A DNA stretch of 64,000 nucleotides from a virus, in IMG/VR virus record IMGVR_UViG_3300037042_006844, positions 122,556 to 186,555 of that record, one strand, 5' to 3'. Positions within the stretch are counted from its first letter, which is position 1. Each line of letters starts with the position of its first letter. A program made the translations under genes and the position numbers. This document shows, one piece after another, positions 1-64,000 of the stretch. The notes below the pieces were generated by a model, which searched no databases, was not told the origin of the DNA, and saw nothing but the letters and a program-made list of their open reading frames with translations.

Positions 1-2
1 CC

Positions 3-251
3 GATGAGCAGGAGAGCGGCACAACCCACAACCTCAACGGTGTCGGGTTCAGCGGGTGCGATGCTGAGATTTTGAGCAGCTTCGCGAAGCAACTCGCCAA
101 GGGACGCACGTTGAGCGCAAAGCAGATGGCGATTGTGTTCCGCAAGATGCCGCGCTACTGGCGGCAAGTGGCGGGTTTCATCCCGCAGGACAAGATGGAT
201 GCCATTGAGGCGCAAGCCAAGCTGGCACTGCCCGTGGCAGCTAAGGCGTAG
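3..251 (+). CDS. 3' end of a CDS truncated by the window edge, product unknown
   Basis: Open frame 3 from the window start to TAG at about 249-251 (…AKQLAKGRTLSAKQMAIVFRKMPRYWRQVAGFIPQDKMDAIEAQAKLALPVAAKA*). No start codon lies within the window. Confidence 0.35.
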   Translation, partial: DEQESGTTHNLNGVGFSGCDAEILSSFAKQLAKGRTLSAKQMAIVFRKMPRYWRQVAGFIPQDKMDAIEAQAKLALPVAAKA

Positions 252-593
252 CCCGCCAATACATAGCGAGTTGCCATGCTGCCGAAAGGCAGCTTTTTTG
301 TGGCCAGGTTTCTTATCCATATTCAAGCTATTTGACACGGTGAAAATCGATGTTACCATCTATCATATGAACGTATTCGATTTCTATAAATCTATCACCT
401 GCAGCATTGCAGATTATTTGATCTTTATAGCATCAATGGCTGTGCTGTATCTGGCGTTTAGTGTGATCGTGACATTTCTGGTTGACCAGTTTTGCAAAAT
501 TATTATGTTCATTCGCGCCCCCATCCGCATCCCCGAAACCGACAGCAATAGTAATAAGAATAAAACAACTAATTCAGTGGAATAAGTTCCCGA

Positions 594-621
594 TTGACTT
601 TCGCCGAATCGGGGTTATACT
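594..621 (+). promoter_or_regulatory. sigma70-like promoter (TTGACT-N16-TATACT) for the helicase gene; the predicted transcription start is 2-3 nt before the ATG, so the mRNA is leaderless
   Basis: TTGACT at 594-599, a 16-nt spacer, and TATACT at 616-621. The ATG at 631 is about 9 nt after the -10 box. The same TATACTTTAG module recurs at 41678-41705. Confidence 0.5.
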
Positions 622-630
622 TTAGGAACA

Positions 631-1989
631 ATGAATTTGGATCAATTGCTTGAACCTCAACGGGATCATGCTGTGCGTGGTCTCAACAGTCTGTTGCTCA
701 ACGGTGCTTTTGCCGATTTGAGCGAAACCGGTTGTGGCAAGACTTATGTCGCATCATGGCTCGCCAAACACCTAAACGTCCCCGTGGTTGTCGTTTGCCC
801 GAAAGTGGTCAAGCGCAACTGGACCAAAGTTTTGGGGTCGTTTGGCATCAAAGCCAATGTCGTTATCAATTTTGAGCTTCTCATGCGCGGCAACACTCCG
901 CATTTGACGTTTAAGAATGGGAAGGACGACAACTCCAGTTTCTATCAGATTCACTTCCCCAAGGATGCCCTTATCATCATCGATGAGGTTCACAAGTGCA
1001 AGGGTTGGAACAGCAAGAACAGCGATTTTCTGGTTGCTTGCAAGCAACAAGGTTTCAAGCTGTTGCTGTTGAGCGCAACTGCTGCGACCAATCCTTTGGA
1101 GATGCGTTCTTTTGGGTTTGCAACTCTGCTGCACGATCTCACGAATTTTCGCAAGTTTCTGGCAGATGCTGGTGCATACACCAGTCGTTTCGGTGGATAC
1201 CAGATTGATTTGACTTGTGACCGGACGCTCAAAGCGATGGGCAACATGCACCTTGATTTGTTCACCAAGCTGGAAATTGCTGGACGTATGACCCGCAAAC
1301 AATTTGGCAAGATTTTCCCGGATAATCGGGTGATTGCCGATGCGTTTGACATGGGGACCAATACCGCCAAGATTCAGAAAGTGTATGAAATCATGGAGCG
1401 GGAGCTTGCGCAACTCGAAGAATCGAGCCGTCATTATAAGGAACACCAGTTCGCTATCATGACCAAAGCTCGTCGTCTGGCGGAACTGCTCAAGGTTCCC
1501 ACGATGGTCGAGATGATTGAGGATCTATTCGATGAAGGCATCAGCCCCGTTTGTTTCGTAAACTACACCGAGACTGTGGATGCGATTCGAAGCAAGCTGG
1601 AAAAGAACAGCAAGCTGGCGAATCACCTCAACTTTATTGTTGGTGGTCAGAGCGAAAAGGTGCGCAATGCTGGCATCGATGCTTTCCAGAACAATACTCG
1701 TCGGATCATGATTGCCAACCTTGCAGCTGGCAACGCGGGTGTGGATTTGCACGATTTGCTGGGCGGGCATGGTCGTCATTCGATCATCAGCCCGAGCTTT
1801 AGCGCGATTCATTTGATCCAGGCTCTGGGTCGTATTCACCGTGCAGAGGGCAAAACCCCTTGCATCCAAACGATTCTGTTTGCTCTTGGCACGATTGAGG
1901 AAGTGGCATGTAAACGAGTTCAAGCCAAGATTAACAACACCGACATGTTGAATGACGGTGATTTGACTAGTGGTATCAAGATTATATAA
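631..1989 (+). CDS. superfamily-2 helicase of DEAD/DEAH or SNF2 type
   Basis: Walker A motif GCGKTYV and DEVH box (IIIDEVHKCK) in the translation. C-terminal helicase domain with QALGRIHRAEGK (motif VI). 452 aa. Confidence 0.8.
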   Translation: MNLDQLLEPQRDHAVRGLNSLLLNGAFADLSETGCGKTYVASWLAKHLNVPVVVVCPKVVKRNWTKVLGSFGIKANVVINFELLMRGNTPHLTFKNGKDDNSSFYQIHFPKDALIIIDEVHKCKGWNSKNSDFLVACKQQGFKLLLLSATAATNPLEMRSFGFATLLHDLTNFRKFLADAGAYTSRFGGYQIDLTCDRTLKAMGNMHLDLFTKLEIAGRMTRKQFGKIFPDNRVIADAFDMGTNTAKIQKVYEIMERELAQLEESSRHYKEHQFAIMTKARRLAELLKVPTMVEMIEDLFDEGISPVCFVNYTETVDAIRSKLEKNSKLANHLNFIVGGQSEKVRNAGIDAFQNNTRRIMIANLAAGNAGVDLHDLLGGHGRHSIISPSFSAIHLIQALGRIHRAEGKTPCIQTILFALGTIEEVACKRVQAKINNTDMLNDGDLTSGIKII

Positions 1990-1996
1990 GAAACAT

Positions 1997-2251
1997 ATGG
2001 CAACGAAAATCGTAGCAGTTTGGTATCCATTGAATACTGTCCGGGCAGGCCGCCGGGAGGTCATGACCGTCGAGAGCGATGCCGACATCAAAAAAGCGTT
2101 CGGTCTTTTATTGTTCGACAAAGCTGCCAACAATCTGTTGGTGAATTATGGTGGTAAACTGTATATCATCGAGGCAACCGACAGAATTAAACGCATTTAC
2201 ACCCGTCGAGTGACGGAGTATCATCCTTTGAGCGACATGGTCAAAATCTAG
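1997..2251 (+). CDS. hypothetical protein
   Basis: Track ORF 1970..2251. The likely start is the ATG within AACATATGG at about 1997 (MATKIVAVWYPL…). Confidence 0.4.
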   Translation: MATKIVAVWYPLNTVRAGRREVMTVESDADIKKAFGLLLFDKAANNLLVNYGGKLYIIEATDRIKRIYTRRVTEYHPLSDMVKI

Positions 2252-2313
2252 GTCGCTCATCTTCAACGGGGTTAACCTCCCCGTTATCTACAAAAACAAA
2301 AGGTCATTTCATT

Positions 2314-2356
2314 GTGGTTTCTCGCCCGTCTAACCTAAAAAGACGGGCATTTCTTT
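2314..2356 (+). terminator. rho-independent terminator
   Basis: GC hairpin GCCCGTCT…AGACGGGC followed by TTTCTTTTG. Confidence 0.5.
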
Positions 2357-2382
2357 TGTCCACATGCATATGTATATGATAT

Positions 2383-2610
2383 ATGCCACCACAACCGCCG
2401 CCAACAGAATGGAAAACCGGAAGCATCGACATACGAGGCTTGCAAACCAAATTGCAATCCTATGTGATCGTGCGTTCCAAATACAATGACCCGAGCTTGC
2501 CGTTGCTGCAAGACTTGATTAATGCTATAATCGCCAACCTTCAGAGCCTACAAACGCAGATAAATACTGGAGCAACCGTGGTGAATCTGCACACGTTCTG
2601 GGGATTGTAA
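2383..2610 (+). CDS. hypothetical protein
   Basis: 75-aa ORF after a run of ATGs (CATATGTATATGATATATG). Confidence 0.35.
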   Translation: MPPQPPPTEWKTGSIDIRGLQTKLQSYVIVRSKYNDPSLPLLQDLINAIIANLQSLQTQINTGATVVNLHTFWGL

Positions 2611-2642
2611 GCGCAATCCTGGCCAGGATTGTTATGCAAAAA

Positions 2643-2676
2643 GCCCCAACAGTGGAATAAATCCGTTGGGGCTTTG
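2643..2676. terminator. bidirectional terminator hairpin between convergent genes
   Basis: AGCCCCAAC…GTTGGGGCT with T/A runs on both sides. Confidence 0.5.
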
Positions 2677-2737
2677 TCTTTCTGTGTGTCTCACAAAATC
2701 AACGGGAATATGACAAACTCGTTGGTCATGAAAGAAT

Positions 2738-3070
2738 CTAGTTTTTATCCCACCGCTTGCGCCATTTTTCTTTTTCTGATACCTTTTTGCCAGCCTCGGT
2801 GATTTCATATATCGGCTGACCATCGTCATCGCTGCCAACCACTTCTACATATCCTTTGCTGCAAAGATACTCCATCTGAATAGCATGGATGAATTGCGTG
2901 GCAAGCTCTCGATCCATACCAGTAGTTTTCATTAAATCACATAATGTGTTTTCGATTGTGACTTCTGTTTCCACAGCATCTGAATCTTTTGATAAACAAT
3001 GTGCTAGAAACTCGTCGTTTGTGCCAGAGAAAAAATCAGGGAATATAGTGCTATTGATCAATCTGTTCAT
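2738..3070 (-). CDS. hypothetical protein
   Basis: 110-aa ORF. Stop codon (cta on the plus strand) and C-terminus …WDKN verified from the sequence. Confidence 0.5.
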   Translation of the reverse strand: MNRLINSTIFPDFFSGTNDEFLAHCLSKDSDAVETEVTIENTLCDLMKTTGMDRELATQFIHAIQMEYLCSKGYVEVVGSDDDGQPIYEITEAGKKVSEKEKWRKRWDKN

Positions 3071-3588
3071 ATGATTGATGTTACCGCCGATTTTTCGGGT
3101 GTCAACTTGAAAAACTCCCGATACGCCGACCGAGGAATTTTCTGTTTCGGATATAAATTCCGCAATTCTTTTCCCGCAACAAATCGAACTTTTATTGTTG
3201 GAAACTCGGTGATGTCGGTGATTATGTATATCAATTCATCATAAATCTTTCGGTCTGCCGGTGACGCATGAACAGGATCATGAATCTTTCGACCACTGCC
3301 CACCATAAAGCTTGGAGCGAAATTGCAGCCACCTTTGGTAAAACATTTATGTTCAAAATATGTTTGATCCACTTTGTGCATGTGATCAAAGCCAGATCCA
3401 TTGACATAATCCAAACAGTCGAACCATTTGGTCAATTGCAATTGAATCAAAGGAGCACATGCCCGACCATCGCGAAACAATAGGTTGAGATCATCACGGG
3501 TCAGATCGCCCCAACTGCATTGTTCAATGGTGAACGTATAGATTTTATTGATATTAATTGTGGTCATATTATGATACATTTTTCGCAC
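3067..3588 (-). CDS. hypothetical protein
   Basis: 173-aa ORF whose end overlaps the start of the downstream gene by 4 nt. Confidence 0.5.
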   Translation of the reverse strand: MRKMYHNMTTININKIYTFTIEQCSWGDLTRDDLNLLFRDGRACAPLIQLQLTKWFDCLDYVNGSGFDHMHKVDQTYFEHKCFTKGGCNFAPSFMVGSGRKIHDPVHASPADRKIYDELIYIITDITEFPTIKVRFVAGKELRNLYPKQKIPRSAYREFFKLTPEKSAVTSII

Positions 3589-3719
3589 GATGTTGGGTCA
3601 TTCTGTCAAGTCTCCGCAACAGACGGTCAATCCGGCAGCAAAGACACAACCGATCACCACAGCGGCACAGCTTTGCAGTTTGGCGCATTGCATCGATGCG
3701 GCCTGGATAACCGTCGCGG

Positions 3720-3944
3720 TCATATCGAATCAGTTTTGAGAGTGACATCATTACATTTGATAAATAGTTTCAACACCCGACGTTCTGCCCGTTGAAGCCG
3801 CAGAAAAGCGGCACGAAGCTCACGCTTCGATACATTATGCTTTCGAGCCACCATCATGTCCATAGCCACTTGGCACATGAATTTGGCATGATCTTCATTG
3901 GCTGACCAACGCTCGACAACTGGGTCAATCTGTTTGGTTTTCAT
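3720..3944 (-). CDS. hypothetical small protein
   Basis: 74-aa ORF in the minus-strand gene block. Confidence 0.3.
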   Translation of the reverse strand: MKTKQIDPVVERWSANEDHAKFMCQVAMDMMVARKHNVSKRELRAAFLRLQRAERRVLKLFIKCNDVTLKTDSI

Positions 3945-3986
3945 TTCGGTATATGTTGTGTTATTTCTATATTCTTGGACACTACC

Positions 3987-4346
3987 TTAGTCATTCATCA
4001 CAGTGGAAGGATGATTCGGCAACCACTCCTGCTTGACCGTGATCTGCTGCCACAGATACATGCGAATCTCGAACTGTTCCCATGATGGCGAATCGTCAAA
4101 CCGAATCGTGGTGCCCGATTCACTAATCACTGCGTCATTCAACATGCCTTCCGTGATGCTGACAGCATCATCATCATCCTCGTATTCACCGAGCCAAATC
4201 ACCGTGCGGTGTGGGTGTTCGCCCTGAGGTTCAGAAAAGCAACTAATCATTTCCTTGCCCTTGTAAACGTGGAAAAGCACGGTTGCATTGAGCATCTGGC
4301 GATACAGACTTTTGACTTTGATCATGTCCATTTTGGTCTCACTCAT
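3987..4346 (-). CDS. hypothetical protein
   Basis: 119-aa ORF with an acidic EYEDDDDA stretch. Confidence 0.5.
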   Translation of the reverse strand: MSETKMDMIKVKSLYRQMLNATVLFHVYKGKEMISCFSEPQGEHPHRTVIWLGEYEDDDDAVSITEGMLNDAVISESGTTIRFDDSPSWEQFEIRMYLWQQITVKQEWLPNHPSTVMND

Positions 4347-4506
4347 ATAATTAAAGATACCACGCTTTTGATAGAGGTCAATAGCTTTAATAACATTATA
4401 AATTCAAACCAGGAGTTATATGACGAGTTTTGAACATGTATGCACTGTTATAGCAGAAAAAAGCTATAAATGACTGGACAATGATATGAGCTTGTTGGCC
4501 AACAAA

Positions 4507-4530
4507 AAACCCAGCTTTTGGCTGGGTTGC
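4507..4530 (-). terminator. terminator hairpin for the 4551..4889 gene
   Basis: AACCCAGC-TTTT-GGCTGGGTT followed by a T-run on the minus strand. An inverted copy of the same hairpin lies at about 4958-4982. Confidence 0.45.
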
Positions 4531-4550
4531 CGATTGCTGCAATGACCTGA

Positions 4551-4889
4551 TCAGTCCTTGCGATCCTTGCGAATTTTATCGACTTGCATGGTGCCGAAAT
4601 GGGGCATCATATCCTTTGGAAACCTCGGGTCCTGAGCACGAACCTTGACCTTGCCGTTGACGATGACGAGGTCTTTCATCGCGATGCGCCAACCAGCGGG
4701 AAGCTTGACCACATGGCCTGGGGCATTGTTCATGGACTGCGTCACCGTCAACTCGGCTGGTTCGGCGACGGTTGCGTTTGCCCAACTGCAAAACTTGTTG
4801 GCGTTGGCGTTGGTGAGAACCTCGCCATACTTGGCGATCTGCGCGGCTTTGACTGCTTTGTCGACTTTCTGTTGTTTCGTCATGCCCAC
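4551..4889 (-). CDS. hypothetical protein, leaderless
   Basis: 112-aa ORF. The probable ATG start is the third codon (MTKQQKVD…). It sits immediately downstream of a TTGACT-N17-TATTAT promoter. Confidence 0.5.
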   Translation of the reverse strand: MGMTKQQKVDKAVKAAQIAKYGEVLTNANANKFCSWANATVAEPAELTVTQSMNNAPGHVVKLPAGWRIAMKDLVIVNGKVKVRAQDPRFPKDMMPHFGTMQVDKIRKDRKD

Positions 4890-4918
4890 ATAATACAGGA
4901 ATCAGCAGCACAAGTCAA
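4890..4918 (-). promoter_or_regulatory. sigma70-like promoter (minus strand) giving a leaderless transcript
   Basis: On the minus strand: TTGACT (plus-strand 4913-18), a 17-nt spacer, TATTAT (plus-strand 4890-95), and the ATG 6 nt later. Confidence 0.45.
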
Positions 4919-5005
4919 CAGCTTTCGATAAAAAGGTCAACAAATAAGTTCTGGCCGCGATTGACCCAGCCAAAAGCTGGGTTTGATGCGTAGGTATATG
5001 ATCGA

Positions 5006-5290
5006 TTAATTATCGAGCGTCAACCACCCGGTCGCGGGATAATAGTTGTCGCCGAGGCGCAGAGTCCAAACGCCATGTTGCGGATGGAGCGGATGCTGAC
5101 AGCGAATGACGTAGGTCTTGATCCTGGGGTCTCTGTAGTTGGGTATTGTCCGCACGATCTCCACACGATAACCGATGGGGAGTTGAACTGCCGGACGCGT
5201 TCCAGAAAAAAGGTTCTCGGCAAAGGCGCAACACGCACAAGCCACCGTGGCATTCGGCACGAACTGGTTTAGAGTCTCTCTCATGCCCAA
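5006..5290 (-). CDS. hypothetical protein, leaderless
   Basis: 94-aa ORF (MGMRETLNQ…). It has the same duplicated promoter and start module as 4551..4889. Confidence 0.5.
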   Translation of the reverse strand: MGMRETLNQFVPNATVACACCAFAENLFSGTRPAVQLPIGYRVEIVRTIPNYRDPRIKTYVIRCQHPLHPQHGVWTLRLGDNYYPATGWLTLDN

Positions 5291-5319
5291 ATACTACAGG
5301 AATCAGCAGCACAAGTCAA
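5291..5319 (-). promoter_or_regulatory. sigma70-like promoter (minus strand), a duplicate of the 4890..4918 module
   Basis: TTGACT-N17-TAGTAT on the minus strand, followed by gggcATG. Confidence 0.45.
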
Positions 5320-5736
5320 CAGCTTTCGACACAAAAAGATGAAAATAATCCGGGGCTGGCCCGCGTGGCCGCAGTTTTTGTATCCTGTTGTTATTCAACG
5401 CTTTGCATACATATCGTTTTTGTGTTTGTTATCTTATTGTTGCGCAACACTTTATAGCAATATTCCTTGCGTTGTATCCTGTTGTGCTATAGTGTGTTAT
5501 GGTGTCAGCATAGTAACTGTATGGCTCTTTATGTATGCTGTTGCATGATAACAGGATGCAACTTTAATTTCTAGTGTGTTTGCTAACGTGTTGACCGCGA
5601 ACATGTTGCAGTGTTTGCAGGCATATACTGAGTCGTCTGTTTATTTTTTTGGATTATTGCTATAAACTCTTGATGATCAAACACTTGCGAATTTATATAC
5701 TCCCCGGCATATTGAGTCTATATAAACGCCGCTTTG

Positions 5737-5865
5737 CGTTGCATTGCTGCAATCATAACCTGTTTGCTTATGTATTGAAAACATTGGGGTTTTTACACTT
5801 TTACCATATGTCTGACTCGATTTGCAATGCAGCAATCATAACCTGTTTACTTATGTATTGAAAAT
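5737..5865. repeat. two 44-bp direct repeats, TTGCAATGCAGCAATCATAACCTGTTTrCTTATGTATTGAAAA
   Basis: Copies at about 5737-5780 and about 5821-5865, read directly from the sequence. Confidence 0.6.
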
Positions 5866-6744
5866 GCAGCCGCTAGAGTCTCGCTTGACCTTTTTATAAA
5901 CGAGTGTAAAATGGGTTTATGTGGTGGTCAGTGAACATAGACCCAGTTTAATATAGCAATTCTCAGTCTATATCGGTTAGGCAAGCACCATATTGAGTGC
6001 ATACTGGTTTCCAGCATAGCATATGAGCATCAATTCAGTCTATATGCATAGTTCCTCGACATACTGAGTCTATAACGCTGCAACTCAACATAGACTCGAT
6101 CATCAGATACACTCATTATAGCATGGCACTATAAGCGCAACTGAGCCTATCCATTGAAACAACAACGCCGCAACTCAATATGCATTGGAAATTCCGAAAA
6201 AAATTTTTTTGAACTCGACAAAAATCCAAAAAACAGTTTTGGTAATAGACATACATAATAGACCAGCAGAATTTCTAATAGTTGTGGCGACCTCTTTACC
6301 ATACACTGTGTGTAGTGTCAAGTTATAAGAATTTGTATAATAATTCGGTCAACTCCCTGAAAAATAAACAGCCCTGCTCCAGCACCTACCATATATACAG
6401 ACACCACACAGCACCACATCATGAGCATATACCCACACACTGCAAAAATGCTCAGGAACACAGCAAAAATATGCAAAAAAGCCAATGAAATCAGGGGTTT
6501 GCGCTAAAAATGGACGTTATTCTTCATAGTTAGTCTACTTTTATTCATGTGCATTCTATACCCCCTAGTAGATATACAACCCTTCTTACCATCAATAATC
6601 TGCATATTATTATTGCTATTAATTCCAGTTTACTCCATATATACAATTTCGTCACCCCTCTGTTGAGCTTTTTGCAAAATGACCCGGGGGCCTGTTTCAA
6701 ATTATGAGGGGGGGGGGGTTCCTCTCATACGCAGGGGGGCCTGT

Positions 6745-6925
6745 TGAGCCTCTTTGCGGATGTTAAGCTCTCTCTAGGCTTATGATATGTTGAGCTTCCC
6801 ATATATGTTGAGCCTCTTTGCGGATGTTGAGCTTAGGCATATATTGAGCTTAGGCTTAGGCATATATGTTGAGCCTTTTTGCGGATGTTGAGCTTAGGGG
6901 CTCTTATGATATGTTGAGTTGTTGG
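6745..6925. repeat. iteron array of (T)ATGTTGAGC(Y)T
   Basis: About 10 copies. Three carry the longer unit TGTTGAGCCTCTTTGCGGATGTTGAGCTT. Confidence 0.6.
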
Positions 6926-7244
6926 TGTTGGTGTTGCTGCAAGGGTCTGAGCTTTTTGCAAAATGACCCGGGGCCTGTTAAGCTCTCTCTCTCTTAGGCT
7001 TATATGATATGAGGGGGGGGGTCTGTTGTGGAGCCCCCACCTATGGGGAGGGGTTTGATGTCTGAGCTTGAAGCTACCTATACACTCTCTCTCTCTCCTA
7101 AGCTCTCTCTGTCTCTCTATCTCTTATGAGATGAGCCTATGTGTGTGAAACTGAAATGATGAGTGGCACAGGCAATGCTATACATATTGGTATTTTATAT
7201 TTTGGTGATGTGTTGACCGCGAACATTCCTTGAATTGAATTCAT

Positions 7245-7835
7245 ATGAACATTTTGATTCTCTACTTATATGGTATGACCCACATGAAAAGACTGGTGCA
7301 GTTGTTTGCTGCTCTCACAATCGGCATTCTAATAATACTATTTTCTACAGGATGTGACGGCAAGAAAAAGTCCACCTATGAATTTCGTAGTCTGCCCAAA
7401 AATGAAGCACTGGATGTTCTGATGTATACCAATGCTATTCGTCCATTGAAGTGCTTTCGTATGAGTGATAAAACATATGCCATACCCAGTGTTAAGTGGA
7501 TACAAGAAGTATTTACCCCCGAATTCAAGAACTACCTATTCCGAAACAACTTGAAAACTGTTCGGGACAGCATCAACGATTGTGACAAATATTGTTTACA
7601 TGCCCGCAGTGTTGCCAGTGTATTGTATAGCAAAGAAACCAAACGCATCCCAGGTGCTGCACTGGCTATGGGTGAGTTCGTGTATTGGTATGGTTTGGAT
7701 ATGCATGATATTGTATTCTTTCTGGCATATGACGAAACATATGGCGATCTGGTTATGGTATTTTATGAACCCATGATTCAAAACATCATCATCTTTGAAC
7801 CCAGGGATGCTGGTTGTGTGGATTGTATGATGTGA
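7245..7835 (+). CDS. putative lipoprotein
   Basis: Signal peptide plus lipobox (…ILFSTGCDGKKK). The likely start is the internal Met of MKRLVQLF (about 7287). Confidence 0.5.
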   Translation: MNILILYLYGMTHMKRLVQLFAALTIGILIILFSTGCDGKKKSTYEFRSLPKNEALDVLMYTNAIRPLKCFRMSDKTYAIPSVKWIQEVFTPEFKNYLFRNNLKTVRDSINDCDKYCLHARSVASVLYSKETKRIPGAALAMGEFVYWYGLDMHDIVFFLAYDETYGDLVMVFYEPMIQNIIIFEPRDAGCVDCMM

Positions 7836-8084
7836 CTTTTTTATATAAAATATAACGCCTCCTTCTTTTTATAACTTGTTTTGTTGCAACTTCCATGATA
7901 ACATCTAGTCATGGATGATCGAATAATAGATTCAAAAACATCAAACCGACGACGGTTTTTCTCCTAATTTGTTTCAGGGTATTGTTGCTGCTGGTATAGC
8001 TCCCAGCATCATTGCCACAACAACTGTTAAAAACTATACCACACCACTACGATTCAGCATCAGGAGAATTGATATTAAATTAAT

Positions 8085-8375
8085 ATGAAAAATAGAAAAG
8101 GTTTTGGTAAAATCGACATCGACGGTAAGAAATTTCTGTTCAACTGGGCAAAAAACCTAGATGGAGATGGTCCTTTGCTTGTGATGTATGACGAGGATGA
8201 TAATAAAGTAGAAATACCATATAGTATTTGGAACATATATCCAGATAGTGATGAATATATGTCAGGACCGGGCACTTGGCATGGAAAACATAAACGTGGA
8301 CCTGAATGGGGTGGTTGGGGGAAACGTCAAGCAAGAGAGATGTATCGTAAATATCTAAAATTTATATCAATATGA
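8085..8375 (+). CDS. hypothetical protein
   Basis: 96-aa ORF rich in Lys, Gly and Trp. Confidence 0.45.
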   Translation: MKNRKGFGKIDIDGKKFLFNWAKNLDGDGPLLVMYDEDDNKVEIPYSIWNIYPDSDEYMSGPGTWHGKHKRGPEWGGWGKRQAREMYRKYLKFISI

Positions 8376-8575
8376 ACTGTAAAAAAAGCAATGTGAAGAA
8401 TAAAGAGTTTTATCAGGAAGCAGAAAATATGCAAACCGGATGGGGAAGACGATTGAAATCTATTGATGAGTTAAAAGATAAAATTAAAAACAAAAAAGAC
8501 ATTACCCTTAGTGATTTTGTATATACTCTTTATGGTGAGGGGCATTTTAGATATTTATATTCTACATATGAATGA
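8372..8575 (+). CDS. hypothetical small protein
   Basis: 67-aa ORF with ATGA overlap onto the previous gene. Confidence 0.3.
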   Translation: MNCKKSNVKNKEFYQEAENMQTGWGRRLKSIDELKDKIKNKKDITLSDFVYTLYGEGHFRYLYSTYE

Positions 8576-8831
8576 CTTATTGATGGGAATTGTGGGACAA
8601 CTAACGGTTGGCAGCGTTGTGTGGTATGTCACCTACTGCGTGATGCGCAACAAACTCGAAAAATTGGATCGTGAACGCTGCCCATATGGCAAGAGTTGCA
8701 TGACATATGATGTTGTTAAAAGCAAAGAGGCATTGGATCGAGTTGTGACCATGCTGGAAAAGAAAGTGGAGGGTTACAGTGAGAATAGACTTGAGACTCT
8801 CAAAATGCTACATGAGTTACGCAAGCTTTGA
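8568..8831 (+). CDS. small membrane protein, CxxxxCMxYD family
   Basis: Start at ACATATGAATGAC. One TM helix followed by RERCPYGKSCMTYDVV. Paralogue of 8944..9213. Confidence 0.45.
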   Translation: MNDLLMGIVGQLTVGSVVWYVTYCVMRNKLEKLDRERCPYGKSCMTYDVVKSKEALDRVVTMLEKKVEGYSENRLETLKMLHELRKL

Positions 8832-8867
8832 AAGTTTTTGATCGACCATAGAGTTACAACATTTTTT

Positions 8868-8912
8868 GCGCAAACCCGCTGATATTTTTTAATAATATCG
8901 GCGGTTTTTGAT
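8868..8912 (+). terminator. rho-independent terminator
   Basis: CCGCTGATAT…ATATCGGCGG followed by TTTTTG. Confidence 0.4.
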
Positions 8913-8943
8913 TTTCGTGTAGTATATTTATGGGATATACACA

Positions 8944-9213
8944 ATGAACGCATTTCTTATCATCATCACTATTATTGTCATCACTGCTGCGATCAGCATA
9001 TTTGCAACTCGCCATATCATGCAAAAAAGACAGGATCGGATCGCGCGTGAGGGCACCGATTGCATTTTTAACCGAGGCTGCATGGTGTATGATTGCGTGG
9101 GTGAGGCTCCTATAAAAACACAATTGACGAATTTATTGATTTATAAAATGAGCATGTGTCCCAACCAAAGCGGCGAAATTGTTGACATATTGAAAAAATT
9201 GCGTAGCAGTTGA
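8944..9213 (+). CDS. small membrane protein, CxxxxCMxYD family
   Basis: TM helix followed by REGTDCIFNRGCMVYDCVG. Confidence 0.45.
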   Translation: MNAFLIIITIIVITAAISIFATRHIMQKRQDRIAREGTDCIFNRGCMVYDCVGEAPIKTQLTNLLIYKMSMCPNQSGEIVDILKKLRSS

Positions 9214-9234
9214 TTCCGGGTTGCTTTTGACAGA

Positions 9235-9807
9235 GTGCGTGTTACACTGGTGTTATCAACACTAAAAATGACACACGATTTGGCTATAACATATCCCATT
9301 CAAAATAAAACTGAATGGAGTTTGATCGATTTCGACGAACCAGCTTTCTCCAATGCTGGACAGTATTTAACGCATTGGTATCCAAGAATTTTGTGTCCGG
9401 TGGGTGAGTGTCGAGAACTCTTGGATTCAGAGAGTGTTTTTTATGTTCGAGCATATGATCAAAATAGTGCTTTGCATAGCAAACTACTCGACCCTTGGAA
9501 TAGACCATTCAAAGTTTATTCATGTAGGAGTCCAAAACCCTCCAACAACCGCCGAGTTAACATCAACAATCATACAAAGTCGCACAATTGGCACAGTTTT
9601 TTAGCAACCATTCCGAAGGGAGTCTGTCCCAGTCGAGTGGTTGGTGAGGTCTTTATTACCTCAGTATGTTCTGTGCCAGTGGTATGTTTCAACATAGATA
9701 GGGCTGCATATTTACAAGTGGAGCACGATATTGTTTTAGAAGAAGGTAAATTATCGATGAATTATGGCATCAGATCGCCCGTTGTTAAATATCAAACTTT
9801 CAACTGA
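9235..9807 (+). CDS. hypothetical protein, LDPWNR-family paralogue 1
   Basis: Contains LLDPWNRPF. Stop TGA at 9805-07. The start may instead be MTHD at about 9268. Confidence 0.5.
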   Translation: MRVTLVLSTLKMTHDLAITYPIQNKTEWSLIDFDEPAFSNAGQYLTHWYPRILCPVGECRELLDSESVFYVRAYDQNSALHSKLLDPWNRPFKVYSCRSPKPSNNRRVNINNHTKSHNWHSFLATIPKGVCPSRVVGEVFITSVCSVPVVCFNIDRAAYLQVEHDIVLEEGKLSMNYGIRSPVVKYQTFN

Positions 9808-9811
9808 CTCC

Positions 9812-10429
9812 ATGAACCCGAAAAATAATAATTTCAGTTACGTAACAGAAACTATACTGCATAAATATCCCGTCACCAACAGCGAATGGATTGTTGTTGG
9901 AGTTCCTGGTAGTGTTGGCAATGGGTTAACGTTGTTTGAATATATGATGCGGTATTATCCATACATTCTTATTCATGGGATGGACGATACCAACGTTGCG
10001 AATGTTCTGCTGGGGGGTATATACAGAAAACATGATGATACACCACAAATTAGCTCACCATATTGGGGTGGTGTCGTTACGACGCCGGTTTCATTTCCAT
10101 CTAACAATGAAAAGCTCTATTTTGTTCGAACACCAGAGCGACATCATGCCAAATCTGAATATAAACAAGGTTCCGAATTGTTTCTTGATCCTTGGGACCG
10201 AGCTTTTATAGCAAGCCCTTGGTCCGCCGATGATAAAAGAATATCTGGCAAAGCGTATTCTAAAAATTGTTTATCGACGGGAGTTCCTTCTTTTAGAATG
10301 GATTGTCATGCATATTGGCATTTGATAAACGAGTATAACAAACAAATATTGGGGAGTGTATTTTTTACCACAGTCGATGGAACAATTGCGATCTGTATTA
10401 ATATTGCAATGGCGGCAACACTCAAATAG
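9812..10429 (+). CDS. hypothetical protein, LDPWNR-family paralogue 2
   Basis: ATG 5 nt after the previous stop, in the same frame as track ORF 9764..10429. Contains FLDPWDRAF. Confidence 0.5.
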   Translation: MNPKNNNFSYVTETILHKYPVTNSEWIVVGVPGSVGNGLTLFEYMMRYYPYILIHGMDDTNVANVLLGGIYRKHDDTPQISSPYWGGVVTTPVSFPSNNEKLYFVRTPERHHAKSEYKQGSELFLDPWDRAFIASPWSADDKRISGKAYSKNCLSTGVPSFRMDCHAYWHLINEYNKQILGSVFFTTVDGTIAICINIAMAATLK

Positions 10430-10430
10430 C

Positions 10431-10459
10431 TTGACCTGCCCCTAAATAAAGACTATACT
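10431..10459 (+). promoter_or_regulatory. sigma70-like promoter
   Basis: TTGACC-N17-TATACT, about 23 nt upstream of the ATG at 10482. Confidence 0.45.
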
Positions 10460-10481
10460 CTCTCTTGCACACACACATTAT

Positions 10482-10862
10482 ATGGCACGAAAAAAGACAC
10501 AACCACCCAAAATAGACGCAAAGCACAAAAAGCTGATCGCTGATGCTATTACTCGCAGTTGCAACCGAACCAGCGCATTCCCCAGTCTCACAATGCGGGA
10601 CATTCGACAGCTATGCAGCCAAATTCCATCTCACTACGACGATTGTATTGTGAGTTTTGGGTTTGTATTGAAGGATTTTGGAGAAGATCCCGTTGGAAGT
10701 GGTATGCATAATTTCGAAATGGCGTTGATACCCGTGAAAAACGTGTGCGTGCATCCAGATCAAACACATTTGGTTCTATGCGACGACGAATTGAGCGAGT
10801 ATATGACAACCAAATGTAAACATACATCTCTTCAACAAAACGACGATGTGGTCGAGGAGTGA
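10482..10862 (+). CDS. hypothetical protein
   Basis: 126-aa ORF. Confidence 0.45.
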   Translation: MARKKTQPPKIDAKHKKLIADAITRSCNRTSAFPSLTMRDIRQLCSQIPSHYDDCIVSFGFVLKDFGEDPVGSGMHNFEMALIPVKNVCVHPDQTHLVLCDDELSEYMTTKCKHTSLQQNDDVVEE

Positions 10863-10864
10863 AT

Positions 10865-11407
10865 ATGGTGCGCGATCTGTTTTCAATGAACGAAATTCAC
10901 AATAATACGTTGCAACTTCTTGAAGTTCTTGAGCCTCAAGAATTTGCAACCAGACCAACGCTATCGCAAATCATTGCTGAGTATCCAATAACCAATGGTA
11001 ACTGGGAAGCTGCGACACGAAAGGATTGTTATCACAACCACCGTGGTCCAGGTCGTGCCAAAACTTTAGAAGAAGCCTTGAAACGCGTGGTTAGTCATTG
11101 GGAGACCGATCCAATGCCGCCCCCAAATTGTCCGCCGTTTTCTATAATAGAAGAATGGATAGTTCGTGGACCGATAATAAATGTCATTTTGCCGCAGTAT
11201 TGTTGTTTGGACCCTTGGAACCGAAATTTTGAAAACAACCCCGTTCTTGCAGCAATGGGGCTGACCACACCAATCCGTATAACATATAATAAAAGATCCA
11301 TTGCAACGATTCGATGGACCACTGTCAATAAACAAGCAGTGTGCTGCGTGGAGTTGGGATCGACTGTGATAGCCAGCCCTTGGTTGTTCGGAATTTCACA
11401 TAAATAA
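10865..11407 (+). CDS. hypothetical protein, LDPWNR-family paralogue 3
   Basis: ATG 2 nt after the previous stop (the track shows a GTG start at 10859). Contains CLDPWNRNF. Confidence 0.5.
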   Translation: MVRDLFSMNEIHNNTLQLLEVLEPQEFATRPTLSQIIAEYPITNGNWEAATRKDCYHNHRGPGRAKTLEEALKRVVSHWETDPMPPPNCPPFSIIEEWIVRGPIINVILPQYCCLDPWNRNFENNPVLAAMGLTTPIRITYNKRSIATIRWTTVNKQAVCCVELGSTVIASPWLFGISHK

Positions 11408-11450
11408 CAAAAGCCGCAAATTTCGTCAAATTTTTTCTATTTATATTCAT

Positions 11451-11873
11451 ATGAGTGAACTAACAAACAATACATTTAAGAAGCATCTTGGACTGCTTCA
11501 CAATCGTCTCAACGAAATCGCAACACACGAAGGCAGAAGTGGCGATGAGGCAATCGGACAAATGAACACCGATGCCGAGAAAAGCCCAGAAAGCGTTTTG
11601 GCGTATCTTCAAAACGTCACAGACAAAGCTGGCAACCCAGATTTCAGTGGCGACTGGGATCATTATAGGGGAACATATTATTTCCACGTAGATTATCCTG
11701 GTAGCAGAATGTCATCGGCAGAAATCCATGTCACTCCAAATAAAGGTGGCGGATCGCAATGGGAATTTCTAACAGTGCGCCCTCATCAAGTCAAAAGGGT
11801 GAATACACTTCAGGAAATTGGAGCTTTGGTCACTGACTGGCTGGAAAATCATGGTGCCGCCCCTGACGCTTGA
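11451..11873 (+). CDS. hypothetical protein, a paralogue of 27871..28449
   Basis: N-terminus …NTFKKHLGLLHNRLNEIA, compared with …ETFKKHLGLFQARIRSLNEA in the other copy. Start at TCATATGAGT. Confidence 0.5.
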   Translation: MSELTNNTFKKHLGLLHNRLNEIATHEGRSGDEAIGQMNTDAEKSPESVLAYLQNVTDKAGNPDFSGDWDHYRGTYYFHVDYPGSRMSSAEIHVTPNKGGGSQWEFLTVRPHQVKRVNTLQEIGALVTDWLENHGAAPDA

Positions 11874-11927
11874 TAATATAGCGATTTTCTAAAAATCATT
11901 GATGTCGGAAAATTTCCCGACGGCACA

Positions 11928-11956
11928 CCTCGATCAAAACAGATCGAGGTTTTTTG
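11928..11956 (+). terminator. rho-independent terminator
   Basis: CCTCGATC-aaaaca-GATCGAGG followed by TTTTTTG. Confidence 0.5.
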
Positions 11957-11992
11957 TTGTGTGCCATGCATAACATATAGTTATTATAACAT

Positions 11993-12448
11993 ATGAAGTA
12001 TCTAAAATCATTAGCATTGGCAACGTTGCTGGGTATATCGACCCTATCAGCACAAACATTTACCAATGTAGTTGATCAGCGAGTTGAATCGCACGAAGAG
12101 TTCAATTACAACTACAAAAACCACTCCCAGACCATAACCAATCCGTTGACATTTTTTGTTACGTTTTCGGATGGTTCATCCACGAATATATACGGCAAAT
12201 TGACTCACCAAGATAAAGAGCAAGTTGTGTTCTCTGGTATTGCCAGCACCAATCCGACGGTAATTATTCAACCAATCGATAATTTTTATGGAACCAAGCA
12301 AGGCAGTGAATGGAAATTCTATTTTCACACCAGTTCTCCACTAACGGTTCACAGTTGGGGTGTATCAACGATCCCAGAGCCGTCTGTGTTGACAATCACT
12401 GGTCTTGCGATGATAGCATTTGCATTTTTCAGGAGGCACAGAGTATGA
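11993..12448 (+). CDS. secreted protein with a PEP-CTERM sorting signal
   Basis: N-terminal signal peptide MKYLKSLALATLLGISTLSAQ. C-terminal PEP motif, TM segment and basic tail (IPEPSVLTITGLAMIAFAFFRRHRV). Confidence 0.55.
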   Translation: MKYLKSLALATLLGISTLSAQTFTNVVDQRVESHEEFNYNYKNHSQTITNPLTFFVTFSDGSSTNIYGKLTHQDKEQVVFSGIASTNPTVIIQPIDNFYGTKQGSEWKFYFHTSSPLTVHSWGVSTIPEPSVLTITGLAMIAFAFFRRHRV

Positions 12449-12685
12449 TGCGCCGATGCTGCGAAAAACATGTGATCAGCAAAAACGGGTTTTATCTTGG
12501 AAGTGAGAAGGTTCGCTTTCCAAACCTCAACACGCAGTTATGTATGGTTTTCATTGTGCTTGTGAGCATAGGCATTGGCATTGCACTGGGCATGTATAAA
12601 TAGCAACGCCAGTGCTATAGTAGTTTTATAAAAACGCAATAATATTGGTGGCTGATAGTTATATCTAGTTGTTATAAACTTTAAT

Positions 12686-13747
12686 ATGACTGTTATCATC
12701 ATACCATGTTTCACGTATTACTACGAGACTGAACCTCTCGAAAGAATTCGGATATTGACATATGAATTCATTTTGAAAAACATCGACCGATATGCTGCCG
12801 ATGTCGTTTGTTTTGTAGGACGAAACTGTGGATTTGAAACGCACACCGAAATGCGTGGCAACAAAGAGCTTCGCTTCATTAACACTGCTGACTACGATCC
12901 CATGTATGGCGACGGTAGAATTGAGTTTAACACGTTTGCTGCGGTCAACACAATGTCTTCTGGAGACAAACTGATACTGGCTGATCTTGATCTCATCGTA
13001 TACGATCCAGCGTATTTTACAGAAATCTTCAGTGACCTTGATAAATACGACGTGGTGAGCACATTGGATACCCATGCAACGATGCCAACGTATCGCAAAT
13101 TTAACGATAGACCCGCAAATGGTTGGATAAACGATGATCATCGTGATCTGTCTTACCGATTAGAAATCATGAGACCCACTCCATATCGGGATGGAAAATC
13201 AAGATTTGCTCATTTTACGTTTGCATGTAGCTATGACTTTTTCAAGAGTGTTACCAACACACCCGCCACTATGGACGATTTCACACGCCTCGTCGCAACG
13301 AAATTTCCAAACGCACGAATCAAAGAGATCATATCCCACAGAAACACAGTGGGGATTCGTTCATCAAACCCCGATCCAGAAAGTTTGGATACGGGTGGAT
13401 TTTCGTTACCAGGAGATGGAAATGACGATGTGCGCTGCACCGAAGAATCATTCGCCAAAATCAAAGCGTTCCACATCGGAGCGTTTTCCCACATACCAAT
13501 ATCAGTTTTACATTTGCTGGGTCTGCGCCAAAATTCTATCATGGACAGCGGCGACATCATTTTGATGCCATTTTACATTTGCTGGGCAATCACCATGATG
13601 GACCGAGTTTATGATGATGCCACCAAAGCCAGATATTTGGCGTTGTTTGACACGGCACTGAAAAAATACAACATTGGACTTGACACTCCATATTTCAAAC
13701 GATATCATCAACTATTCAAATCATACTACCGAACCCATTTGTTATAA
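12686..13747 (+). CDS. hypothetical protein
   Basis: 353-aa ORF. Stop TAA, then an ATG 4 nt later for the methyltransferase gene. Confidence 0.5.
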   Translation: MTVIIIPCFTYYYETEPLERIRILTYEFILKNIDRYAADVVCFVGRNCGFETHTEMRGNKELRFINTADYDPMYGDGRIEFNTFAAVNTMSSGDKLILADLDLIVYDPAYFTEIFSDLDKYDVVSTLDTHATMPTYRKFNDRPANGWINDDHRDLSYRLEIMRPTPYRDGKSRFAHFTFACSYDFFKSVTNTPATMDDFTRLVATKFPNARIKEIISHRNTVGIRSSNPDPESLDTGGFSLPGDGNDDVRCTEESFAKIKAFHIGAFSHIPISVLHLLGLRQNSIMDSGDIILMPFYICWAITMMDRVYDDATKARYLALFDTALKKYNIGLDTPYFKRYHQLFKSYYRTHLL

Positions 13748-13751
13748 CCAT

Positions 13752-14345
13752 ATGAACGATGCTACTACCATTAAGAGAATCGCCGCTTTGCTGCAAACTC
13801 CTCGCTTGGAATTCAAATCCAAACAAAGCAACACCACAAAAGGATTGTATGATTTGATCATCAAACACGTCCGCCCCACCCATACTGTTGTGGAGTTGGG
13901 CAGTTTCGCTGGAGTCAGCAGTGAGTTGTTTGCCATCCACTGCGAAACGTTGTATTGTATTGATCGTTGGGAACCGTATTGGGAAATCAAACAAACCGAA
14001 CGTATGCAAACTGCCGAGCAACGTTTCGACAATATGACCAAAAACTATACCAACATTGTCAAAATGAAAAGTGATAGTTTGGATGCCGTGAAGAATTTTG
14101 AGGACGAAAGCATTGATCTCATTTACATTGACAGTGATCATAGCAGTGCTCAAGTGGACAAAGAAATCAGAGCATGGATGCCCAAAGTCAAACCAACGGG
14201 ATTGATAGCCGGGCACGATATCAATATGCCCACGGTATTCAAAGTGGTGATGCATTATTTTGATCCCACTTTGGTAGAGTTCTTCAATGACACGAGTTGG
14301 ATCACTCAGAAAAATAACATGAACGTGTGGACAGCACCAGCTTAA
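13752..14345 (+). CDS. class I SAM-dependent methyltransferase of the TylF/CmcI type
   Basis: ELGSFAGVSS (motif I) and IDLIYIDSDH…GLIAGHD. Start at CCATATGAAC. Same family as the four domains of 57960..60659. Confidence 0.65.
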   Translation: MNDATTIKRIAALLQTPRLEFKSKQSNTTKGLYDLIIKHVRPTHTVVELGSFAGVSSELFAIHCETLYCIDRWEPYWEIKQTERMQTAEQRFDNMTKNYTNIVKMKSDSLDAVKNFEDESIDLIYIDSDHSSAQVDKEIRAWMPKVKPTGLIAGHDINMPTVFKVVMHYFDPTLVEFFNDTSWITQKNNMNVWTAPA

Positions 14346-14352
14346 AAAACAT

Positions 14353-15198
14353 ATGAGCATCAAAATTGATTGCGACATCATCACGGTTGCGCCAAGACAT
14401 GTGGATTATCCAGCGTATCGTAAACGGCTCAAGGAGTTGGCACCCCATTTCAACAAAATCCATTATTTGTTCAACTACCACAGCGCAATACCTTACGCAG
14501 TTAATTACAGCGAAATGATTCGGCAAGACATCCCATTCTGTAATTTTATTGATGTGGATATGGTAAACACCAATGCTTCAGCACATTGGTATCATGCCAC
14601 GTTAACAGAAGCCTTCAAACATTGCACCAGCAAATACATCCTAATACTTGAGCCAGATTTTATTTTTAATGTATCTGAAGTAATCGCCGCAATGTCAACG
14701 TTCGACCGAGATGTGTTGACATATTCTGTGCGTCCCACGCCGAGCGATTGTGAAGGGAACAAAAGCTTTTTTAGAATATCCCCATCATTTTTCATGGTTA
14801 GACGATCATTGGCATTGCAAACGGCACAAGATTTTAGCGAAGGAATGACTGACAATTATACGGACCTTGATTTTCGAGAAGATGGAAGCACCGTATTGGT
14901 TAGATATCCACTAGAAAAGTTGAAATTGGTTGATTGTTTCAACAAATTTACCAATGATTTGTGGAAGCTGACTACAGATATTTGTTTGTTGACCGATTTG
15001 GGAATAACCAACTATTTTCATTATGCGGGGATCACGCACAATTTCTCGTTGTGCAGCCACGGAAATTTCGGCGGGTTGCACAATACAGATAATTTTGTGC
15101 AGTATCTCAAAGACAATTTGGATGTGCCCGGAGTGGCTTATCATCCAGATTATATTAATAATACCCACACACATCTCGCAGCAATTGCCGCTCTATAA
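14353..15198 (+). CDS. hypothetical protein, tandem paralogue A
   Basis: MSIKIDCDIITVAPRHVDYPAYRKRLKELAPHFNKIHYLFNYH…. Clearly paralogous to 15224..16075. Confidence 0.55.
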   Translation: MSIKIDCDIITVAPRHVDYPAYRKRLKELAPHFNKIHYLFNYHSAIPYAVNYSEMIRQDIPFCNFIDVDMVNTNASAHWYHATLTEAFKHCTSKYILILEPDFIFNVSEVIAAMSTFDRDVLTYSVRPTPSDCEGNKSFFRISPSFFMVRRSLALQTAQDFSEGMTDNYTDLDFREDGSTVLVRYPLEKLKLVDCFNKFTNDLWKLTTDICLLTDLGITNYFHYAGITHNFSLCSHGNFGGLHNTDNFVQYLKDNLDVPGVAYHPDYINNTHTHLAAIAAL

Positions 15199-15223
15199 GG
15201 TTCTCAATTGATATTTATATCAT

Positions 15224-16075
15224 ATGAGCACTATTATCAATTGCGAAATTATCACTGTCGTCCCACGTTGTGTTGACTATCCCGCATTCAGAAAACGTCT
15301 CAAAGAGTTGGAACCATACGTCAACAAAATTCATTATGTTTTCAACTATCATGCTGCCAGCCCGTCATCGTTCAACTACAGCGGTTTGATTCAACAAGAC
15401 ATGCCATTTTGTAATTTCATCAACATTGATGCGGCTACAATCCATGACCATTGGTATAATGTGGGAATGAAAACCGCATTCGATCAATGCACCAGCGATT
15501 ATGTTTTGTTTTTGGAGCCAGATTTTATATTCAAAACATCGGAAATACTGAACGTGCTTTCAACATTTACCCGAGATATATTGACGCATGGTAATCGTCC
15601 CACGGTAAATTTTGGAGACGTTGACACATCGTATCCTTGTTTGTCCCCATCGTTTTTTATGGTGAAACGATCATTGGCATTGCAAACATCATTGGAATTC
15701 GGAGAAGGAACCATCGCTGATTACACCAATATTCAATTCAACATGGATGGAACCACTTCTTTGGTGGCACCAGCCGAAACCACTCGTCGGGTGGACTGTT
15801 TCAATAGATTCACAAACGATTTGTTCAAACTCACCACCGACATTTGTTTGTTGAGTGATCTTGGCATCACCAATTATTATCATTACAACGGCATCACTCA
15901 TAATTTCACGTTGTGTCGCATGGGGGAGTATGCTACGTTGCACAACGCAGAAGAGTTTGTGTGGTATCTTAATGAGAATTTGAATTTGGACGGGATTGCC
16001 TACGACCAAGCTTATATTGACGAGAGCAACACATATCTTGCTGCAATCGGATCAAACAACAACAACAATAATTAA
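15224..16075 (+). CDS. hypothetical protein, tandem paralogue B
   Basis: MSTIINCEIITVVPRCVDYPAFRKRLKELEPYVNKIHYVFNYH…. Ends with a poly-Asn tail. Confidence 0.55.
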   Translation: MSTIINCEIITVVPRCVDYPAFRKRLKELEPYVNKIHYVFNYHAASPSSFNYSGLIQQDMPFCNFINIDAATIHDHWYNVGMKTAFDQCTSDYVLFLEPDFIFKTSEILNVLSTFTRDILTHGNRPTVNFGDVDTSYPCLSPSFFMVKRSLALQTSLEFGEGTIADYTNIQFNMDGTTSLVAPAETTRRVDCFNRFTNDLFKLTTDICLLSDLGITNYYHYNGITHNFTLCRMGEYATLHNAEEFVWYLNENLNLDGIAYDQAYIDESNTYLAAIGSNNNNNN

Positions 16076-16162
16076 AAAATAACACGATCATTGGGATGTG
16101 CATATGTATTATTGAAGGGAGTCATACAACTTGACTTCCGACACACAAACACAAAAACACAT

Positions 16163-16576
16163 ATGACACAACCACAACACAGCAAAACTGGGAATGTTGA
16201 CGGCAATCATCCCGATTTCCAACCATTCAAAACACATCCGAAGGACAGCGACTTCTTAAACCCGGACGGCACCTTTAATCCTCGACATATTCGGGAACCA
16301 CACGCCTATATGGCAGCTTATAACGAAGCGCATGGGTGTCCAGAACAAAAACAGGCAGCATCGAGCGCAAAAACTCCCTACGAACTTCGTTGGGATATCC
16401 TCAAAGAAATGATTAGTGTCACTCAAAACGAGTGGTTCACCAAAAAAGAGATTGCGGAGCGCAACGCTGATAGAAGCGCAAGACCTGTGGAATACATTGG
16501 GGATTTTCCGCTAGACCGCGCAGTCGAACGTGCAGAGACAGTTTACAGCAAATTCATTTGCAATAACAGAAAGTAA
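16163..16576 (+). CDS. hypothetical protein
   Basis: Track ORF 16091..16576. The likely start is the ATG within CACATATGACAC. Confidence 0.4.
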   Translation: MTQPQHSKTGNVDGNHPDFQPFKTHPKDSDFLNPDGTFNPRHIREPHAYMAAYNEAHGCPEQKQAASSAKTPYELRWDILKEMISVTQNEWFTKKEIAERNADRSARPVEYIGDFPLDRAVERAETVYSKFICNNRK

Positions 16577-16605
16577 AATCACCTAACTGTTTTATATAGA
16601 TCGAA

Positions 16606-16640
16606 AATCCCGTCAACTTTCGCTGACGGGATTTTTGTTT
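16606..16640 (+). terminator. rho-independent terminator
   Basis: AAATCCCGTCA…TGACGGGATTT followed by TTGTTTT. Confidence 0.55.
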
Positions 16641-16680
16641 TCCTTGACTTCATAAAAAGCGGGTGTATCTTGGTATCAAG

Positions 16681-17145
16681 ATGATAATTATAAAAGACAA
16701 CTGCAACATTTTCGATGGTGGTGCTCAAGCCATCATTCATCAAGCCAACTGTTTCAACACGATGGGTAGTGGAATTGCCCGTCAGATTCGTGAACTCTAT
16801 CCAGAGGCGTATGCTGCGGATTGCATGACAGACCGAGGAGATCGGCGCAAGCTGGGTCATTTTAGCTGGACAAAGACCGGCGATGGTAAGTTTCACATCT
16901 ATAATTGCTATAGCCAATACGAATATGGCAGAGAACGTAGGCACACCAATTACGAAGCAATTTACACGGGGCTTACTGACATCAAAGCACACGCTGAGTC
17001 GCATGGTCTGACCACGTTGAGTCTGCCGCATATGATGGGTTGTATGTTGGGTGGCGGCAGTTGGAGAATTGTCGCTGCAATTATCGATGAGATTTTCTCC
17101 ACCGATCCAGAAACGGCGTTGTATATCTGCAAATACAATCCTTAA
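16681..17145 (+). CDS. macro domain protein (ADP-ribose binding or processing)
   Basis: GGAQAIIHQANCFNTMGSGIARQI matches the macro-domain glycine-rich motif. The ATG sits about 9 nt after a TTGACT…TATCTT promoter, so it is near-leaderless. The track's upstream start is a GTG. Confidence 0.65.
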   Translation: MIIIKDNCNIFDGGAQAIIHQANCFNTMGSGIARQIRELYPEAYAADCMTDRGDRRKLGHFSWTKTGDGKFHIYNCYSQYEYGRERRHTNYEAIYTGLTDIKAHAESHGLTTLSLPHMMGCMLGGGSWRIVAAIIDEIFSTDPETALYICKYNP

Positions 17146-17158
17146 AATAAAAAAACAT

Positions 17159-17509
17159 ATGAAAAATAGACCAGCAGTAGTTACGTTATTTGATAAAAAC
17201 CGATGGGACAGCTATAAAGAGCGTTCTTATCAACCGTTTAATTGTGAAACATGGCAGAGTCTATTACGTTCTGACTTAGCAATTAGTGTGGATTACATCA
17301 ACCAAACATTTACTGTGGTTAAAAATAGATATGGGTATTATGATAAAATCAAAAATGCTCCAATGAATTTGATGACCACGTTTATTTTCGATCCAGAATT
17401 GGATACGATGGAAAAACTTGGCAAATTTGGTCAGAAACCGTCAGACGTTGGTATTACTAATAATAATAAACCTCAACAAACACTATTTGCATGGGAGGCA
17501 CCGCATTGA
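17159..17509 (+). CDS. hypothetical protein
   Basis: Track ORF 17051..17509. The likely start is in AACATATGAAAAAT. Confidence 0.4.
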   Translation: MKNRPAVVTLFDKNRWDSYKERSYQPFNCETWQSLLRSDLAISVDYINQTFTVVKNRYGYYDKIKNAPMNLMTTFIFDPELDTMEKLGKFGQKPSDVGITNNNKPQQTLFAWEAPH

Positions 17510-18249
17510 ACACCACATTGGAACTTGGCACTTTCGTAAACACGGTCGCCGTAAAAAATCATCCATTCAAAAAACTGGTGGCACATCACAAATGCGCCAC
17601 TCCATTTGAATACATCATCGAAATTCTGCCAAAATGTAGTCCGACAGGACCGTGGATTGCTGGTGGGGCATTGTTACGCACATACACTGGACAGCCTCTT
17701 GACAGCGATGTTGATGTGTTTTTTCAAAACAAAGAGCAGTGTGATAGGTTCATCACCACCATTACAAGTGGTGCCTACGGTGGATCGATGGAAGATCGCA
17801 AGAAAAATCAATACACTGTGGAAACCCGGTTCAGCAACCAATGGCACACCACAATCACCATGAACTACATGGGTCGGGACTGGAAGATTCAGTGCATTAC
17901 ATTCGTGTTTTTTAAGACCATTAATGAATTGTTTGAATCATTTGATTTCGATGTGTGCATGATGGCATATGACGGTAATGAGTTGTATGTCAACAACACC
18001 ACATTTGATGCAATCGAAAACAAAATGGTTAAGTTGATGAAAATCAACTATCCCAGTATTACACTAAAACGACTTGTCAAATACATGCGTCAGGGGTATA
18101 ATGTTGATGACGCGGACGTTACAATGCTCGTCGCCAGTTTCCGAGGACCGAAGGAACCTGTTGGCATTATGGATGAAAGTGGTGAAAACGGAGGAAGGTG
18201 GGCAAAAATATCAAAAACCAACAATTGGTATATAAATTTGAGGCGATGA
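17491..18249 (+). CDS. Pol-beta-superfamily nucleotidyltransferase-like protein
   Basis: WIAGGALLRTYTGQPLDSDVDVFF fits the hG[GS]…[DE]h[DE]h nucleotidyltransferase signature and resembles the head domain of CCA-adding and MNT enzymes. Confidence 0.4.
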   Translation: MGGTALNTTLELGTFVNTVAVKNHPFKKLVAHHKCATPFEYIIEILPKCSPTGPWIAGGALLRTYTGQPLDSDVDVFFQNKEQCDRFITTITSGAYGGSMEDRKKNQYTVETRFSNQWHTTITMNYMGRDWKIQCITFVFFKTINELFESFDFDVCMMAYDGNELYVNNTTFDAIENKMVKLMKINYPSITLKRLVKYMRQGYNVDDADVTMLVASFRGPKEPVGIMDESGENGGRWAKISKTNNWYINLRR

Positions 18250-18262
18250 TTTAAGAAAATTT

Positions 18263-18502
18263 ATGAGCAAATATAAAACAAAAACGGCAATGGAAATCCG
18301 AATTGAACACTCCGAGTCTGAAGGACAGTATCTAAAAGTCTGTCAGGCAGACAATTGTATTGGTCTATATGCTATGAACTCGAAACATGATGGTTTAGTT
18401 TTGGGTTGTCTTGAGATCGATCCTGGCATGGCACCTATGCTAATCAAGGCGATTCAAAGAGTGGCGGACTGCATTAATGATAATAATGATAATAAGGAAT
18501 AA
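18263..18502 (+). CDS. hypothetical protein
   Basis: 79-aa ORF. Confidence 0.4.
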   Translation: MSKYKTKTAMEIRIEHSESEGQYLKVCQADNCIGLYAMNSKHDGLVLGCLEIDPGMAPMLIKAIQRVADCINDNNDNKE

Positions 18503-18567
18503 ATTATTATGAGTGTTGATTATACTAATAAAGTGGGGAGTATTGTGCTGGATATCTTAACAAACAT

Positions 18568-18810
18568 ATGACTGTAGGAAATTTAATTGAGTTATTGAAA
18601 GCGCAGGATCAGAACTTGCCTGTTATGGTTCGAGGATATGAGGCTGGCGTTGATGATGTAACTAGTATCCGTCGGATGAAAGTTGTATTAAATGCAAATA
18701 CCACCGAATGGTATTATGGAGATCATGAGCCTTATGATTTGAAGCAATTAGACATACCGGAAAATGCCGTGACAGCTTTGTTCTTACAAGGAGGTTCGGA
18801 GATCGTATGA
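18568..18810 (+). CDS. hypothetical protein
   Basis: 80-aa ORF starting at AACATATGACT. Confidence 0.4.
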   Translation: MTVGNLIELLKAQDQNLPVMVRGYEAGVDDVTSIRRMKVVLNANTTEWYYGDHEPYDLKQLDIPENAVTALFLQGGSEIV

Positions 18811-19094
18811 GAATTGACGTTCTACCAATCACGATGGTCAAAGTAACATGTCTGGATGCTGACTGTCCATACACAAAAAAATGTGCAAACCATGTATCTG
18901 CCGATTTTGGGCGCAATCAATGTGGATTTAGTCCACAGTTGTCGAAGCTTAAATGCGGCGGGGTTTTTTGTGATACCAAACGGAAAAAAGTGCAACGCAC
19001 CGATGCTTTTGAGGGATTGCCAGAAAACTACGTCAGACTCGATCATGGTGCTGTGCTATGGCACGCCCTAAGAAATTTAGTTATGGATTATTGA
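18807..19094 (+). CDS. hypothetical Cys-rich protein
   Basis: 95-aa ORF with ATGA overlap onto the previous gene. Confidence 0.4.
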   Translation: MRIDVLPITMVKVTCLDADCPYTKKCANHVSADFGRNQCGFSPQLSKLKCGGVFCDTKRKKVQRTDAFEGLPENYVRLDHGAVLWHALRNLVMDY

Positions 19095-19132
19095 TCTTTA
19101 TCCCAGCGTAGAGTTGCCAATTAAGATTCGTA

Positions 19133-19540
19133 TTGATGGGCATGATGATGGAGCACTTGAAGCGCAAATTGGTGCGGATGAGATTGATGAATTTGTTGAA
19201 AGAATTTCGACATTTTGTGGGGGAGTTCATACACCATTGCTTAGGGATCATTTTGAATTCAAACGCACAGATTAACTTGACACGGGATAAAAAAAGTGAT
19301 ATAGGATATAGTATTTATATGAATTTAATAAGTTTAGTGAAAACAGAAAACATTGAAGATTTGCCAAACGCACTTAGAGCATTGGCAAACATCGCTGAAA
19401 CCGATATTAAAAGAATGGGGAGTTCTGCCAATTCGATTGGTATTTTTGGGGAGATAGATGGCGTTGTGGGCGATTTTGATTATGAGGTAAATTGCTCTCA
19501 TTTAAGTGGACTTTCAGACTATATTGAAAAAAATAATTAA
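19133..19540 (+). CDS. hypothetical protein
   Basis: 135-aa ORF. Confidence 0.4.
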   Translation: MMGMMMEHLKRKLVRMRLMNLLKEFRHFVGEFIHHCLGIILNSNAQINLTRDKKSDIGYSIYMNLISLVKTENIEDLPNALRALANIAETDIKRMGSSANSIGIFGEIDGVVGDFDYEVNCSHLSGLSDYIEKNN

Positions 19541-19541
19541 T

Positions 19542-19988
19542 ATGGAACAACTATTAGCACATATATTCGGGGACTACATCTTTCAGTCAGATTATCAGGC
19601 ATTAAACAAAAGCAAGAGGTCGTTTCCATGTTTTCTGCATGTATTGATCTATACAAGTATGTTTTTGTTTCTCACCACCAGTTGGAAGGCATTGCTGGTA
19701 ATCGGTGGGGTGCATTTTGTATTGGATAGGTGGCACTTCATTATTCGTAGGTTAATTTGGTGTAAGAATCATCTTGGACCTGGACTATCGTATGTTCCAT
19801 TTGCCAAATGTAATGCGACTGGCTATTATGATAACCTTATGAATGAGGTCACAAATCATCCGTCAACAAATGAGGAGATCAATGGATACACTCCCCGCCT
19901 CAATTATATTACGATTTGGCTTTATATCATTACGGACAATGCCATCCATTTGTTGACAAATTATTTGGCACTCAAATATCTAGCGTAA
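19542..19988 (+). CDS. hypothetical membrane protein
   Basis: ATG 2 nt after the previous stop (track ORF 19506..19988). TM helices present. Confidence 0.45.
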   Translation: MEQLLAHIFGDYIFQSDYQALNKSKRSFPCFLHVLIYTSMFLFLTTSWKALLVIGGVHFVLDRWHFIIRRLIWCKNHLGPGLSYVPFAKCNATGYYDNLMNEVTNHPSTNEEINGYTPRLNYITIWLYIITDNAIHLLTNYLALKYLA

Positions 19989-20004
19989 ATCCATATTTAT
20001 TGAT

Positions 20005-20346
20005 ATGAAACGCATTCTTTTTTCTATGGCTCTGGTTGCAACCGCATTGGTGGGGTGTGCCTCACATGAAACCACGGAGTCTCCCCAGCCCCCATCTACT
20101 GTGATTTACTATTATGATCCAATGCCCCCTTCGATGTGGATATACGAGTCACGTTTTTATCGCCACACACCCAGACCGGGTGTTGTTGTAGCAAGACCTC
20201 CGCATCGTGAGCCGCCACATGGGCATGATGATCACAGAGTTGCACCAACACCACCAATACCACCACCCGTCAAGGCACCTCCAGTGCATAACAACAACAA
20301 AATGCAGCCCCAGCCCGCAAATCGCATACATAATAGCGAGCGTTGA
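20005..20346 (+). CDS. Pro-rich lipoprotein
   Basis: Lipobox …ATALVGCASHE. Pro/His-rich C-terminus. Confidence 0.5.
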   Translation: MKRILFSMALVATALVGCASHETTESPQPPSTVIYYYDPMPPSMWIYESRFYRHTPRPGVVVARPPHREPPHGHDDHRVAPTPPIPPPVKAPPVHNNNKMQPQPANRIHNSER

Positions 20347-20371
20347 CAAATTGAGGTGGTTGTGTTAAGAT
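20343..20371 (+). promoter_or_regulatory. sigma70-like promoter (TTGACA-N17-TAAGAT) upstream of the structured leader of the coaD-coaE gene
   Basis: Read directly from the sequence. Confidence 0.45.
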
Positions 20372-20377
20372 AGTTAA

Positions 20378-20433
20378 ATGGTCGGAATTCCTCCTCTTGG
20401 CTAAAGCCGAAGAGGTTTCCTTCCTCCAAAAAT
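20378..20433 (+). repeat. conserved 5' leader element, copy 1, with a TAAA-loop hairpin
   Basis: AATGGTCGGAATTCCTCC-CTCTTGGC-TAAA-GCCGAAGAGG-TTTCCTTCCTCCAAAAATATG. About 85% identical to 41614..41661, with compensatory changes in the stem. Confidence 0.6.
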
Positions 20434-21567
20434 ATGAAAACCTGCATTTACCCCGGAAGTTTTGACCCAGTTACATTCGGACATGTTGATATTATCAACC
20501 GTGCAGCCAGCACGTTTGACAAAGTTATTGTTGCGGTTGGGATCAACAGCAGCAAAAAATATACATTCAAAACTGAACAACGCATACAGTTTCTTAAAAA
20601 CAATATCAAGCAGAGTAATGTATGTGTAATGCCATTCGATGGATTGCTGGCGGATTTTGCATACGAAAACAATGCCAAGACCATTATCAAAGGTGTTCGC
20701 AACAACCAAGATTTTGATTATGAAAGATTGTTGCACGAAATCACCATCACACAGCAAGCTGGAATTGACACACATATTCTGGTGGCAGATCAAAAGTTGA
20801 GCCACATCAGCAGCACTGCCGTAAAAGAACTGTGCAAATTTCAAGGGTTAATTCATGAATATGTTCCCTATGATGTCAAGGAAGCATTGGAGTGGGTGCT
20901 GAATGGGCAATTTATTGTGGGAGTCACTGGAGAAATTGGCATGGGCAAAAGCTATGTCAGTTCAAAGATCGTCGAAAAAACGGATGGCTGGCTTGGATAT
21001 GTGCATCCAGTGACAAATGTGGATTTGGATAAAGTGGCGCACGAATTGTATGAATCGGATGCTCCAGCCCATTTGGAATTGCGAGAAAATATCATTGAAC
21101 GGTTTCAAATGAAAAGTGGCTTCAGCCGAAAAGAGTTGGGCGATGTTGTGTTCAATGACATCAATAAACTACAACAACTCAATACTTTGATTCGCACACC
21201 ACTACTCACATTGCTGCGCAAGAAAATCAGAGAGCACAAGGGTTTGATTTTGTTGAATGGAGCATTGCTGGTTGAAGGCAACTACTTGTCGCTTTGCAAC
21301 AACAATGTGGTGGTAGTAGAATCAACAGAGCAGCAACAATTGGAAAATCTGGAACGTCGTGGGTTGACCGAAAAACAAGTTGAACGTCGATGGGCAAGTC
21401 AACTGACCACAGATGGAAAAATCAGACAGATCAACAGAGAAATTGAAAAGCATGGTCATGGCAAGTGCATCAAATACCAAAATGTTTACGTTGATCCATA
21501 TCAGGACCATATGAACACGTTTTTGATCAATCCATTGTATAACATGATGAGCAATCTTGAGAAATAA
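20434..21567 (+). CDS. coaD: bifunctional phosphopantetheine adenylyltransferase (CoaD) and dephospho-CoA kinase (CoaE) fusion
   Basis: N-terminal domain aligns with E. coli PPAT throughout (IYPGSFDPVTFGHVDI, SKK…F…EQR, KGVRNNQDFDYE, ISSTAVKE). C-terminal domain has a P-loop (IVGVTGEIGMGKSYV) and dephospho-CoA kinase-like layout. Confidence 0.75.
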   Translation: MKTCIYPGSFDPVTFGHVDIINRAASTFDKVIVAVGINSSKKYTFKTEQRIQFLKNNIKQSNVCVMPFDGLLADFAYENNAKTIIKGVRNNQDFDYERLLHEITITQQAGIDTHILVADQKLSHISSTAVKELCKFQGLIHEYVPYDVKEALEWVLNGQFIVGVTGEIGMGKSYVSSKIVEKTDGWLGYVHPVTNVDLDKVAHELYESDAPAHLELRENIIERFQMKSGFSRKELGDVVFNDINKLQQLNTLIRTPLLTLLRKKIREHKGLILLNGALLVEGNYLSLCNNNVVVVESTEQQQLENLERRGLTEKQVERRWASQLTTDGKIRQINREIEKHGHGKCIKYQNVYVDPYQDHMNTFLINPLYNMMSNLEK

Positions 21568-21799
21568 TAATTATAGTAATATGAGACCAGCACAAGCATA
21601 TAAAGTAAACCGAAATTTAGGTATCCATGATTCATACGCTCCCCACCCGCTTGCAAAAGATACGATTCTGTTTGAATGCACACGACATACTTATGGTTGC
21701 ATTGGACATGGAGGTATTGCGGTCACGTTCGACTCAGATGGAGACTATCCTTTTTTTGAAATAAATGAGGAGGATGTTGACCCTGTTGACAAAGTATAA
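21557..21799 (+). CDS. hypothetical protein
   Basis: 80-aa ORF. Confidence 0.3.
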   Translation: MRNNNYSNMRPAQAYKVNRNLGIHDSYAPHPLAKDTILFECTRHTYGCIGHGGIAVTFDSDGDYPFFEINEEDVDPVDKV

Positions 21800-21838
21800 A
21801 AACGTGCTAAGATATAAACAGTAAATAATACAAACAAT

Positions 21839-22378
21839 ATGATTCTTAAAACTAAATGCACTTGGTCTGATTGCGGACAAAATATTGAATTCGATGAGAG
21901 CCAGATAAACACAGAATGCTTGTGTCCATCTTGCAATCGTGAAATTAAATTGGCGGTCAATAATAGCAGCACTCCAATGGGCATACCAATTGCGGTTAGA
22001 TTGCATAGCAATAATAACAACGTTTCTATTGCTTGCAACTATACAAACGGTGATGCTCTTCAAAATTTAAGAGGCAATACGCACTACAAAACCACACGAA
22101 TATTTATTGAAATCATCCGATATTTCTTCTATGTCAATGCTGCGTTTCTTGTTATTGGCTATTTAGCATCGTTTATTGCCTCAAGTGGAGACGTATCTCC
22201 TAATACAGCATTAACGATCATAAATTTTGTCAACTCTGGAGCGTTTCAATTCTTTATTGTTGCGTGGGGTGTGTTGATCTGTTTGTTTCTCGGTTCTCTG
22301 TGGAAGGAAACAGCATCTTTGTTGGTGGATATTGCCGACGTTCAAATGTCAGTTTACAAGAATAATCGTAGGGATTGA
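21839..22378 (+). CDS. membrane protein with an N-terminal zinc ribbon
   Basis: CTWSDCGQ…CLCPSCNRE, followed by several TM helices. Confidence 0.5.
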   Translation: MILKTKCTWSDCGQNIEFDESQINTECLCPSCNREIKLAVNNSSTPMGIPIAVRLHSNNNNVSIACNYTNGDALQNLRGNTHYKTTRIFIEIIRYFFYVNAAFLVIGYLASFIASSGDVSPNTALTIINFVNSGAFQFFIVAWGVLICLFLGSLWKETASLLVDIADVQMSVYKNNRRD

Positions 22379-22423
22379 CATTTCATAGTTCCATGCCATA
22401 ATTATATTCAAGGTCAACAACCC

Positions 22424-22795
22424 CTAGGCTAAAGCCATAGGGGCTTGAAAGACACCGAGCTTTCTCAGTGATTTACATTCATTTGGCGAATTGACTGTCG
22501 CCTGCCCATCAAGTATGTTTCCATACGAGACGGGAAGTTTGGAACGATTTCCTATGTTCCGTGCAGCATTTAAGTCTGCATCATACACAATCCCACTCTT
22601 CGCATAAAACCTACAACCTCTACGCACACCCTCTTTGATACCACTAAAACTATCAATTTGAGAAGTGTAAGCAGGGCTAACTAGAATAACATTTTTTCCA
22701 ATGTTTTCTGCCTTGTAAGTTAATATTCTGCGAAGTTCAAATAATGGAACTTGTGCTATATGAGCAGTAAATGGATTTCGCCTCCTGCAATTCAC
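22424..22795 (-). pseudogene. tnpB: truncated TnpB (C-terminal RuvC region only), same lineage as 24855..26051
   Basis: …VRRGCRFYAKSGIVYDADLNAARNIG parallels …VRKGCRYYGLDKVVLDADLNAANNI in the full-length copy. The N-terminal roughly 270 aa are absent. A TAAA-loop hairpin overlaps its 3' end (22421-22443). Confidence 0.55.
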
Positions 22796-23116
22796 AAATC
22801 CAAAACATCCAGTTGGAAATATACAAGTTCTATCGAGCAGAGAGACTCCTATTTGGAAAATAACGAGCAGGATTTGCTATTGCACAGCAAATTGAACGAT
22901 CTGGGTTATTATACAAAAGACCAGCTTCCTACGAAAAACTTGGGTAACAGTGAAAATAAAAAATGAAAGTGCGTAGATCAGCTTGACTTCCAACCATTTC
23001 TCCGCTAAAGTTATTTACAGACAACATTGGATATAGGTTTCAGTGTTACGTCTAAAAAACAAAACAAAAGTATTCGGTTATAATTATCGGATATAAAAAA
23101 AGAAAGGTCAGTAGTA

Positions 23117-24727
23117 ATGAAAAAACTAGTAAAATGCCCGCCCCTGCCGAGAATGGCGAAATCGCTGCAAAATACAGATCATGATCCATACACAGCAACC
23201 GCCGATATTATTGATAACAGCATCGATGCTGATGCTACAACAATAAAACTGGATGTTTGCGTGGAAAATAAAGAATTTGTTGTTAGAATTATCGACGATG
23301 GATTTGGTATGGATGTGGACGGCTTGCTTGCGGCAATGACTTATGGCGATCATCGATCTGGAGATGGTGGTCATGGCAAGTTTGGTTTGGGGTTAAAAAC
23401 TTCCGCAACCAGTATAGGTAATCGATTTGAAGTCCACACAAGAGACGAAGACGGCAAAATTCTTCGAGGTAGTTTTGATGTGGACGAGCTTATCGCCGAA
23501 GAGGACCCTGACCATCAGTGGGAACATGAAATTAGCGATGAAATTGGCGACGAAGACGTTTTGTGGTTCAATGAATGTGTGGGGACTGGAACTGGAACAA
23601 TAGTCACTATAACAAAAATCGACCGAACTAATGCGTCTCAATTTGCAACGCGTATGAAACAGCATTTGGGACAAGTTTACCGTAACTATTTGGCACCTTC
23701 AAAAGATGCAACTATTCCGGGTAAAATCAAAATGTATGTCAATAATGCTCTGATTTATGCAGTAGACCCGCTGCTTCGGCATATACCATCCACAAAACCG
23801 TATGAAATTCCAATTGAGCTTGCTCCTGGAGAAGTGGTTCACGCAACTATAGTCAAACTTGGTAAACTTGAAGCTGAATCAGATAAAGTCGTCGATGAAA
23901 ATGATGATGACTACCAAAATAATCTCAACACAAATATTCGGAATCAAGGTGTATATGTCATGAGAAATGATCGGGAGATCATGTCGGCTGATAAAAAGGT
24001 GTTTGCGTTTACTTGGCCTGGAAAAGGACACAACAGTATGAATTATATTCGAGTGGAATTAGCATATAGTTCAGAACTGGATAAACATTTTCAGCTAAAC
24101 CATAATAAAACCGCTATTCAAATCCCAAGTCAGAGTATCCGAGATAAAATCAAAAGTGCTTTAGTTAATCCGATTAAAGAAATTAAAAGGCAGATAGACG
24201 AAGAAAAAGCCGCCGTTCCAGATGGTAAAATGCAGGAAATATTTGATGCCATCAATGCTACCCTAATTGAAAAACGGAGAACTCTTATTCTTCCAAAAGG
24301 AAAGAGCGAGACCCGTCAGCCGAGCGGCGGAACCAACAATTCTGGGTCTATACAACCGAAAAACAGTGGCAGGAAAAGAGGCGTGGGGAGCAATCCCAAT
24401 TTGAATCGAAAAGAAATTGTTCCAACTATCGGTGTTGTTTCCAACGGAAAGGGCGGCGCAATATTCGAATACGGACTCAATCTTGATGACGGCAAGCCCG
24501 ATCAAATGTATGTTAATTGGAACACAGATCATCCATTTTATCAAAAATTTGTGATTAACCACGCCCCCGATCAACTGATTGCGACGACATATTTGATAAT
24601 TGGATTAGCAGCCGCATTTCAAATGGAACAGGGCAATTGTTGTTCTGATGAAAACGACAAATTGGTCGATAATTTGATGGAGAGAATTTCTACCGCCATA
24701 TCTCAAAATATGAGAACATTATCCTAA
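23117..24727 (+). CDS. GHKL-superfamily ATPase (HATPase_c_3/MORC-like), 536 aa
   Basis: N-box ADIIDNSIDADAT, G1 box IIDDGFGMD and G2 box GKFGLGLKTSA at the N-terminus. Flanked by a TnpB fragment and a TnpB gene. Confidence 0.65.
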   Translation: MKKLVKCPPLPRMAKSLQNTDHDPYTATADIIDNSIDADATTIKLDVCVENKEFVVRIIDDGFGMDVDGLLAAMTYGDHRSGDGGHGKFGLGLKTSATSIGNRFEVHTRDEDGKILRGSFDVDELIAEEDPDHQWEHEISDEIGDEDVLWFNECVGTGTGTIVTITKIDRTNASQFATRMKQHLGQVYRNYLAPSKDATIPGKIKMYVNNALIYAVDPLLRHIPSTKPYEIPIELAPGEVVHATIVKLGKLEAESDKVVDENDDDYQNNLNTNIRNQGVYVMRNDREIMSADKKVFAFTWPGKGHNSMNYIRVELAYSSELDKHFQLNHNKTAIQIPSQSIRDKIKSALVNPIKEIKRQIDEEKAAVPDGKMQEIFDAINATLIEKRRTLILPKGKSETRQPSGGTNNSGSIQPKNSGRKRGVGSNPNLNRKEIVPTIGVVSNGKGGAIFEYGLNLDDGKPDQMYVNWNTDHPFYQKFVINHAPDQLIATTYLIIGLAAAFQMEQGNCCSDENDKLVDNLMERISTAISQNMRTLS

Positions 24728-24748
24728 ACAATTAGACTATAGAACACA

Positions 24749-24782
24749 AAGCCCAGAGGAAACATCTTCTGGGCTTTTTTAT
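24749..24782 (+). terminator. rho-independent terminator
   Basis: AAAGCCCAGA…TCTGGGCTTT followed by TTTTATG. Confidence 0.55.
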
Positions 24783-24819
24783 GCCCATGTGTCGGCACGC
24801 TGAAAATTCGTCAGAGCAG

Positions 24820-24847
24820 TTGACATTTTATAGAACCGTGGTAAGAT
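24820..24847 (+). promoter_or_regulatory. sigma70-like promoter (TTGACA-N16-TAAGAT) reading antisense into the tnpB 3' end and hairpin
   Basis: Read from the sequence. Its function is uncertain. Confidence 0.35.
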
Positions 24848-24854
24848 ATAAGTG

Positions 24855-26051
24855 TCAATTGACACACGACCCTAAAGGGTCGGTGCTTGCCAGAGAAGAA
24901 CCTCTGACGATTGGTTGATTGACAGCAACCTGTCCATCGAGTGCGGAGCACGAGATGGAGTGTTCTTTGTCATATCTAAAAGTGATATTGTTCGCAGCAT
25001 TTAGGTCTGCGTCCAATACGACTTTATCAAGTCCATAATACCTACATCCTTTACGGACTCCGTTATCAAGACCACGATGGTCTAATTGGGATGTCCAGTG
25101 CGGATTAACGATGACCACTTGTTTTCCAAGTGATGCTGCCTTGTAGGTCAATATGTTCCTGAGAAGGAAATATGGCATTTGTGAATTGCGATTATTAAAT
25201 CTTCGTCCTTTGAACTTGGATTTAATCTTGGTCAAATCCTCAATCACAATGGTATTTGCCTTTGTGGTGAGAAGATGATTTACAACATTGTGTATGTAGT
25301 TCTTTGAAAAATGGTGTTCACGTCTGCGGAGTTTGGTTTGCTTAACTCTGGTAGAATGTGATTTGTGAGATTGGAGTTTTCTCTTGTTCCAACGTATCTT
25401 ACGTTTGGTTCGGTTAAACTCATTGCCTTTGATGATAATGCCTTCACTGGTAGAAGCAAGTCGTTTGAGTCCCAAATCAACTCCAATACATTTTTTGTTG
25501 TCTTGGAATGTTGTGGTATCGTCAAATACAATAGAGAGGAACACTCTATCGTCTCTTACAAAAAGAGAAGGGTCTTTGAGTTTGTATTTTGAAAATAATT
25601 CGTTGACCTTATTATACTTGAGAAGTTTGGCAGTGATACGACCATTACAAGTTGTCAGTTTAATGGCGTCTTGACCAATCCAAGTATAGATGCGAGTGTC
25701 CAGTTGGATGTTTAGTCGGTTTGTCTCAACTGGTTCTGTGATTTTATGGCAATTGGAACGAAGAGATTTGTATTTTGCAACCACGTCTTGTTCTGCCTTA
25801 ATGACAAACTGACTTGGAAGCATTGGAAGTTGTTCTCGAACCATCTTATAACATCTTTGGTGAAGAGGCATAAGACCATTACAGGACTTCATTCCAAATC
25901 GGATTTTAGATATGATATTGAAAGCATCACGTTTCAACGATAGTGATTTGATGAGAGATTGTTTATCCTCATCATTTTCAAAAATCAGTTGAACATTGTA
26001 TGTTTTCATTATTACTGGATATACATATTGTGAAGAAACAGAAAACAACAA
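24855..26051 (-). CDS. tnpB: TnpB-like RNA-guided nuclease (compact lineage without a canonical CxxC zinc ribbon)
   Basis: RuvC-like motifs (IGVDLGLKRL, …IVIEDL…, DADLNAANNI). The likely start is the internal Met of MKTYNVQLIF. Confidence 0.75.
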   Translation of the reverse strand: MLFSVSSQYVYPVIMKTYNVQLIFENDEDKQSLIKSLSLKRDAFNIISKIRFGMKSCNGLMPLHQRCYKMVREQLPMLPSQFVIKAEQDVVAKYKSLRSNCHKITEPVETNRLNIQLDTRIYTWIGQDAIKLTTCNGRITAKLLKYNKVNELFSKYKLKDPSLFVRDDRVFLSIVFDDTTTFQDNKKCIGVDLGLKRLASTSEGIIIKGNEFNRTKRKIRWNKRKLQSHKSHSTRVKQTKLRRREHHFSKNYIHNVVNHLLTTKANTIVIEDLTKIKSKFKGRRFNNRNSQMPYFLLRNILTYKAASLGKQVVIVNPHWTSQLDHRGLDNGVRKGCRYYGLDKVVLDADLNAANNITFRYDKEHSISCSALDGQVAVNQPIVRGSSLASTDPLGSCVN

Positions 26052-26130
26052 ACTATTTTGAGAAAGTGAGATATTTTCGTTGCTCCTCCCCTACCCTAAA
26101 GGGATAGGGGTTTCCGCAACGAGTGAGAAT

Positions 26131-27237
26131 ATGAAGATAGACATTTCAGCAATTGACCGCTCACAATTTATGGTGCATGAGCATGTTGTGAACGGCGAGG
26201 TCGTTTATTTGGTTCACCCAAAAAATATGGGAGTAAAATGGACTAATGACAATATACATTTGAGATCGAGTATATGGGACAGCGATGGCAATTTGGTGAG
26301 TGCCAGCTTCAAAAAATTCACCAACTGGGGAGAGAATCCTGAGAATTTTCCTGTTCCAGAGTCGTTGCGAAACGCATGTGTTGTGGAGAAGCTCGACGGA
26401 AGCACTTTAATTGTCAGTAAGTATAAGGGCAATTATATTCTTAGAACCCGTGGAACCACAGATGCTGCCAAACTGGACAATGGTTATGAGTTGGAGCAGT
26501 TTAAGCAGACCATTTTGCCTAAACTGTTGGATGTTCATTTGGTTGCTGGAGATACGTGGAAGTATTCATTCTTGTTTGAGTGGGTCAGTCCCGTAAACAA
26601 AATTGTATTAAACTACGGAGATTCTCCAGACTGGTTTTTGATCGGTATCATTTATCATGGGGACTATTCTTTGATTGATCAACTTACGTTGGACAATTTA
26701 GCTTGGCAACATGGTTTGAAACGCCCAACTGTTTACAGCTTTCCAACCATTGAGCAATTATTGAAGGATGTTGATGCTTGGAAGCTCAAGGAGGGCGTGG
26801 TCGTTTACAGCAATCGTGATCAAATGCTGCACAAAGTCAAGGGGGCGTGGTATCTTGCATTGCACCACATGAAGAGCGAGTTGGCGAGTGTTGAGAAAGT
26901 GATGGATGTTTGGTTGGATCAAAACATGCCTACATACAATGCTTTTTATGATTACATTGCGACCACGTTCGATTTTGAGTTGGCAGAGCAGTGCCGTGGA
27001 ACCATCAGCAATCTTTGTGATGCTCGTAAAGAGGTTGATAAGATTGTTGCTGCGATGGCAGATTTCGTGGAGTCGAAAGTGCGTTGTCTGCCGTCACGCA
27101 AAGAGCAAGCACAGCTTGTATTGGGTTCTTATGGTAACACCAACCGTTCGGCGTATGTGTTCGCACTACTCGACGGCAAGACGCTAACTAAAGATCAATA
27201 CAAGAAATTGATGTTCCAAGTAATAATGAAAAAGTGA
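26131..27237 (+). CDS. rnlA: RNA ligase 1 (T4 RnlA/gp63 family)
   Basis: Motif I VVEKLDGSTLIVSKYKGNYILRTRGT (T4: LTKEDGSLVS…KSKGS). Also FKKFTNWGENPE, FLFEWVSPVNKIVLNY and EGVVVYS…HKVKGAWYLALH, which match T4 Rnl1 blocks. ATG at 26131; the track's upstream start lies inside the IS hairpin. Confidence 0.75.
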   Translation: MKIDISAIDRSQFMVHEHVVNGEVVYLVHPKNMGVKWTNDNIHLRSSIWDSDGNLVSASFKKFTNWGENPENFPVPESLRNACVVEKLDGSTLIVSKYKGNYILRTRGTTDAAKLDNGYELEQFKQTILPKLLDVHLVAGDTWKYSFLFEWVSPVNKIVLNYGDSPDWFLIGIIYHGDYSLIDQLTLDNLAWQHGLKRPTVYSFPTIEQLLKDVDAWKLKEGVVVYSNRDQMLHKVKGAWYLALHHMKSELASVEKVMDVWLDQNMPTYNAFYDYIATTFDFELAEQCRGTISNLCDARKEVDKIVAAMADFVESKVRCLPSRKEQAQLVLGSYGNTNRSAYVFALLDGKTLTKDQYKKLMFQVIMKK

Positions 27238-27245
27238 ACACAAAA

Positions 27246-27280
27246 CAAAAGCCCCACCGAGAAATTGGTGGGGCTTTTTT
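27246..27280. terminator. bidirectional terminator
   Basis: AAAAGCCCCACC…GGTGGGGCTTTTTTG between convergent genes. Confidence 0.55.
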
Positions 27281-27300
27281 GTAGAATGTTATATTGATTG

Positions 27301-27828
27301 TTAATAACGCTGGCGAATGTCTTTGACAATGCGCCGCTCATAGGCACCCCCTTTGGTTTGAATCACGATTTCTTTGCCGTTCTTGCCATGATCCATGACT
27401 TGCACGACAGTTCCGCCTTGCAATGGATCGTTGTCTGCATCGCCAAAAACGATTCCTGGATTTTTGATTATAGGTTCGGCTTCTGAAATGCTGGTGACGT
27501 GTCTGGTAGAACGCGGACCAGCCGAGTTTTCTCCTTTCGTCACTGTGATTTCGAGATCGTTCGGACCCCCGGCACACTTGACGTTAACAAAAAATCCTAA
27601 CGGAGATACTGAAAATACCCAAGCTTCCGTTCGAGTTCCATCATGACCACCATCCAATTCTTGGTCATAATGTGCTCCTACTTTTTTATAACCATTTTTG
27701 CGCATTAATGCTTCGATTGCTTTTGCTGCTACGTTCGAAGGCTTGTTAGCATATTTTGGTTGGAGTGTTGGGTATTTGCTTTCAGCCAGCACTTCGCGGA
27801 TGAGATTTTTGAGAGTTGATATTGTCAT
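27301..27828 (-). CDS. hypothetical protein
   Basis: 175-aa ORF. Confidence 0.5.
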   Translation of the reverse strand: MTISTLKNLIREVLAESKYPTLQPKYANKPSNVAAKAIEALMRKNGYKKVGAHYDQELDGGHDGTRTEAWVFSVSPLGFFVNVKCAGGPNDLEITVTKGENSAGPRSTRHVTSISEAEPIIKNPGIVFGDADNDPLQGGTVVQVMDHGKNGKEIVIQTKGGAYERRIVKDIRQRY

Positions 27829-27870
27829 ATGATAATAAATATATAGAGTTCAAAAAAAAAACAAATTTTT

Positions 27871-28449
27871 TTACAGATTTTCAGCATCATCGCCAAAATC
27901 CTCTGGGCTGGGCAATGGTCCTGGGAGTTCGTTTGCTGTTCTGATTTTCTTTCTGGCTGCCAATCTTGCTGGAATATCGTTCGGCACATGCACAACTGCA
28001 TAAATACAGTTTGCCAATGAGCTGCCGTGATGATTAAACTGTTTGTCGATCATGGCAACATCCTCCGGGGGCAAATCTTCTGAATGTCCGCCGCCACCAA
28101 CTCGAACGTGTCTGATTCTGCCGTTTGAAAATACAACCGCAATTGGTTCAGGGACACCGTCTTCATATACTCCAGAAGGTATTTCGAAATCATATACACC
28201 AGAGTAGTTTTTGCCATATTCGACTTCAAACTGGGATTTAGTAAACTCGCCATTCTCCACAGGTTGCCCATGAGCCATGACGGGACCATGCGCCCCTTTC
28301 AGCTTTTTGCTCAAACCTTTTACTGCTTGCATATCGGGATGATTTGCGGGTAAATTCGTTGAAGCTTCATTGAGTGAGCGAATTCTTGCTTGGAAAAGAC
28401 CCAAATGCTTTTTGAATGTCTCGTTGAGAATGTTGTTGGTGTTGTCCAT
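27871..28449 (-). CDS. hypothetical protein, a paralogue of 11451..11873
   Basis: Shares the N-terminal TFKKHLGL motif. Confidence 0.5.
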   Translation of the reverse strand: MDNTNNILNETFKKHLGLFQARIRSLNEASTNLPANHPDMQAVKGLSKKLKGAHGPVMAHGQPVENGEFTKSQFEVEYGKNYSGVYDFEIPSGVYEDGVPEPIAVVFSNGRIRHVRVGGGGHSEDLPPEDVAMIDKQFNHHGSSLANCIYAVVHVPNDIPARLAARKKIRTANELPGPLPSPEDFGDDAENL

Positions 28450-28530
28450 ATATAATCTATAAATATATGTGAAAATGGAAAACCCCTCAATTTTGTCAAG
28501 GGGCGTTGATTATTTTGCAATTGCTATATG

Positions 28531-28911
28531 TTACTTCACTGGCACAGCATTGGTGCCATGATCTCTTGGAGGCGGACCATCATGTGGTGGGCGTGGTCCC
28601 ATTGGACCTTTGCCGTGTGGTCCCATTCCGTCTCTGCGAGGACCGCCCCCGGGACGACCTCCCATCGCATCACGCATTATTGCTTCACGCATTTTTTTGC
28701 GATCATCAGAGGAAATCTTCAGACGTTCTTCTCTGTCCAGCTTGCCATTTTTGTTGGTATCATATTTGGCAACCATTTCAGCTTGCACTTTCTTTTGTGC
28801 TTCGGTCATTGGAGGACGGGGTCCGGGAGGTGGTCCCTTTGGTCCTTCTTGAGCGTTAACAACATTGATTGTGAGTGCAGCCAGTAGTGCGAGCAGTGCG
28901 TATTTTTTCAT
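28531..28911 (-). CDS. secreted Pro/Gly-rich protein
   Basis: Signal peptide MKKYALLALLAALTINVVNAQ. PGPRPP and GPxG repeats. Confidence 0.5.
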   Translation of the reverse strand: MKKYALLALLAALTINVVNAQEGPKGPPPGPRPPMTEAQKKVQAEMVAKYDTNKNGKLDREERLKISSDDRKKMREAIMRDAMGGRPGGGPRRDGMGPHGKGPMGPRPPHDGPPPRDHGTNAVPVK

Positions 28912-29048
28912 TTTTGTCCTTTTGGTTCAACACCACCTTGATAAATGGTGCCGTCACATATAACTATACTCGGAACATACCACTTCGTCAATAGCTCACA
29001 CCGTATTAACCCCATTTCATCTCACAAATTGGCAGGTTCGTCCCAAGC

Positions 29049-29076
29049 TTGACTTTTTTTAACTTCGTGCTATTAT
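29049..29076 (+). promoter_or_regulatory. sigma70-like promoter (TTGACT-N16-TATTAT), ATG 7 nt downstream (leaderless)
   Basis: Read from the sequence. Confidence 0.45.
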
Positions 29077-29082
29077 TATATT

Positions 29083-29316
29083 ATGAGCGAACAACATTTT
29101 TTTGGACCGTCGTGGAATCCAGCAATCAGAGATTTATTGAATCACTTAAAAAATCTTCAAGACGTTGCTGATTATCGTGCTCGGTTGATCACCAACAACT
29201 TTTATGCTCACGAAACTGAGGAAGAACAAACGTTGCGTCAAGCAAAGGCTCAAGCCGCAGCAGATACATATGCGTATTGCATCAGCTGTATTATGGATTT
29301 GAATCGAAAAATCTGA
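29083..29316 (+). CDS. hypothetical protein
   Basis: 77-aa ORF. Confidence 0.4.
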   Translation: MSEQHFFGPSWNPAIRDLLNHLKNLQDVADYRARLITNNFYAHETEEEQTLRQAKAQAAADTYAYCISCIMDLNRKI

Positions 29317-29356
29317 CGGTTGACAATCAGCGAGTGTGTGCTATGATATAACACAT

Positions 29357-29818
29357 ATGGCGACACTATTTTTAACAGTTGGCTTACCCGGAAGCGGCAA
29401 GAGCACATGGGCAAAGCGATTCATTGCGAATCACGCGGAGCCTATCACCTATTTGAGCAGTGATGAACTCCGAGCCAGATTTGGAACGGGTGAAGAGGAC
29501 CAAACAGTTACTCCGCAGGTTTTTTCACATATTCGTCAAGAAATTGGGAATTTATTGAAAAACGGCAAAAACGTGATGGTGGATGCGACCAACGTCAACC
29601 GCAAAGACCGCATAGATTCGATTCGCATCGCAAAAAAGTATGGTGCCAGAGTGACCGCATTTGTATTTGAAATGAATCGTGCGGGATTGATCAAGAGAAA
29701 CGCCGACAGAGGCAAGCAGGGCGGTCGAGTTGTTCCAGACTGGGTCATCGACAAAATGCTTGCCAAGTATGAAGCTCCCTCCAATGCCGAGGGAATTGAT
29801 GATATTGTTTATGTTTGA
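29357..29818 (+). CDS. pnk: polynucleotide 5'-kinase (T4 Pnk kinase-domain homologue with no HAD phosphatase domain)
   Basis: LTVGLPGSGKSTWAKRFIA (T4: LTIGCPGSGKSTWAREFIA), VDATNVNRKDR and VPDWVIDKMLAKY. Start at ACACATATGGCG. Confidence 0.7.
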   Translation: MATLFLTVGLPGSGKSTWAKRFIANHAEPITYLSSDELRARFGTGEEDQTVTPQVFSHIRQEIGNLLKNGKNVMVDATNVNRKDRIDSIRIAKKYGARVTAFVFEMNRAGLIKRNADRGKQGGRVVPDWVIDKMLAKYEAPSNAEGIDDIVYV

Positions 29819-30455
29819 AAGACCTTTGAAACTACGGCACGGTGCCGAGCAGAATGTGTTTTTCACATCTGATACGCATTTCAACCACAACAAGGAGTTT
29901 ATTTACAAAAGTCGTGGATACATCGACCGGTATGAACACAACGATGCATTGATCACCAAAATCAATGAGCGCGTTCATGCTCAGGACGTATTGTTTCATC
30001 TGGGCGATTTTTGTTTGAATATCACTCCTCCAGAATTCCAGACAATTATCAGCCGTATCAACTGCCAGAATATTTACTATATCTGGGGCAACCACAACAG
30101 TTGTATTCGTAAGTATTATGAGGATGCCGTTCTCCAGAAGTTGAACGCGGCAATTGAAATGTATCCATACACGGTGGGTAACATCACCTTTTTGGGCGAC
30201 TACAAAGAAATCATTGTCAATGGGCAATTGATTGTGCTGCATCATTATCCTCACGATATTTTCAACCAGCAGCAAAACGGTGCTTGGCAGCTTAGTGGAC
30301 ATAGCCATTACACCAACCAAAAAACTCAAATCGACTATTTGGAAAAGAAAAGCTTGGATGTGGGCTGGGATGGTCACGGCAAGCCTTTGAGCTTTGACGA
30401 AATTTATAGAATTATGAGCACGAAAACCAACGTGCGAACCGACGATCATCACTAA
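29811..30455 (+). CDS. calcineurin-like metallophosphoesterase, a candidate 2',3'/3'-phosphatase partner of Pnk
   Basis: VFFTSDTHFNH, LGDF and WGNHNS motifs. The ATG overlaps the pnk stop (ATGTTTGA). Confidence 0.6.
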   Translation: MFERPLKLRHGAEQNVFFTSDTHFNHNKEFIYKSRGYIDRYEHNDALITKINERVHAQDVLFHLGDFCLNITPPEFQTIISRINCQNIYYIWGNHNSCIRKYYEDAVLQKLNAAIEMYPYTVGNITFLGDYKEIIVNGQLIVLHHYPHDIFNQQQNGAWQLSGHSHYTNQKTQIDYLEKKSLDVGWDGHGKPLSFDEIYRIMSTKTNVRTDDHH

Positions 30456-30463
30456 CATAGATT

Positions 30464-30661
30464 ATGAAAACAAAAACATATAAATGCCACGACGTATCAT
30501 TCAATTTCAGCAAAATGGATGAGGACACACTGTTTCGGATGTGGACCCACTATTGCGGCGGGTCTGCATCCGAATCGAAAACAATAAGTGCATTGATTGA
30601 AAATATAGCGCATCTGCGTGGATTCGATGTCACTAAATGGGAAGCAAGAGAATCGGATTGA
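30464..30661 (+). CDS. hypothetical protein
   Basis: 65-aa ORF. Confidence 0.35.
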   Translation: MKTKTYKCHDVSFNFSKMDEDTLFRMWTHYCGGSASESKTISALIENIAHLRGFDVTKWEARESD

Positions 30662-30685
30662 CAATTCGAGAGATCGTGCTATTTT
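30658..30685 (+). promoter_or_regulatory. sigma70-like promoter (TTGACA-N16-TATTTT), ATG 7 nt downstream
   Basis: Read from the sequence. Confidence 0.45.
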
Positions 30686-30691
30686 GATATT

Positions 30692-31072
30692 ATGAAAATT
30701 GAACTAACACCACAGCAAGTCCACTCCGTAGTATTTAACTCTCCTTGGGAAACTCGAACCGCAGTTTTTGATCAGATAATGGTGCTCGCCGAAAAGGGTG
30801 CTCAAGAGCCACCTCTGCCAAAAGTGGTGCCGCCCGTGGAACCGGGTTGTGACAGTGGAGTAAATGCACTGTGTGATAATGAGTCTATTTCCGAATTACT
30901 GGCAACCGTCACTCAGTATGAAAATTCATACGGCGATAATATTATCAAAACTCGAATCGGAATGTGGATGCGTGCTATACCAAACCTCTCAGCAGAAAAC
31001 GCCCTAGAATTATGCAATCGTTTGCGAAACGCTCAGTTGTATTATCAGATTAAGAATTTTGATACAATATGA
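30692..31072 (+). CDS. hypothetical protein
   Basis: 126-aa ORF. Confidence 0.45.
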   Translation: MKIELTPQQVHSVVFNSPWETRTAVFDQIMVLAEKGAQEPPLPKVVPPVEPGCDSGVNALCDNESISELLATVTQYENSYGDNIIKTRIGMWMRAIPNLSAENALELCNRLRNAQLYYQIKNFDTI

Positions 31073-31287
31073 AAATATACATTGTTGAGTCCGTGGCATT
31101 TAACGAACATACCGAGATACTCCACGTTAACTCCGATTTGAATAAAACAATTGAATACGTGGATAAGTGTAAATCGCCGTATGATGAGGATGATAATTAC
31201 GAAATTGGAGTCTTTGAATTCGTTTCAAAAGAAGGCAGCACCGAATTTGTGTATAGTAAACAAGTATACGAGCGAATTTTCAAATAA
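31069..31287 (+). CDS. hypothetical protein
   Basis: 72-aa ORF with ATGA overlap. Confidence 0.4.
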   Translation: MKIYIVESVAFNEHTEILHVNSDLNKTIEYVDKCKSPYDEDDNYEIGVFEFVSKEGSTEFVYSKQVYERIFK

Positions 31288-31291
31288 ATTT

Positions 31292-31573
31292 ATGAACAGC
31301 AAAAACAACACTACGTTTAGTAGCAACCGCAACATCATCAAATACACCGCAAAGTATTTTGTGCTCAGTATTCTGGGCGTTTTAATCTGGGACTGTGCAG
31401 GAAAATTGAGCACAGAACGGGATACATTCGCAAATATTTTCGGAGCCGCACTTTTCACTGGACTTTTTTTAGGGTTCGTGTTAATCTTGAAAAGTGACAT
31501 CGCCAAGTTGATAACGACTGACGATCAAACAACTGACAACAAAACAGAAAACAAAACAAATGAGCAGCAGTAA
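31292..31573 (+). CDS. hypothetical membrane protein
   Basis: Track ORF 31151..31573. An ATG follows the previous stop. Two TM helices. Confidence 0.4.
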   Translation: MNSKNNTTFSSNRNIIKYTAKYFVLSILGVLIWDCAGKLSTERDTFANIFGAALFTGLFLGFVLILKSDIAKLITTDDQTTDNKTENKTNEQQ

Positions 31574-32489
31574 GACATTGGTGAAGATGGTTAGTATTGG
31601 GCTGGTCGCAAGTGCGCTGGCGTTAGCAACAACTGGTTGTAATCGGATTGAACCCGGATGGGTCGGAATCAAAGTCAACCAAGCTGGAAGCGCAAAAGGT
31701 GTGGAGGATTATCCTCTGCAAACTGGCTGGGTGCTGTATATGCCGGGTCTCACCAAAGTATATGAGTATCCCACATTTCAGCAGAACGTCATTTGGTGCG
31801 CGAGTCTAAACGAGGGACGAGCATTGGATGAAAGCATCAGCTTCAACTGCAAGGGTGGTGCAGCCATCGTGGCAGATGTGAGCATGAGCGGCAAGTTCAA
31901 GATCGAGAAGGTGCCGTTTATTTTCGTCAAGTTCCGCACTGAACCGAGCCTAATCGTCCACGGATATTTACGCAACGAAGTCCGTGATGCACTGGGACGC
32001 ATTGCATCCACATATGATCCGATGGATGTGATTGGCGACAAGCGTGGAGAGTTTCTGGATGCTCTCAAGAAGGAAGTGGATTCAAGGGTTGGTGATTGGT
32101 GGGTTGTTGACTATATCACATTCGCCAACAAGCTCCGTATGGACCCTCGCATTGAGCAAAGCATCAACACAATTATTGAGCAGAAACAACAGACGGCAGC
32201 AAGTGAATTGAAAGTCAAACAAACCAAGGCTGAAGCTGATCAGCAAGTCGCCAAGAGTGAGGGTGAAGCTCGCAGCAAGAAGGCTCTGGCAGAAGGTGAA
32301 GCTCAAGCCATTCTTGCCAAGGCAAAGGCTCAAGCAGAAGCAAATACACTGCTCACGCAAAGCATGACGCAGATGTTGCTACAGTATGATGCACTGCAAA
32401 AGTGGGATGGCAAGCTGCCCACGATTACTACTGGAAGTGGTGTAGTGCCTTTCATCAATGTTGGCGGTGTCGTATCCACCAACCGATAG
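31560..32489 (+). CDS. SPFH/band-7 (prohibitin/flotillin-like) lipoprotein
   Basis: Lipobox LALATTGC. SPFH core plus an Ala/Glu-rich coiled-coil tail (EGEARSKKALAEGEAQAILAKAKAQAEA). Confidence 0.65.
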   Translation: MSSSKTLVKMVSIGLVASALALATTGCNRIEPGWVGIKVNQAGSAKGVEDYPLQTGWVLYMPGLTKVYEYPTFQQNVIWCASLNEGRALDESISFNCKGGAAIVADVSMSGKFKIEKVPFIFVKFRTEPSLIVHGYLRNEVRDALGRIASTYDPMDVIGDKRGEFLDALKKEVDSRVGDWWVVDYITFANKLRMDPRIEQSINTIIEQKQQTAASELKVKQTKAEADQQVAKSEGEARSKKALAEGEAQAILAKAKAQAEANTLLTQSMTQMLLQYDALQKWDGKLPTITTGSGVVPFINVGGVVSTNR

Positions 32490-32567
32490 AAAAGCAACAG
32501 ATAGGGGAACTCAAGGCTCCATTGACGAAAGTTGATGGAGCCTTGTTTATTGTGGGAAACTAAATTT

Positions 32568-32789
32568 ATGGCAAAGAAACTCGTAATCAAATGTGTGGTG
32601 TGTGACAAATCCGATAATTTTTCGGATTCCAAAGACGTTACCCAGGCAAGATGGAAAATTATTGGTTGGAATATCGGTCAAGACGAACCCATATGCACAT
32701 GCAACAAATGTGATTATTTTGATCAACCAAAAAAGCAAGCAAAGTCGAGCGTTGACAAAACAAAAAAAGCTGCTAAGATAACACCATGA
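32568..32789 (+). CDS. small zinc-ribbon protein
   Basis: CVVCDK…CTCNKCDYFD. Confidence 0.4.
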   Translation: MAKKLVIKCVVCDKSDNFSDSKDVTQARWKIIGWNIGQDEPICTCNKCDYFDQPKKQAKSSVDKTKKAAKITP

Positions 32790-33940
32790 ACAAGACATAC
32801 GACACAATTTATTCAAAAGATTCCCTTGGCAACATTCGCATTTGGTATATGAAACAGCAAGATGCGAAATATTGCACCATTTCGGGTCTCAAAGACGGAG
32901 AGAAAGTCACTAGCGAGTGGACCCTCGTCGAGGGAAAGAATACTGGCAAGAAAAACGCCACATCTGCCGAGCAGCAAGCCACTGCCGAGATCATCTCCCG
33001 CTATAAAAAGCAACTTAAAACGGGATATTTCAAAAATATAAAGGATGCTGGTAAGATTTTGTATGTGGAACCCATGCTGGCTCAATCGTTGCACAAGCTC
33101 GCCGACAAGAATTTGCCAGACTACAACAAACAGCACTGGGCGATTCAATGTAAATTCAACGGTAACAGGTGCGTTGCCACCAAGAGTGGTCTGTTCACCC
33201 GCACGGGGGAACGCTATATGAGCGTTCCGCATATTGAAGCGGCTCTCAAGCCATTTTTCGATAAAAATCCAGACGCAGTTCTGGATGGTGAGCTATTTAA
33301 CAACGATTTGCGACAAAAGTTGAACGAAATAAGCGAGCTATTGCGTAAAACTGTGAAAATAACCCCAGAAATTCTTGCCAAAAGCAAGAATATGGTGCGA
33401 TATTATGTTTACGACGGCTACGGTTTCAACAGCGATACGTATGACTTCGATGCGGCAACACCGTATCGCATCCGCAAAGAATATATTGATGGAAATATCG
33501 TCGGTGCCTATGATTACATTGAGCACGTTGAAACGACCACAATCAAAAACGAATCGCACATGATGGAAATTTTCCAGAAGTATTTGGCTGACCAGCAGGA
33601 GGGTGGTATTCTGCGAAACATGGCGGCTCCTTACGAACACAAGCGCAGCAAAAACCTTGTCAAGGTAAAAGTCGATGAAGATGATGAAGCTGTGATTGTT
33701 GATTTGACTGATGGAAATGGCAATTGGAGTGGTGCCGCAACCAATGTCACACTCAAATGGAAAGATAAAACATTTGATGGTGTATTCAAAGGTGAATATG
33801 AACAACGGGTTGAAATCCTAAAAAATAAAAAGGATTGGATCGGCAAGACAGTCACGTTCTTTTTTATGGGTTTGACTGGTTTGGGAACCCCGAATTTCGC
33901 CAGAGTAAATCCAGATAATTGTTTCAAAACGGATCGATAA
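32786..33940 (+). CDS. ATP-dependent DNA ligase (T7/T4-like), with motif I written KFNGNR
   Basis: Nucleotidyltransferase motifs: I (CKFNGNRC), III (VLDGELF), IV (EGGILRN) and V (LVKVKVD), plus a C-terminal OB-like domain. Confidence 0.6.
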   Translation: MNKTYDTIYSKDSLGNIRIWYMKQQDAKYCTISGLKDGEKVTSEWTLVEGKNTGKKNATSAEQQATAEIISRYKKQLKTGYFKNIKDAGKILYVEPMLAQSLHKLADKNLPDYNKQHWAIQCKFNGNRCVATKSGLFTRTGERYMSVPHIEAALKPFFDKNPDAVLDGELFNNDLRQKLNEISELLRKTVKITPEILAKSKNMVRYYVYDGYGFNSDTYDFDAATPYRIRKEYIDGNIVGAYDYIEHVETTTIKNESHMMEIFQKYLADQQEGGILRNMAAPYEHKRSKNLVKVKVDEDDEAVIVDLTDGNGNWSGAATNVTLKWKDKTFDGVFKGEYEQRVEILKNKKDWIGKTVTFFFMGLTGLGTPNFARVNPDNCFKTDR

Positions 33941-33955
33941 AAAAAGAAGGCGCAT

Positions 33956-34279
33956 ATGATGATTCGAAACGTGCATCTGATTTATACAGTTACGACAGTG
34001 AAATTCCGCGCCGAAGTTCCCACAGACAACTGGTGCGATTCAAGATGCTGGGGATACTATTTCGATTTGAAAACAGCCAAACGAATGGTATCGAAAAATT
34101 ATGCTGCTTTTAATGAGGCTGGATATTGGCCCTGGATTGTGATTGAAGGAGTTAAACCAGGAATTGGGCATGTGGATCGCAATGAATATTGGTTCGTTTA
34201 TGACAACGATACACAAAAATATGTTGCGGCGGAAAAACCAACGTATGCATATTTTGCGGTGTGCTGGGGAATGGGGTAA
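33956..34279 (+). CDS. hypothetical protein
   Basis: 107-aa ORF starting at GCGCATATGATG. Confidence 0.4.
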   Translation: MMIRNVHLIYTVTTVKFRAEVPTDNWCDSRCWGYYFDLKTAKRMVSKNYAAFNEAGYWPWIVIEGVKPGIGHVDRNEYWFVYDNDTQKYVAAEKPTYAYFAVCWGMG

Positions 34280-34287
34280 TATAACGC

Positions 34288-34761
34288 ATGATATTCAAAA
34301 TTATAGATAGAATCACAATTCGGAAATTTTCGGAACTGTGTGTGATTGCCGCATTGATTATTTTTGCATTGGTTAATATCAACCAGCTTGCCCGACAGAT
34401 ATTTGTGAAAGGGCATGGTAAACGCATGGGCGTGGTCACAAAACTAACAGAGCGTGGTTGGTTCAACAAAAGTTGGGAAGGCGAACTGTTTGTTCCGAGT
34501 GAAGAAATCAATTACAGTAGTGGAGCATTGGACCCGGACATATGGAATTTCAGTGTAACCGACACAAACTTGGTGAGCAAAATTGAATCGTGTATTGGAA
34601 AAAATGTAATACTTATTTACAATCGCAGCTTTGATCCAAAACATCGAGAAACATTATTTGACGTAATTGAGATCACCACAAATAATGTGCAGCAAGTGTT
34701 CATTCAGATTCAAGACCCGATGGTTCCCTTTCCCAGATTTGTCGCCGTAACAAATCATTGA
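34288..34761 (+). CDS. hypothetical protein
   Basis: 157-aa ORF. Confidence 0.4.
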   Translation: MIFKIIDRITIRKFSELCVIAALIIFALVNINQLARQIFVKGHGKRMGVVTKLTERGWFNKSWEGELFVPSEEINYSSGALDPDIWNFSVTDTNLVSKIESCIGKNVILIYNRSFDPKHRETLFDVIEITTNNVQQVFIQIQDPMVPFPRFVAVTNH

Positions 34762-34811
34762 TAATATCAAAGCTTGACAAAGCACCAACCTTTTGATAAA
34801 TTGGTAGCAGC

Positions 34812-35096
34812 ATGAAACCTACATCATCTGGAATTTATGAGTGGTTCGATCACACTGGCAAAAAGCGGTTGGTCGAAGTCGTGGACGTAAGCAGAGGCAT
34901 GTTGCCGCCATATTTGCGGGTGTATTTTAATGGCAGTTACTACAACATCCACGATGAGCATGACCCGGAATGCCCCCAATTCGATCATCTGACCAAAGCA
35001 GAATGGGCTGACAAATGGGGCAGTCGCATTGCCAATAATTTTGAATTACCAGACGAGCAATTGTATCTGGCTCCCGACAAAAACACTGAAGTATAA
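34812..35096 (+). CDS. hypothetical protein
   Basis: 94-aa ORF. Confidence 0.4.
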   Translation: MKPTSSGIYEWFDHTGKKRLVEVVDVSRGMLPPYLRVYFNGSYYNIHDEHDPECPQFDHLTKAEWADKWGSRIANNFELPDEQLYLAPDKNTEV

Positions 35097-35112
35097 CAAA
35101 CGCACAGTCATA

Positions 35113-35283
35113 ATGAAACTAAACAGATCCAAAGTATTCTCAGCGTATATAACTTTCTTTTTATTAAGCATCATTCCGATGCTATTTTTCGAAATGAACA
35201 GCCCTATCAGCCGCGAGCTTGTTATTTTTAATGCGAAACTCTCATTAATTATACTGGCGATCTATCTTTGCACCACCGAATAA
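35113..35283 (+). CDS. small membrane protein
   Basis: Track ORF 35029..35283. The internal ATG starts MKLNRSKVF…. Two TM helices. Confidence 0.35.
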   Translation: MKLNRSKVFSAYITFFLLSIIPMLFFEMNSPISRELVIFNAKLSLIILAIYLCTTE

Positions 35284-35297
35284 CAACATAACAACAT

Positions 35298-35948
35298 ATG
35301 AACTATTTCATTGCCACAGATTGCGAAACCGGAGGAATCGGAGACGACAAAAGTTTGCTCACAGCATACTTTGCTTTTCTCAGACAATATGACGACGGCA
35401 GCATCGTGAAGCTCGATGAGTTGGATTTGAAAATCAAGCCAAACGACGATGTGTATCGTATTACAACCGAAAGTCTTGAGATCACTCACATCAATTTGAT
35501 TCAGCACAACAAAGGTGCCATTTCCGAAAAACAAGCTGGAACCAAGCTGTATGATAAGCTGCGCATTTGGTATAGTGACAGCGGAAATACCAAGCTTATT
35601 CCAATTGGACATAATGTGGCGTTCGATATTCGTCGCATCACTAATACTTTGGTAAACCGGGGAAGCTGGGAACAATATGTTAGTTATCGTGTGTTGGACA
35701 CATGCACTATCGCCCAATTTCTACGGTTAACTGGTAATTTGCCAACAGATTTGTCGTGTGGTTTGGGCAACCTTAGAGATCATTTCAAAATCGAAATGCC
35801 CGAAGGTGCTGCACATGAAGCAAAATACGACACGCTTGTCACCGTAAAGGTGCTACAGCATTTAATGGAAATTGTCAGTAGCAGTAACAAGAAAACGACC
35901 CAACCTCCGTTGTGGGGGACCACGGTTACTACCGGAGACGGTTGGTAA
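35298..35948 (+). CDS. DEDD-family (DnaQ-like) 3'-5' exonuclease
   Basis: Exo I motif ATDCETGG, Exo II motif IGHNVAFDI and Exo III motif HEAKYDT. Confidence 0.7.
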   Translation: MNYFIATDCETGGIGDDKSLLTAYFAFLRQYDDGSIVKLDELDLKIKPNDDVYRITTESLEITHINLIQHNKGAISEKQAGTKLYDKLRIWYSDSGNTKLIPIGHNVAFDIRRITNTLVNRGSWEQYVSYRVLDTCTIAQFLRLTGNLPTDLSCGLGNLRDHFKIEMPEGAAHEAKYDTLVTVKVLQHLMEIVSSSNKKTTQPPLWGTTVTTGDGW

Positions 35949-35980
35949 CATATTCAAACCCAAGTTTTGAAAAAAAGCGT

Positions 35981-36008
35981 TTGACTTCTTATCAAACGCT
36001 GCTAAGAT
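35981..36008 (+). promoter_or_regulatory. sigma70-like promoter (TTGACT-N16-TAAGAT) for rIIA
   Basis: The -10 box overlaps the track's first ATG, so the real start is probably the ATG at about 36025 (MKTIATNN…). Confidence 0.45.
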
Positions 36009-38457
36009 GAGTTTATCGCTGAGAATGAAAACTATCGCAACCAATAACACAGTCACAAACAGTCCAAACCTTACTTCGACTGGATTTACCATCCGTCCGA
36101 AGAATTTGGGAAAAATCATCAATATCGTTGAGAACGACATCTATTCTGATAAAGTTCTCGCCGTTATCCGAGAATATTCCTGCAATGCCTACGATGCCAA
36201 TATCGAAGCTGGCAAGCGGGAGACTCCCATCGTTGTTTCTCTACCATCACGTTTGAGCAGTGAGTTCAAAGTTCGTGATTACGGCAATGGTTTGACCGAA
36301 GCTGAAATTCATGAGATTTATACCTCCTACGGTGAATCCACCAAAGAGGATTCCGATGATTATATCGGTCAGCTTGGAATTGGTAGCAAGAGCGGCTTTG
36401 CTTATGGTGAGAATTTCGTTGTGACCAGTTGGAAAAACGGAGTCAAAACCATTTACAACGCCGTAAAAGGCACCAATGAGCGTCAGATGGTGAAGCTGTT
36501 CAGCCTACCTTCCGATGAACCCAGTGGTATTGAAGTGACCATTCCTGTTAAAAACGGGGATGAGGTATCATTCAAAAACAAAAGCATTGAGTTTTTCAAG
36601 TATTGGAAAATCCAACCCAAGCTAATTGGTGCGAGCCAGCAAGAAATCGACTCTTTCCAAACCCCAGTAATTCTTGAAGGCAAAGGTTGGCAAATTACCA
36701 AATCGTTCAACAGTAAATGGTCGGGTGTGTCTGCGATTGCCGTCATGGGCAACATTTCATATCCTATTCAGTGGGGGTTGGTGCAAGATAAACTGCGCAC
36801 CCATTTGGATTCGATGACCCAGGATAGAACGCTTTTCATGAAGTTTCTGCCGTTTATCACCAACAATCGGTTCGTGATTCGGTTCGGCATTGGGGACGTT
36901 CAGATGGCTCCCAGCCGAGAAGCATTGCAATACACTGACCGCACCGTTAATGGCATTGTCAAACGCCTTTTGGAAATCAGCAAAGAAATCGAAGCAGTGG
37001 TCCTCAATATTTTCAACAATTGCACAACGTTGTGGGAATACAAAGGTCATCTCAATAACATTTTTGGAAGAGCTTTGGGTGGTGGTTATTACTCTGCTCA
37101 CGAGACTGTGTTCTATAGTATGTCAAACATTGAAGTGCTTTATGATTTGGTTAAAAACAAATTGCATTTCAACGGAGCCAACGTGGTCAGCGCACATTAC
37201 GAAAATGTTTCTTATTGGGATGTCAACAAAGGAAAAGTATCGATGGTGCTCCAACCAAAAGCATCTCCATCATTATCGCCAGGAGCAACTTTAAGTAGTA
37301 GTATGCAAGAGCCTGCCTACGAGTCAATCGTAACTAGCCATTACGTTAATAGCCGCGATAAATTGGTAACTGAGTCTCCGAGATTTGGAAACCAGTATTT
37401 CAAAATCATTGCCACTCCCCATGCACATTTTGTGATCATGGATATTGATCGCAAAAGCAATGTCAAGCAGTGTCTCAAATGGTATATCAGTGAAGGCGCA
37501 AAAAATCCTAAATTGAATATTCAGCATCGTGCTCCGAAACTGGTTTATACACTACAATTTGGAAATGATGCGGTGCGTGCTGCATTTTTCAATGCGTTTA
37601 ACATCAAAGGTGCTACAATTGTCAATTTCAGCCAAATATTTGAACTGTATAAACCATTGATTCCAAAACGGCAGAGTTCTGCTACCAAGCTGGAAGATGA
37701 TACTGTGTATTGCGGCATGATTAACCCTGGGAACCATTTCAGCTACTATCGGTCCCGCAACACGCTCGACGCTCTGGCAGAGTGGAGAGCCAACGTTGAT
37801 CTCAAAGCTGAAAAAGGGTTTTATGTTGATATGAGCAGTGCCAACGGGAATGTTGTGATCAATGGTATGGTGATTACGCCTTGGACATTTTTCAGCAATA
37901 TCAGTATGCTAAAAAATGCTGGTGTTGATTTTGGTCAAATTACTCGGGTTCAACTATTCGGTAGTCGCATTATGAATGGGAATAAATTTGATCGCAACAA
38001 ACAAAATTGGACAAATTTTGTTACATACATGGAACAGTTTCTCCGGGGCTACGACAAAAGTCCGTTCGTGGCTTCGTCTGTTATACATAAAAGAGTTAAT
38101 GATCCACATCGACCGTTTTATATTCACAAAGATGCATTGGCGCAGATCGCGCAGTATTTTTCAAAAAATCATTTGTTGCACGAATTCCTCGGTGCGTTTC
38201 CTTGGATGCCGACCAACATTCAAGATCGGATTGGTATTTTGAATTCGTTGCACGTTGAGATTGTGCATGGAAAGGATGTTGCGGTTAAAGACACGATGGA
38301 ACATTATTTTGACACGATCATCAAGAAATATCCCATGCTTAAAACACTGCTATTTGTCCCCAGTTATAAAGATGTGCAGGGTCAGGTCCCAGTGACGATT
38401 GTCCAAGAAATTGTTGATTATATTAAACTTGTTGACAGCCTTCAAAGTAACGGCTAA
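36007..38457 (+). CDS. rIIA: rIIA-like protein with an N-terminal GHKL ATPase fold
   Basis: N-box EYSCNAYDA, G1 box VRDYGNGL and G2 box GQLGIGSKSGF. About 800 aa. Directly upstream of a clear rIIB homologue. Confidence 0.65.
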   Translation: MSLSLRMKTIATNNTVTNSPNLTSTGFTIRPKNLGKIINIVENDIYSDKVLAVIREYSCNAYDANIEAGKRETPIVVSLPSRLSSEFKVRDYGNGLTEAEIHEIYTSYGESTKEDSDDYIGQLGIGSKSGFAYGENFVVTSWKNGVKTIYNAVKGTNERQMVKLFSLPSDEPSGIEVTIPVKNGDEVSFKNKSIEFFKYWKIQPKLIGASQQEIDSFQTPVILEGKGWQITKSFNSKWSGVSAIAVMGNISYPIQWGLVQDKLRTHLDSMTQDRTLFMKFLPFITNNRFVIRFGIGDVQMAPSREALQYTDRTVNGIVKRLLEISKEIEAVVLNIFNNCTTLWEYKGHLNNIFGRALGGGYYSAHETVFYSMSNIEVLYDLVKNKLHFNGANVVSAHYENVSYWDVNKGKVSMVLQPKASPSLSPGATLSSSMQEPAYESIVTSHYVNSRDKLVTESPRFGNQYFKIIATPHAHFVIMDIDRKSNVKQCLKWYISEGAKNPKLNIQHRAPKLVYTLQFGNDAVRAAFFNAFNIKGATIVNFSQIFELYKPLIPKRQSSATKLEDDTVYCGMINPGNHFSYYRSRNTLDALAEWRANVDLKAEKGFYVDMSSANGNVVINGMVITPWTFFSNISMLKNAGVDFGQITRVQLFGSRIMNGNKFDRNKQNWTNFVTYMEQFLRGYDKSPFVASSVIHKRVNDPHRPFYIHKDALAQIAQYFSKNHLLHEFLGAFPWMPTNIQDRIGILNSLHVEIVHGKDVAVKDTMEHYFDTIIKKYPMLKTLLFVPSYKDVQGQVPVTIVQEIVDYIKLVDSLQSNG

Positions 38458-38550
38458 GATACTTATAGTGGATAGAACAAAAACGTCGGTCATAACAAAT
38501 TAGAGAGTAATAAACAAAAAAGAATAGATAGCAATAATAATAATAAACAT

Positions 38551-39843
38551 ATGATTAGCATAAGCCAAAGCACCAATAGCGTCACGATCATCATCTCCGA
38601 TCCAGTGACCTTTACATACGAAGGACATTATACAGTTAATCGGGATCAAGCCCATTACGAAGCTGTAATGGAAGCGATTCGCAACAACGATGAGGCTGCG
38701 ATCAAGAATCTGTGCAATGTTTCAAAAGCCATTACAACCTACACCGAGGGTAAGGTCCGAGTTGAAAACGGTCACGTTTACTACGGCAATGTTCTTGTGG
38801 AGGGCATCATTGTGGATCGTATTTTGGGATTCATCAAGGAAAAGCTGCCCATTCAGCCCGTTCTTCGTTTCATCAACAAGCTCATGGAAAATCCTTCCAG
38901 CCGTGCTGTGAATGAACTCTACAAGTTCCTTGAGCACCGCAACATGCCCATCGGTCCTGACGGCACTTTCTTCGCATACAAGGGAGTTCAGAATGATTAT
39001 TTCAGCAAAACTGCTGGCGACATCGAAGTCATTGAAGGCATCGTGGCAGATGGTAAAATTCTGAATGCTGTTGGTCAACGAATCGAAGTAAAGCGTAATC
39101 AAGTTTGCGACAACAAAGACATTGGTTGCAGCAAAGGGCTTCATGCTGGCAGTCTGAAGTATGCTTGCGAGTTTGGCTCTGATGGCAAAGTTGTGATCGT
39201 GGAGATCGATCCCAAGGACGTTGTGAGCATTCCCACAGATTGCGGTTGTCAAAAGCTTCGGACTTGCGCCTACAAAGTGGTTGGAGAGTTCGAAGGAGTT
39301 CCTTTGAGCGACAACTATTGCGATGCATATTCAGATGATGATGCGACCTACGAAGATGAAACTGACGAGAACGAAAGCGATCATTGTTGCGGCGATCCCG
39401 CCGACGGTTGCCCATGTGGTTGCGGCAGCGATCCCGAAAAGTGCATTGCTCGTCCTGCGGATGATGACGATGACGAAATCATCGAAGTCGCGGTTTCCGA
39501 CACAAACAATACGTGTTCTTCAAATTGTGAATGTAAATACGATGAAACCGATACATGCACCCATTGCGGAGGTAATCTTAACAGCGAATGCTGCCAGCAC
39601 AGTGACGATTCCGAGCCACAAACCGTTCTGGACGATGCTTTCGGCGAGGGATTTGATGATGGATACGATGACGGTGTAAACAGTTTGGGATATCAAGGCA
39701 CGACTTTGGATATCACCGAAGATGTTGTTCGCAATGAGCACATTGTGACTGCCGCCCAATACAGCGAGGTCTGGAAAGAGGGATACCAGAAGGGATATGA
39801 TGAAGGTGTGCGGGAACGTCCAGACAATAATGTTAACGTCTGA
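38551..39843 (+). CDS. rIIB: rIIB-like protein with an extra Cys/Asp-rich C-terminal extension
   Basis: Blocks matching T4 rIIB: VENGHVYYGNVLVEGIIVDRILGF, NPSSRAVNELYKFLE, DGTFFAYKGV, CSKGLHAGS and DPKDVVSIPTDCGCQKLRTCAYKVV. About 120 additional C-terminal residues rich in Cys, Asp and Glu. Confidence 0.75.
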   Translation: MISISQSTNSVTIIISDPVTFTYEGHYTVNRDQAHYEAVMEAIRNNDEAAIKNLCNVSKAITTYTEGKVRVENGHVYYGNVLVEGIIVDRILGFIKEKLPIQPVLRFINKLMENPSSRAVNELYKFLEHRNMPIGPDGTFFAYKGVQNDYFSKTAGDIEVIEGIVADGKILNAVGQRIEVKRNQVCDNKDIGCSKGLHAGSLKYACEFGSDGKVVIVEIDPKDVVSIPTDCGCQKLRTCAYKVVGEFEGVPLSDNYCDAYSDDDATYEDETDENESDHCCGDPADGCPCGCGSDPEKCIARPADDDDDEIIEVAVSDTNNTCSSNCECKYDETDTCTHCGGNLNSECCQHSDDSEPQTVLDDAFGEGFDDGYDDGVNSLGYQGTTLDITEDVVRNEHIVTAAQYSEVWKEGYQKGYDEGVRERPDNNVNV

Positions 39844-39874
39844 CCGCACATAGGATAGATTATAAATACCACCA

Positions 39875-39908
39875 GAGGGGCAGCGAAAGCTGCCCCTCTT
39901 TTTTGTTG
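39875..39908 (+). terminator. rho-independent terminator
   Basis: AGAGGGGCAGC-GAAA-GCTGCCCCTCT followed by TTTTTTG. Confidence 0.6.
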
Positions 39909-39920
39909 AAAATTATTTGA

Positions 39921-39948
39921 GTTGACGTTTTGCCAATTGGCGGTATAG
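39921..39948 (+). promoter_or_regulatory. sigma70-like promoter (TTGACG-N16-TATAGT) for the NAMPT gene
   Basis: Followed by an approximately 200-nt GC-rich structured leader before the ATG at 40159. Confidence 0.45.
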
Positions 39949-40158
39949 TTATGTATGTAGCCGAGATGAGATTTATAAGTCGAAGCTGCGAAACAGCTGT
40001 TAACCCAACCCATCTCCCCAGAAGCCAACACCATTTCCATGGTTTCGGGTGGTATAGTTTCCGTCCGACCTCAGATGTCTCTGTAAGGGGCTGCATCTGG
40101 AGGTAGGGATCCGATCACCGACTCTGTTCAAATTCCAACAAAGAAAGACGTTTAAGAT

Positions 40159-41556
40159 ATGAATAAAAACATCTGTTTAACTACTGACAGCTACAAGCTA
40201 AACCATTGGAATCAATACCCTCGTAACACCGAGATTGTGTATAGTTATTTCGAGTGTCGCAAAGGAGCAACCTTCGCCGAAACCCCGTTCTTCGGGCTTC
40301 AATACATTATTAAAAGCCACCTTGAGGGCGCAGTCGTGACCAGGGAGAATATTGAGAAGGCAGCTAGGCTTTGCAAATTCCATTTTGGCGACGAGCGTTA
40401 CTTCAACCGTGAGGGCTGGGAATACATCCTCAATAATTGGGGAGGTAAACTTCCAGTCGTTATCAAGGCTGTTGAGGAGGGAACTGTGGTTCCGGTCAAC
40501 AACGTGTTGATGACCATTGAGAATGTGGGCGGTGCCATGACGGCTTGGCTCACCAATTTCCTTGAGACGATTTTGTCCCAAGTATGGTATCCCACAACCG
40601 TTGCAGCTTTGAGCCGTGAGGTCAAAAAGAATATCAAAGAATATCTTGATTTAACCAGTGAGGGCGGACTGCTCAATTTCGGACTGCATGATTTTGGGTT
40701 CCGGGGGGCATCGTCTTGGGAATCTGCTGGTATTGGTGGTGCGGCTCATCTAATCAACTTCCTTGGCACCGATACTTTGGTCGCGATGGAGGTCGCCATG
40801 AACTATTACAATGCAAACCTCGAAGGATTAGCATACAGTGTGGCAGCAACCGAGCACAGTGTGATGACTGCTTTGGGCAAGGACGGTGAGGAAACGGTCG
40901 TCGAGAATCTGCTCAATGAATATCCCACGGGTATTCTTTCTGTGGTCTCCGATAGCTACGACATCTACAATTTTGTTAACAACATCGTTGGACGCAAATT
41001 TAAGGATTGGATTCTTGAGCGTGATGGTGTGTTCGTGGTTAGACCAGATTCCATTACTCCGAGCCATCCAACTCCTGAGCAGGAAATGGTTTGGATTATG
41101 TGGAGTCTTTGGGACAATTTTGGTGGCATTATAAACAGCAAGGGATTTAATGTTATCAATCCCAAGGTTCGTGTTCTTTGGGGCGATGGAATCGATTTGG
41201 AAGGTATCAAAAAGATTCTGTGTGCTGTTGCCGATGCTGGATTTGCAACCGAAAATATCGCATGTTTCGGAATGGGTGGCGGACTCTTACAGAAAGTCAA
41301 TCGTGATACACAGCGTTGTGCATTCAAATCGTCTGCACAGTATCGCAACGGTCAGTGGTTTGATATTTTCAAGAGTCCCAAGGATATTTCCAAGGCTTCC
41401 AAAAAGGGCAAGCTCAAGCTCACCAAGATTGACGGCAAGTTCGTTACTGTTGGTGAAAACGATCCCGGTGAGGATTATTTGAAGGTTGTGTTTACGAATG
41501 GTGTGCTGGTCAAGGAAATTGACTTTGCAACCGTTCGCAAGAACGCTGCTCTATGA
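40159..41556 (+). CDS. nicotinamide phosphoribosyltransferase family protein (NAMPT/NadV; possibly the Namat of a NARP1 pathway)
   Basis: Full-length match to the NAMPT family: LTTDSYKLNHW, VYSYFECR, FGLQY, KAVEEGTVVP, HDFGFRGASS, GTDT, EHS, VVSDSYDIYN, RPDSI, GDGID, FGMGGGLLQKVNRDTQRCAFK and EIDFATVRKNAAL. Confidence 0.85.
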   Translation: MNKNICLTTDSYKLNHWNQYPRNTEIVYSYFECRKGATFAETPFFGLQYIIKSHLEGAVVTRENIEKAARLCKFHFGDERYFNREGWEYILNNWGGKLPVVIKAVEEGTVVPVNNVLMTIENVGGAMTAWLTNFLETILSQVWYPTTVAALSREVKKNIKEYLDLTSEGGLLNFGLHDFGFRGASSWESAGIGGAAHLINFLGTDTLVAMEVAMNYYNANLEGLAYSVAATEHSVMTALGKDGEETVVENLLNEYPTGILSVVSDSYDIYNFVNNIVGRKFKDWILERDGVFVVRPDSITPSHPTPEQEMVWIMWSLWDNFGGIINSKGFNVINPKVRVLWGDGIDLEGIKKILCAVADAGFATENIACFGMGGGLLQKVNRDTQRCAFKSSAQYRNGQWFDIFKSPKDISKASKKGKLKLTKIDGKFVTVGENDPGEDYLKVVFTNGVLVKEIDFATVRKNAAL

Positions 41557-41613
41557 ACTACCCACCCGCTAAAGCAGGCGGGTTTTCTGCTCCCACAAAG
41601 ATAAAATTGTGAA
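41551..41613. mobile_element. apparent tnpB-less miniature derivative of IS-2 (right-end hairpin fused to left-end sequence)
   Basis: 41551-41587 (CTATGAACTACCCACCCGCTAAAGCAGGCGGGTTTTC) matches 60849-60885 at the IS-2 tnpB 3' end in 35 of 37 positions. The next stretch TCTGCTCCCACAAAGATAAAATTGTG matches TCTGCTCCCTCAAAGATAAATATAGTG at 62133-62158, beyond the tnpB start. The NAMPT stop codon lies inside the element. Confidence 0.4.
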
Positions 41614-41661
41614 AATGGTCGGAATTCCTCCCCTTAGGGGTTTCCTTCCTCCAAAACTATG
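41614..41661 (+). repeat. conserved 5' leader element, copy 2
   Basis: AATGGTCGGAATTCCTCC-CCTTAGGGG-TTTCCTTCCTCCAAAACTATG. The stem differs from copy 1 but remains self-complementary. Confidence 0.55.
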
Positions 41662-41677
41662 AAATGGATTAATCCCC

Positions 41678-41705
41678 TTGACTTCTATAAAATCTGTGGT
41701 ATACT
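41678..41705 (+). promoter_or_regulatory. sigma70-like promoter (TTGACT-N16-TATACTTTAG)
   Basis: Near-identical -10 region and downstream sequence to the helicase promoter. ATG 7 nt downstream. Confidence 0.5.
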
Positions 41706-41711
41706 TTAGAT

Positions 41712-41846
41712 ATGAGTGAATATAAAATAAAAACTGTCGTTAATATAGAGTTGGAAAAGGATCATGTTACTGTTGTGGTGTGTGAAAAAGCAGGGTATTT
41801 AGTTCATTATTTCTCATTCGACAATTCGATGGTCATTACTTGGTGA
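41712..41846 (+). CDS. leaderless small ORF of 44 aa (MSEYKIKTVVNIELEKDHVTVVVCEKAGYLVHYFSFDNSMVITW), not in the ORF track
   Basis: ATG 7 nt after the -10 box. Stop TGA at 41844-46. Too short to appear in the supplied track. Confidence 0.3.
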   Translation: MSEYKIKTVVNIELEKDHVTVVVCEKAGYLVHYFSFDNSMVITW

Positions 41847-41858
41847 AAACATAAACGT

Positions 41859-42407
41859 ATGATAAAACTCAAATTACAACAGTGTTTGTGGATCAATCTG
41901 GCGTTTCCAGAATCATCCAAACTGCAACAGCGTGGTATTGCCGACAAGATTGAATCCGACTGCGTTGACATTATCAAAGCAAATTTCACCAATGTAAAAG
42001 CTGCTCGCAGTCGCAGAAGCATTGAAGATGTCACGGTGGAAGGTTGTTATGTTGACATCAAAACCAGCGATGAAGTTTTAATGTTCAAAATGCCCAACTT
42101 GATCAGCATTGATCGGCTTCACAAGTTGGATAAACCACTGTTCTATGTGTTTGTTACCTATAACAGCATCAACAAAGTTATTCTCGACATTAAAGTGATG
42201 AACGTCTATGAATTGAACTGGAGCCAATTGCATATCCAAAATTTGGGTGTGGGACAGCTTCAAATCAAAAACATGTCGAGATTCATGAAAGCTGGTCCCA
42301 GCGCGATGAATGAGCAAACGTGGAAAAACACATTGAAACAACAAGCGGTTCTTTTCTACGACAAGCTGATCAAAAAAACAGAAATTCGTAAAAATAAATG
42401 GTCGTAA
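41859..42407 (+). CDS. hypothetical protein between the NAMPT-family and PRPS-family genes
   Basis: 182-aa ORF. Contains EGCYVDIKTSDE, which resembles a PD-(D/E)xK core, but this is only weakly supported. Confidence 0.45.
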   Translation: MIKLKLQQCLWINLAFPESSKLQQRGIADKIESDCVDIIKANFTNVKAARSRRSIEDVTVEGCYVDIKTSDEVLMFKMPNLISIDRLHKLDKPLFYVFVTYNSINKVILDIKVMNVYELNWSQLHIQNLGVGQLQIKNMSRFMKAGPSAMNEQTWKNTLKQQAVLFYDKLIKKTEIRKNKWS

Positions 42408-42422
42408 TAATATAAAATCACT

Positions 42423-43403
42423 ATGAACGTGAACACTCTAAAGTTATTTGCGGGAACCAGCAACGTTCCACTTGCTGAACGTATAGCTTCCAATTTTTTG
42501 AACTCCAAACTCGGCGATATTTTTCACCACAAATTTCCCAGCGGAGAAACATATTGCCAATTTCGTGAGAATATTCGTGGGTGTGATGTGTTTTTGATTC
42601 AAAGCATCACTGCTCCCGCCAACGAAAATTTGATGGAATTGTTGGTGATGGCGGATGCTGCTAGACGCGCCAGTGCAGACCGCATTACTGCAATCATTCC
42701 CTATTTTGGCTATGCCAGACAAGATAGAAAAGAGAAAAGCAGGGTGCCGATCACTGCCAAGCTCGTTTTGGACTTGATCGAAGCGAGCGGAATTGACCGT
42801 GTGGTAACTATGGATTTGCACAGTCCACAGGTCAGTGGCTTCACCAACCTTCCGTTCGACCATCTGACCTTTGAACCCGTATTGAACAATTGGATTAGAA
42901 ACAAATACCATAGTTTGGCTTTGCGAGACAGTGTTATTTTGATGGCACCCGATGTTGGAGCCGTCAAACGTGTGGAAAAATACGCAACCACGCTTGGCAC
43001 TGACTTTGGATTCATCAGCAAAAAGCGTGTGGGTGATGATACGGTTGAATTGCAAAGCATTGTTGGTGACGTGGCTGACAAGCACGTTGTTATCATCGAT
43101 GATCTGACCGAGAGTTGCGGAACCATGATTCAAGCTGCCAAGGCTTGCAAACACAATGGAGCCAAAAATGTGACATGTGCGGTGACTCATGGAGCTTTCA
43201 CGAATATTGGTGTGGAACGTTTGTGTGAAACATCCAGCATCGATCATTTGGTTCACAGCAACACAGTGAATCATGCATGGGACACAAACATGGATATGTG
43301 CAAAGACCCTCGCAGCATCACACAGCTTGATGTCAGCATGTTGTTTGCCAAAGCAATCAGCAGCATTCACAACAACGAAAGCATCAGTGAATTATTTGTA
43401 TGA
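42423..43403 (+). CDS. ribose-phosphate pyrophosphokinase family protein (PRPS, or the ADPR pyrophosphokinase Adps of a NARP1 pathway)
   Basis: PRPS architecture: N-terminal domain, VVTMDLHSPQVSGFTNLPFDHL (flexible loop) and VVIIDDLTESCGTMIQAAK (PRPP-binding loop). The latter deviates from the canonical DDMIDTAGT. Confidence 0.8.
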   Translation: MNVNTLKLFAGTSNVPLAERIASNFLNSKLGDIFHHKFPSGETYCQFRENIRGCDVFLIQSITAPANENLMELLVMADAARRASADRITAIIPYFGYARQDRKEKSRVPITAKLVLDLIEASGIDRVVTMDLHSPQVSGFTNLPFDHLTFEPVLNNWIRNKYHSLALRDSVILMAPDVGAVKRVEKYATTLGTDFGFISKKRVGDDTVELQSIVGDVADKHVVIIDDLTESCGTMIQAAKACKHNGAKNVTCAVTHGAFTNIGVERLCETSSIDHLVHSNTVNHAWDTNMDMCKDPRSITQLDVSMLFAKAISSIHNNESISELFV

Positions 43404-43593
43404 TAGCAACATTTACTGATATATATTACCAGATACGCACATAAAAAGAAAGTGCTTGCAGTTTGATGGAACGGTGTTAAGATAGAAGTGTTGATGGTTC
43501 TTTGCATGGTGAGGGGAGCAGCCCTTCCAGAACATCTTTGAATGGCGGAGTCGCCTCGACCTAAAAATCGAATGCGACCATCGAAAAGAACAG

Positions 43594-43622
43594 TTGACAG
43601 ACAGAGCAAAGTCTGCTAAGAT
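43594..43622 (+). promoter_or_regulatory. sigma70-like promoter (TTGACA-N17-TAAGAT) for the tRNA cluster
   Basis: About 35 nt upstream of the first tRNA. Confidence 0.45.
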
Positions 43623-43657
43623 AGATGAAGTTAGCAGTTGATTTTTGAAATTAGAAT

Positions 43658-43732
43658 GGGGTCTAAGCTTTAATGGTGAAGCAAGCGGCTTTTAACCGCT
43701 AGAAGACGGATCGTTACCGTCAGGCCCTACCA
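43658..43732 (+). tRNA. tRNA-Lys (anticodon UUU)
   Basis: Manual fold. Acceptor stem GGGGTCT/AGGCCCT with G1-U72 and U5-G68 wobble pairs. D arm GCTT-TAATGGTG-AAGC. Anticodon stem-loop AGCGG-CTTTTAA-CCGCT. T arm GACGG-ATCGTTA-CCGTC. ACCA encoded. Confidence 0.65.
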
Positions 43733-43748
43733 AATTTACAGTTAAAAT

Positions 43749-43824
43749 GGGGTTATCGTCTAATGGCTAGGACGGGAGACTTTCAATCTCCAAATCGTGG
43801 GTTCAATTCCCCGTAGCCCTACCA
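43749..43824 (+). tRNA. tRNA-Glu (anticodon UUC), with a T stem that pairs poorly
   Basis: Acceptor stem GGGGTTA/TAGCCCT (with wobbles). D arm GTCT…GGAC. Anticodon stem-loop GGAGA-CTTTCAA-TCTCC. T loop TTCAATT. ACCA encoded. Only 3 bp of the T stem pair in my fold. Confidence 0.45.
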
Positions 43825-44154
43825 TTTTCACTGTCAGGTCAATAATGACAGACCGTTAGCAATAAGCGGTGTCAATGTGCAAAAAAATTCAAGTGGTATA
43901 GCACATCTGACGTTATAGATTCCACTTGATGGTGGAGGGGCGCGGAATAGCCCCCTAGACAAACAGATTGACGGATTGATATAATCGAAGGATATTATAT
44001 CTAATGCAACAGATAAATCCGATATAATGGTTTGTCGAGAGTTTGACATAACTCTACAACAACATATGTCTGGTTGCGGGGATGAGCCAATGGTGTCTCG
44101 GTTATCCGATTGGATCGAGATTCAATAACCCTACAATCGGACCAATTTTATAAT

Positions 44155-44231
44155 TGCGGAATAGAGTTCTGGTGAACTCCGGTGTCTCATAAGCACTCGC
44201 TAGAAAAGTTCGATTCTTTTTTCCGCTACCA
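44155..44231 (+). tRNA. tRNA with anticodon CAU (Met or Ile2 type); mismatch at positions 1:72
   Basis: D arm GAGT-TCTGGTGA-ACTC. Anticodon stem-loop GGTGT-CTCATAA-GCACT, with G-U pairs. T arm AAAAG-TTCGATT-CTTTT. Acceptor 3' strand TTCCGCT plus ACCA. Confidence 0.5.
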
Positions 44232-44236
44232 ATTTC

Positions 44237-44330
44237 GGTTCTGTAGTTTAACTGGTAAAACCCCATACTTATAATATGGTAATCGCTAGATGTGCGTGAC
44301 TTCTCGGTTCGAATCCGAGCAGAACCACCA
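44237..44330 (+). tRNA. class II tRNA with a long variable arm and an apparent UAU anticodon
   Basis: Acceptor stem GGTTCTG/CAGAACC plus A and CCA. D arm GTTT-AACTGGTA-AAAC. Anticodon stem-loop CCATA-CTTATAA-TATGG. Variable arm of about 23 nt with a CGC/GCG stem. T arm CTCGG-TTCGAAT-CCGAG. Confidence 0.55.
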
Positions 44331-44394
44331 AATTTATGACGAACGTGTCATAAAAAAACAAAGTTACATTGAATTAATACTAATATAATAGAAT

Positions 44395-44721
44395 ATGAAA
44401 AAGATACTTCTAACAGTTGCAACCCTCTCTCTTCTTTTGACCGCTAGTGCGGTTGATACCAAGGAACTCTACGATTCACAATGCTCCAAGTGTCATGGAA
44501 CAAATGGCAATGGTGTGACCAAGATGGGTCAAAAGCTCAATGCGAAGGATTGGACCGATGTCAAGATTCAAGCCGCAATGACCGAGACCAACATGGTCAA
44601 GGCAATTAAGGTGGGCATTAAAGATGCCGAGGACAAGACTCGCATGAAGGCATATTCAGATATGACTGATGCCGATGTGACGAATTTGGTTACGTATATC
44701 AAAACCTTCAAAAAGCAATAA
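44395..44721 (+). CDS. small secreted c-type cytochrome
   Basis: Signal peptide and a single CSKCH haem-binding motif (CxxCH). Confidence 0.65.
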   Translation: MKKILLTVATLSLLLTASAVDTKELYDSQCSKCHGTNGNGVTKMGQKLNAKDWTDVKIQAAMTETNMVKAIKVGIKDAEDKTRMKAYSDMTDADVTNLVTYIKTFKKQ

Positions 44722-44739
44722 CATCGTATATAACATCGT

Positions 44740-45069
44740 ATGAAGAAATCATTGATGCTCGGGGTTTTGATTCTCAGCGGAATGTTGTGTCAAGCACAAA
44801 ACGCTGGAACCAACGAATTGTATAACAGCAAGTGCAGCAAGTGCCATGCAAAAGATGGCTCGGGCAACACACTGATGGGCAAAAAGTATAGTGCGAAAAA
44901 CTATACAGATGCAGCCGTCCAAAACAAGCTTACTGATGAAGCTTTTGATAAGTCCCTCAAAGAGGGTTACACCGATGCCGAAGGCAAGAAAGTAATGCAG
45001 GCTTTTCCAGAGCTTACGGCACTGGAGCGCAAGGAACTCATCAAAACGATGCGGTCCTTCAAGAAATAA
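44740..45069 (+). CDS. small secreted c-type cytochrome, a paralogue
   Basis: Signal peptide and LYNSKCSKCHAKDG. Paralogous to 44395..44721. Confidence 0.65.
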   Translation: MKKSLMLGVLILSGMLCQAQNAGTNELYNSKCSKCHAKDGSGNTLMGKKYSAKNYTDAAVQNKLTDEAFDKSLKEGYTDAEGKKVMQAFPELTALERKELIKTMRSFKK

Positions 45070-45088
45070 GATTGACATATCAATTTAT

Positions 45089-45161
45089 GCGGAATTAGTG
45101 TCATGAGGAGCACGGCTATCGACCAGATAGCAAGGTTGGTGCAAGTCCAAATTCCGCTCCA
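45089..45161 (+). tRNA. degenerate tRNA-like element with G at position 33, an ACC anticodon loop and a 4-bp T stem; possibly a pseudo-tRNA
   Basis: Acceptor stem GCGGAAT/ATTCCGC plus U and CCA. D arm GTGT…GCAC. Anticodon stem-loop GCTAT-CGACCAG-ATAGC. T arm TTGG-TGCAAGT-CCAA. Confidence 0.3.
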
Positions 45162-45169
45162 CTTTTTCA

Positions 45170-45245
45170 GGGCTCTTAGCTTAATTGGTTAAGCAGCAAA
45201 CTCATAATTTGTTGAGTGGGGGTTCGAGTCCCTCAGGGCCCACCA
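45170..45245 (+). tRNA. tRNA-Met (anticodon CAU)
   Basis: Acceptor stem GGGCTCT/AGGGCCC (with U-G). D arm GCTT-AATTGGTTA-AAGC. Anticodon stem-loop GCAAA-CTCATAA-TTTGT. T arm GGGGG-TTCGAGT-CCCTC. Discriminator A plus CCA. Confidence 0.7.
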
Positions 45246-45248
45246 TTT

Positions 45249-47681
45249 CTATCCTCTTCCAACAGTTGTTATTGGGTATGACGTAATTCTCGCCCAGTCT
45301 ATATCGAATTGTCGAACAGTAACAATGGTCGGCCAAATTTGGATACCAAATTGATATCCCGTGGTTGCTGGCATGATATATGAACTGGTTCCGTATTGAA
45401 TGCCATCGATCAAATAATGCATTTTGTTTGTAACGTTGTTTCTGACCAATTGGAATTTATGCCAGCCATCATCACCAGCCGATCCACTTCCGTATTTCAC
45501 AGACGTTGGGAATGATTGATTGATGCTGGCACTTCGCGCAGCATATCTCCAAGAACCAGTGATGGACCCCACCGATCCAGTTCTTTCAAAATAAAATCCT
45601 CTGACTACCCCTGTTGCCAATATATCACTAAACAATCCGACTCGCATTATATGATCTGGGGCTGTTTGAACATTTCTCATAATGGTTTCAAATGATCTAA
45701 AATCGCCCCATGCAATATGCATCGGTTGGGTTGGTGCCGCTATAAGCCCTGGTGTAAACGCACTCGGTGTAGTTGTGGAAGTGCTGCTTTGCCTTCTCAA
45801 CACACCAGGATGCCCCAGCGTTGAACTTAGCGTGGGAAGCATTGTTCCGTTATATATATTCCAACCATCATAGACTTGGTCTGCCGACTGGTGCGCCGAT
45901 AAAAATTCCCAAGATATATCTACAAGTCTGCTGGTATCTCTATACCCCAACAAATAGCTAGCTGACGTGGCATTTGTGGCGGTTGTTGTGCTTGTTGCAC
46001 TGGCAGCTTTCACTGCCCAACTGCTTGTGATTGGATACGTAGAAGCAGAAAGCAATCCTTTTTGATAATACGATCCGTGCTGACCATCGAGTTTATCAGA
46101 ATCACTGGAATAGCTGCTGAAGCTTGCGGACGTTACATGTTGCGCCCAACTGCTTGTTATTGGATACGTTGAGGCTGTGTGCAGCGTTGTTCCACCTCCT
46201 GGTGCCCAACTTGCACTACGGGCATTTTCAGCCCAGCTTGAGGTAAACGGATATGTCGAACCAGTATGCAGTGTCGTGCCGCCTCCACTTGATGGTGCCC
46301 AACTTGCACTACGTGCTTGATTTGCATAGCTGGCAGTTCCAGCAAATAATGATGCAGTAATTACTGAACAACTTATATGCCCCGCAACGTCCAGTGTATT
46401 TACTGGGTTGCTGACTCCTATACCAACTTTTCCGTTTGGTTGTGGTTGCCCAGTAGTCCCAGGAGTATTTGCGAATATAACATTGGCAATGTTTGTTTGA
46501 TCTGGCGCAGTGTTTATGGCTCCTCGACCAATTGCAATGCTGTTACCATACCCTCCTGTCGATGTATAATCTCCGATCAAAATTGAAGAGGAATTTCCCG
46601 CCGAGTTATTAACCGTGTCAGTCTGACCCGCTGCATAACCTATGAAAATGCTGTTATTTGCTGTAGTAGCCCCCGATCCAGCCCACGTTCCGATGAAATT
46701 GCTATTCAAAGCTCCAGTCGCCGAATCCCCTGCCGAATATCCAATGAAATTGCTGTTGTATGCATTTGAAGCATTAGCACCAGCAAAGTATCCAATGAAA
46801 TTGCTTTCATATGCGTTTATTGCATTAACACCCGCTCTGTCACCGATGAAATTACTACGTGCGGCATGATCAGCACTAGAGCCAGCAAAGTATCCAATGA
46901 AATTACTGTCGCCCGCATCGGTTGAGAATTTTCCCGCTTTATATCCAATGAAATTGCTGGCTCTGACACTACCAGATGCGCCATATCCCGTTTGATATCC
47001 TATAAAATTGCACTCCATGGCATCGGGGGCATTATATCCAGAACCACTTCCAATAAAATTGCTTTTGACGGGAGCACTTCCTGTATTGCTGACGATGTGC
47101 CCAATTAATATCAGATTTCCAGCAATACTGGCTCCCGTATTAATTTGAAGACCGTTGTTTGGAGAAATCGATGCGGATGCACTTCCACTTATGATTTTGG
47201 ATGGATCGCCGCCGCCAGGTGCCCAACTTGCACTGTGGGCATGGCTTGAACTATGAGCATGGCTTGCACTGTGGGCATGGCTTGCACTACGAGCATAACT
47301 AGATGATGTCGCATTATCGGCTTTCAAAGCATGGCTTGCACTGTGTGCGTGGCTTGAGCTTCTTGCCCAGCTTGCACTGTGTGCATGGCTTGAGCTTCTA
47401 GCATAGCTCGCCGACACAGCGTTTCTTGCCCAACTGCTTGTGATCGGGTATGATGAACCAGTGCGAATTCCTGGTAGATTTACCGAATTGCCGAGTCCGT
47501 CATAATAGCTAGCCGATGCTATTTGCACCAACCGTCCATATGTGGTTGATATTTGCTTTCCTAGTAAAGAATAGTTCATATTTAGAGTCAGTGTGTATAT
47601 ATAATTATCAATAATATCTTCCGTCCACAAACGAATTTCCTGCGGTGCTACCTGGGAAATAACTTGCCCCAGCACCACCAC
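45249..47681 (-). CDS. tail fibre or receptor-binding protein, paralogue 1, repeat-rich
   Basis: 810 aa. NSNFIGY.AG repeats and ARSASWAPGGG…STYPITSSWA repeats. Block SILIGDYTSTGGYGNSIAIG shared with the upstream paralogue. Confidence 0.65.
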   Translation of the reverse strand: MVVLGQVISQVAPQEIRLWTEDIIDNYIYTLTLNMNYSLLGKQISTTYGRLVQIASASYYDGLGNSVNLPGIRTGSSYPITSSWARNAVSASYARSSSHAHSASWARSSSHAHSASHALKADNATSSSYARSASHAHSASHAHSSSHAHSASWAPGGGDPSKIISGSASASISPNNGLQINTGASIAGNLILIGHIVSNTGSAPVKSNFIGSGSGYNAPDAMECNFIGYQTGYGASGSVRASNFIGYKAGKFSTDAGDSNFIGYFAGSSADHAARSNFIGDRAGVNAINAYESNFIGYFAGANASNAYNSNFIGYSAGDSATGALNSNFIGTWAGSGATTANNSIFIGYAAGQTDTVNNSAGNSSSILIGDYTSTGGYGNSIAIGRGAINTAPDQTNIANVIFANTPGTTGQPQPNGKVGIGVSNPVNTLDVAGHISCSVITASLFAGTASYANQARSASWAPSSGGGTTLHTGSTYPFTSSWAENARSASWAPGGGTTLHTASTYPITSSWAQHVTSASFSSYSSDSDKLDGQHGSYYQKGLLSASTYPITSSWAVKAASATSTTTATNATSASYLLGYRDTSRLVDISWEFLSAHQSADQVYDGWNIYNGTMLPTLSSTLGHPGVLRRQSSTSTTTPSAFTPGLIAAPTQPMHIAWGDFRSFETIMRNVQTAPDHIMRVGLFSDILATGVVRGFYFERTGSVGSITGSWRYAARSASINQSFPTSVKYGSGSAGDDGWHKFQLVRNNVTNKMHYLIDGIQYGTSSYIMPATTGYQFGIQIWPTIVTVRQFDIDWARITSYPITTVGRG
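47215..47440. repeat. tandem repeats of about 15 nt (GCATGGCTTGCACTG-like) inside the tail-fibre gene, encoding SAS(H/W)A(H/R) repeats
   Basis: Direct inspection of 47215-47440 shows at least 8 imperfect copies. Confidence 0.55.
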
Positions 47682-50172
47682 TGTTTATAATTGCAAACGA
47701 GTTGGCATTGTATCGTTGTCCAGATGCGGTTCCAACCCATGTAATTCCTGGAGCATACACAACGCCAAAAGTATCGGCTGCGCAAAACCATGCTGTGAAC
47801 GCAAGAGACCCAACTAAAGTAACTGTCCAACCACCATCAGCACTGACTGTGGCACTGTTTGAAGCATACCAGTGTCCCAACCCTCCAGCAACAATACTAT
47901 AACTTCCCCCAAGTCTCACATTTGCTCCGAACAGTGATGCTATATGCAAACTTCCAGCGGGAACCGTTCCAAACCGAATGCCCGCCCCAGTCGCAACTGT
48001 TGTATATGGTCCTGATGCATAAATACAATGTTGTGTGGTGGATCTTAATTCCATATTTTGGAACACGAATTTTCCGAACACGTTTGCCGCATATATCGAA
48101 TTTTTGCCAGCAGCAGGAGAACCAGAGAGAATGACATTTGCGGGAGTTCCAGAATTTCCATTAAATATTACTCGCCCCGATCCAACAACGTTTGACAGAT
48201 TTACAGTCTGCGCATATGTTCCATCTGCCAATTGAACCGTTACGTCGTATATTCCAGTATCAATTGACGAAACTACATCCATTGCTTTCTGCAAAGTTGC
48301 AAATGGAGCACCGACTGTCAATCCATTGTTTGAATCGTTGCCAGTTGTGCTAACATAATATGTTCTTTCCGCCAGCAACACTGTGCGAGTCGTTGCCGAT
48401 GTTGGTGCTGGAGCATATGATGCTGATACGGCATTTCTAGCCCAACTGCTTGTTATTGGATATGTGCTGCCAGTGCGAAGTGTTGATCCTCCACCCCCAC
48501 CACTGCTTGGTGCCCAACTTGCACTACGAGCTTGTTTTGCATAACTTGCTGTGCCAGCAAACAATGATGCGGACACAACCGTCGCCGATATGTTTCCGGC
48601 CACATCCAATGCATTAACTGGGTTGCTGACTCCTATACCAACTCTACCGTTGGATTGAACAGAGCCAGTTGTTGTGGTGCCAGTATAAATACCCGTTGCG
48701 AACAACACATTTCCAATGCTCACTTGTTCTGGTAGAGTATTTTGAACTCCCTGACCAATCGCAATGCTGTTGCTGTTACCACCAGTTGACGTAAAATCAC
48801 CAATCAGTATTGAAGATTTTCCTATCACTGAGTTATCAACGATATCAGCGTAACCTGCACTATAACCTATGAAAATACTGTTGTTGGCTTTGGGTGCGTT
48901 AACACCACACCAACGACCAATGAAATTGCTGTATGATGCGCTTACTGAGTTCTGTCCAGCAGCAAATCCTATGAAATTGCTGTTATTGGCTTCGGTTGCT
49001 TCAGAGCCAGCACTGACACCTATAAAATTGCTTTCATATGCATTTACAGCCCAGTTGCCCGAACCCATTCCAATAAAATTGCTGCTGTGGGCATTGGTGG
49101 CTTGTGATCCAGCACCCGCTCCAAAAAAATTACTGTTTGTGGCACTGACGGCGTTGATGCCAGCACTATTTCCCATGAAGTTGGAAAACGAGGCTTCAGC
49201 AGCATTGATACCAGCCCAAATTCCAATAAAATTGCTGTTTTCAGCATTTGTTGCTGCTTCGCCAGCTTGTGTTCCAATGAAATTGCTGTTGTTGGCGTTT
49301 GCTGCTTGATTTCCAGCACCGGCACCAACAAAATTGCTATATACCGCATATACTGCTTGATTTCCAGCACCATCTCCAACAAAATTGCTATGGTGGGCAT
49401 ATGATGCGCTGAGTCCAGCTTCATAGCCCAACAAATTGGTATTGGCTGGAGGAGTTTTTGTGTTGACGATATAACCAGTTATCAATACATCCCCTTCAAA
49501 ACTTGCAGATGTGTTGACTTGCAAGCCCCCAGCTGGCGAAATCGAGGCTGATACGCTGCCATTGATAATTCTGGTTGGTTCACCGCTACCACCCGGTGCC
49601 CAGCTTGCACTTCGAGCGTGGTTTGCATAACTGGATGATGATGCGTTTGAACTGATATTGATCAGCATTTTTCCAGCCGTTGTGTGTTGGTATAAACAAT
49701 ATCCAACCACAGTTGGCACTGCGTTTCCATCTGGGGGAGTCAATGAGTATCTACCAGGAGTTGTTCCGCTCAAATACAATAATGACCCAGCCGAATAGCC
49801 CGATGTATTGACATCATTGACTTGACCTTGGGCTGTAACGTATCCTTTGCTTGCACTGAGAATATTTTGAGCAGCTACACCAGCAACGTTGTATTTCTTC
49901 GTAACACCATCACTGATTGCTTTGAAACCGATTGGGTATGTTAGCAAAGACCCCGACAGTGTTATAGCATCACCCGCAGAAATATTTTCGCCAGCATAAA
50001 TTTGCCCAAGGGTCTCTTGACCAATTTTCAACGTCAATCCAGATTGATCGTTGTATACGGCGTATGTGTGGTTATCTTTGTCCCAAAACAGCAACCCTTC
50101 TTGCCATGCAGGTTTTGTTGCATTGGTAGCCGCTTGGATATACGAATTCTGATCTATTTGAAAAATGTGCAT
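47608..50172 (-). CDS. tail fibre or tailspike with a right-handed beta-helix (pectate-lyase-like, putative depolymerase) domain, paralogue 2
   Basis: 854 aa. YVSTTGNDSNNGLTVGAPFATLQKAM is the hallmark N-terminal cap of beta-helix tailspikes. Shares the NFIG repeats and SILIGDFTSTGGNSNSIAIG with paralogue 1. Confidence 0.65.
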   Translation of the reverse strand: MHIFQIDQNSYIQAATNATKPAWQEGLLFWDKDNHTYAVYNDQSGLTLKIGQETLGQIYAGENISAGDAITLSGSLLTYPIGFKAISDGVTKKYNVAGVAAQNILSASKGYVTAQGQVNDVNTSGYSAGSLLYLSGTTPGRYSLTPPDGNAVPTVVGYCLYQHTTAGKMLINISSNASSSSYANHARSASWAPGGSGEPTRIINGSVSASISPAGGLQVNTSASFEGDVLITGYIVNTKTPPANTNLLGYEAGLSASYAHHSNFVGDGAGNQAVYAVYSNFVGAGAGNQAANANNSNFIGTQAGEAATNAENSNFIGIWAGINAAEASFSNFMGNSAGINAVSATNSNFFGAGAGSQATNAHSSNFIGMGSGNWAVNAYESNFIGVSAGSEATEANNSNFIGFAAGQNSVSASYSNFIGRWCGVNAPKANNSIFIGYSAGYADIVDNSVIGKSSILIGDFTSTGGNSNSIAIGQGVQNTLPEQVSIGNVLFATGIYTGTTTTGSVQSNGRVGIGVSNPVNALDVAGNISATVVSASLFAGTASYAKQARSASWAPSSGGGGGSTLRTGSTYPITSSWARNAVSASYAPAPTSATTRTVLLAERTYYVSTTGNDSNNGLTVGAPFATLQKAMDVVSSIDTGIYDVTVQLADGTYAQTVNLSNVVGSGRVIFNGNSGTPANVILSGSPAAGKNSIYAANVFGKFVFQNMELRSTTQHCIYASGPYTTVATGAGIRFGTVPAGSLHIASLFGANVRLGGSYSIVAGGLGHWYASNSATVSADGGWTVTLVGSLAFTAWFCAADTFGVVYAPGITWVGTASGQRYNANSFAIINSGGAGASYFPGSTAGNSFVDGRYY

Positions 50173-50269
50173 ACGTTATTTCGTATATAAATAGATGTTG
50201 GTTGCGGTGTTGACAACAAATATTTTCGTGGTAAACTGTTGGTAGTCGTAGATACAACAAAAACAAAAT

Positions 50270-50521
50270 ATGTCACAATTTATTAAATTAACTCGCGTTC
50301 TCAGGGGTTCGGACCCAGAGGTTTCTTTTCCCCAATTGTATAATATAGATACAATTATAACAATTTTGCCAGAGGACGGAGGGGGATCGAGGGATCAGTG
50401 CATTATTGTTACAATTGGGTTTTCTGACGGAGATTTAGTCAAAGAATCCTTCAAAACTGTGTGTGACTTGATTGCAATTGTCTCGCCAATGCCCCAACGA
50501 AAGTCCCTTGTTAAGGGATAA
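50270..50521 (+). CDS. hypothetical protein
   Basis: 83-aa ORF. Confidence 0.35.
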   Translation: MSQFIKLTRVLRGSDPEVSFPQLYNIDTIITILPEDGGGSRDQCIIVTIGFSDGDLVKESFKTVCDLIAIVSPMPQRKSLVKG

Positions 50522-50544
50522 CGCAAATAGACCAATATTATATT

Positions 50545-51090
50545 ATGAATGTCCACGATCACCTAAAGCCGTTAACGGTAACGGAGATCAAAACTTATTA
50601 TCAGTCAAACACGATACCAGCAGCATCAGCCATGATGCACGTAACTGGGGATTTCAATCTGTCCACGTTGATTCGTAACAGCAACTTTTTTGGTTATGAG
50701 AAGGTATACTATGTGGGCGGTAGCAAGCAGTATGATCGTCGTGGCACCGTTGGAACACACAATTACGTCGATGTTAACTTCATCAAGACCGAAGAGGAGT
50801 TCGTCAAGGTTATGCGTGAGGATGGTTATAAGATAATTGCAATTGAAAACAACATAGAGCATCCATCCGACAGTTTTTTTAAGTTTTTCGATGCAATCCA
50901 AAACGTTGCTGAATTTGGCAAGCCCATCTTCATTTTTGGCGAAGAACAGCGCGGTCTCAGTGATTATATGCTGTATAACAGTGACCACATTTTGTTTATA
51001 CCAGGTAATGGGACCGTGCGCAGTCTGAACGTGGGGACTGCCAGTGGCATAGTTTTGTCATATTATTACGCCCGTTATTTTATGAAATAG
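50545..51090 (+). CDS. SpoU/TrmH-family (SPOUT) RNA 2'-O-methyltransferase
   Basis: IIAIENNIEHP, PIFIFGEEQRGLS and FIPGNGTVRSLNVGTASGIVLSYY match SPOUT motifs I-III. Confidence 0.65.
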   Translation: MNVHDHLKPLTVTEIKTYYQSNTIPAASAMMHVTGDFNLSTLIRNSNFFGYEKVYYVGGSKQYDRRGTVGTHNYVDVNFIKTEEEFVKVMREDGYKIIAIENNIEHPSDSFFKFFDAIQNVAEFGKPIFIFGEEQRGLSDYMLYNSDHILFIPGNGTVRSLNVGTASGIVLSYYYARYFMK

Positions 51091-51200
51091 CTCAGGGGGT
51101 GGTGTTGATTTTTATAGTTGACACCCGCCCATCTATGATCTATGATCCATTTATGCAGAACACAAACAAAAAATTTGACAAAGACCCGATTGGTTCCAGA

Positions 51201-52046
51201 ATGAAATCTTCTTACGAGGATCGGACTAGATATTGTCTGCCTCGTAGAACATACACCATTTTGCGTCTCGATGGCAAATCGTTTCATTTTTACACCCAAG
51301 ACCTCGACAAACCTTTTGATGCGGGTTTTATCGAAGACATGAATCGAGCCGTTGTCAACACGATTCATGAAATTTCACAAGGTGTTGCTTTTGCCTACGC
51401 ACAGTCTGACGAAATTTCAATTCTGCTCACCGATTTTGAGAATGATCAAACAGATGCTTGGTTTGGTGGCAATATTCAAAAAATGAGTAGTGTTGCTGCC
51501 AGCATTATGACTGCTCAATTCAACCGTTTCAGACATATTAGACATTACAACCAAGTTCTTGGGACTTTGAATTTGGCAGACCCAACAATTGCTGCGGATG
51601 TGAATGCAAAAAATCGACTGTCGCCAATTTGGCTGCCGTATTTTGATTGCCGAGCGTTTACCATTCCCGACAGAACCGAAGTTATGAATTATTTTCGGTG
51701 GAGGCAGCAGGATTGCATTCGCAACAGTTTGAGCATGGTCGCACAAAGCATGTTCAGTCACGGCGAATTACAGAATAAAAGCCAAATTGACATGCACGAA
51801 ATGTTGCACCAAAAAGGTGTGAACTGGGCAACCGATTATACCGCTGCCCAGAAGAACGGTAGAATTTTTGTGAAAGAAACCAAACCGACTGAACATATGA
51901 GCAATGTGATAAGTTGGGAGGCTGATATGGCGAACTACAAAGTGGTTCCGGTTCCAACGCACATCGTAAAATGGCAAGCCAATGAAGCTTGGGTCTTTAG
52001 CAAAGACGAAGGCAAACTGCTTGACATGATTCCTAAATATGCATAA
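51201..52046 (+). CDS. Thg1-like protein (tRNA-His guanylyltransferase / 3'-5' polymerase family)
   Basis: TYTILRLDGKSFHFYTQDLDKPFDAGFIEDMNRAVVNTIHEISQGVAFAYAQSDEISILL aligns with the Thg1 core (RVDGRAFHKFS…KPND…DIVLAYGQSDEYSF). Start placed at MKSSYED, by analogy with the Thg1 N-terminus; the track ORF starts at 51099. Confidence 0.7.
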   Translation: MKSSYEDRTRYCLPRRTYTILRLDGKSFHFYTQDLDKPFDAGFIEDMNRAVVNTIHEISQGVAFAYAQSDEISILLTDFENDQTDAWFGGNIQKMSSVAASIMTAQFNRFRHIRHYNQVLGTLNLADPTIAADVNAKNRLSPIWLPYFDCRAFTIPDRTEVMNYFRWRQQDCIRNSLSMVAQSMFSHGELQNKSQIDMHEMLHQKGVNWATDYTAAQKNGRIFVKETKPTEHMSNVISWEADMANYKVVPVPTHIVKWQANEAWVFSKDEGKLLDMIPKYA

Positions 52047-52446
52047 CAGTGACCATCACAAAATCAACAGACGGACGATCACAAAATGCCGAGTCTACGA
52101 CGAAAAATATCGTTGTTGGGACACATCTCCATTGATGATTTATCCGGGGGAGCCAATCGTCAAACAAGGAAGAATCATTCAATGGTGGACGGGATTGATT
52201 GATATTAACAAGAAGGAGATTTACGAAGGCGACATCGTTCGTAAATTGATGTCGCGGTCGCTGTGGGATGTTCCAGAATATGATCGCGGAGTGATTACGT
52301 GGGTAAGGGAATCATTTTGCATTAACCAGAAAAACATTGGCAGCACAAACATATCGGAATACGTTTCCTGTGATTGTTGCTCTACTGATTTGAATGTGAT
52401 CGGAAACATTTTCGATAACCCAGAACTACTATTGGACACCGTATGA
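52039..52446 (+). CDS. YopX-like protein
   Basis: C-terminal …VIGNIFDNPELL is typical of YopX-family proteins. Confidence 0.45.
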   Translation: MHNSDHHKINRRTITKCRVYDEKYRCWDTSPLMIYPGEPIVKQGRIIQWWTGLIDINKKEIYEGDIVRKLMSRSLWDVPEYDRGVITWVRESFCINQKNIGSTNISEYVSCDCCSTDLNVIGNIFDNPELLLDTV

Positions 52447-52643
52447 ACGATAAAAAGCGAACACATCATTATTTGAAATTGGAACTCTCCAAAGAGTTGA
52501 GTGAGAACGATATCGATTACATCCAACATATGTTGGAGCGAGTATTGCATGATTCATTCATCGACCGCACGGAACACCAACTCGGAAAAAAGTTTGAAAT
52601 TAAACTAACAAAAATAACATATACATCCAGCACGGGAATCTAA
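52443..52643 (+). CDS. hypothetical protein
   Basis: 66-aa ORF with ATGA overlap. Confidence 0.35.
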   Translation: MNDKKRTHHYLKLELSKELSENDIDYIQHMLERVLHDSFIDRTEHQLGKKFEIKLTKITYTSSTGI

Positions 52644-52648
52644 AAAAT

Positions 52649-53212
52649 ATGGCTATACAAATACCATCACCAAAAGACCGCAATCTGATGTTCGCCGCGA
52701 ACGTCAATAATACCAGCATTGCTGAACTAACCAAAGCATTGATAGATATCAGCAACGACGACATTTATATCGGAAAGCTCTATGCCCTTCATGGACTGGC
52801 ATACACACCACAACCCATCAAAATTCACATCGATAGTTATGGCGGTCAAGTATATCAATGCCTTGGACTATTGAGCATAATGAAAAATTGCGCAACGCCG
52901 ATTCACACAATCGTTACTGGCTGCGCCATGAGTTGTGGATTTATGATCAGTATCAGTGGCCACAAACGGTTTGGACACAAACACTCCACGTTTATGTATC
53001 ATCAAATCAGCAGTCTCCAAGGCGGCAAACTCAAAGATTTGGAGGAAGATATTATTGAGGCAAAACGGTTGCAGCACATCATTGAACAGCACACGATGGA
53101 GCAAACCAAAATTTCTCAGATCAGACTGACCGAGAGCTATGAAAAGAAAGAAGATTGGTATATGAATGCCAAACAAGCACTCAAATTGGGAGTGATTGAC
53201 GACATTCTATGA
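52649..53212 (+). CDS. clpP: ClpP-family serine protease
   Basis: IHIDSYGGQV and the catalytic-Ser context GCAMSCGFMI, followed by MYHQ containing the catalytic His. Confidence 0.75.
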   Translation: MAIQIPSPKDRNLMFAANVNNTSIAELTKALIDISNDDIYIGKLYALHGLAYTPQPIKIHIDSYGGQVYQCLGLLSIMKNCATPIHTIVTGCAMSCGFMISISGHKRFGHKHSTFMYHQISSLQGGKLKDLEEDIIEAKRLQHIIEQHTMEQTKISQIRLTESYEKKEDWYMNAKQALKLGVIDDIL

Positions 53213-53374
53213 GACGGGAGCTACGCAAAGATATGTTTAATTGGTTGACATTGGAGTTTGGTCTTGAAAGAATACTATTAATAGTGATTACATCTTGCTT
53301 CGTTTTCGTTCCTTTGGGGATTTGGAAAATGATAGAGATCATAATCTGGCTATGGCACCACCACAACATTCACC

Positions 53375-53620
53375 TCACCGTCGGCTAAACACAGATGACC
53401 AAGCATTATTGCTACCTACATAATACTTACCATTAATTTTGTTCACTATTTTGTATATTCCGCTTATTTTCCCAGTATCGTCGCATGGATTTTTCGTTAA
53501 GCAGTTGTTTGTGTTTTTGATAATATCGTTTGCCTCTGTTGCGTTGTTGTTCAAGCAACTCTTCTCTGGTTCTATTGAGTTTTTTTCTTCCCATAATATT
53601 TTTTCGTTTGTTGTTGACAT
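53375..53620 (-). pseudogene. N-terminal GIY-YIG nuclease fragment, a homing-endonuclease remnant
   Basis: GIYKIVNKINGKYYVGS is the GIY-YIG motif. The ORF stops after about 80 aa with no downstream domain. Confidence 0.35.
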
Positions 53621-53680
53621 AGTGTGATGTAGCCTCTATACTATAAGTAGAATGTTGGAGAATAAAACGTCAAAGAATTT

Positions 53681-53926
53681 ATGTCTTGGTTTGTATATTT
53701 AGTGATAACTTCAAAAAACACATTGTATTGCGGTTATACTATCAACATTGAGAAACGTGTTGCCACGCACAATGCTGGTCGTGGTGCTAAATACACACAA
53801 AAGCGATTGCCTGTGAAACTGGTTTATTCAGAAGAATTCGCAACTAAAACCGAAGCGATGCAACGTGAATATGCCATTAAACAGATGAGTCGCAGTGAAA
53901 AATTGAAATTGATAAAAAACACATGA
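53681..53926 (+). CDS. small GIY-YIG nuclease-superfamily protein (YhbQ/UPF0213-like)
   Basis: WFVYLVITSKNTLYCGYTINIEKRVATHNAGRGAKYT…REYAIKQMSRSEKLKLI parallels E. coli YhbQ. Confidence 0.6.
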   Translation: MSWFVYLVITSKNTLYCGYTINIEKRVATHNAGRGAKYTQKRLPVKLVYSEEFATKTEAMQREYAIKQMSRSEKLKLIKNT

Positions 53927-54282
53927 ACCGATTTTTGTGCAGATGTAAAAATCTGGCAACGTGGCAATATATGCCATCTTCGAGCAATCCAGATTACGAC
54001 TATTTTTGCGAGCTTTGCGTTCCCCGTGGATGCAGTTGCAACAACCATCACATTGAGGATGGTGATAACATTGCCGAGGGAGATGTTTTTGAGCATCCAG
54101 AAGAAGATGGAAGCTGGAAATGGCTGATCGAAAATGTTGAATGGTGCTACATAGATTCACAAGGTAGAGAACTGCCTTGCATCGAATTCTGGCATGAACC
54201 GGAAGGGTTCGATGCCAATGAAGAAACCATCGAACATTACAAAAAGCACAATATCAAATACTTCACAACAGACGAAGAATAA
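53923..54282 (+). CDS. hypothetical Cys-rich protein
   Basis: 119-aa ORF. Confidence 0.4.
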   Translation: MNRFLCRCKNLATWQYMPSSSNPDYDYFCELCVPRGCSCNNHHIEDGDNIAEGDVFEHPEEDGSWKWLIENVEWCYIDSQGRELPCIEFWHEPEGFDANEETIEHYKKHNIKYFTTDEE

Positions 54283-54288
54283 TAATCT

Positions 54289-54894
54289 ATGCATACATCA
54301 ACACAAAAATTGATTAGATGGAGTGAGGAATTGGGAGTTGATCAACTAGCCAAAGTTGTGCTGGAATCTCCCAGATTCGACATTTGGAGTGGTAGCAGCA
54401 AACCAACGCAGCATCACTATGGCAAACATGGTTTGACCATTCATACACACGAAGTGGTCAACCTTTGTATGGAAATTCCACATACATTATGCGTTCAAGT
54501 CAACACAATCGAACTGTTTTTGTCTGCGGTGTTTCACGATTGCGGTAAAATGTTTGATTATAAACCAGCACGGGGAGATTTTGCTGGATCTATTGATTAC
54601 AATAATTGGGTCGGAACTGATCACAAACGGCTGATTCATCATGTTAGTCGATCAGCATTGATTTGGCAGACTGCATGGGACAATGCTGTATCAAACAACA
54701 TTTGTGACCGAGACCCAGAATTGGTGGATCGTGTATTGCACAACATATTGTCGCATCATGGTCAGCGTCAGTGGGGTAGTCCAGTGATGCCAAAAACCAA
54801 AGAAGCATGGCTTTTGCATTTGTGTGACGGCATCAGTGCTCGTATGAACGATGCCGATAAATGGGATTTTGTTGCAGATACACCGAAACTATAG
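54289..54894 (+). CDS. HD-domain phosphohydrolase
   Basis: His at IHTHE, HD motif at LSAVFHDCGK, downstream His and Asp at LSHHG and HLCD. Confidence 0.6.
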   Translation: MHTSTQKLIRWSEELGVDQLAKVVLESPRFDIWSGSSKPTQHHYGKHGLTIHTHEVVNLCMEIPHTLCVQVNTIELFLSAVFHDCGKMFDYKPARGDFAGSIDYNNWVGTDHKRLIHHVSRSALIWQTAWDNAVSNNICDRDPELVDRVLHNILSHHGQRQWGSPVMPKTKEAWLLHLCDGISARMNDADKWDFVADTPKL

Positions 54895-54917
54895 AATGTT
54901 TTGCCATATTTATAATC

Positions 54918-56084
54918 ATGGCAAATACAAACTATACTGATTTACTCTTCAAAGACAATTTTATTTCTTGGATCAACGCTATCGCTTCAAACGATAGCGA
55001 TGCAACCATTAAAACGGCTGCAAAAGAAATTTCCACCAACGTATCCACAGACACAGCGGTTGCTCCAAAACCATACTACAATGCGCTGTATAACAAATAT
55101 CAATTCAAAATTCTATCGACCAAAATAAATGGGGCGATTGGATCAGCACTGTATTCGTTCGTTGGGCAAAAACAAAAGCTGATCGGCACAATTCAAAAAA
55201 ATCCCGTTGTCAAAACGGTGACTCCTCCAACCCCAGTTCCTCCCGCACCCACTCCCACACCAGAAACAGTCTATACGTTTGGTGTGTTAGGCGACAGTGG
55301 TATGAGCGGGTTGTTGGAATACACAGAAGCAGTGGCTACACAAATTCAAAGCTACAATCCACAATGGGTTGTTCATGTTGGGGATTGCAATTACAGCAGC
55401 CCGGGATTGTTGTGGAACAATTTTTTGCAATATTGGCAACACGATTCTTTCTACGCCAGACACATGTATATAGCGTTTGGTAATCACGATCTGGATGTCG
55501 ATTACGGAGGGGCGATATTGACTGCTTTAGAATACACCACTGCTGCCGCGATTGGTCCTGAGAAACAAGATACGCATCTTCTGTGCTATGATTTTGTGCG
55601 TGGACCCGTTCATTTTTTCGTATTTAACACAGGCAACACAGCTTCTGGCGATCAAATGGATGAAGAAATTGACCCAAACATTCAACTGCAAGCTCAGATT
55701 GATGAACTTGAGCCATTGATGTTGGCATCCACATCTCCTTGGAAAGTGGTTGTGTGTCATAAACCTCCCTATACAAGTGAACAGGTGCATAGAGAGGGCG
55801 CAGCACCCATGCGCCTCGACTATGCTGCACTGGGAATTGATATAGTTCTCAGCGGTCACAGCCACGACTACGAGGTATACACCAACGGAGGCATTCAATA
55901 TTTTGTTCAAGGTTTGGGCGGAGCATCAAGACGTTGCGTGACCGAACCATTGGTTGAAGGTTATGTTACGGATTTCTGCCAAAATTGGGGTTATTCAATC
56001 TGTAATGTTACTTCAAAACACTTCACAATTGCCACGTTCGACATTGCTGGATACACCATCGACGTTCGCTCGTTCAGCAAATAA
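54918..56084 (+). CDS. calcineurin-like metallophosphoesterase (purple-acid-phosphatase-like)
   Basis: VHVGDCNY, FGNHDLD and GHSHDYE motifs. Likely start at MANTNYT; track ORF 54861..56084. Confidence 0.65.
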   Translation: MANTNYTDLLFKDNFISWINAIASNDSDATIKTAAKEISTNVSTDTAVAPKPYYNALYNKYQFKILSTKINGAIGSALYSFVGQKQKLIGTIQKNPVVKTVTPPTPVPPAPTPTPETVYTFGVLGDSGMSGLLEYTEAVATQIQSYNPQWVVHVGDCNYSSPGLLWNNFLQYWQHDSFYARHMYIAFGNHDLDVDYGGAILTALEYTTAAAIGPEKQDTHLLCYDFVRGPVHFFVFNTGNTASGDQMDEEIDPNIQLQAQIDELEPLMLASTSPWKVVVCHKPPYTSEQVHREGAAPMRLDYAALGIDIVLSGHSHDYEVYTNGGIQYFVQGLGGASRRCVTEPLVEGYVTDFCQNWGYSICNVTSKHFTIATFDIAGYTIDVRSFSK

Positions 56085-56104
56085 CACCAATATAACAAAC
56101 GAAA

Positions 56105-56148
56105 AACCGTCAGACGTATATGCACATCTGACGGTTTTGTTTTTTTAG
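56105..56148. terminator. bidirectional terminator
   Basis: AAAACCGTCAGA…TCTGACGGTTTTGTTTTTTT. Confidence 0.6.
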
Positions 56149-56160
56149 GGTTTGTGTTCT

Positions 56161-56376
56161 CTACTTAAACGGAACAGTCCATTTAGGTTTGTTGTTGGCA
56201 TCTTTGTTTGCGTCTGCCACTTTGTTGATAAACTGATCAACTTTTTGTTGACGCTGCGTTGCACGCCGATCCGCAATCTTTTTTGCTTCTTCGGCTTGCG
56301 CAACTGTCATACTTGGATTATTGGTGATGAGACCGCCAATTGGTTTGAGACTTACGATTCCTCCTGCTACGAACAT
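56161..56376 (-). CDS. hypothetical protein
   Basis: 71-aa ORF. Confidence 0.35.
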   Translation of the reverse strand: MFVAGGIVSLKPIGGLITNNPSMTVAQAEEAKKIADRRATQRQQKVDQFINKVADANKDANNKPKWTVPFK

Positions 56377-56414
56377 AATAGTGTATTCCTTTCGTTATAT
56401 ACTAATAAATAGTC

Positions 56415-56630
56415 TTATGGAATGTTTGCCAGTGCATTTTTTGCAATATTGTGGTTTGCATCCATTTGCTGTTCAATTTTAGAATACAGCCGGTCCCTAT
56501 AATATCCGCTACGATAGTGTTCCAAATTGAAAACCCGCATATCTTCATCACACATACATCGCATGTGAATATAGCTATATGTTATTTTGGTGGGCGTATT
56601 ACAGCACACACATCGAATGTCATTGTTCAT
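56415..56630 (-). CDS. hypothetical Cys-rich protein
   Basis: 71-aa ORF with CVCC…CMCDED. Confidence 0.35.
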   Translation of the reverse strand: MNNDIRCVCCNTPTKITYSYIHMRCMCDEDMRVFNLEHYRSGYYRDRLYSKIEQQMDANHNIAKNALANIP

Positions 56631-56719
56631 GTATATCTAAAATATCACACACTTATCAAAAAACAAGGGTTGTCACAATAATGTAACAACCCTTGTTGCG
56701 ATAATTTGTATGGATATTC

Positions 56720-57676
56720 CTATTTAATATCACCAATCCAATGAACCGTTACCATGTCGGTTGCATCATCATGGATACCATAATAATTGCAATGACTTAC
56801 ATCCAAGCAAAGGTTTTGTGTATAGCTTTTGGCAGTGGGCCTGCCATTATACAACCATACTGGTTTTCTTTGCGGCGTATGCCCAAAAACTTGGTTAATT
56901 CCCATAATTGGTCTGAACTCGCTAGAATCGCACCAAATGATTCCACCGAAAGGATGGTCGCCACCACGGCTATATCCAGCACACAGAATTTCCTCTCGCA
57001 CACCACCTCCAAATGCTACTTTCAATGCTTTGTCGCAAGTTGATCGTAACTGCTCTTTAAGGTCGAATTCCCGACGATAGAAATGCTCATGGAATCCAGC
57101 ATGAGTGCAAAGCCAACTGCCAACCCAAGTATGCAATGGTAGCTTTTCCCAATCGTTTTCAGTCATGATGGCATTAATAGCAAACTCTTTTGCTTGTTCA
57201 TAGCCACTGCATTTGTATGCACGGTGTGGCACGGCATAATGAATGTCGTGGTTGCCCATCAGATGAATTCGATTTGGTTGCTTCAGAGAATTCACCAACC
57301 AATCTGCGGTTTCGGCAGCATCGGCGGGGGTATCACCGAAGTCATCAAAATAGTCACCGAGAAAGACAACTGCATCAGCAGCCTCATGCTTGATTATTTT
57401 GTCAGCTTTTTCCCATTTCAAGTGAATATCTGGGATAATTAATGTTCGTTTACTCATCTTATAATGATAACACGGAACTTCCACGATGTCAACATCTGGC
57501 TCAGTATTTTTTGGCTTTTTTGGGCGACCCCAATCAATGCCGTCGTAGTTTTTGTTATACTGACTTTTCTTCACTGGACGGGGTTTGTCCCCCTTGCCCG
57601 CTTGTTTGTTGCTCATAAAGTTGCTGGTATCCGTCTTCAATGGCTGTAAAAAACTGTCCTTTGCGATACATTTCAA
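56720..57676 (-). CDS. Ser/Thr-phosphatase-like metallophosphoesterase (lambda PPase family)
   Basis: LIIPDIHLKW, VFLGDYFD and MGNHDIHY motifs. Possible true starts at MSNKQ (about 57616) or MSKRTL (about 57456). The track ORF overlaps 57555..57950. Confidence 0.6.
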   Translation of the reverse strand: MKCIAKDSFLQPLKTDTSNFMSNKQAGKGDKPRPVKKSQYNKNYDGIDWGRPKKPKNTEPDVDIVEVPCYHYKMSKRTLIIPDIHLKWEKADKIIKHEAADAVVFLGDYFDDFGDTPADAAETADWLVNSLKQPNRIHLMGNHDIHYAVPHRAYKCSGYEQAKEFAINAIMTENDWEKLPLHTWVGSWLCTHAGFHEHFYRREFDLKEQLRSTCDKALKVAFGGGVREEILCAGYSRGGDHPFGGIIWCDSSEFRPIMGINQVFGHTPQRKPVWLYNGRPTAKSYTQNLCLDVSHCNYYGIHDDATDMVTVHWIGDIK

Positions 57677-57950
57677 AAGCTATTGCCGTATCGCTTTTGA
57701 GAAATTTCGGGTCGTTCGGAGGCCTGATCCAGAATCCTCCGTCAGCTTCCTTTTCATATACCACAAAAATGACATTGAATAGTCGTTCTTCCAATGCATC
57801 ATATAGTTCTTTGATAGGATTGTCAATATAGAAAATGTCTTTTTCGCTCCAGTGTCCATCTATGCGAGGACACACGCACATTCTATACTCACCTTCGATC
57901 AATACTTTGAATACAAAGGCATTCGGTTTTTTATTATTATTTTCGCTCAT
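57555..57950 (-). CDS. hypothetical protein
   Basis: 131-aa ORF. Confidence 0.45.
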   Translation of the reverse strand: MSENNNKKPNAFVFKVLIEGEYRMCVCPRIDGHWSEKDIFYIDNPIKELYDALEERLFNVIFVVYEKEADGGFWIRPPNDPKFLKSDTAIAFEMYRKGQFFTAIEDGYQQLYEQQTSGQGGQTPSSEEKSV

Positions 57951-57959
57951 ATATTGTTA

Positions 57960-60659
57960 TCAATCTTCATCCCAAATTTTGATTTTGCTCCAGCTAGAGT
58001 CCTTGAAATAAATATCGGGTTCACCAAAATGATCCAGTGCTGCTTGCACAACATTACCACTGCCCCAATAGTTTCCAGTTATGAATCCTTCTGGACGAAT
58101 TTTTGGCAGCCATTGGGCAAGCAAACGCCAGTTATACTGATAGCTTTTGTATTCATTGAGATAAATCAGATCGATACTCCCTGGTTCAAACCGATCAGCA
58201 GCTTCCATTGCATCAACATCTTCAATGACTTTGACGCACGGATATGATGCTGTGCGCAGATTAAAATTGTGCCGCACATCATCCAACGCAATGCTTTTTG
58301 GCCAGCTATCATCAATTTTATCAAATTGATCTACGACCCACAGTTCTTCTGGTTGTAGATACTTTGCGAGCAACGATGTGGCTTCGCCTTGATAACAGTT
58401 GATTTCGACGATGCGTTTGATTTTGAAATTGCGCTCGGTTTGATTTTTGTTGACGTAATTACAGAAATCGATGAACCCTGTGAGATATATTTTGGCTGGG
58501 TTATCCAACATGCTCAAAAATTTGATATCACTATCGGTGGCAAAAAACTGCTCTTGAACACCTATGCCAATGCGGCTGTTTTGAATCATGCGCAATTTGT
58601 TTTTATTGCTTTGCATTCGCTTTTTGTTGATCCGCTTGACCCAACTACCATCTTCAAAATGGGCATCGATATTGCTCACCGTATCGGTGATAGTTTTGAC
58701 CACACTGTCGCTACCCCATTCTCCGCCACCAATCACGCCGCCATCGCGTAATTTGGGCAGATACAAATCCAACAACTGCTTGATCATGCTGGCTGAGTTA
58801 TTGGTTCCGATGTAAATGAAATCCAAACTGCCGTCCGCAAACTGTTTTGCCGCACCCACGATATCTGTGTCGTAGTGTCTAATACATGGATACTGCTTGG
58901 AACGCAGAAAAAAGTTGTGCTTTACATCATCCCATTTATGTTTGAAAATAGTTTCGTCGTCGTTAACAACGTCACCGCTGATGCGGCTTTCAAACGACTC
59001 GACTGCATGTAAACTCGTTGGATTGAATTTATGCGCAAAAATAGTGGTCAATTCTCCTTGGAAACTATTGAGTTCCAATATATTTTTGACTGGGGTTTTG
59101 CTGCTAACATAGTCGCACAAATCCAAGGCACCTTGAAGCGGGGCAGGCACAAAATATGGTGTGTCGAGAATGAAATCAATGCTTTGCTGGCTTACATAAA
59201 ATTGGTTGCTCACGCCTTGATCTGTTGCGGGAACTCCCAGACGAAACTTTTTAACTGACGTAATCAGTGGTATTGTTGCCATATGTTTTGTATAATAATC
59301 TGTATTATTAGATTCTGTTGGTTCTGTTAATTTTGTTGATCTTATTCTGGCTGAGTGAGTGATCCAAGTTGAATCTGAAAAGAAAACATCGGGTTCTCCA
59401 ATAGTCTCTAAACATGCATTGACCACCTCACCATTACCCCAACCAATCCCGGCAATAATGCCATTCTTTTTAAGTTTTGGTAATGCCCGTGCGATAAGCG
59501 ATTTCAAATAATCTTTATTGCTGTGCTCGTTGATGTAAACCAAATCAATACTATCATCCGCAAACAGGTCTGTCAACACAGTTTCGGGACTAAATTTGAG
59601 GGGCTTGACGCACGGATACGGTTTGATTCTGAATTTGAAATTCGATTCGACCTTTTGCATGTCCAAAGCCGACTGGGAAATTTTCGGCTGTTTGTCGAAC
59701 TTTTCAACGGCATACAAACTGGTTGGAGCTAGATATTTTGCAAACAGTTCAGTGGTCTCACCTTGATAGCAATTGATCTCCACAACGGTGTCCAGTTTTT
59801 GACCTTTTAGATGGTCAAAAAAACTTAAAATTGCTTTGGTTTGATCGGTCTGGTCGTTTTCCAACAACCAAGCAATATCATCGTCGCAAGCAGTAAACGA
59901 CTTGGATATGCTTACTCCCAATCGGGTATTTGGAAGAACATACAGACCCGCATTGCGTTTGATACGAGGCGTTACTTTTACCAACCAACTACTATCATCA
60001 AAATGTATATCGACATCGCCAAACGCTTCAATGATGGCTTTGGTCACTCCACCCTTGCCGAGATCGTGACCGCCCATGTAACCACCCAATTTAATTTTTG
60101 GTAGATATGTGTTGATGTCTCGTATCACGCCTTCATAAGTATGATCTCCGTCAATATACACAAAATCCAAACTGTTGTCCGCAAACATATCAACAGTGTC
60201 ATAGCTGAATTTTTTGATATGTCTGACACATTCAAACGGCTCGGTTCGTAATTTGAAATTGTAGCTGACATCGTCAAAATTTGCAAATGAGCTATCATCG
60301 TTCGCATCATATCCATTCACAAACGGATCGATGGCATACAAATCTTTTGGATTGAACTGCATTGCGAATAAACTGGTGCTTTCACCTTGATAGCTTCCGA
60401 TCTCCACCATTCGTTCAACGGTAGTATCATTTTTTACATGATCAATACATGCAAGAAGTCCACGCAGCCAGTTATTTTGAAATAACTCGTCGTGATTCAA
60501 GATATACTCAATGTTTTCCTTGGTGGCAAAAAATTGCCTACCACCGAGACCGGTGCCCAATCGCATACAAGGCAATGTTGTGCGTAACAATGAGTTATCC
60601 ATAACGTATTTTTTTAGTCTTTCAAGTATTGCAAATTTTTGGTGAAACACTGAAAGCAT
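57960..60659 (-). CDS. 899-aa protein made of four tandem TylF/CmcI-type methyltransferase-like domains
   Basis: Four repeats of about 200 aa, each with a G(S/E)(Y/F)QGE…(L/I)D(F/L)(V/I)Y(I/L)…G-rich…D(S/G)(S/T)W block. Only one domain keeps the catalytic DGDH signature (LDFVYIDGDH); the others read INEHS, IGTNNS and LNEYKS. Confidence 0.7.
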   Translation of the reverse strand: MLSVFHQKFAILERLKKYVMDNSLLRTTLPCMRLGTGLGGRQFFATKENIEYILNHDELFQNNWLRGLLACIDHVKNDTTVERMVEIGSYQGESTSLFAMQFNPKDLYAIDPFVNGYDANDDSSFANFDDVSYNFKLRTEPFECVRHIKKFSYDTVDMFADNSLDFVYIDGDHTYEGVIRDINTYLPKIKLGGYMGGHDLGKGGVTKAIIEAFGDVDIHFDDSSWLVKVTPRIKRNAGLYVLPNTRLGVSISKSFTACDDDIAWLLENDQTDQTKAILSFFDHLKGQKLDTVVEINCYQGETTELFAKYLAPTSLYAVEKFDKQPKISQSALDMQKVESNFKFRIKPYPCVKPLKFSPETVLTDLFADDSIDLVYINEHSNKDYLKSLIARALPKLKKNGIIAGIGWGNGEVVNACLETIGEPDVFFSDSTWITHSARIRSTKLTEPTESNNTDYYTKHMATIPLITSVKKFRLGVPATDQGVSNQFYVSQQSIDFILDTPYFVPAPLQGALDLCDYVSSKTPVKNILELNSFQGELTTIFAHKFNPTSLHAVESFESRISGDVVNDDETIFKHKWDDVKHNFFLRSKQYPCIRHYDTDIVGAAKQFADGSLDFIYIGTNNSASMIKQLLDLYLPKLRDGGVIGGGEWGSDSVVKTITDTVSNIDAHFEDGSWVKRINKKRMQSNKNKLRMIQNSRIGIGVQEQFFATDSDIKFLSMLDNPAKIYLTGFIDFCNYVNKNQTERNFKIKRIVEINCYQGEATSLLAKYLQPEELWVVDQFDKIDDSWPKSIALDDVRHNFNLRTASYPCVKVIEDVDAMEAADRFEPGSIDLIYLNEYKSYQYNWRLLAQWLPKIRPEGFITGNYWGSGNVVQAALDHFGEPDIYFKDSSWSKIKIWDED

Positions 60660-60848
60660 AATTGCCCAGCACCTTCCACATAATGGTTGCGAAACTCAAT
60701 GTGCAATGCTTTTGGAACACTCGTTTTTTTATTGCATAGAATGCAACGTTCAAACTGAGAGTCTTTTTCAGACTCGACGGGAACATTGCCAGCAATGATG
60801 GCTTTCTGTGGAACATTATTATTCATGTATTTGACCTATAACTATTTG

Positions 60849-62160
60849 CTATGAACTACCCACCTGCTAAAGCAGGTGGGTTTCCACCGCAATAGTTATG
60901 AGTTTCTATCGGGTAGTTCCTACCCGTATTAAACGTTGTCTTTGGAAATGAGAAGTCCAAGATATTCTTGGCAGCATTCACATCTCTATCGTGTTTCTCA
61001 TTACAATCTGGGCAAGTCCATTCTCTATCATTTAATGTAAGAGAATGATTAACATATCCACAATGAGAACACGTCTTACTGGATGGTTCAAATCTACCTA
61101 TTTTTAGGAAGTTCTTACCATACCAGTCGCTTTTATATTGGAGCATATTTACAAATTTTCCCCAAGCATAATCTCCTATGAGTTTATTAGTTGGTGAATA
61201 GTTGTTCTTCTGCATCCCCCGAATGGTTAAATCCTCAATACAGATATTACCAATTTGGTTATCATTGGTTAGTTTGTATGAGAGTTTATCCAAGAAATCT
61301 TTGCGTTGTCTTGTTATTTTAGAATGGAGTTTGGTTATCTGCTCTTGCTTGGAGATATGAGCAGTAGAACCTTTAGTGAGTTGCTCCAAATCCTGTTGGT
61401 GTTTAGTAAGTTTATCAGCAGATTGTTTCAATACCTTCGGGTTCTCAATCTTTGTTCCATCATTCAGAGTAAGAAATGTTTTTACTCCAAAATCTATTCC
61501 TATTGCTTTATCCTTTTTTGGTGTTGGTTTCTTTGATAGTTCTTTTTCAACCTCTACAAGAATGGAAACATAGTATCGTTTATCTCTGTCTTGGGATACG
61601 ATTGCTTGTTTAATCGTTCCTTCTGCTTGTCGGTCAAAGATACATTTAATGCCTCCACGAAACTTTGGAATGACTAATCGCTTTCCATCATAGTTCAACT
61701 TAATGTTGTTATTAGTCATTGGGACAACGAACGATTTACGAGCATACTTCTTCGACTTAAACTTTGGAAATCCAGCATTGGAACGAAAGAAGGAAGTATA
61801 TGCTCTATCCAAGTTGAGGATGGATTGCTGTAGCGATTGAGAACCTATCTCACTCAACCATTCATTTGTCTTTTTCAACTTTGGAAGTTCAGTTGCCATA
61901 TCCTGCCAGTTCAATGTTTTCTTGGTTTCTTTGTAATGCTTAATCTTTACTTCAAGGAAATGGTTGTATATCCATCGGCAGTGTCCAAAATGCTTGGACA
62001 AAAGAACCTCTTGTTCCTTGGTAGGATATATTCTGTATTTGTAAGCAACGTTATACATTCTACAACATACATATCATTCACTTTCTAAAAACGATTAATT
62101 ATTTTTCAATGGGTCGCATTCATCCCATATGGGGTTTCTGCTCCCTCAAAGATAAATATA
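60849..62160 (-). mobile_element. IS200/IS605-family element carrying only tnpB (IS-2)
   Basis: TnpB 60856..62058. Perfect TAAA-loop hairpin CCCACCTGC-TAAA-GCAGGTGGG at 60859-80, which encodes the TnpB C-terminus. Hairpin CCCATATGGGG plus TTTCTGCTCCC beyond the start (62108-62160). Boundaries are approximate. Confidence 0.45.
60856..62058 (-). CDS. tnpB: TnpB (OrfB_IS605 type, with a zinc ribbon)
   Basis: YKYRIYPTKEQ N-terminus, DFGVKTF (RuvC I), CIEDL (RuvC II), CSHCG…CPDCN zinc finger and DRDVNAAKNI (RuvC III). Confidence 0.8.
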   Translation of the reverse strand: MYNVAYKYRIYPTKEQEVLLSKHFGHCRWIYNHFLEVKIKHYKETKKTLNWQDMATELPKLKKTNEWLSEIGSQSLQQSILNLDRAYTSFFRSNAGFPKFKSKKYARKSFVVPMTNNNIKLNYDGKRLVIPKFRGGIKCIFDRQAEGTIKQAIVSQDRDKRYYVSILVEVEKELSKKPTPKKDKAIGIDFGVKTFLTLNDGTKIENPKVLKQSADKLTKHQQDLEQLTKGSTAHISKQEQITKLHSKITRQRKDFLDKLSYKLTNDNQIGNICIEDLTIRGMQKNNYSPTNKLIGDYAWGKFVNMLQYKSDWYGKNFLKIGRFEPSSKTCSHCGYVNHSLTLNDREWTCPDCNEKHDRDVNAAKNILDFSFPKTTFNTGRNYPIETHNYCGGNPPALAGG

Positions 62161-62164
62161 GTGG

Positions 62165-62554
62165 TTACTTCCAAACTACTTGCAACACCACTATTAGAAC
62201 ACTAAGTCCAATCAATGTCAAGGTTTTTGGAGTAAGCTGCTCGTTAAAATAAAACGTGGTTAGTATAGTAAACATTAACATTCCAATACTGAACGTAAAT
62301 ATCCTATTAGGCCAGATTTTGCCGTCGAAATGCTCGCTGATCAGTTTAACGCTGTAAATTGATAATAATGTATTGGGCATCGACAATAACAACATTGGAT
62401 ACTGGTATCGTTTGAATGCTTCGTGCAAAAACTGCCCATATAGTTGGTGCCAGCCAACTACATATACGATTACCAATAAACATAGTCCGTAAAACAGTTT
62501 CATCGGTTGGAGTTCATTGTTACAATGAACCCGGGGGTATTGAGTCCAACCCAA
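62165..62554 (-). CDS. hypothetical membrane protein
   Basis: 129-aa ORF with about 4 TM helices. Confidence 0.45.
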   Translation of the reverse strand: MGWTQYPRVHCNNELQPMKLFYGLCLLVIVYVVGWHQLYGQFLHEAFKRYQYPMLLLSMPNTLLSIYSVKLISEHFDGKIWPNRIFTFSIGMLMFTILTTFYFNEQLTPKTLTLIGLSVLIVVLQVVWK

Positions 62555-62760
62555 GCATCTTGTTGGTTATAATGGTGGAATTCCATAGCCTCATTCTCGG
62601 TCATGCCATCGTCCATAAGCTTTTGCAGCACTTTGTCGGTATCATATACAACATATTCGCCGCTACCACTACGGGATCCAATACCAGCGATACAGTCGTC
62701 GTATCCATCCATTGTGATGAGTTCGTTCGTTTCAATATACTCCTGTAAACTTGTTTTCAT
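62500..62760 (-). CDS. hypothetical protein
   Basis: 86-aa ORF. Confidence 0.3.
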   Translation of the reverse strand: MKTSLQEYIETNELITMDGYDDCIAGIGSRSGSGEYVVYDTDKVLQKLMDDGMTENEAMEFHHYNQQDAWVGLNTPGFIVTMNSNR

Positions 62761-63305
62761 TTGGGGCTTAGATATCCGTGCTTAATGTAGTGAATAATGT
62801 TTTCTCGTCCAACCGGGTCCATGCTGTGAACCAAAAACGATGGATGTGCTACGCCCTCTTTTCTGCATTCTTCGCACAAAAATCTGGCGCAGTCATAACC
62901 AGTTTTTTCGTCAGTGATCGGACCATCATAATGATGATCATTCTCCTCCAGAATGTGGTCGTAACAAACGAACTCAGGAATTCCTTTGCTGCGAATAACA
63001 TCGCAAAATGCATCGTAGTTTCTCACAATTGTCCATTCAGTTGGAATGGTTGGGAGTGTAACCCAATAAACCCAATCAGGCATTCGGATATCGTCAAGAA
63101 AAAGATAGTATGGTTGCATAGAGTTTTCTTCCAGATGTAGAGTATACATCACTTCTCCATCGTTGTAAAGACAATCGTTGGTTCTCTCGACCTTTTTGAC
63201 CACGATCCCATTTCTGCCATAATGGGCAATAATTTCGTCCAACTGTTCGGCAGTTTTGACTTTATGTAGCTGAATTGAATTGTTGTTGATAATATCTCGC
63301 ATCAT
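62757..63305 (-). CDS. hypothetical protein
   Basis: 182-aa ORF. Confidence 0.45.
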   Translation of the reverse strand: MMRDIINNNSIQLHKVKTAEQLDEIIAHYGRNGIVVKKVERTNDCLYNDGEVMYTLHLEENSMQPYYLFLDDIRMPDWVYWVTLPTIPTEWTIVRNYDAFCDVIRSKGIPEFVCYDHILEENDHHYDGPITDEKTGYDCARFLCEECRKEGVAHPSFLVHSMDPVGRENIIHYIKHGYLSPK

Positions 63306-63343
63306 TTAGATACTTATATGTAGTTGAGTTGCGTTATAAATAA

Positions 63344-64000
63344 TGAAAATCGGAATAATAACAATGGCAGCGGGAAGAGTTTACAGAGAATATGCTCAAC
63401 GACTTTTGGATTCTCTGCATTTATTTCTACCAATTCACGAACGAACAGTTATCATTCTTGGCGACGATACCACCAATCATTCCAGTCTGGCAATACGAAC
63501 GCTGTATATTCCACCGTTGCCAAAACCACTGAACACTTTACTGCGATTTCATTATATAAAACAATGCGATCTGTCGGAGTTTGATTTGATTTATTATATA
63601 GATGCCGACTGTGAAGTGGTCGTTCCAATAGGAGACGAAATTTTTCCAGATAAACAGGGGCAATTGTGTGTGGTAAAACACCCTTGGGCAGATAAATGTG
63701 GTTACGGTTTGGGACCGGATGATTTTTACGAAAGAAATCCTCTATCGCAAGCCGCAACGTCCGATCCTCGTAACGGTATTTACTACCAAGGGTGTTTTTT
63801 TGGCGGGTATCGTGATGATTTTCTGACTATGGTAGAATTGTTGGATAAAAATGTCAAGCTGGATTTGAACAACCGAATCATTGCCAAATGGCATGACGAG
63901 TCCCACATGAACAAATATTTCATCGACAATCCACCAAAAGAATTGTCGCCATCATATGCTTATCCTGGGTGCGATTCGTATCGTGGTATATTTCCAGCCT
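63344..64000 (+). CDS. glycosyltransferase family 6 (ABO/alpha-1,3-Gal-transferase-like), 3'-truncated by the window edge
   Basis: A frame stays open from ATG at about 63344 to the window end (absent from the track for lack of a stop). DxD motif at YYIDADCE. GCFFGGY…AKWHDESHMNKYF matches the GT6 signature (human ABO: LGGFFGG…AVWHDESHLNKYL). Confidence 0.65.

What the first reader, a model, noticed from the sequence alone, without database searches (positions are those of the whole stretch)
20434..21567. Phage-encoded fused CoaD-CoaE (last two steps of coenzyme A biosynthesis) behind a structured leader
The PPAT domain aligns nearly end to end with E. coli CoaD and the C-terminal half is a P-loop dephospho-CoA kinase. 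CoA-pathway auxiliary genes are rare in phages, and a CoaD-CoaE fusion is unusual in bacteria. It may boost acyl-carrier or acetyl-CoA supply during infection, or produce or consume a nucleotide signal. It is preceded by the duplicated leader element.
Basis: partly seen in the sequence, partly recalled or inferred. Interest (0 to 1): 0.55.

Follow-up and report, generated by a model that had tools for sequence, protein, structure and literature searches.

The report
Phage-encoded fused CoA synthase (CoaD-CoaE)
A T4-like phage carries one intact gene that fuses the last two enzymes of coenzyme A synthesis; the gene is real and conserved in many large uncultured phages, but it is an ordinary enzyme pair, and its "structured leader" is a hairpin linked to mobile elements, not a regulator of this gene.

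Summary
The ORF at 20434-21567 (+, 377 aa) is real. Its two halves pass the curated cutoffs for CoaD (TIGR01510, 162 vs 103 bits) and CoaE (TIGR00152, 82 vs 65.6 bits). Catalytic motifs are invariant across 21 homologues, and dN/dS against the nearest relative is 0.16. The window is a T4-like phage (rIIA, rIIB, RNA ligase, NAMPT, tRNAs) with no cultured relative.

The fusion is not unique. About 290 clusters at 50% identity exist. They form a phage clade on contigs up to about 340 kb, plus cellular clades in DPANN archaea, CPR bacteria and Planctomycetes. In one CPR genome the gene follows PFL and acetyl-CoA synthetase.

The gene has its own early-type promoter (TTGACA-N17-TGTTAAGAT; six copies in the window, 0.06 expected). 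The "leader" hairpin is absent from the five nearest relatives. It belongs to a hairpin family that ends TnpB genes and also precedes the RNA-ligase gene.

Most likely function: it converts host 4'-phosphopantetheine to CoA early in infection. Verdict: new member of a known kind, modest interest.

The parts
20343..20371 (+). Sigma-70-type promoter with extended -10: TTGACA, 17 nt, (TGT)TAAGAT. The predicted transcription start is near 20378.
   Evidence: 10 of 12 consensus matches, TG present. TTGACA-N15-18-TAAGAT occurs 6 times, all on the + strand and all upstream of + strand genes or the tRNA cluster, against 0.06 expected.
20390..20419 (.). 5'-UTR hairpin: stem 20393-20401 / 20406-20415, loop TAAA. 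Read on the minus strand it is GAAACC-stem-TTTA-stem-GG, the motif that ends TnpB ORFs.
   Evidence: -19.2 kcal/mol, z = -2.7. (3 distinct sites, all minus strand, 0.21 expected). (same motif at TnpB 3' ends). Absent in relatives. No Rfam family.
20434..21567 (+). coaDE coding sequence: 377 aa bifunctional phosphopantetheine adenylyltransferase / dephospho-CoA kinase.
   Evidence: AF2 model pLDDT 87.4, pTM 0.86. dN/dS 0.157 against L162.
20434..20892 (+). PPAT (CoaD) domain, residues 1-153. Carries T14-F-G16-H17 (the T/HxGH motif), K41, K86/R89, D93, Y96-E97 and S126-S127-T128.
   Evidence: TIGR01510 162 bits. PDB PPATs down to 5.7e-31. Foldseek top 50 hits all PPAT, target TM about 0.9, rmsd about 1.8 A. 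Invariant columns in A1.
20911..21462 (+). Dephospho-CoA kinase (CoaE) domain, residues 160-343. D199 lies at the end of strand 2. Family-specific motifs are R232, N289-N291, R309, R319 and Q323.
   Evidence: TIGR00152 82.2 bits against cutoff 65.55. PF01121 4.9e-22. 12 of 12 PDB hits are DPCKs. Invariant columns.
20929..20952 (+). P-loop G166-E-I-G169-M-G171-K172-S173.
   Evidence: Read directly from the sequence. Invariant G166, G169, G171, K172, S173 in A1.
21463..21564 (+). Poorly conserved C-terminal tail (residues 344-377), modelled as a strand plus a long helix.
   Evidence: Alignment A1 columns 380-454 are variable. Secondary structure.
20005..20346 (+). 113-aa proline-rich lipoprotein-like ORF (signal peptide plus LVGC lipobox). 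Together with the promoter and hairpin it forms an insertion of about 430 bp between the DUF3307 gene and coaDE, relative to related phages.
   Evidence: translation. GC 51% against 42% for the window. No homologue in any related locus. In L162 and L166 the DUF3307 gene is followed by coaDE after 20-22 nt.
22421..22446 (-). The 'duplicate' of the leader hairpin. It encodes the last codons (…QAPMALA*) of a 123-aa TnpB C-terminal fragment (22424-22795, minus strand).
   Evidence: family D8; phrog_506 transposase.
26085..26114 (-). Another solo copy of the same hairpin motif, 17 nt upstream of the true RNA-ligase start (ATG 26131). tnpB1 (24855-26051, minus strand) lies between it and the promoter at 24820-24847.
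60859..60884 (-). The same motif forming the last codons of full-length tnpB2 (60856-62058, minus strand), with the stop codon TAG directly after it.

Best explanation
The gene encodes a catalytically competent, bacterial-type bifunctional CoA synthase. The N-terminal PPAT domain adenylylates 4'-phosphopantetheine with ATP to give dephospho-CoA. The fused C-terminal kinase phosphorylates the 3'-hydroxyl to give CoA.

The gene belongs to a T4-like phage and is transcribed from its own strong sigma-70-type promoter with an extended -10. That implies early expression by unmodified host RNA polymerase. The inferred role is that of an auxiliary metabolic gene. It converts the host's pool of 4'-phosphopantetheine into CoA independently of host CoaD and CoaE, so CoA and acyl-CoA supply is maintained during infection. 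From established E. coli biochemistry, the 4'-phosphopantetheine pool accumulates because CoaD is a CoA-feedback-controlled secondary bottleneck, and it is also released by ACP and CoA turnover. Host CoaD and CoaE are not renewed after host shut-off.

Shown here: domain identity, intact motifs, purifying selection, phage context, the promoter class, and a family shared with cells where the gene sits next to CoA-using enzymes. Inferred: timing of expression, the source of substrate, and the benefit to the phage.

The upstream hairpin is not part of the gene's conserved design. It is a TnpB / IS200-IS605-type terminal hairpin that happens to lie in the 5' UTR.
For: Both domains exceed the curated equivalog cutoffs. 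PDB hits are exclusively PPATs and DPCKs. The structure model is confident, and its N-terminal half superposes on solved PPATs at TM about 0.9.

In 21 homologues at 44-69% identity the following are invariant: the TxGH motif, K41, R89, D93, Y96/E97, S126/S127, the P-loop G166..K172-S173, and D199. dN/dS is 0.157 against L162 and 0.115 against L164.

Cellular members of the same fused family occur in a 411-kb Woesearchaeota contig, in Planctomycetes, in a contig with form III RuBisCO and CysRS, and in a Paceibacterota genome directly downstream of pyruvate formate-lyase, its activase and an ADP-forming acetyl-CoA synthetase. This argues that the family makes genuine CoA.

Fusing the kinase to PPAT argues that CoA, not dephospho-CoA, is the end product (inference). 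Phage context: rIIA and rIIB; NAMPT, Prs and ligases; relatives with rIIB, RnlA and Rnl2. Promoter class: 6 copies against 0.06 expected, all upstream of + strand genes.
Against: No enzymatic or genetic data exist for any phage member. No cultured phage carries a close homologue, and no paper addresses its function. No CoA-consuming enzyme, ACP or PPTase was found among the window ORFs scanned, so it is unclear why extra CoA would help. The gene's neighbours are not conserved across fused loci, so context gives no functional hint. Whether the phage enzyme escapes CoA feedback inhibition is unknown.
Confidence: 0.72

Rival explanations
1. Counter-defence by cofactor reconstitution. The enzyme rebuilds CoA from 4'-phosphopantetheine after a host immune effector or stress response has cleaved or depleted CoA or adenine-nucleotide cofactors. 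This would be analogous to phage NAD+ reconstitution pathways.
For: The window is an accessory region rich in repair and counter-defence-type genes: NAMPT plus PRPP synthetase, a Macro domain, RNA ligase, a Thg1-like enzyme and tRNAs, and rIIA/rIIB. In L001 the fused gene lies 2-5 kb from NUDIX, NMNAT-like, NAMPT and NADAR genes. PPAT plus DPCK is exactly the salvage branch that starts from the CoA and ACP breakdown product (established pathway knowledge).
Against: No CoA-depleting defence system was found in the literature searches. NAMPT lies within 8 kb in only 3 of 29 fused loci, so linkage is weak. Guilt by association is the only support.
Confidence: 0.1
2. Repurposed chemistry. The two domains act on a non-CoA substrate, for example by adenylylating another phosphorylated thiol or sugar, or by 3'-phosphorylating another ADP-containing molecule, to make or destroy a nucleotide signal or a DNA/RNA modification precursor.
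For: The nucleotidyltransferase plus P-loop kinase architecture recurs in enzymes with other substrates, such as NadR. Weak NadR/NMNAT hits appear, and NadR-like proteins are top hits in the viral fold search. The kinase half is only 25-30% identical to characterised DPCKs and carries family-specific motifs such as N289-N291.
Against: CoaD scores 162 bits against about 20-34 bits for the NMNAT and NadR models. The residues known to contact phosphopantetheine and ATP in PPAT are invariant. The same fused family is the apparent housekeeping enzyme in reduced cellular genomes, where it sits with acetyl-CoA enzymes.
Confidence: 0.07
3. The upstream hairpin is a dedicated cis-regulatory leader (a riboswitch or attenuator sensing CoA or a precursor) that controls coaDE.
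For: A stable hairpin lies in the predicted 5' UTR, 15-18 nt before the start codon. A similar arrangement precedes rnlA.
Against: It is absent upstream of coaDE in the five nearest relatives, including one at 92% protein identity. There is no Rfam match. The same motif forms the 3' end of TnpB ORFs here and in a related phage. It is a simple 9-bp hairpin with no ligand-pocket-sized structure. The fold z-score is only -2.7.
Confidence: 0.03
4. The gene is cellular: host DNA, a misassembly, or a recently captured passenger with no function in the phage.
For: Cellular homologues at 44-48% identity exist.
Against: The gene is embedded among phage genes on the same strand and carries a phage-type promoter. 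Its GC content (40.9%) matches the window. It falls in a clade whose inspected members all sit in phage-like contexts, including IMG/VR contigs. It is under purifying selection within that clade.
Confidence: 0.02

Closest known systems
Bacterial CoaD (phosphopantetheine adenylyltransferase, TIGR01510; e.g. E. coli 1B6T, B. subtilis 1O6B)
   Same: End-to-end homology at 37-40% identity. The TxGH and ISST motifs and the substrate-contacting residues are conserved. The predicted fold superposes at TM about 0.9.
   Different: It is covalently fused to a kinase at its C-terminus and encoded by a phage. The oligomeric state (bacterial PPAT is a hexamer) and CoA feedback are unknown.
Bacterial CoaE (dephospho-CoA kinase, TIGR00152 / PF01121; e.g. 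Aquifex 2IF2, H. influenzae 1JJV)
   Same: Scores above the equivalog cutoff. The P-loop, the acidic residue after strand 2, and the overall order of motifs are all present.
   Different: Only about 25-30% identity. A family-specific NNN motif sits before the Walker-B-like strand, there is a 35-residue variable tail, and the domain is fused to PPAT.
Eukaryotic COASY (bifunctional CoA synthase, PPAT-DPCK; mouse 2F6R)
   Same: Same two activities in the same N-to-C order. The DPCK domains are homologous (2f6r, 6.9e-8).
   Different: Only the kinase half matches COASY. The phage PPAT is of the bacterial CoaD type, so the fusion is an independent event and not a COASY orthologue.
Fused CoaD-CoaE of DPANN archaea, CPR bacteria and Planctomycetes (uncharacterised; P0086, P0084, L003, P0109)
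   Same: Same architecture, 43-48% identity over the full length, and the same invariant residues in both halves.
   Different: These are cellular housekeeping genes in reduced or unusual genomes. They form separate clades from the phage sequences in the NJ tree. Some carry an extra unknown C-terminal domain of about 210 aa.
Phage NAD+ salvage enzymes (NAMPT plus NMNAT/NadR-type bifunctional proteins)
   Same: Phage-encoded completion of a nucleotide cofactor from a late precursor. NadR likewise fuses a nucleotidyltransferase to a P-loop kinase. NAMPT and Prs are present in this same window.
   Different: A different cofactor and different families: the NMNAT and NadR models score 20-34 bits against 162 for CoaD. 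No defence-related role has been shown for CoA.

Membership tests
CoaD / PPAT (TIGR01510 equivalog) | Whole-protein score above the curated equivalog cutoff, over the full model length | tested here: met
   162.3 bits against cutoff 103.3; residues 3-153 on model positions 1-152 of 155
CoaD / PPAT (TIGR01510 equivalog) | Nucleotidyltransferase T/HxGH motif and C-terminal ISxxS/T motif | tested here: met
   T14-F-G16-H17 and I125-S126-S127-T128 are present; T14, G16, H17, S126 and S127 are invariant in 21 homologues
CoaD / PPAT (TIGR01510 equivalog) | PPAT fold | tested here: met
   AF2 pLDDT 87; Foldseek top 50 hits are all PPAT, target TM 0.86-0.92, rmsd 1.5-2.6 A
CoaD / PPAT (TIGR01510 equivalog) | Catalyses 4'-phosphopantetheine + ATP -> dephospho-CoA | not testable with these tools
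   Needs an enzyme assay or complementation
CoaE / dephospho-CoA kinase (TIGR00152, PF01121) | Score above the curated cutoffs and better than any other kinase family | tested here: met
   TIGR00152 82.2 against 65.55; PF01121 78.9 against 27; the next kinase family is uridine kinase at E = 0.022; 12 of 12 PDB hits are DPCKs
CoaE / dephospho-CoA kinase (TIGR00152, PF01121) | P-loop GxxGxGKS/T and a conserved Asp after strand 2 (DxD) | tested here: met
   G166-E-I-G-M-G-K-S173 and D197-L-D199; D199 is invariant
CoaE / dephospho-CoA kinase (TIGR00152, PF01121) | Phosphorylates the 3'-OH of dephospho-CoA | not testable with these tools
   Needs an enzyme assay or complementation
Eukaryotic COASY | PPAT domain of the eukaryotic type as well as the DPCK domain | tested here: not met
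   2f6r matches only query residues 157-334 (the kinase half); the N-terminal half matches bacterial PPATs only
Known cis-regulatory RNA (riboswitch or leader) upstream of coaDE | Match to an Rfam family, or conservation upstream of orthologues | tested here: not met
   No Rfam hit at gathering score or at E <= 1; the leader is absent in L162, L163, L164, L165 and L166
IS200/IS605-TnpB terminal hairpin (right-end / omega-RNA region) | Hairpin overlapping the last codons of a TnpB ORF, recurring with different stem sequences | tested here: met
   tnpB2 at 60859-84, the L166 TnpB at 1534-59, and diverged versions at tnpB1 and the TnpB fragment. The coaDE and rnlA copies share GAAACC-stem-TTTA-stem-GG.
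IS200/IS605-TnpB terminal hairpin (right-end / omega-RNA region) | Defined element ends, TnpA cleavage sites, and an expressed omega RNA | not tested
   No TnpA was found among the ORFs scanned, and element boundaries were not mapped
Phage cofactor-reconstitution counter-defence (NARP-like) | Restores a cofactor depleted by a defence system | not testable with these tools
   The only support is weak co-location with NAMPT (3 of 29 loci; L001)

The most novel reading that the evidence does not exclude
Large phages carry the fused CoaD-CoaE as a CoA 'reconstitution' module. It would rebuild CoA from 4'-phosphopantetheine, escaping host feedback control, to counter a host response that degrades or withholds CoA. 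This would extend the NAD+-reconstitution paradigm to a second nucleotide cofactor and imply an undiscovered CoA-targeting defence.
Probability: 0.08. Interest if true: 0.7.

Novelty: new member of a known kind. Interest (0 to 1): 0.3.

Why it matters
The finding adds the last two steps of CoA synthesis to the set of cofactor pathways carried by large phages, alongside NAD+, PRPP, folate and queuosine. These steps occur as a single conserved fusion protein. The same fusion serves as the apparent CoA synthase of DPANN, CPR and Planctomycetes cells.

If CoA supply limits infection, this gene is a clean handle for testing it. The practical value is mainly better annotation: the gene is a bifunctional PPAT/DPCK, not just 'pantetheine-phosphate adenylyltransferase'. 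It also offers a compact one-polypeptide enzyme for making CoA from phosphopantetheine. It does not reveal a new mechanism.

Tried and rejected
- A megablast of 19500-22500 against GenBank phages found nothing. A tblastn of the window helicase found only a 24%-identical Thermus phage hit. The phage therefore has no cultured relative and its host could not be named.
- A viral-contig scan using patterns from the single protein found no relative. It only worked with the alignment.
- Literature searches for phage CoaD/CoaE, CoA-depleting defence, or jumbo-phage CoA biosynthesis returned nothing relevant, apart from a virome AMG list.
- A riboswitch or leader reading of the upstream hairpin was rejected. 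There is no Rfam hit and it is not conserved.
- Conserved gene neighbourhood was tested by tblastn of 12 window proteins against 29 fused loci. Only DUF3307 (7 of 29) recurs. NAMPT is found in 3 of 29, and Prs and the immediate downstream ORFs in 0 of 29.
- A search for CoA-using partners (ACP, PPTase, acyltransferase, CoaA/BC) among about 40 window ORFs found none.
- The extra C-terminal domain of the 590-aa variants has no Pfam or NCBIfam hit and is unrelated to the window HD protein.
- The afdb50 fold library was unavailable. BFVD holds no fused equivalent.
Full report

Pfam places a cytidylyltransferase-like domain at residues 5-132 (7e-20) and a CoaE domain at 161-333 (4.9e-22). NCBIfam equivalog models are more specific. 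TIGR01510 (coaD) covers residues 3-153 at 162.3 bits against a cutoff of 103.3. TIGR00152 (dephospho-CoA kinase) covers residues 161-339 at 82.2 bits against a cutoff of 65.55. NMNAT and NadR models score only about 20-34 bits, and the best other kinase (uridine kinase) has E = 0.022.

Against solved structures, the N-terminal half matches 34 distinct bacterial PPAT sequences. The best is B. subtilis 1o6b at 5.7e-31. E. coli 1b6t aligns query 2-152 to chain 3-154 of 159. The C-terminal half matches dephospho-CoA kinases. Searched alone, the C-terminal half hits 12 sequences, all DPCKs.

**Is the protein likely active?** An alignment of 21 fused homologues (44-69% identical to the window protein) shows invariant residues in both active sites:
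- PPAT half: the TxGH motif (T14, G16, H17), K41, K86, R89, D93, Y96, E97 and S126-S127.
- Kinase half: the P-loop (G166, G169, G171, K172, S173) and D199, the acidic residue after strand 2 that is typical of DPCKs.

The mapping of these residues to E. coli catalytic residues (H18, K42, R88/R91, D95, Y98/E99, S128-130) is from my memory of the PPAT literature. It is consistent with the printed alignments.

AlphaFold2 on this alignment gives pLDDT 87.4 and pTM 0.86. The model's N-terminal half superposes on solved PPATs at target TM 0.86-0.92 and rmsd 1.5-2.6 A. Nei-Gojobori dN/dS is 0.157 against the 92%-identical relative L162 and 0.115 against L164, so the gene is under purifying selection.

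**What genome is this?** The window encodes:
- rIIA (36007-38457) and rIIB (38551-39843);
- a T4-type RNA ligase, an ATP-dependent DNA ligase, NAMPT, a PRPP synthetase, a Thg1-like enzyme and two full-length TnpB genes;
- a Macro domain, a SpoU methylase and ClpP;
- five tRNAs.

Relatives carrying the fused gene also encode rIIB, RnlA, Rnl2, PTH2 and Macro. It is thus a T4-like phage. It has no close DNA or protein relative among 50,697 GenBank phage records.

**How common is the fusion?** The word-indexed search found 448 homologues. All 120 listed carry both Pfam domains at 44-100% identity, some on contigs of 130-411 kb. The exhaustive search of 1.84 billion representatives found 292 clusters at E <= 1e-30, and nearly all of the top 150 span residues ~1-350. 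IMG/VR holds about 25 fused loci on viral contigs of 37-467 kb, plus many huge-phage contigs with coaD alone.

In species-representative bacterial and archaeal genomes, only one of the 594 confirmed CoaD loci sampled (L003) was fused.

Context inspection shows that the family is both viral and cellular:
- Phage-like context (long runs of small co-directional unknown ORFs together with ligases, CCA-adding enzyme, NAMPT or rIIB): P0038 (L001), P0003, P0007, P0013 and P0053.
- Cellular context:
  - P0086 lies in a 411-kb Woesearchaeota contig with aCPSF1-like, CorA, CarS and PS decarboxylase genes.
  - P0084 lies with form III RuBisCO and CysRS.
  - P0109 lies in a Planctomycetes contig with MreB.
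  - L003 (Paceibacterota) lies immediately downstream of pyruvate formate-lyase, its activase and an ADP-forming acetyl-CoA synthetase.

A neighbour-joining tree separates a large clade, containing the window and every member shown to be phage-borne, from the Planctomycetes and DPANN/CPR clades. That tree is distance-based and midpoint-rooted, so it is indicative only. The viral structure library BFVD contains no fused equivalent. It holds only a standalone phage DPCK and NadR-like proteins.

The only literature found is a red-snow virome study that lists coaD and coaE among the most abundant viral AMGs without functional analysis (PMC11097641).

**Expression signals and the 'leader'.** Immediately upstream of the gene are TTGACA (20343), 17 nt, and TGTTAAGAT (ending at 20371). 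The pattern TTGACA-N15-18-TAAGAT occurs six times in the window against 0.06 expected. All six are on the + strand and upstream of + strand genes or the tRNA cluster: coaDE, ORF 21839, the rnlA region, DNA ligase, rIIB and the tRNAs. This is a real promoter class, of the sigma-70 extended -10 type that T4-like phages use for early genes. The timing is inferred.

The predicted 5' UTR contains a hairpin at 20393-20415 (-19.2 kcal/mol for the 68-nt UTR, z = -2.7). It has no Rfam match at gathering score or at E <= 1. It is not conserved with the gene:
- In L162 (92% protein identity) and L166, the DUF3307 gene is followed by coaDE after 20-22 nt.
- In L163, L164 and L165, the start abuts or overlaps the preceding ORF.

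Relative to these phages, the window has an insertion of about 430 bp. It comprises a 113-aa proline-rich lipoprotein-like ORF (GC 51% against 42% for the window; no homologue in any locus), the promoter and the hairpin.

Read on the minus strand, the hairpin is GAAACC-stem-TTTA-stem-GG. This motif occurs at three distinct sites in the window, all on the minus strand, against 0.21 expected:
- upstream of coaDE;
- at 26085-26114, 17 nt upstream of the true rnlA start at 26131;
- at 60859-60884, where it encodes the last codons of tnpB2.

The TnpB gene of related phage locus L166 ends with the same motif but a different stem sequence. tnpB1 sits between the promoter at 24820 and the rnlA hairpin.

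The 'leader' is therefore a hairpin family associated with TnpB / IS200-IS605 elements, present as solo copies in two 5' UTRs. It may incidentally affect mRNA stability or translation, but it is not a dedicated regulator of coaDE. How the solo copies arose is not resolved. They could be relics of excised or deleted elements, or small hairpin-only derivatives.

**Mechanism.** Shown: the protein has both intact CoA-pathway domains, is conserved and constrained, and belongs to a family that in cells sits with CoA-dependent enzymes.

Inferred: early in infection the enzyme uses ATP to convert 4'-phosphopantetheine to dephospho-CoA and then to CoA. Established E. coli biochemistry (Jackowski and Rock; Geerlof et al.; cited from memory) holds that PPAT is a secondary, CoA-inhibited control point, that 4'-phosphopantetheine accumulates and is excreted, and that ACP and CoA turnover regenerates it. 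A phage-encoded PPAT-DPCK would draw on that pool without needing the upstream pathway. The covalent fusion argues that CoA, not dephospho-CoA, is the intended product.

Why extra CoA benefits the phage is unknown. No CoA-using enzyme was found among about 40 window ORFs scanned.

**Rivals.**
- Counter-defence 'CoA reconstitution', suggested by the company the gene keeps (NAMPT, Prs, Macro and tRNA-repair enzymes here; NUDIX, NMNAT, NAMPT and NADAR in L001). The linkage is weak (NAMPT in 3 of 29 loci) and no CoA-depleting defence was found.
- Altered substrate specificity. This is disfavoured by the invariant substrate-contacting residues and by the cellular members.
- A regulatory leader. Largely refuted.
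- Cellular contamination. Refuted by context.

**Comparison and novelty.** The protein is a member of the CoaD and CoaE families by every sequence and structure criterion tested. It works like eukaryotic COASY (same two steps, same domain order) but is not an orthologue, because only the kinase half matches 2f6r. Its closest relatives are uncharacterised fused proteins of large phages and of DPANN, CPR and Planctomycetes cells.

This is a new member of a known kind. It is a well-supported but unsurprising auxiliary metabolic gene, already auto-annotated by JGI as pantetheine-phosphate adenylyltransferase (in two cases as PPAT/dephospho-CoA kinase). Interest is modest, at 0.3. It would rise only if a defence-related or feedback-escaping role were shown.

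Noticed in passing
window 24820-26133: A full-length TnpB gene (24855-26051, minus strand) sits between an early-type promoter (24820-24847) and the RNA-ligase gene. The real start of that gene is ATG 26131, not the TTG at 26080 in the ORF list. A solo TnpB-type hairpin (26085-26114) lies in what would be the rnlA 5' UTR. This looks like an IS insertion into a phage 5' UTR.
   Followed up: partly
window 22375-22795: A 123-aa C-terminal fragment of TnpB (minus strand; phrog_506) is flanked by a promoter-like TTGACA-N16-CATAAT at 22375-22402 that points into it in antisense. It is probably a decayed IS copy.
   Followed up: partly
window 20005-20346: A 113-aa proline-rich ORF with a signal peptide and lipobox (…ALVGC). 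Its GC is 51% against 42% for the window. It is absent from all related loci and has no PHROG hit. It could be a moron-type lipoprotein (superinfection exclusion or o-spanin-like); function untested.
   Followed up: partly
window 40159-43403: NAMPT (40159-41556) and a PRPP synthetase (42423-43403) are separated by an unknown 182-aa ORF (41859-42407) with no Pfam, PHROG or NCBIfam hit. No NMNAT was recognised in the window, so the unknown ORF is a candidate for the missing step of an NAD+ salvage or reconstitution module.
   Followed up: partly
window 43594-45245: A cluster of five tRNAs (Lys-UUU, Glu-UUC, two Met-CAU, Ile-UAU) sits behind one of the TTGACA…TAAGAT promoters. The tRNA-Ile(UAU) call is 94 nt long (44237-44330), which is unusual for an Ile tRNA. 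The Met-CAU at 44155-44231 was called by ARAGORN but not by Rfam.
   Followed up: no
window 57960-60659 (minus strand): An 899-aa protein with three Methyltransf_24 domains, next to tnpB2 (60856-62058). It is possibly a multi-specificity DNA or sugar methyltransferase.
   Followed up: no
window 50545-57676: A run of RNA and protein maintenance genes: SpoU-type methylase (50545), Thg1-like 3'-5' nucleotidyltransferase (51099), ClpP-like protease (52649), YhaM-like HD protein (54289), and two calcineurin-like phosphoesterases (54861; 56720 on the minus strand). With RnlA and the tRNAs, this suggests a tRNA repair toolkit.
   Followed up: no
window 23117-24727: A 536-aa protein with an N-terminal HATPase_c_3 (GHKL ATPase) domain lies between the TnpB fragment and tnpB1. 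rIIA (36007-38457) has the same domain type. Its function is unknown.
   Followed up: no
window 45249-50172 (minus strand): Two very large minus-strand ORFs (810 aa and 854 aa) overlap by 74 nt. The second has a weak tail-spike PHROG hit (3.4e-8). They are the only candidate structural genes in the window.
   Followed up: no
proteins P0124, P0129, P0135, P0144, P0163 and others (not in the window): About 25 of the top 150 family representatives are 565-620 aa: CoaD-CoaE plus an extra C-terminal domain of about 210 aa with conserved YHxxxH, FHDxIYD, NExxSA and DxDLSxLG motifs but no Pfam or NCBIfam match. Their N-termini resemble the DPANN/CPR clade. From memory it looks like an HD-superfamily phosphohydrolase; this was not tested.
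   Followed up: partly
L003 919-7131 (Paceibacterota MAG contig JAAYYE010000010.1): Pyruvate formate-lyase, PFL activase, ADP-forming acetyl-CoA synthetase and the fused coaDE are co-directional and nearly contiguous. This looks like an operon linking CoA completion to CoA-dependent fermentation in a CPR bacterium.
   Followed up: partly
window 16663-18249: A Macro-domain protein (16663-17145) and a 252-aa protein matching phage nucleotidyltransferase PHROGs (17491-18249) lie 2-4 kb upstream of coaDE. These are candidate ADP-ribose-related or counter-defence genes.
   Followed up: no

Follow-up and report, generated by a model that had tools for sequence, protein, structure and literature searches.

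The ATPase gene and the two TnpB sequences described here, from a 64,000-nt stretch of viral DNA (the window), are probably three independent things: a resident MORC-type ATPase gene with an inferred role in genome conflict, an intact TnpB element and a relic of a TnpB element of another sublineage of the same family, both TnpB sequences being later arrivals. The gene order is that of the original prediction, with the ATPase (23117..24727, + strand) lying between a tnpB 3' relic (22413..22759) and a complete TnpB element (24854..26130), both on the opposite strand and each ending in a hairpin. The DNA comes from a large uncultured phage of about 164 kb, probably lytic, in which rIIA, rIIB, RNA ligase and tRNA genes are present; the ATPase/TnpB region is a variable early-gene region of this phage. 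No match among GenBank phages was obtained, either by megablast of positions 20000-29000 or by tblastn of the ATPase, and the lineage is an uncultured one.

The ATPase gene forms a self-contained unit, with the promoter-like sequence and the terminator that had been predicted for it:

22983..23011, + strand, promoter-like site (TTGACT-17-TAAAGT)
23117..24727, + strand, prokaryotic MORC-type GHKL ATPase (536 aa; Pfam HATPase_c_3, E=2.4e-19)
24748..24780, + strand, intrinsic terminator (AAAGCCCAGA..TCTGGGCTTTTTT), a hairpin and T-run read from the sequence and missed by the scanner because its loop is 10 nt long

The predicted protein consists of a GHKL domain (residues ~1-190), an S5 transducer (~200-335), helices (339-386), a basic disordered linker (397-431) and a small C-terminal domain (437-536), for which the fold search gave no informative match; no nuclease domain was recognised in the protein. 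The motifs DNSIDA, DDGFGMD and GKFGLGLKTSA are all present, and the four GHKL ATP-binding motifs (N-box, G1, G2 and lid) vary little or not at all among 47 sequences. Residues D30, N34, D60, G62, G64, G87, G90, G92, T95 and K331 are invariant in the family alignment, the last being the conserved basic residue of the S5-fold transducer. The catalytic base is Asp (D30) throughout the family, not the usual Glu, so that turnover may be slow or altered. By profile comparison the protein matches MORC2 (1.5e-13), its GHKL region aligning with MORC2 residues 32-128 and D30 with the MORC2 catalytic Glu. The fold search by Foldseek, performed on an AF2 model (pLDDT 76), gave MORC3, MORC4 and MORC2 as best matches (E about 1e-16 over 400-430 columns), covering their ATPase modules. 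The MORC-specific S5 motif, GhXhhpXXRhl (PMC2292703), is recognisable as G278-VYVMRNDR-EI, where 10 of the 11 positions fit; G278 is nearly invariant in the family, R283 and R286 fully so. Motifs, S5 lysine, MORC signature and fold all agree, and the protein, originally predicted to be a MORC/GHKL-type ATPase, is a prokaryotic MORC.

The history of the locus was read from its relatives. A sibling contig (L001) matches positions 22913-24850 at 99.5-100% nucleotide identity and holds the ATPase unit in the same position, while tblastn found in it no TnpB sequence of any kind. In a second relative (L002, about 78% nucleotide identity) ATPase, terminator, promoter and RNA ligase are contiguous, without insertion. 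The terminator is kept in both, as are the promoter-like site (100% in L001) and the conserved leader of about 100 nt which separates it from the gene. Related phages thus carry the ATPase in the same place without TnpB, but not as a core gene: the whole neighbourhood is absent from 60 more distant relatives, found via the RNA ligase, which makes the ATPase a lineage-specific accessory gene. It was probably there first, its acquisition preceding the TnpB insertions and being independent of them; the intact element would have come later, as a separate arrival directly after TTCAT, and the relic, a decayed 3' remnant of a different TnpB element, would again have arrived separately. Both arrivals would have replaced small neighbouring genes.

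As had been proposed, bacterial relatives of the ATPase sit in restriction/defence islands. All five distant homologues analysed (5/5) are found in operons of ATPase, HNH, SNF2 and EcoRII-N genes beside Dcm/Vsr, and SNF2-type partners adjoin the ATPase in 16 of 49 IMG/VR loci, in most of them together with HNH and EcoRII-N. This corresponds to the "type 2" MORC operon, made of a SWI2/SNF2 helicase, an HNH or EcoRII-like nuclease, a VP1/RAV (EcoRII-N) domain, Dcm and Vsr (Iyer, Abhiman & Aravind 2008, PMC2292703). In bacteria the MORC module is the ATPase engine of cytosine-methylation-linked restriction operons, working with an SNF2 helicase, an HNH nuclease and an EcoRII-N DNA binder. With the MORCs of these operons the phage ATPase shares the GHKL motifs, the S5 domain with its basic finger (K331), the MORC S5 signature and the MORC2/3/4-like fold, and the homology is full-length (99-100% coverage), although identity is only 24-26% and Asp takes the place of Glu as catalytic base. 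Unlike them, it is encoded by an rIIA/rIIB-carrying phage as a solo gene, the 64 kb containing no helicase, nuclease or methylase that would partner it; SNF2, HNH and EcoRII-N homologues were found neither in the window nor in L001 or L002. Closer homologues are solo like the phage copy, and such solo relatives occur in cellular genomes as well.

Two other identities were considered and rejected. The best match in defence libraries is MzaB of the Mza anti-phage system (PADLOC PDLC02204; NCBIfam NF041932), over the GHKL and S5 region (residues 12-345). The C-terminal third does not align, the score is 94.1 bits against an NCBIfam equivalog cutoff of 850, and MzaA, C, D and E were not found among the ten neighbouring ORFs, whose PADLOC scan gave no Mza match and a single weak one, to PDC-S10; a literature search on MzaB returned nothing relevant. 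RIIA, with a GHKL N-terminal domain and a variable C-terminus, is another phage-encoded GHKL ATPase, and rIIA structures are among the BFVD fold matches. It does not align in the MORC signature region, its C-terminal half is different, and a pairwise comparison of the ATPase with the rIIA encoded in the window itself gave nothing significant, against its being a paralogue.

GHKL ATPases are ATP-gated dimers, and by analogy with MORC and MutL the phage protein would form a dimer when it binds ATP, clamping or looping DNA. The role inferred for it is in genome conflict, where it would either act on the DNA of the host or of competitors or interfere with MORC-based restriction by the host. More specific proposals are tentative. 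The solo MORC may act as a decoy, heterodimerising with, or sequestering the partners of, a host MORC-SNF2-HNH complex and so poisoning it. The dimeric habit of GHKL ATPases speaks for this, together with the position of the gene in a promoter-rich accessory-gene region, a nearby Pfam Gad2 match in L002, bacterial homologues of the same full-length architecture serving in MORC-SNF2-HNH operons (PMC2292703), and the precedent of rIIA, regarded as a phage GHKL counter-defence protein (PMC7824862). The low identity to operon-type MORCs, the invariance of ATPase residues which a passive decoy does not need and the presence of solo relatives in cellular genomes make it rather doubtful. An exclusion or defence factor, sensing or clamping the DNA of co-infecting phages or plasmids and excluding them with an unlinked nuclease, is to be regarded with equal reserve: the family is defence-associated, the catalytic motifs are intact and the gene is a lineage-specific accessory one, but no nuclease, in the protein or linked to it, was recognised, nor any SNF2, HNH or EcoRII-N homologue in the 64-kb window. 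A stand-alone MORC-type ATPase is documented in a large, probably lytic phage, which apparently took over this engine from a restriction system of bacteria; set against hosts with MORC-SNF2-HNH systems, it could reveal a new counter-defence or exclusion mechanism.

The complete TnpB element lies downstream, against the RNA ligase gene:

24854..26130, - strand, complete TnpB-only IS200/IS605-type element (1277 bp)
24855..26009, - strand, its tnpB gene (384 aa)
24868-24881, - strand, right-end hairpin (GACCCTTTAGGGTC)
26088-26110, - strand, left-end hairpin (CCCCTATCCCTTTAGGGTAGGGG)
26131..26135, - strand, TTCAT, the target-adjacent motif (TAM), immediately beside the left end and complementary to the ATGAA start of the RNA ligase
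26131..27237, + strand, T4-type RNA ligase gene, adjoining the left end

The ends were set by homology to four IMG/VR copies (L009-L012), which spans exactly these positions, and the junctions are exact when the window is compared with L001. The gene, predicted at 24855..26051, is indeed complete, but its real start is the ATG at 26009 (MKTYN, as in all relatives). The protein passes the NCBIfam guided_TnpB model (111.6 bits, cutoff 100) and has an intact RuvC D-E-D triad (GVDLG, VIEDL, DADLNAA). The family includes 48 IMG/VR loci; right-end and left-end consensus sequences are conserved across it, and TTCAT precedes the left end in about 23 of 24 loci. The final ~150 nt of the element, terminating with TTGAC, contain a guide-RNA scaffold of three helices, whose 24 pairs are 94.3% paired, compared to 30-44% in slid controls; 21 pairs show double (compensatory) changes, and the MFE z-score is -5.1. 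At the gathering threshold Rfam reported only tRNAs, and no guide-RNA family. Intact RuvC triad, scaffold overlapping the tnpB 3' end and finishing at the right end, subterminal hairpins at both ends, 5-nt motif (TTCAT) on the 5' side of the left end and guide derived from the flank of the right end are shared with IS200/IS605 TnpB elements such as ISDra2, IS608 and ISGst.

The second TnpB sequence had been predicted as a C-terminal fragment at 22424..22795. A Cas12f1-like_TNB match (1.7e-13) confirms its nature, but true tnpB homology is confined to 22413..22759:

22413..22759, - strand, tnpB 3' relic of the L074/L078 sublineage (C-terminal 111 codons, guide-RNA scaffold, right-end hairpin)
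22421-22443, - strand, right-end hairpin of the relic (CCCCTATGGCTTTAGCCTAGGGG), running to GTTGAC
22760..22912, 153 nt of unmatched origin, from the relic to the point where identity to L001 resumes

The relic shows 85-87% amino acid and 83-86% nucleotide identity to residues 272-384 of L074/L078, compared to 51% amino acid identity to residues 290-380 of the full TnpB. The two sequences, supposed to be of the same lineage, are thus of the same family but of different sublineages, and not copies of one IS. The relic keeps all three covarying scaffold helices and the right end; it has lost the left end, retains only the last Asp of the RuvC triad, and no promoter for it is evident. The adjoining 153 nt, standing where L001 has two ORFs of 63 and 131 aa, match neither tnpB nor L001 nor L002, and tblastn found no further tnpB remnant in 22760-23116. 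Comparable 3' relics are seen in L104, L106 and L107, although relic detection is biased, because the search patterns lie in the TnpB C-terminus.

Both TnpB sequences sit just downstream of rightward sigma-70-like promoters:

22375..22402, + strand, promoter A (TTGACA-16-CATAAT with TG; 11/12 matches), retained in L001
22393..22412, - strand, right-end flank of the relic, predicted 20-nt guide (CTTGAATATAATTATGGCAT)
24820..24847, + strand, promoter B (TTGACA-16-TAAGAT with TG), shared with L001
24834..24853, - strand, right-end flank of the full element, predicted guide (ACTTATATCTTACCACGGTT)

The predicted guide of the relic overlaps the -10 hexamer of promoter A. At the corresponding L001 site (site A) the same 20 nt, perfectly matched, directly follow a TTCAT which is the complement of the ATGAA start of the 63-aa ORF. 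At site B L001 reads TTCAT|ATCTATATCTTACCACGG, with two mismatches at the motif-proximal guide positions 2-3; its ATGAA opens merely a 3-codon mini-ORF. Promoter B, which in L001 precedes a 182-aa ORF, now reads into the TnpB element in antisense and then into the RNA ligase. Within the window the guides match only at the junctions themselves, with TTGAC in place of TTCAT. The predicted targets of the TnpB/guide-RNA complex are TTCAT + ACTTATATCTTACCACGG and TTCAT + CTTGAATATAATTATGGCAT. A similar sequence past both tnpB stops (…CTAT[A/G]AAATGTCAA) was rejected as the guide-RNA 3' end, since L009-L012 and L001 show that the elements end at TTGAC; it represents a pair of similar promoters in the flanks. 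Insertion at start codons as a rule, suggested by TTCAT being the complement of ATGAA, was also discarded (7/24 loci against a background of 31%). No simple empty site is present in L001, where other genes stand in place of the elements; the events were therefore replacements, not clean insertions.

Promoter-proximal elements, with guides matching sites intact in a sibling, are what would be expected were TnpB to cut empty alleles and recombination then to copy the element in, as in the RNA-guided homing model (Meers et al. 2023, PMC10055086; PMC13565253), the filled and empty alleles residing here in sibling phages, not in sister chromosomes. The intact element, possibly using the guide of the relic in trans, would cut the TTCAT-adjacent, promoter-proximal sites still present in L001-like siblings, and repair would copy the element, dragging flanking DNA along. 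Motif and guide match in L001 are complemented by a divergent tract beside the left end: over the first 300 bp of the RNA ligase identity to L001 is no more than 68-85%, which may mark co-conversion. Free-standing Seg/Mob homing endonucleases of T-even phages, associated with localized marker exclusion, are likewise selfish nuclease genes, inserted among the conserved phage genes of some strains but not of their siblings, and the tracts beside them diverge; they differ in recognising the target by protein, where an RNA guide would serve here. Homing between phages may be read from this one filled/empty allele pair, in which site B carries two mismatches. That both TnpB sequences serve as RNA-guided homing endonucleases between co-infecting siblings, the MORC gene between the two sites being preferentially inherited via marker exclusion and not transposition, appears unlikely on these sequence comparisons.

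Even less probable is a still functional relic, whose guide RNA would be used in trans by the full TnpB to cut siblings at site A, the ATPase being co-inherited by co-conversion. Conservation of the three scaffold helices and right end, the perfect 20-nt match after TTCAT in L001, the recurrence of similar relics in three other loci and the divergent tracts adjoining the sites would fit; against it stand an identity of only 51% between the two TnpB proteins in the compared region, the lack of an evident promoter for the relic, the detection bias to which the recurrence is subject, and an ATPase block without the excess divergence that would mark import. The predicted capture or mobilisation of the ATPase as cargo between IS copies is very improbable and already fails as an account of its arrival. 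The geometry would in principle let a TnpA excise 22413-26130 as one 3.7-kb unit, since the left end at 26130 and the relic right end at 22413 share a strand (order LE...RE...RE'); the full element's left-end hairpin is also closer to the right-end hairpin of the relic than to the one at its own right end, and a single Y1 query, of limited sensitivity, detected a TnpA-like ORF in one family member of 48 (L065). But L001 and L002 carry the ATPase at the same locus without TnpB, filled and empty strains show 99.5-100% identity in the ATPase block, the look-up of ATPase cluster P0001 took five contigs as one neighbourhood, the two ends belong to different sublineages, the relic is missing its left end, and the same Y1 query detected no TnpA in the window. 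The tempting reading of an IS-captured defence gene is thus removed.

ATPase and TnpB elements are additional members of kinds already known. The latter differ from ISDra2, IS608 and ISGst in being TnpB-only copies in phage genomes and in belonging to a clade without the CxxC...CxxC zinc finger: between RuvC-II and RuvC-III no CxxC pair, and at most one or two scattered Cys, were found in the 17 of 26 clade loci from which the stretch was extracted. For this compact (384 aa), phage-borne clade the window and L001 provide a natural filled/empty allele pair, with motif (TTCAT), guide and scaffold defined, as material for the question of TnpB homing between phages. Another, unrelated TnpB is encoded at 60856..62058 of the window, and there the CxxC...CxxC zinc finger is present.

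The ATPase gene put forward in the original prediction was confirmed as an ORF of 536 aa (23117..24727, plus strand; HATPase_c_3, 2.4e-19), preceded by a promoter-like site (22983-23011) and followed by a terminator made of a hairpin and a T-run (24748-24780), as had been proposed. The C-terminal TnpB fragment (ORF 22424..22795, minus strand; TNB domain, 1.7e-13) and the complete TnpB (24855..26051, minus strand), predicted to lie on either side, were also recovered, the latter with its start in fact at ATG 26009, in agreement with all relatives. Both genes end in the expected hairpin, CCC..TTTAG..GGG. The two TnpB elements are described below, where TTCAT is the target-adjacent motif found 5' of the left end, and the predicted guide is the 20-nt flank at the right end.

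TnpB elements flanking the ATPase gene
24854..26130, minus strand: full element, 1277 bp; ends set by homology to four IMG/VR contigs
Order within the full element, minus strand: TTCAT, left end with hairpin 26088-26110, tnpB, right-end hairpin 24868-24881, …TTGAC, flank
Predicted guide of the full element: ACTTATATCTTACCACGGTT in the window; the variant following TTCAT in the sibling contig L001 is ATCTATATCTTACCACGGTT
22413..22759, minus strand: relic, given as the extent of true tnpB homology; then 153 nt of no traced origin

The further proposal, that the ATPase is cargo captured between IS copies, did not hold, because the same unit is carried by L001, an 18-kb ENA scaffold of a sibling strain, in which tblastn found no TnpB-like sequence, and by L002, an insertion-free relative about 78% identical. 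The match of L001 to window positions 21808-22436 is 96.7% by BLAST, the true junction being at 22412/22413; the whole ATPase unit (22913-24850) is 99.5-100% identical, and identity is about 99% from 27244 onwards. The place of the relic is taken in L001 by ORFs of 63 and 131 aa (609..1201; missing from the window), for which no family match was found, and that of the full element by an ORF of 182 aa, together with a second promoter. In the 182-aa ORF (3035..3583 in L001; also missing from the window) one segment is hydrophobic and signal-like, and there is a weak match of ExoR/Sel1 type. In L002 the ATPase, terminator, promoter and RNA ligase are directly contiguous. Relatives carrying the ATPase in a conserved core position without flanking TnpB had been named as the refuting case, and L001 and L002 count as such. 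The gene is not core: none of the genes of this neighbourhood was found within 6 kb in sixty more distant relatives, retrieved through their RNA ligase (52-65% aa identity). These comparisons make the ATPase an accessory gene specific to this lineage, whose entry predates the divergence of the window and L002 and is independent of TnpB. The TnpB bracket is real, yet coincidental as to the origin of the ATPase. A Pfam Gad2 (Gabija anti-defence) match at L002 705..1286, about 2.5 kb upstream of the ATPase, is a hint of conflict genes accumulating in the region.

The gene forms a transcription unit of its own, which is conserved in the TnpB-free siblings. A leader of about 100 nt (23012..23116) separates promoter and start codon; its core, GTTATTTACAGACAACATTGGATA…GTATTCGGTTATAATTATCGGATA, seems to have diverged less than the coding sequence between the window and L002 (81% against 76%, for the promoter-leader block as a whole). 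The leader may contain a further promoter or an RNA with a regulatory function.

Profile searches aligned the protein to MORC2/3/4 and, next, to MutL. The catalytic-base position is D30, where MORC2 has Glu; among 47 homologues there is no variation at N34, in the DxGxG and GxxGxG boxes, at T95 or at K331, the lysine of S5. The MORC-defining S5 motif, GhXhhpXXRhl (Iyer et al. 2008, PMC2292703), is matched at 10 of 11 positions, and the best matches of an AF2 model (pLDDT 76) are the MORC3/4/2 ATPase modules, with E about 1e-16. In both sequence and predicted fold, the protein corresponds to an active MORC ATPase module. S5 is followed by a pair of long helices, a basic, disordered linker (397-431) and a small β3-α3 domain, in which N469, H472 and Y475 are conserved; a fold search with this domain gave no informative match. 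The best match in the defence libraries was MzaB, but with 94 bits vs a cutoff of 850. Comparison with the phage's own rIIA gave no significant pairwise similarity, and the two are not paralogues.

Five bacterial homologues (24-32% identity) all lie in ATPase + HNH + SNF2 + EcoRII-N operons adjoining Dcm and Vsr, which correspond exactly to the 'type 2' MORC restriction operon described by Iyer et al. 2008 (PMC2292703). SNF2-type partners were found beside the ATPase in 16 of 49 IMG/VR loci, most of these having also HNH and EcoRII-N. The closer homologues (29-32%) are encoded singly, in a variety of contexts, and no partner genes were found in the window, L001 or L002. From established knowledge of MORC, MutL and GHKL proteins, ATP would drive dimerisation, and the dimer would clamp or loop DNA. 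In the phage, the protein might speculatively interfere with host MORC-type restriction, exclude competitors or manipulate host DNA; a genome-conflict role, equally speculative, is ranked first because of the restriction associations of the family and the position in an accessory region.

The full element is also present on four IMG/VR contigs, at unrelated sites (91% and 72-73% aa identity), and DNA homology with them spans exactly 26135..24854. Positions 26131-26135, TTCAT on the minus strand, are complementary to ATGAA, with which the RNA-ligase gene begins. The complete TnpB passes the NCBIfam guided_TnpB cutoff. A broader scan gave 48 family loci, mostly on phage contigs of 50-370 kb and often multi-copy, with a conserved right end, CAAGCCCC..CTTTAG..GGGG(T/A)(T/A)GTTGAC, and a conserved left end, preceded by TTCAT in about 23 of 24 loci. 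Across the clade (24855..26009, 22424..22795 and loci L062-L105) RuvC D-E-D is kept and the CxxC…CxxC zinc finger is absent from the 17 of 26 clade loci whose sequence between RuvC-II and RuvC-III was extracted; with 372-404 aa its members are compact, and they occur in multiple copies, on contigs of up to 369 kb. With one Y1 query, a TnpA-like ORF (2566..2940) directly upstream of tnpB was found at locus L065 only, which probably represents the autonomous, IS605-type version of a family that is otherwise TnpB-only. Both the ATPase and the TnpB sequences are further members of already known groups.

The TnpB fragment shares 51% identity with the complete TnpB, over residues 290-380 of the latter. 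The relic itself is 85-87% identical (aa) to the C-terminal 111 residues of two other family copies, L074 and L078, its right end being identical to that of L074. By this measure the two sequences belong to different sublineages and were inserted independently, and one copy, the relic, has since lost its 5' two-thirds and left end. Alignment of 27 right-end-proximal sequences predicted a guide-RNA scaffold of three helices and 24 pairs, in which 94.3% of cells are paired (30-44% with slid partners) and 21 pairs show compensatory double changes. All three helices are retained in the relic. Similar 3' relics with right end and scaffold recur in several phages (L104 3001-3237, L106 3001-3267, L107 3001-3387 and window 22413..22759), with a possible ascertainment bias, since the search patterns lie in the C-terminus. 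The L104 relic occupies the same site as a full copy, L009.

At each right end the adjoining sequence immediately follows a sigma-70-like promoter that points rightwards and has an extended -10; the two promoters (22375-22402 and 24820-24847) share TTGACATTT[C/T]ATAG, matched exactly at these two places only. Because the promoters resemble each other, the flanks can look like parts of the elements; their likeness is instead that of two similar promoters. The uninterrupted counterpart of the relic flank in L001, GTTTTCAT|CTTGAATATAATTATGGCAT, places TTCAT directly before 20 nt that are identical to the relic flank (predicted guide CTTGAATATAATTATGGCAT); that of the full-element flank, TTTTTTCAT|ATCTATATCTTACCACGG, has two mismatches, at positions 2-3. 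When the window was searched for TTCAT plus guide, the only matches were the junctions themselves, with TTGAC standing for TTCAT, so that the phage would have no cuttable copy of its own targets. In the RNA-ligase gene, next to the left end, the first 300 bp are 68-85% identical to L001 and the next 400 bp 96-99%, which fits import of the element together with flanking donor DNA. This pattern agrees with the homing role demonstrated for IS605 TnpB (PMC10055086) and with a proposal, made in PMC13565253, that 'non-restorative homing' can reach phages infecting the same cell, and we infer that TnpB may be homing in these phages. In the 3' third of the same gene, 26831..27230 is 46-62% identical to L001, with flanks at 99-100%, and represents a second, separate mosaic replacement.

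The source of the window is a large phage; among the genes present are rIIA (36007..38457), rIIB, those for a T4-type RNA ligase and NAMPT, and five for tRNAs. Its rIIA is about 26% identical to those of T4-like phages, and GenBank phages gave neither a DNA match to the window nor a match to the ATPase; by sequence, kinship to cultured phages is only distant. The ATPase protein cluster at 100% identity, P0001, was found on five contigs, the longest of 164 kb. A metabolic and RNA-repair gene set (20434..21567, 40159..41556, 42423..43403 and 51099..52046) includes a CoaD-CoaE fusion, NAMPT plus PRPP synthetase (NAD salvage) and a Thg1-like tRNA-His guanylyltransferase. An 899-aa protein (57960..60659, minus strand) has at least three tandem Methyltransf_24 domains. 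A third TnpB (60856..62058, minus strand; 400 aa; phrog_506 at 2.6e-115) has the canonical zinc finger, CxxC...CxxC, but no adjacent TnpA; it is unrelated to the other two, and the phage thus carries two different TnpB families. The tRNA-Ile with anticodon TAT (44237..44330) was called at an unusually long 94 nt, and may contain an intron or a long extra arm.

Follow-up and report, generated by a model that had tools for sequence, protein, structure and literature searches.

A probable 48-nucleotide, single-hairpin derivative of a tnpB-only IS200/IS605 element at the stop codon of a phage NAMPT-family gene

Introduction

REP elements consist of a single short imperfect palindrome and have the end hairpins of IS200/IS605 elements as evolutionary relatives; they occur outside genes, in many chromosomal copies, with a conserved GTAG on the 5′ side and a gene for a RAYT (TnpA-REP) transposase next to them. 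ISDra2 carries tnpA and has the target TTGAT. In Geobacillus stearothermophilus, the TAM of the ISGst2 TnpB is TTTAT and its TEM is near-identical, according to passages of Meers et al. (2023, PMC10055086). In Haloquadratum walsbyi, 52-bp terminal-only PATEs resulting from repeat-mediated deletion in the IS1341-type ISHwa23 and in the PATE HqIRS46 have been reported (Dyall-Smith et al. 2011, PMC3119063).

Here we describe a 48-nt stretch at the 3′ end of an NAMPT-family gene in a 64-kb window of viral DNA (the whole stretch analysed), which is very probably a non-coding “terminal-only” derivative of a tnpB-only (IS1341-like) IS200/IS605 insertion sequence (IS). Like the Haloquadratum terminal-only PATEs, this mini-element is about 50 bp long and non-coding, has one near-terminal palindrome between both IS termini, lacks inverted terminal repeats and a target duplication, would stem from deletion between directly repeated end palindromes, is present or absent among close genomes, and has a mobility that is suspected but unproven. 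It differs from them in its host, which is a bacteriophage, probably a large one, sampled in environmental metagenomes, and not a haloarchaeal chromosome, in having a parent with an ISDra2-like bacterial-type TnpB, in measuring 48 nt and not 52 bp, and in rebuilding a stop codon.

The family to which it belongs resembles ISGst2, as far as passages of the 2023 report describe that element, in that a TTTAT target (TAM) abuts the left end, the right-end boundary motif (here TTCAT) departs from the TAM by one or two bases, and there are gene-less derivatives as well as tnpB-only copies for which the mobilising TnpA is encoded at another place. The PATE-like elements of ISGst2, compared by description only, have LE and RE similar to the IS and no protein genes in those passages; unlike them, the mini-element has a single fused hairpin (PMC10055086). 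The TnpB of IS-2, the full-length family member in the window, is alignable with that of ISDra2 (structures 8exa and 8h1j), and its guide RNA would be expected, as in ISDra2, to share sequence with both the 3′ end of tnpB and the right end; unlike ISDra2, IS-2 has no tnpA and has TTTAT as its target. With REP elements the mini-element shares a single hairpin that may be a substrate of a Y1 HUH enzyme cutting on both sides; its GTAG is located 3′ of the stem. Unlike REP/RAYT systems, it occurs once per 64 kb, has no match in 185,579 species genomes, and no RAYT or TnpA is found in the window.

Results

The limits of the mini-element (Table 1) come from a near-isogenic phage contig (ERZ27313431 k141_609505) that is 99.4% identical over the NAMPT gene and empty at the sites of both the mini-element and IS-2. 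The empty site of the mini-element (L090) is CTCTATAAAATT, and the sequence of the contig, ...AAGAACGCTGCTCTATAAAATT..., equals that of the window once 41553-41600 are taken out; the window without the 48 nt gives back ...GCTGCTCTATAAAATT. At the IS-2 site (L095) the same phage reads TTTAT-AACAAATAGTTATAGG, with no IS. These sites were read directly from the sequences; when the 3′ regions of NAMPT were aligned with MAFFT, the insertion was misplaced. Twelve of 13 related NAMPT loci likewise end in ...L-stop without the mini-element, and the thirteenth (L025) diverges at its 3′ end. The site lies 3 nt from the edge of a larger replacement, with four small genes missing relative to the near-isogenic phage.

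The initial annotation, which saw an element at 41551-41613 inserted at the end of the gene, was right about its existence and its insertion. Its limits have to be narrowed to 41553-41600, with ATAAA at 41601-41605 being the target; similarity stops at 41605, and the GTG at 41610-41613 that had been counted as part of the match is flank. The flank at the target motif is also common to L048.

Table 1. Positions of the mini-element, its parts and related features in the window
Feature	Position	Strand	Remarks
NAMPT-family gene, 465 aa	40159..41556	+	Pfam NAMPT_N and NAPRTase
48-nt mini-element	41553..41600	-	CTTTGTGGGAGCAGAAAA-CCCGCCTGC-TTTA-GCGGGTGGG-TAGTTCAT; exact limits from near-isogenic empty site in L090
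Mini-element left-end terminus, 18 nt, CTTTGTGGGAGCAGAAAA	41583..41600	-	identical to L001 left end; 17/18 to IS-2 left end
Mini-element single hairpin, 9-bp stem and TTTA loop	41561..41582	-	two G.T wobbles on minus strand are two A.C mismatches on plus strand
Mini-element right-end tail, 8 nt, TAGTTCAT	41553..41560	-	final 5 nt TTCAT = transposon-encoded motif
Target / transposon-adjacent motif TTTAT (plus strand: ATAAA)	41601..41605	-	native flank, holds original NAMPT TAA
IS-2, tnpB-only IS200/IS605, 1301 bp	60851..62151	-	tnpB ORF 60856-62058; TAM TTTAT 62152-62156
IS-2 right-end hairpin, CCCACCTGC-TTTA-GCAGGTGGG	60859..60880	-	inside tnpB 3′ end
IS-2 left-end hairpin, shortened to CCCCATATGGG	62124..62134	-	about 12 nt of tip missing compared with L001 and other left ends

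The mini-element is below protein-coding size, and its palindrome, which has relatives in IS605-type elements, has all 9 bp paired on the minus strand, its sense strand. It matches both ends of IS-2: positions 41551-41585 are identical to 60849-60883 at 33 of 35 positions (right-end part), and 41585-41605 to 62136-62156 at 20 of 21 (left-end part). Each match is unique in the window (the former at ≤3 mismatches), with none expected. The similarity reported earlier for 37 nt stands, with a count of 34/37 in place of 35/37, and so does that to the left end, shifted by a few bases from 62133-62158. A GGGTTT overlap (41580-41585) fits both IS-2 ends because each end has a homologous hairpin. The proposed fusion of right and left IS ends with tnpB deleted is supported, since 18 nt of left terminus and 8 nt of right terminus flank the hairpin, and the similarity extends beyond the hairpin into the IS termini on both sides. 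The refuting conditions named in the initial annotation were all checked, and all spoke for its reading. The hairpin belongs to the right-end type of the family. The likeness to MITEs and PATEs holds in so far as this is an IS derivative without tnpB, but a typical MITE or PATE retains two ends, and here there is one fused hairpin.

IS-2 encodes a complete TnpB, the RuvC/Zn-ribbon RNA-guided nuclease (OrfB) of the family, with Pfam domains PF12323 (HTH_OrfB_IS605), PF01385 (OrfB_IS605) and PF07282 (Cas12f1-like_TNB) and a match to NCBIfam NF040570 (guided_TnpB) of 327 bits (cutoff 100). The protein aligns with ISDra2 TnpB (PDB 8exa) over residues 3-367 (E 2.6e-66) and is, by sequence comparison, ISDra2-like. 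The tnpB stop codon, TAG, sits in the right-end tail TAGTTCAT, and the translation confirms that the right-end hairpin encodes the C-terminal residues ...GGNPPALAGG, as had been stated. Independent copies in other contexts (L001/L011, L002 and L003) lose similarity at window positions 62158 and 60848, and alignments set the ends of IS-2 at CTTTG... and ...TTCAT, termini that are not inverted repeats. IS-2 has no tnpA, and no TnpA or Y1 gene was found in the 64-kb window. Both IS-2 and the mini-element are inserted 3′ of TTTAT without target duplication, and 26 nt have been lost between ATATTTAT repeats beside IS-2. The guide RNA of IS-2 would be expected to end in the guide AGCAAATAGTTATAGG....

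A left-end motif search, together with an earlier search in which no target motif was specified, recovered 13 distinct 48-nt mini-elements (that of the window counted) and about 25 distinct full left ends on viral and metagenomic contigs. TTTAT precedes every left end, including matches from the searches not specifying it. On the tnpB-sense strand the family has a homologous hairpin at both ends in direct orientation, with TTTAT / CTTTGNGGGAGCAGAAAA-hairpin-ATGAATGCGACCC... on the left and ...GGAAA-hairpin-TAGTTCAT / on the right (a slash marks the element boundary); left-end and right-end hairpins were aligned over more than 30 copies, and there are no terminal inverted repeats. Every full copy for which enough sequence was available is of the tnpB-only type and measures 1.30-1.39 kb, and the C-terminus of its TnpB runs through the right-end hairpin (...GNPPALAGG). 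In an autonomous relative (L037), a Y1 TnpA (NF033573, 115 bits) is flanked by the same left-end terminus and a tnpB.

The hairpin shows covariation: 96% of cells are paired, with compensatory changes in 6 of 9 pairs, a level reached by 0 of 500 shuffles. There are 18 G.T wobbles on the tnpB-sense strand compared with 0 on the other, where these positions are mismatches. Since the G.T wobbles preserve the hairpin on the tnpB-sense strand only, this asymmetry lends indirect support to strand-specific single-strand transposition.

Mini-elements account for about one third of the distinct insertions of the family, with the same 48-nt architecture at all 13 sites. Identical 48-mers are found at three unrelated sites (L015, L041 and L060). 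Two further pairs come close to identity. Three mini-elements (L012, L049 and L056) have chimeric hairpins in which a left-end-type 5′ arm (CCCATCTG-) is joined to a right-end-type 3′ arm (-GCGGGTGGG), as expected if a parent like L058 had undergone a crossover within its 12 nt of identity, CTGCTTTAGCGG. The hairpins of the other mini-elements are wholly right-end-type or wholly left-end-type.

The NAMPT reading frame ends within the mini-element, which completes the last Leu codon and supplies the TGA stop (41554-41556), as had been noted: on the plus strand the right-end tail reads ATGAACTA, giving base 3 of the Leu codon and then TGA. On the NAMPT strand, the target ATAAA held the original TAA stop, and the mini-element end TTCAT reads ATGAA, one position different; insertion turned CTA-TAA into CTA-TGA and kept the protein end. 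Relatives have the same C-terminus, ...RKNAAL, and the protein is unchanged by the insertion. Thus, as TTCAT mimics TTTAT, TAA becomes TGA in frame and such an insertion can be phenotypically silent. A general habit of landing on stop codons was rejected for the family, since an ORF longer than 80 codons is closed at only 2 of the 27 junctions. Relatives show a terminator-like hairpin after NAMPT, and the window is without that ancestral hairpin.

Comparisons were drawn from IMG/VR, metagenomes and assembly look-ups. The same junction of NAMPT and mini-element was not found in IMG/VR, exact-protein look-ups of NAMPT, the cREC protein and a 44-aa ORF gave no match, and neither did BLASTN of the mini-element and IS-2 loci against 50,697 GenBank phages. 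Two pattern scans of the species genomes (bacterial and archaeal) found neither the mini-element nor the left-end motif. In Rfam, at gathering thresholds, four tRNAs were the only matches in the window, none of them at the mini-element.

Three further candidates were rejected. Upstream of NAMPT, a possible TnpA remnant on the minus strand (39900-40007) had E 0.09 with one TnpA query, did not appear with the family's own TnpAs and was put down to chance. The stretch at 41613-41664, considered as a second mini-IS, is a promoter-proximal 5′ leader motif that precedes the start codon ATG of many genes by 3-5 nt. A hairpin at 26088-26110 is part of the RNA-ligase leader and not, as considered, the left end of IS-1.

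Discussion

We propose that the mini-element consists of a left-end terminus, one hairpin and a right-end tail that would have been left after deletion between the two end hairpins, by recombination or slippage between these direct repeats (repeat-mediated deletion). Its position 3′ of TTTAT without duplication is what would be expected of single-strand “peel-and-paste” by a Y1 transposase (TnpA). The suggestion that it derives from IS-2 is correct as to the family but not as to descent from the resident copy. The mini-element differs from the IS-2 ends at several positions, so that its parent is not in the window, and its left part is identical to L001; judged from these alignments, it is not a direct derivative of IS-2.

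As to the order of events, we lean slightly towards insertion of a full-length copy at NAMPT followed by collapse in place, and there is close to an even chance that the 48-mer reached the site already small. Against collapse in place, none of the contigs showed a full-length copy at the NAMPT site. With no tnpB and about 30 nt of guide-RNA scaffold kept, the mini-element is probably now inert and would add at most a weak hairpin and a U-tract to the NAMPT 3′ end.

It is also quite possible, if not what we favour, that the 48-mer is itself mobile, with a Y1 TnpA acting in trans to cut after TTTAT and after TTCAT around one hairpin and to reinsert the unit. The NAMPT stop would then have been reached by a ready-made mini-element; what the element is would be the same, and only its history and activity would differ. 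One 48-nt architecture recurs at 13 distinct sites, and the identical copies at unrelated sites, a point against our preferred explanation, are more economically accounted for if mini-elements move. The empty site in the 99.4%-identical phage implies a recent event, full copies and mini-elements were not found at one and the same site in different contigs, and the same possibility was raised for the 52-bp PATEs (Dyall-Smith et al., PMC3119063). Against this, the mini-elements are not one lineage: the mixture of right-end-type, left-end-type and chimeric hairpins indicates that several arose independently by deletion, and any deletion inside the hairpin homology yields 48 nt automatically. Furthermore, IS605-type excision needs both ends and a matched guide 5′ of each hairpin, as set out in passages of PMC10055086, and the mini-element retains only the left-end-type guide (CAGAAAA). 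The lineage is also deletion-prone, as seen in the missing tip of the IS-2 left-end hairpin and in the 26 nt lost beside IS-2. That the 48-nt single-hairpin unit is actively transposing, with a Y1 transposase cutting both sides of one hairpin, we consider unlikely. If true, no smaller mobile DNA would be known, and the unit would be a living link from the PATEs of the IS200/IS605 family to REP elements; it would be spreading among large environmental phages, its end motif mimicking the target and thereby allowing silent landing on stop codons, and the 48-mer may mark TnpB-linked recombination sites.

Improbable, in our view, is co-option of the remnant, either as a terminator or mRNA 3′ stabiliser of NAMPT or as a truncated guide-RNA locus for a TnpB in trans, in which the hairpin and TAGTTCAT would be followed by an antisense NAMPT “guide”. 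The plus strand has a terminator-like match, the ancestral hairpin found after NAMPT in relatives is absent, and the right-end tail and hairpin adjoin potential “guide” sequence. However, the plus-strand fold is weak, insertions show no family trend towards ORF ends (2/27 junctions), and only the last 30 nt (hairpin and tail) are retained of an omega RNA scaffold that normally takes in over 100 nt at the 3′ end of tnpB.

A native phage terminator or regulatory hairpin, with the likeness to IS-2 reduced to a generic hairpin motif, is very improbable. A pattern scan does find a terminator-like stem and T-run on the plus strand, and other phage hairpins, in a leader cassette, have the same 4-nt loop; the reading is refuted by the 18 nt and 8 nt of likeness past the hairpin into true IS termini and by the near-isogenic empty site. 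The 12 relatives without the sequence, two A.C mismatches in the NAMPT-strand stem, and a predicted plus-strand RNA fold of -12.3 kcal/mol that is no better than shuffles (z -0.8, versus z -3.3 on the minus strand) also speak against it. Least credible of all is that 41551-41613 is an uninterrupted paralogue of the IS-2 target, the common stretches being IS-2 flanks and not ends: the GGGTTT joint common to both stretches resembles a target duplication or microhomology and the tnpB ORF passes through the common hairpin, but independent IS copies in unrelated flanks have these stretches as their own ends and the true IS-2 empty site (L095) holds none of them, which refutes it.

The gene-less, single-hairpin kind of element already known from archaea turns up repeatedly, at many different sites, in the DNA of environmental phages. 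Exact empty alleles show how, in a phage, an IS200/IS605 element decays until a 48-nt scar with a single hairpin is left, and short “terminator-like” hairpins at phage gene ends can be IS remnants, a warning for annotation. With about 40 independent insertions (full and mini) in uncultured phages and a defined target, defined ends and an associated TnpA, the family is a test set for the question raised by the haloarchaeal elements in 2011, whether one-hairpin mini-elements can be mobilised.

A one-hairpin fusion of IS-2-family ends at the NAMPT stop codon

The 3′ end of the NAMPT-family gene shares sequence with both ends of IS-2, the full-length tnpB-only IS200/IS605-family element of the window: 41551-41585 equals 60849-60883 except at two hairpin positions, and 41585-41605 equals 62136-62156 except at one. 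Further copies of either motif, at up to three mismatches, were not found in the whole window (0 expected by chance), and the likeness to both IS-2 ends claimed by the initial annotation is borne out, as are its placing of the NAMPT TGA inside the repeated sequence and its reading of the hairpin as coding for GGNPPALAGG, the last TnpB residues.

IS-2 TnpB scores 327 bits against NCBIfam guided_TnpB and aligns with ISDra2 TnpB across residues 3-367 (E 2.6e-66). Three independent IS copies (TnpB identity 87-94%) came from a protein-guided IMG/VR search; their BLASTN similarity to the IS-2 region runs from window position 62158 to 60848. Since the similarity of independent copies stops at the same points and their flanks are unrelated, the shared stretches are IS ends; this divergence rules out 41551-41613 as an uninterrupted IS-2 target sharing only flanks. 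On the tnpB-sense strand, the aligned left end reads TTTAT / CTTTG(A/T)GGGAGCAGAAAA-CCCnnnnnn-TTTA-nnnnnnGGG-ATGAATGCGACCCA... and the right end ...GGAAA-CCCACCTGC-TTTA-GCGGGTGGG-TAGTTCAT /, with divergence beyond. The two ends bear homologous hairpins in direct orientation, which is why GGGTTT (41580-41585) matches both. In IS-2 itself, about 12 nt are missing from the tip of the left-end hairpin (62124-62134), which reads CCCCATATGGG in place of a TTTA loop on a 9-bp stem; TnpA may no longer accept this copy as a substrate.

The gene-less element on the NAMPT stop codon (hereafter the mini) totals 48 nt and lacks all sequence between the two hairpins of a full-length element. This makes it a fusion with a single hairpin rather than a MITE or PATE (palindrome-bearing gene-less IS605-type derivative) with two ends. 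The proposed fusion of right and left ends with tnpB deleted thus stands, with limits narrower than 41551-41613 and without the two-ended form; the finding as a whole is correct and well explained.

Features of the window discussed in the text
Feature	Position	Strand	Description
IS-2	60851-62151	minus	1301 bp; limits from independent copies
tnpB of IS-2	60856-62058	minus	complete TnpB; Pfam HTH_OrfB_IS605, OrfB_IS605, Cas12f1-like_TNB
NAMPT-family gene	40159-41556	plus	TGA inside mini
Mini	41553-41600	minus	gene-less element
Mini, left-end terminus	within 41553-41600	minus	CTTTGTGGGAGCAGAAAA, 18 nt
Mini, single hairpin	within 41553-41600	minus	CCCGCCTGC-TTTA-GCGGGTGGG
Mini, right-end tail	within 41553-41600	minus	TAGTTCAT, 8 nt
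Second, divergent TnpB gene (IS-1)	24858-26051	minus	weak Pfam OrfB_IS605/TNB matches; guided_TnpB 112 bits
Two adjacent large ORFs	45249-50172	minus	810 and 854 aa; 51-nt (17-aa) periodic repeats
Four-tRNA-gene cluster	43658-45242		3′ of PRPP-synthetase gene

Empty alleles and target sites

Among 13 related NAMPT loci in IMG/VR, twelve have the ending ...AAL-stop and lack any trace of the mini; the other (L025) diverges here. Contigs of a sister phage, found through exact-protein look-ups with genes near NAMPT, match the window at 99.4% identity across NAMPT itself, so the empty site that the initial annotation suggested seeking is present in both sets. These contigs read ...AAGAACGCTGCTCTATAAAATT... 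and the window ...AAGAACGCTGCTCT[48 nt]ATAAAATT..., which fixes the insertion at exactly 41553-41600; in the orientation of the element it lies 3′ of TTTAT, and the target is not duplicated. The original TAA stop falls in ATAAA (41601-41605), which belongs to the native flank, and L048, a comparison locus, independently has TAAAATTGTG in common with that flank. The mini ends in TTCAT, one base off its target, and therefore converts CT/ATAAA to CT/ATGAA (CTA-TAA to CTA-TGA), leaving the protein unchanged.

The IS-2 site reads ...CCACTATATTTAT-TCCAACTTCACAACAAACATATTTAT-AACAAATAGTTATAGG... in the same sister contig and ...CCACTATATTTAT-[IS-2]-AGCAAATAGTTATAGG... in the window, and thus IS-2 also lies 3′ of a TTTAT; beside it, 26 nt between two ATATTTAT repeats are lost relative to the sister phage. 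TTTAT has been determined experimentally as the TAM (target/transposon-adjacent motif) of ISGst2 TnpB, and IS605 elements as a rule have a right-end motif nearly copying their TAM (PMC10055086). For IS-2, the guide predicted from the flank that follows TTCAT is AGCAAATAGTTATAGG, which differs by one mismatch from the sister empty allele TTTAT-AACAAATAGTTATAGG (L095 3940-3990; window 60835-60850 and 62152-62165), so IS-2 TnpB could in principle target that site (homing).

A gene replacement (window 41606-41782 versus sister-phage L090 2035-2923) has its left boundary only 3 nt past the mini's target motif. Four small genes 3′ of NAMPT (77, 63, 86 and 73 aa) are absent from the window; their place is taken by a chimeric 44-aa ORF that at its 3′ end matches the 73-aa gene, together with a promoter, TTGACT-16-TATACT (41678-41705), and a leader cassette. 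Conserved and promoter-proximal, this 5′ cassette (41613-41664, 20376-20440, about 26080-26130, 22421-22443) reads, in plus-strand sense, AATGGTCGGAATTCCTCC - hairpin (UAAA loop, covarying stem) - GGTTTCCTTCCTCCAAA - 3-5 nt - ATG, often with TTGACA-17-TAgGAT upstream. It precedes the CoaD/CoaE fusion and RNA-ligase genes in the window, and IMG/VR contigs have it in at least 18 further contexts; behind the copy that directly follows the mini there is only a 16-codon ORF. Window genes lack Shine-Dalgarno sequences. IS-1 lacks the IS-2 end motifs, and the 810-aa and 854-aa ORFs have long paralogous blocks in common, spaced by 2.2 kb, in the manner of fibre-like/repeat proteins. The tRNA cluster, together with NAMPT, PRPP synthetase, RNA and DNA ligases, Thg1 and SpoU, points to a large phage genome.

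A family of minis with several origins

A search for the mini architecture with the target left unspecified turned up three further minis, and a metagenome scan with the left-end motif gave 39 loci. After de-duplication there are 13 distinct 48-nt minis (the window's counted), about 25 distinct full left ends and 1-2 other remnants. Full copies with enough sequence are all tnpB-only (1.30-1.39 kb). L037 is an autonomous relative: its left-end terminus is the same, and it has tnpB, a matching right-end hairpin and a divergent Y1 tnpA (NF033573, 115 bits); no tnpA was found in the 64-kb window. The coding role of the right-end hairpin explains why the C-terminus ...GNP(P/L)ALAGG recurs even in TnpB clades that differ considerably. 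No copies of the family motifs were found in 185,579 species genomes, so the family, as sampled, is confined to viral/metagenomic contigs. Among other arrangements, L007/L009 (about 3700 and 7786) have a left end directly after a tRNA 3′ CCA, then an HNH-like fragment in place of tnpB; L008 4415-4441 is a 26-nt left-end-only remnant; and at L063 1265-1430 a mini and the right end of another, oppositely oriented copy are about 100 nt apart.

Across 17 distinct hairpins, 96% of cells are paired, with compensatory double changes in six of nine pairs, which no shuffle reaches. All 18 tolerated non-Watson-Crick pairs are G.T on the sense strand and A.C mismatches on the other. The window's mini folds as RNA at -21.1 kcal/mol (z -3.3) on the sense strand and at -12.3 kcal/mol (z -0.8) on the NAMPT strand. 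On this comparative sequence evidence, the hairpin is under selection as a structure of the tnpB-sense strand, which fits binding by TnpA to a top-strand DNA hairpin, a role as 3′ stem in the TnpB guide RNA, or both. Its strand-specific folding argues against its having evolved as a NAMPT terminator, although a pattern scan nonetheless lists it as terminator-like.

Left-end hairpins are mostly CCCATCTCC/GGGGATGGG or CCCATCTGC/GCGGATGGG, and right-end hairpins CCCAC(C/T)TGC/GCGGGTGGG. Seven minis, plus the window's with one transition, have the right-end type, two have the left-end type, and three (L012, L049, L056) join a left-end 5′ arm to a 3′ arm of right-end type, which introduces a T.G wobble; a crossover within the 12 identical nt (CTGCTTTAGCGG) of an L058-like parent would give exactly this chimera. 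Given these three types, the minis arose several times via deletion between end hairpins, and any crossover inside the end-hairpin homology would leave 48 nt. The same repeat-mediated collapse is documented in Haloquadratum, where the IS1341-type ISHwa23 (1500 bp) and the PATE HqIRS46 collapse to 52-bp terminal-only PATEs, with one palindrome and both termini (PMC3119063); a 271-nt two-part PATE-like element in Halanaerobium represents the more usual form (PMC7290912).

Whether the NAMPT-site copy collapsed in place is a close call, and we lean slightly towards a full-length copy having inserted first and then collapsed there. The multiple independent origins of minis count for this, as do a lineage visibly prone to deletion (the lost IS-2 hairpin tip, the 26-nt flank deletion) and the fact that IS605 excision requires two ends and, at each, a separate guide that matches the cleavage motif there, when the mini keeps the left-end guide only. 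Against it, arrival already as a 48-mer would account for identical 48-mers at three unrelated sites and for minis making up one third of all family sites; the insertion event at NAMPT is also recent, and no site is seen in both states. Under either history the mini is most likely inert, since it lacks tnpB and retains only 30 nt of guide-RNA scaffold. The Haloquadratum authors likewise left the mobility of their 52-bp minis open (PMC3119063).

The mini is thus a phage representative of an already known kind of element. The silent replacement of the NAMPT stop codon adds modest interest, and the set of about 40 dated insertions makes the question of mini mobility testable.
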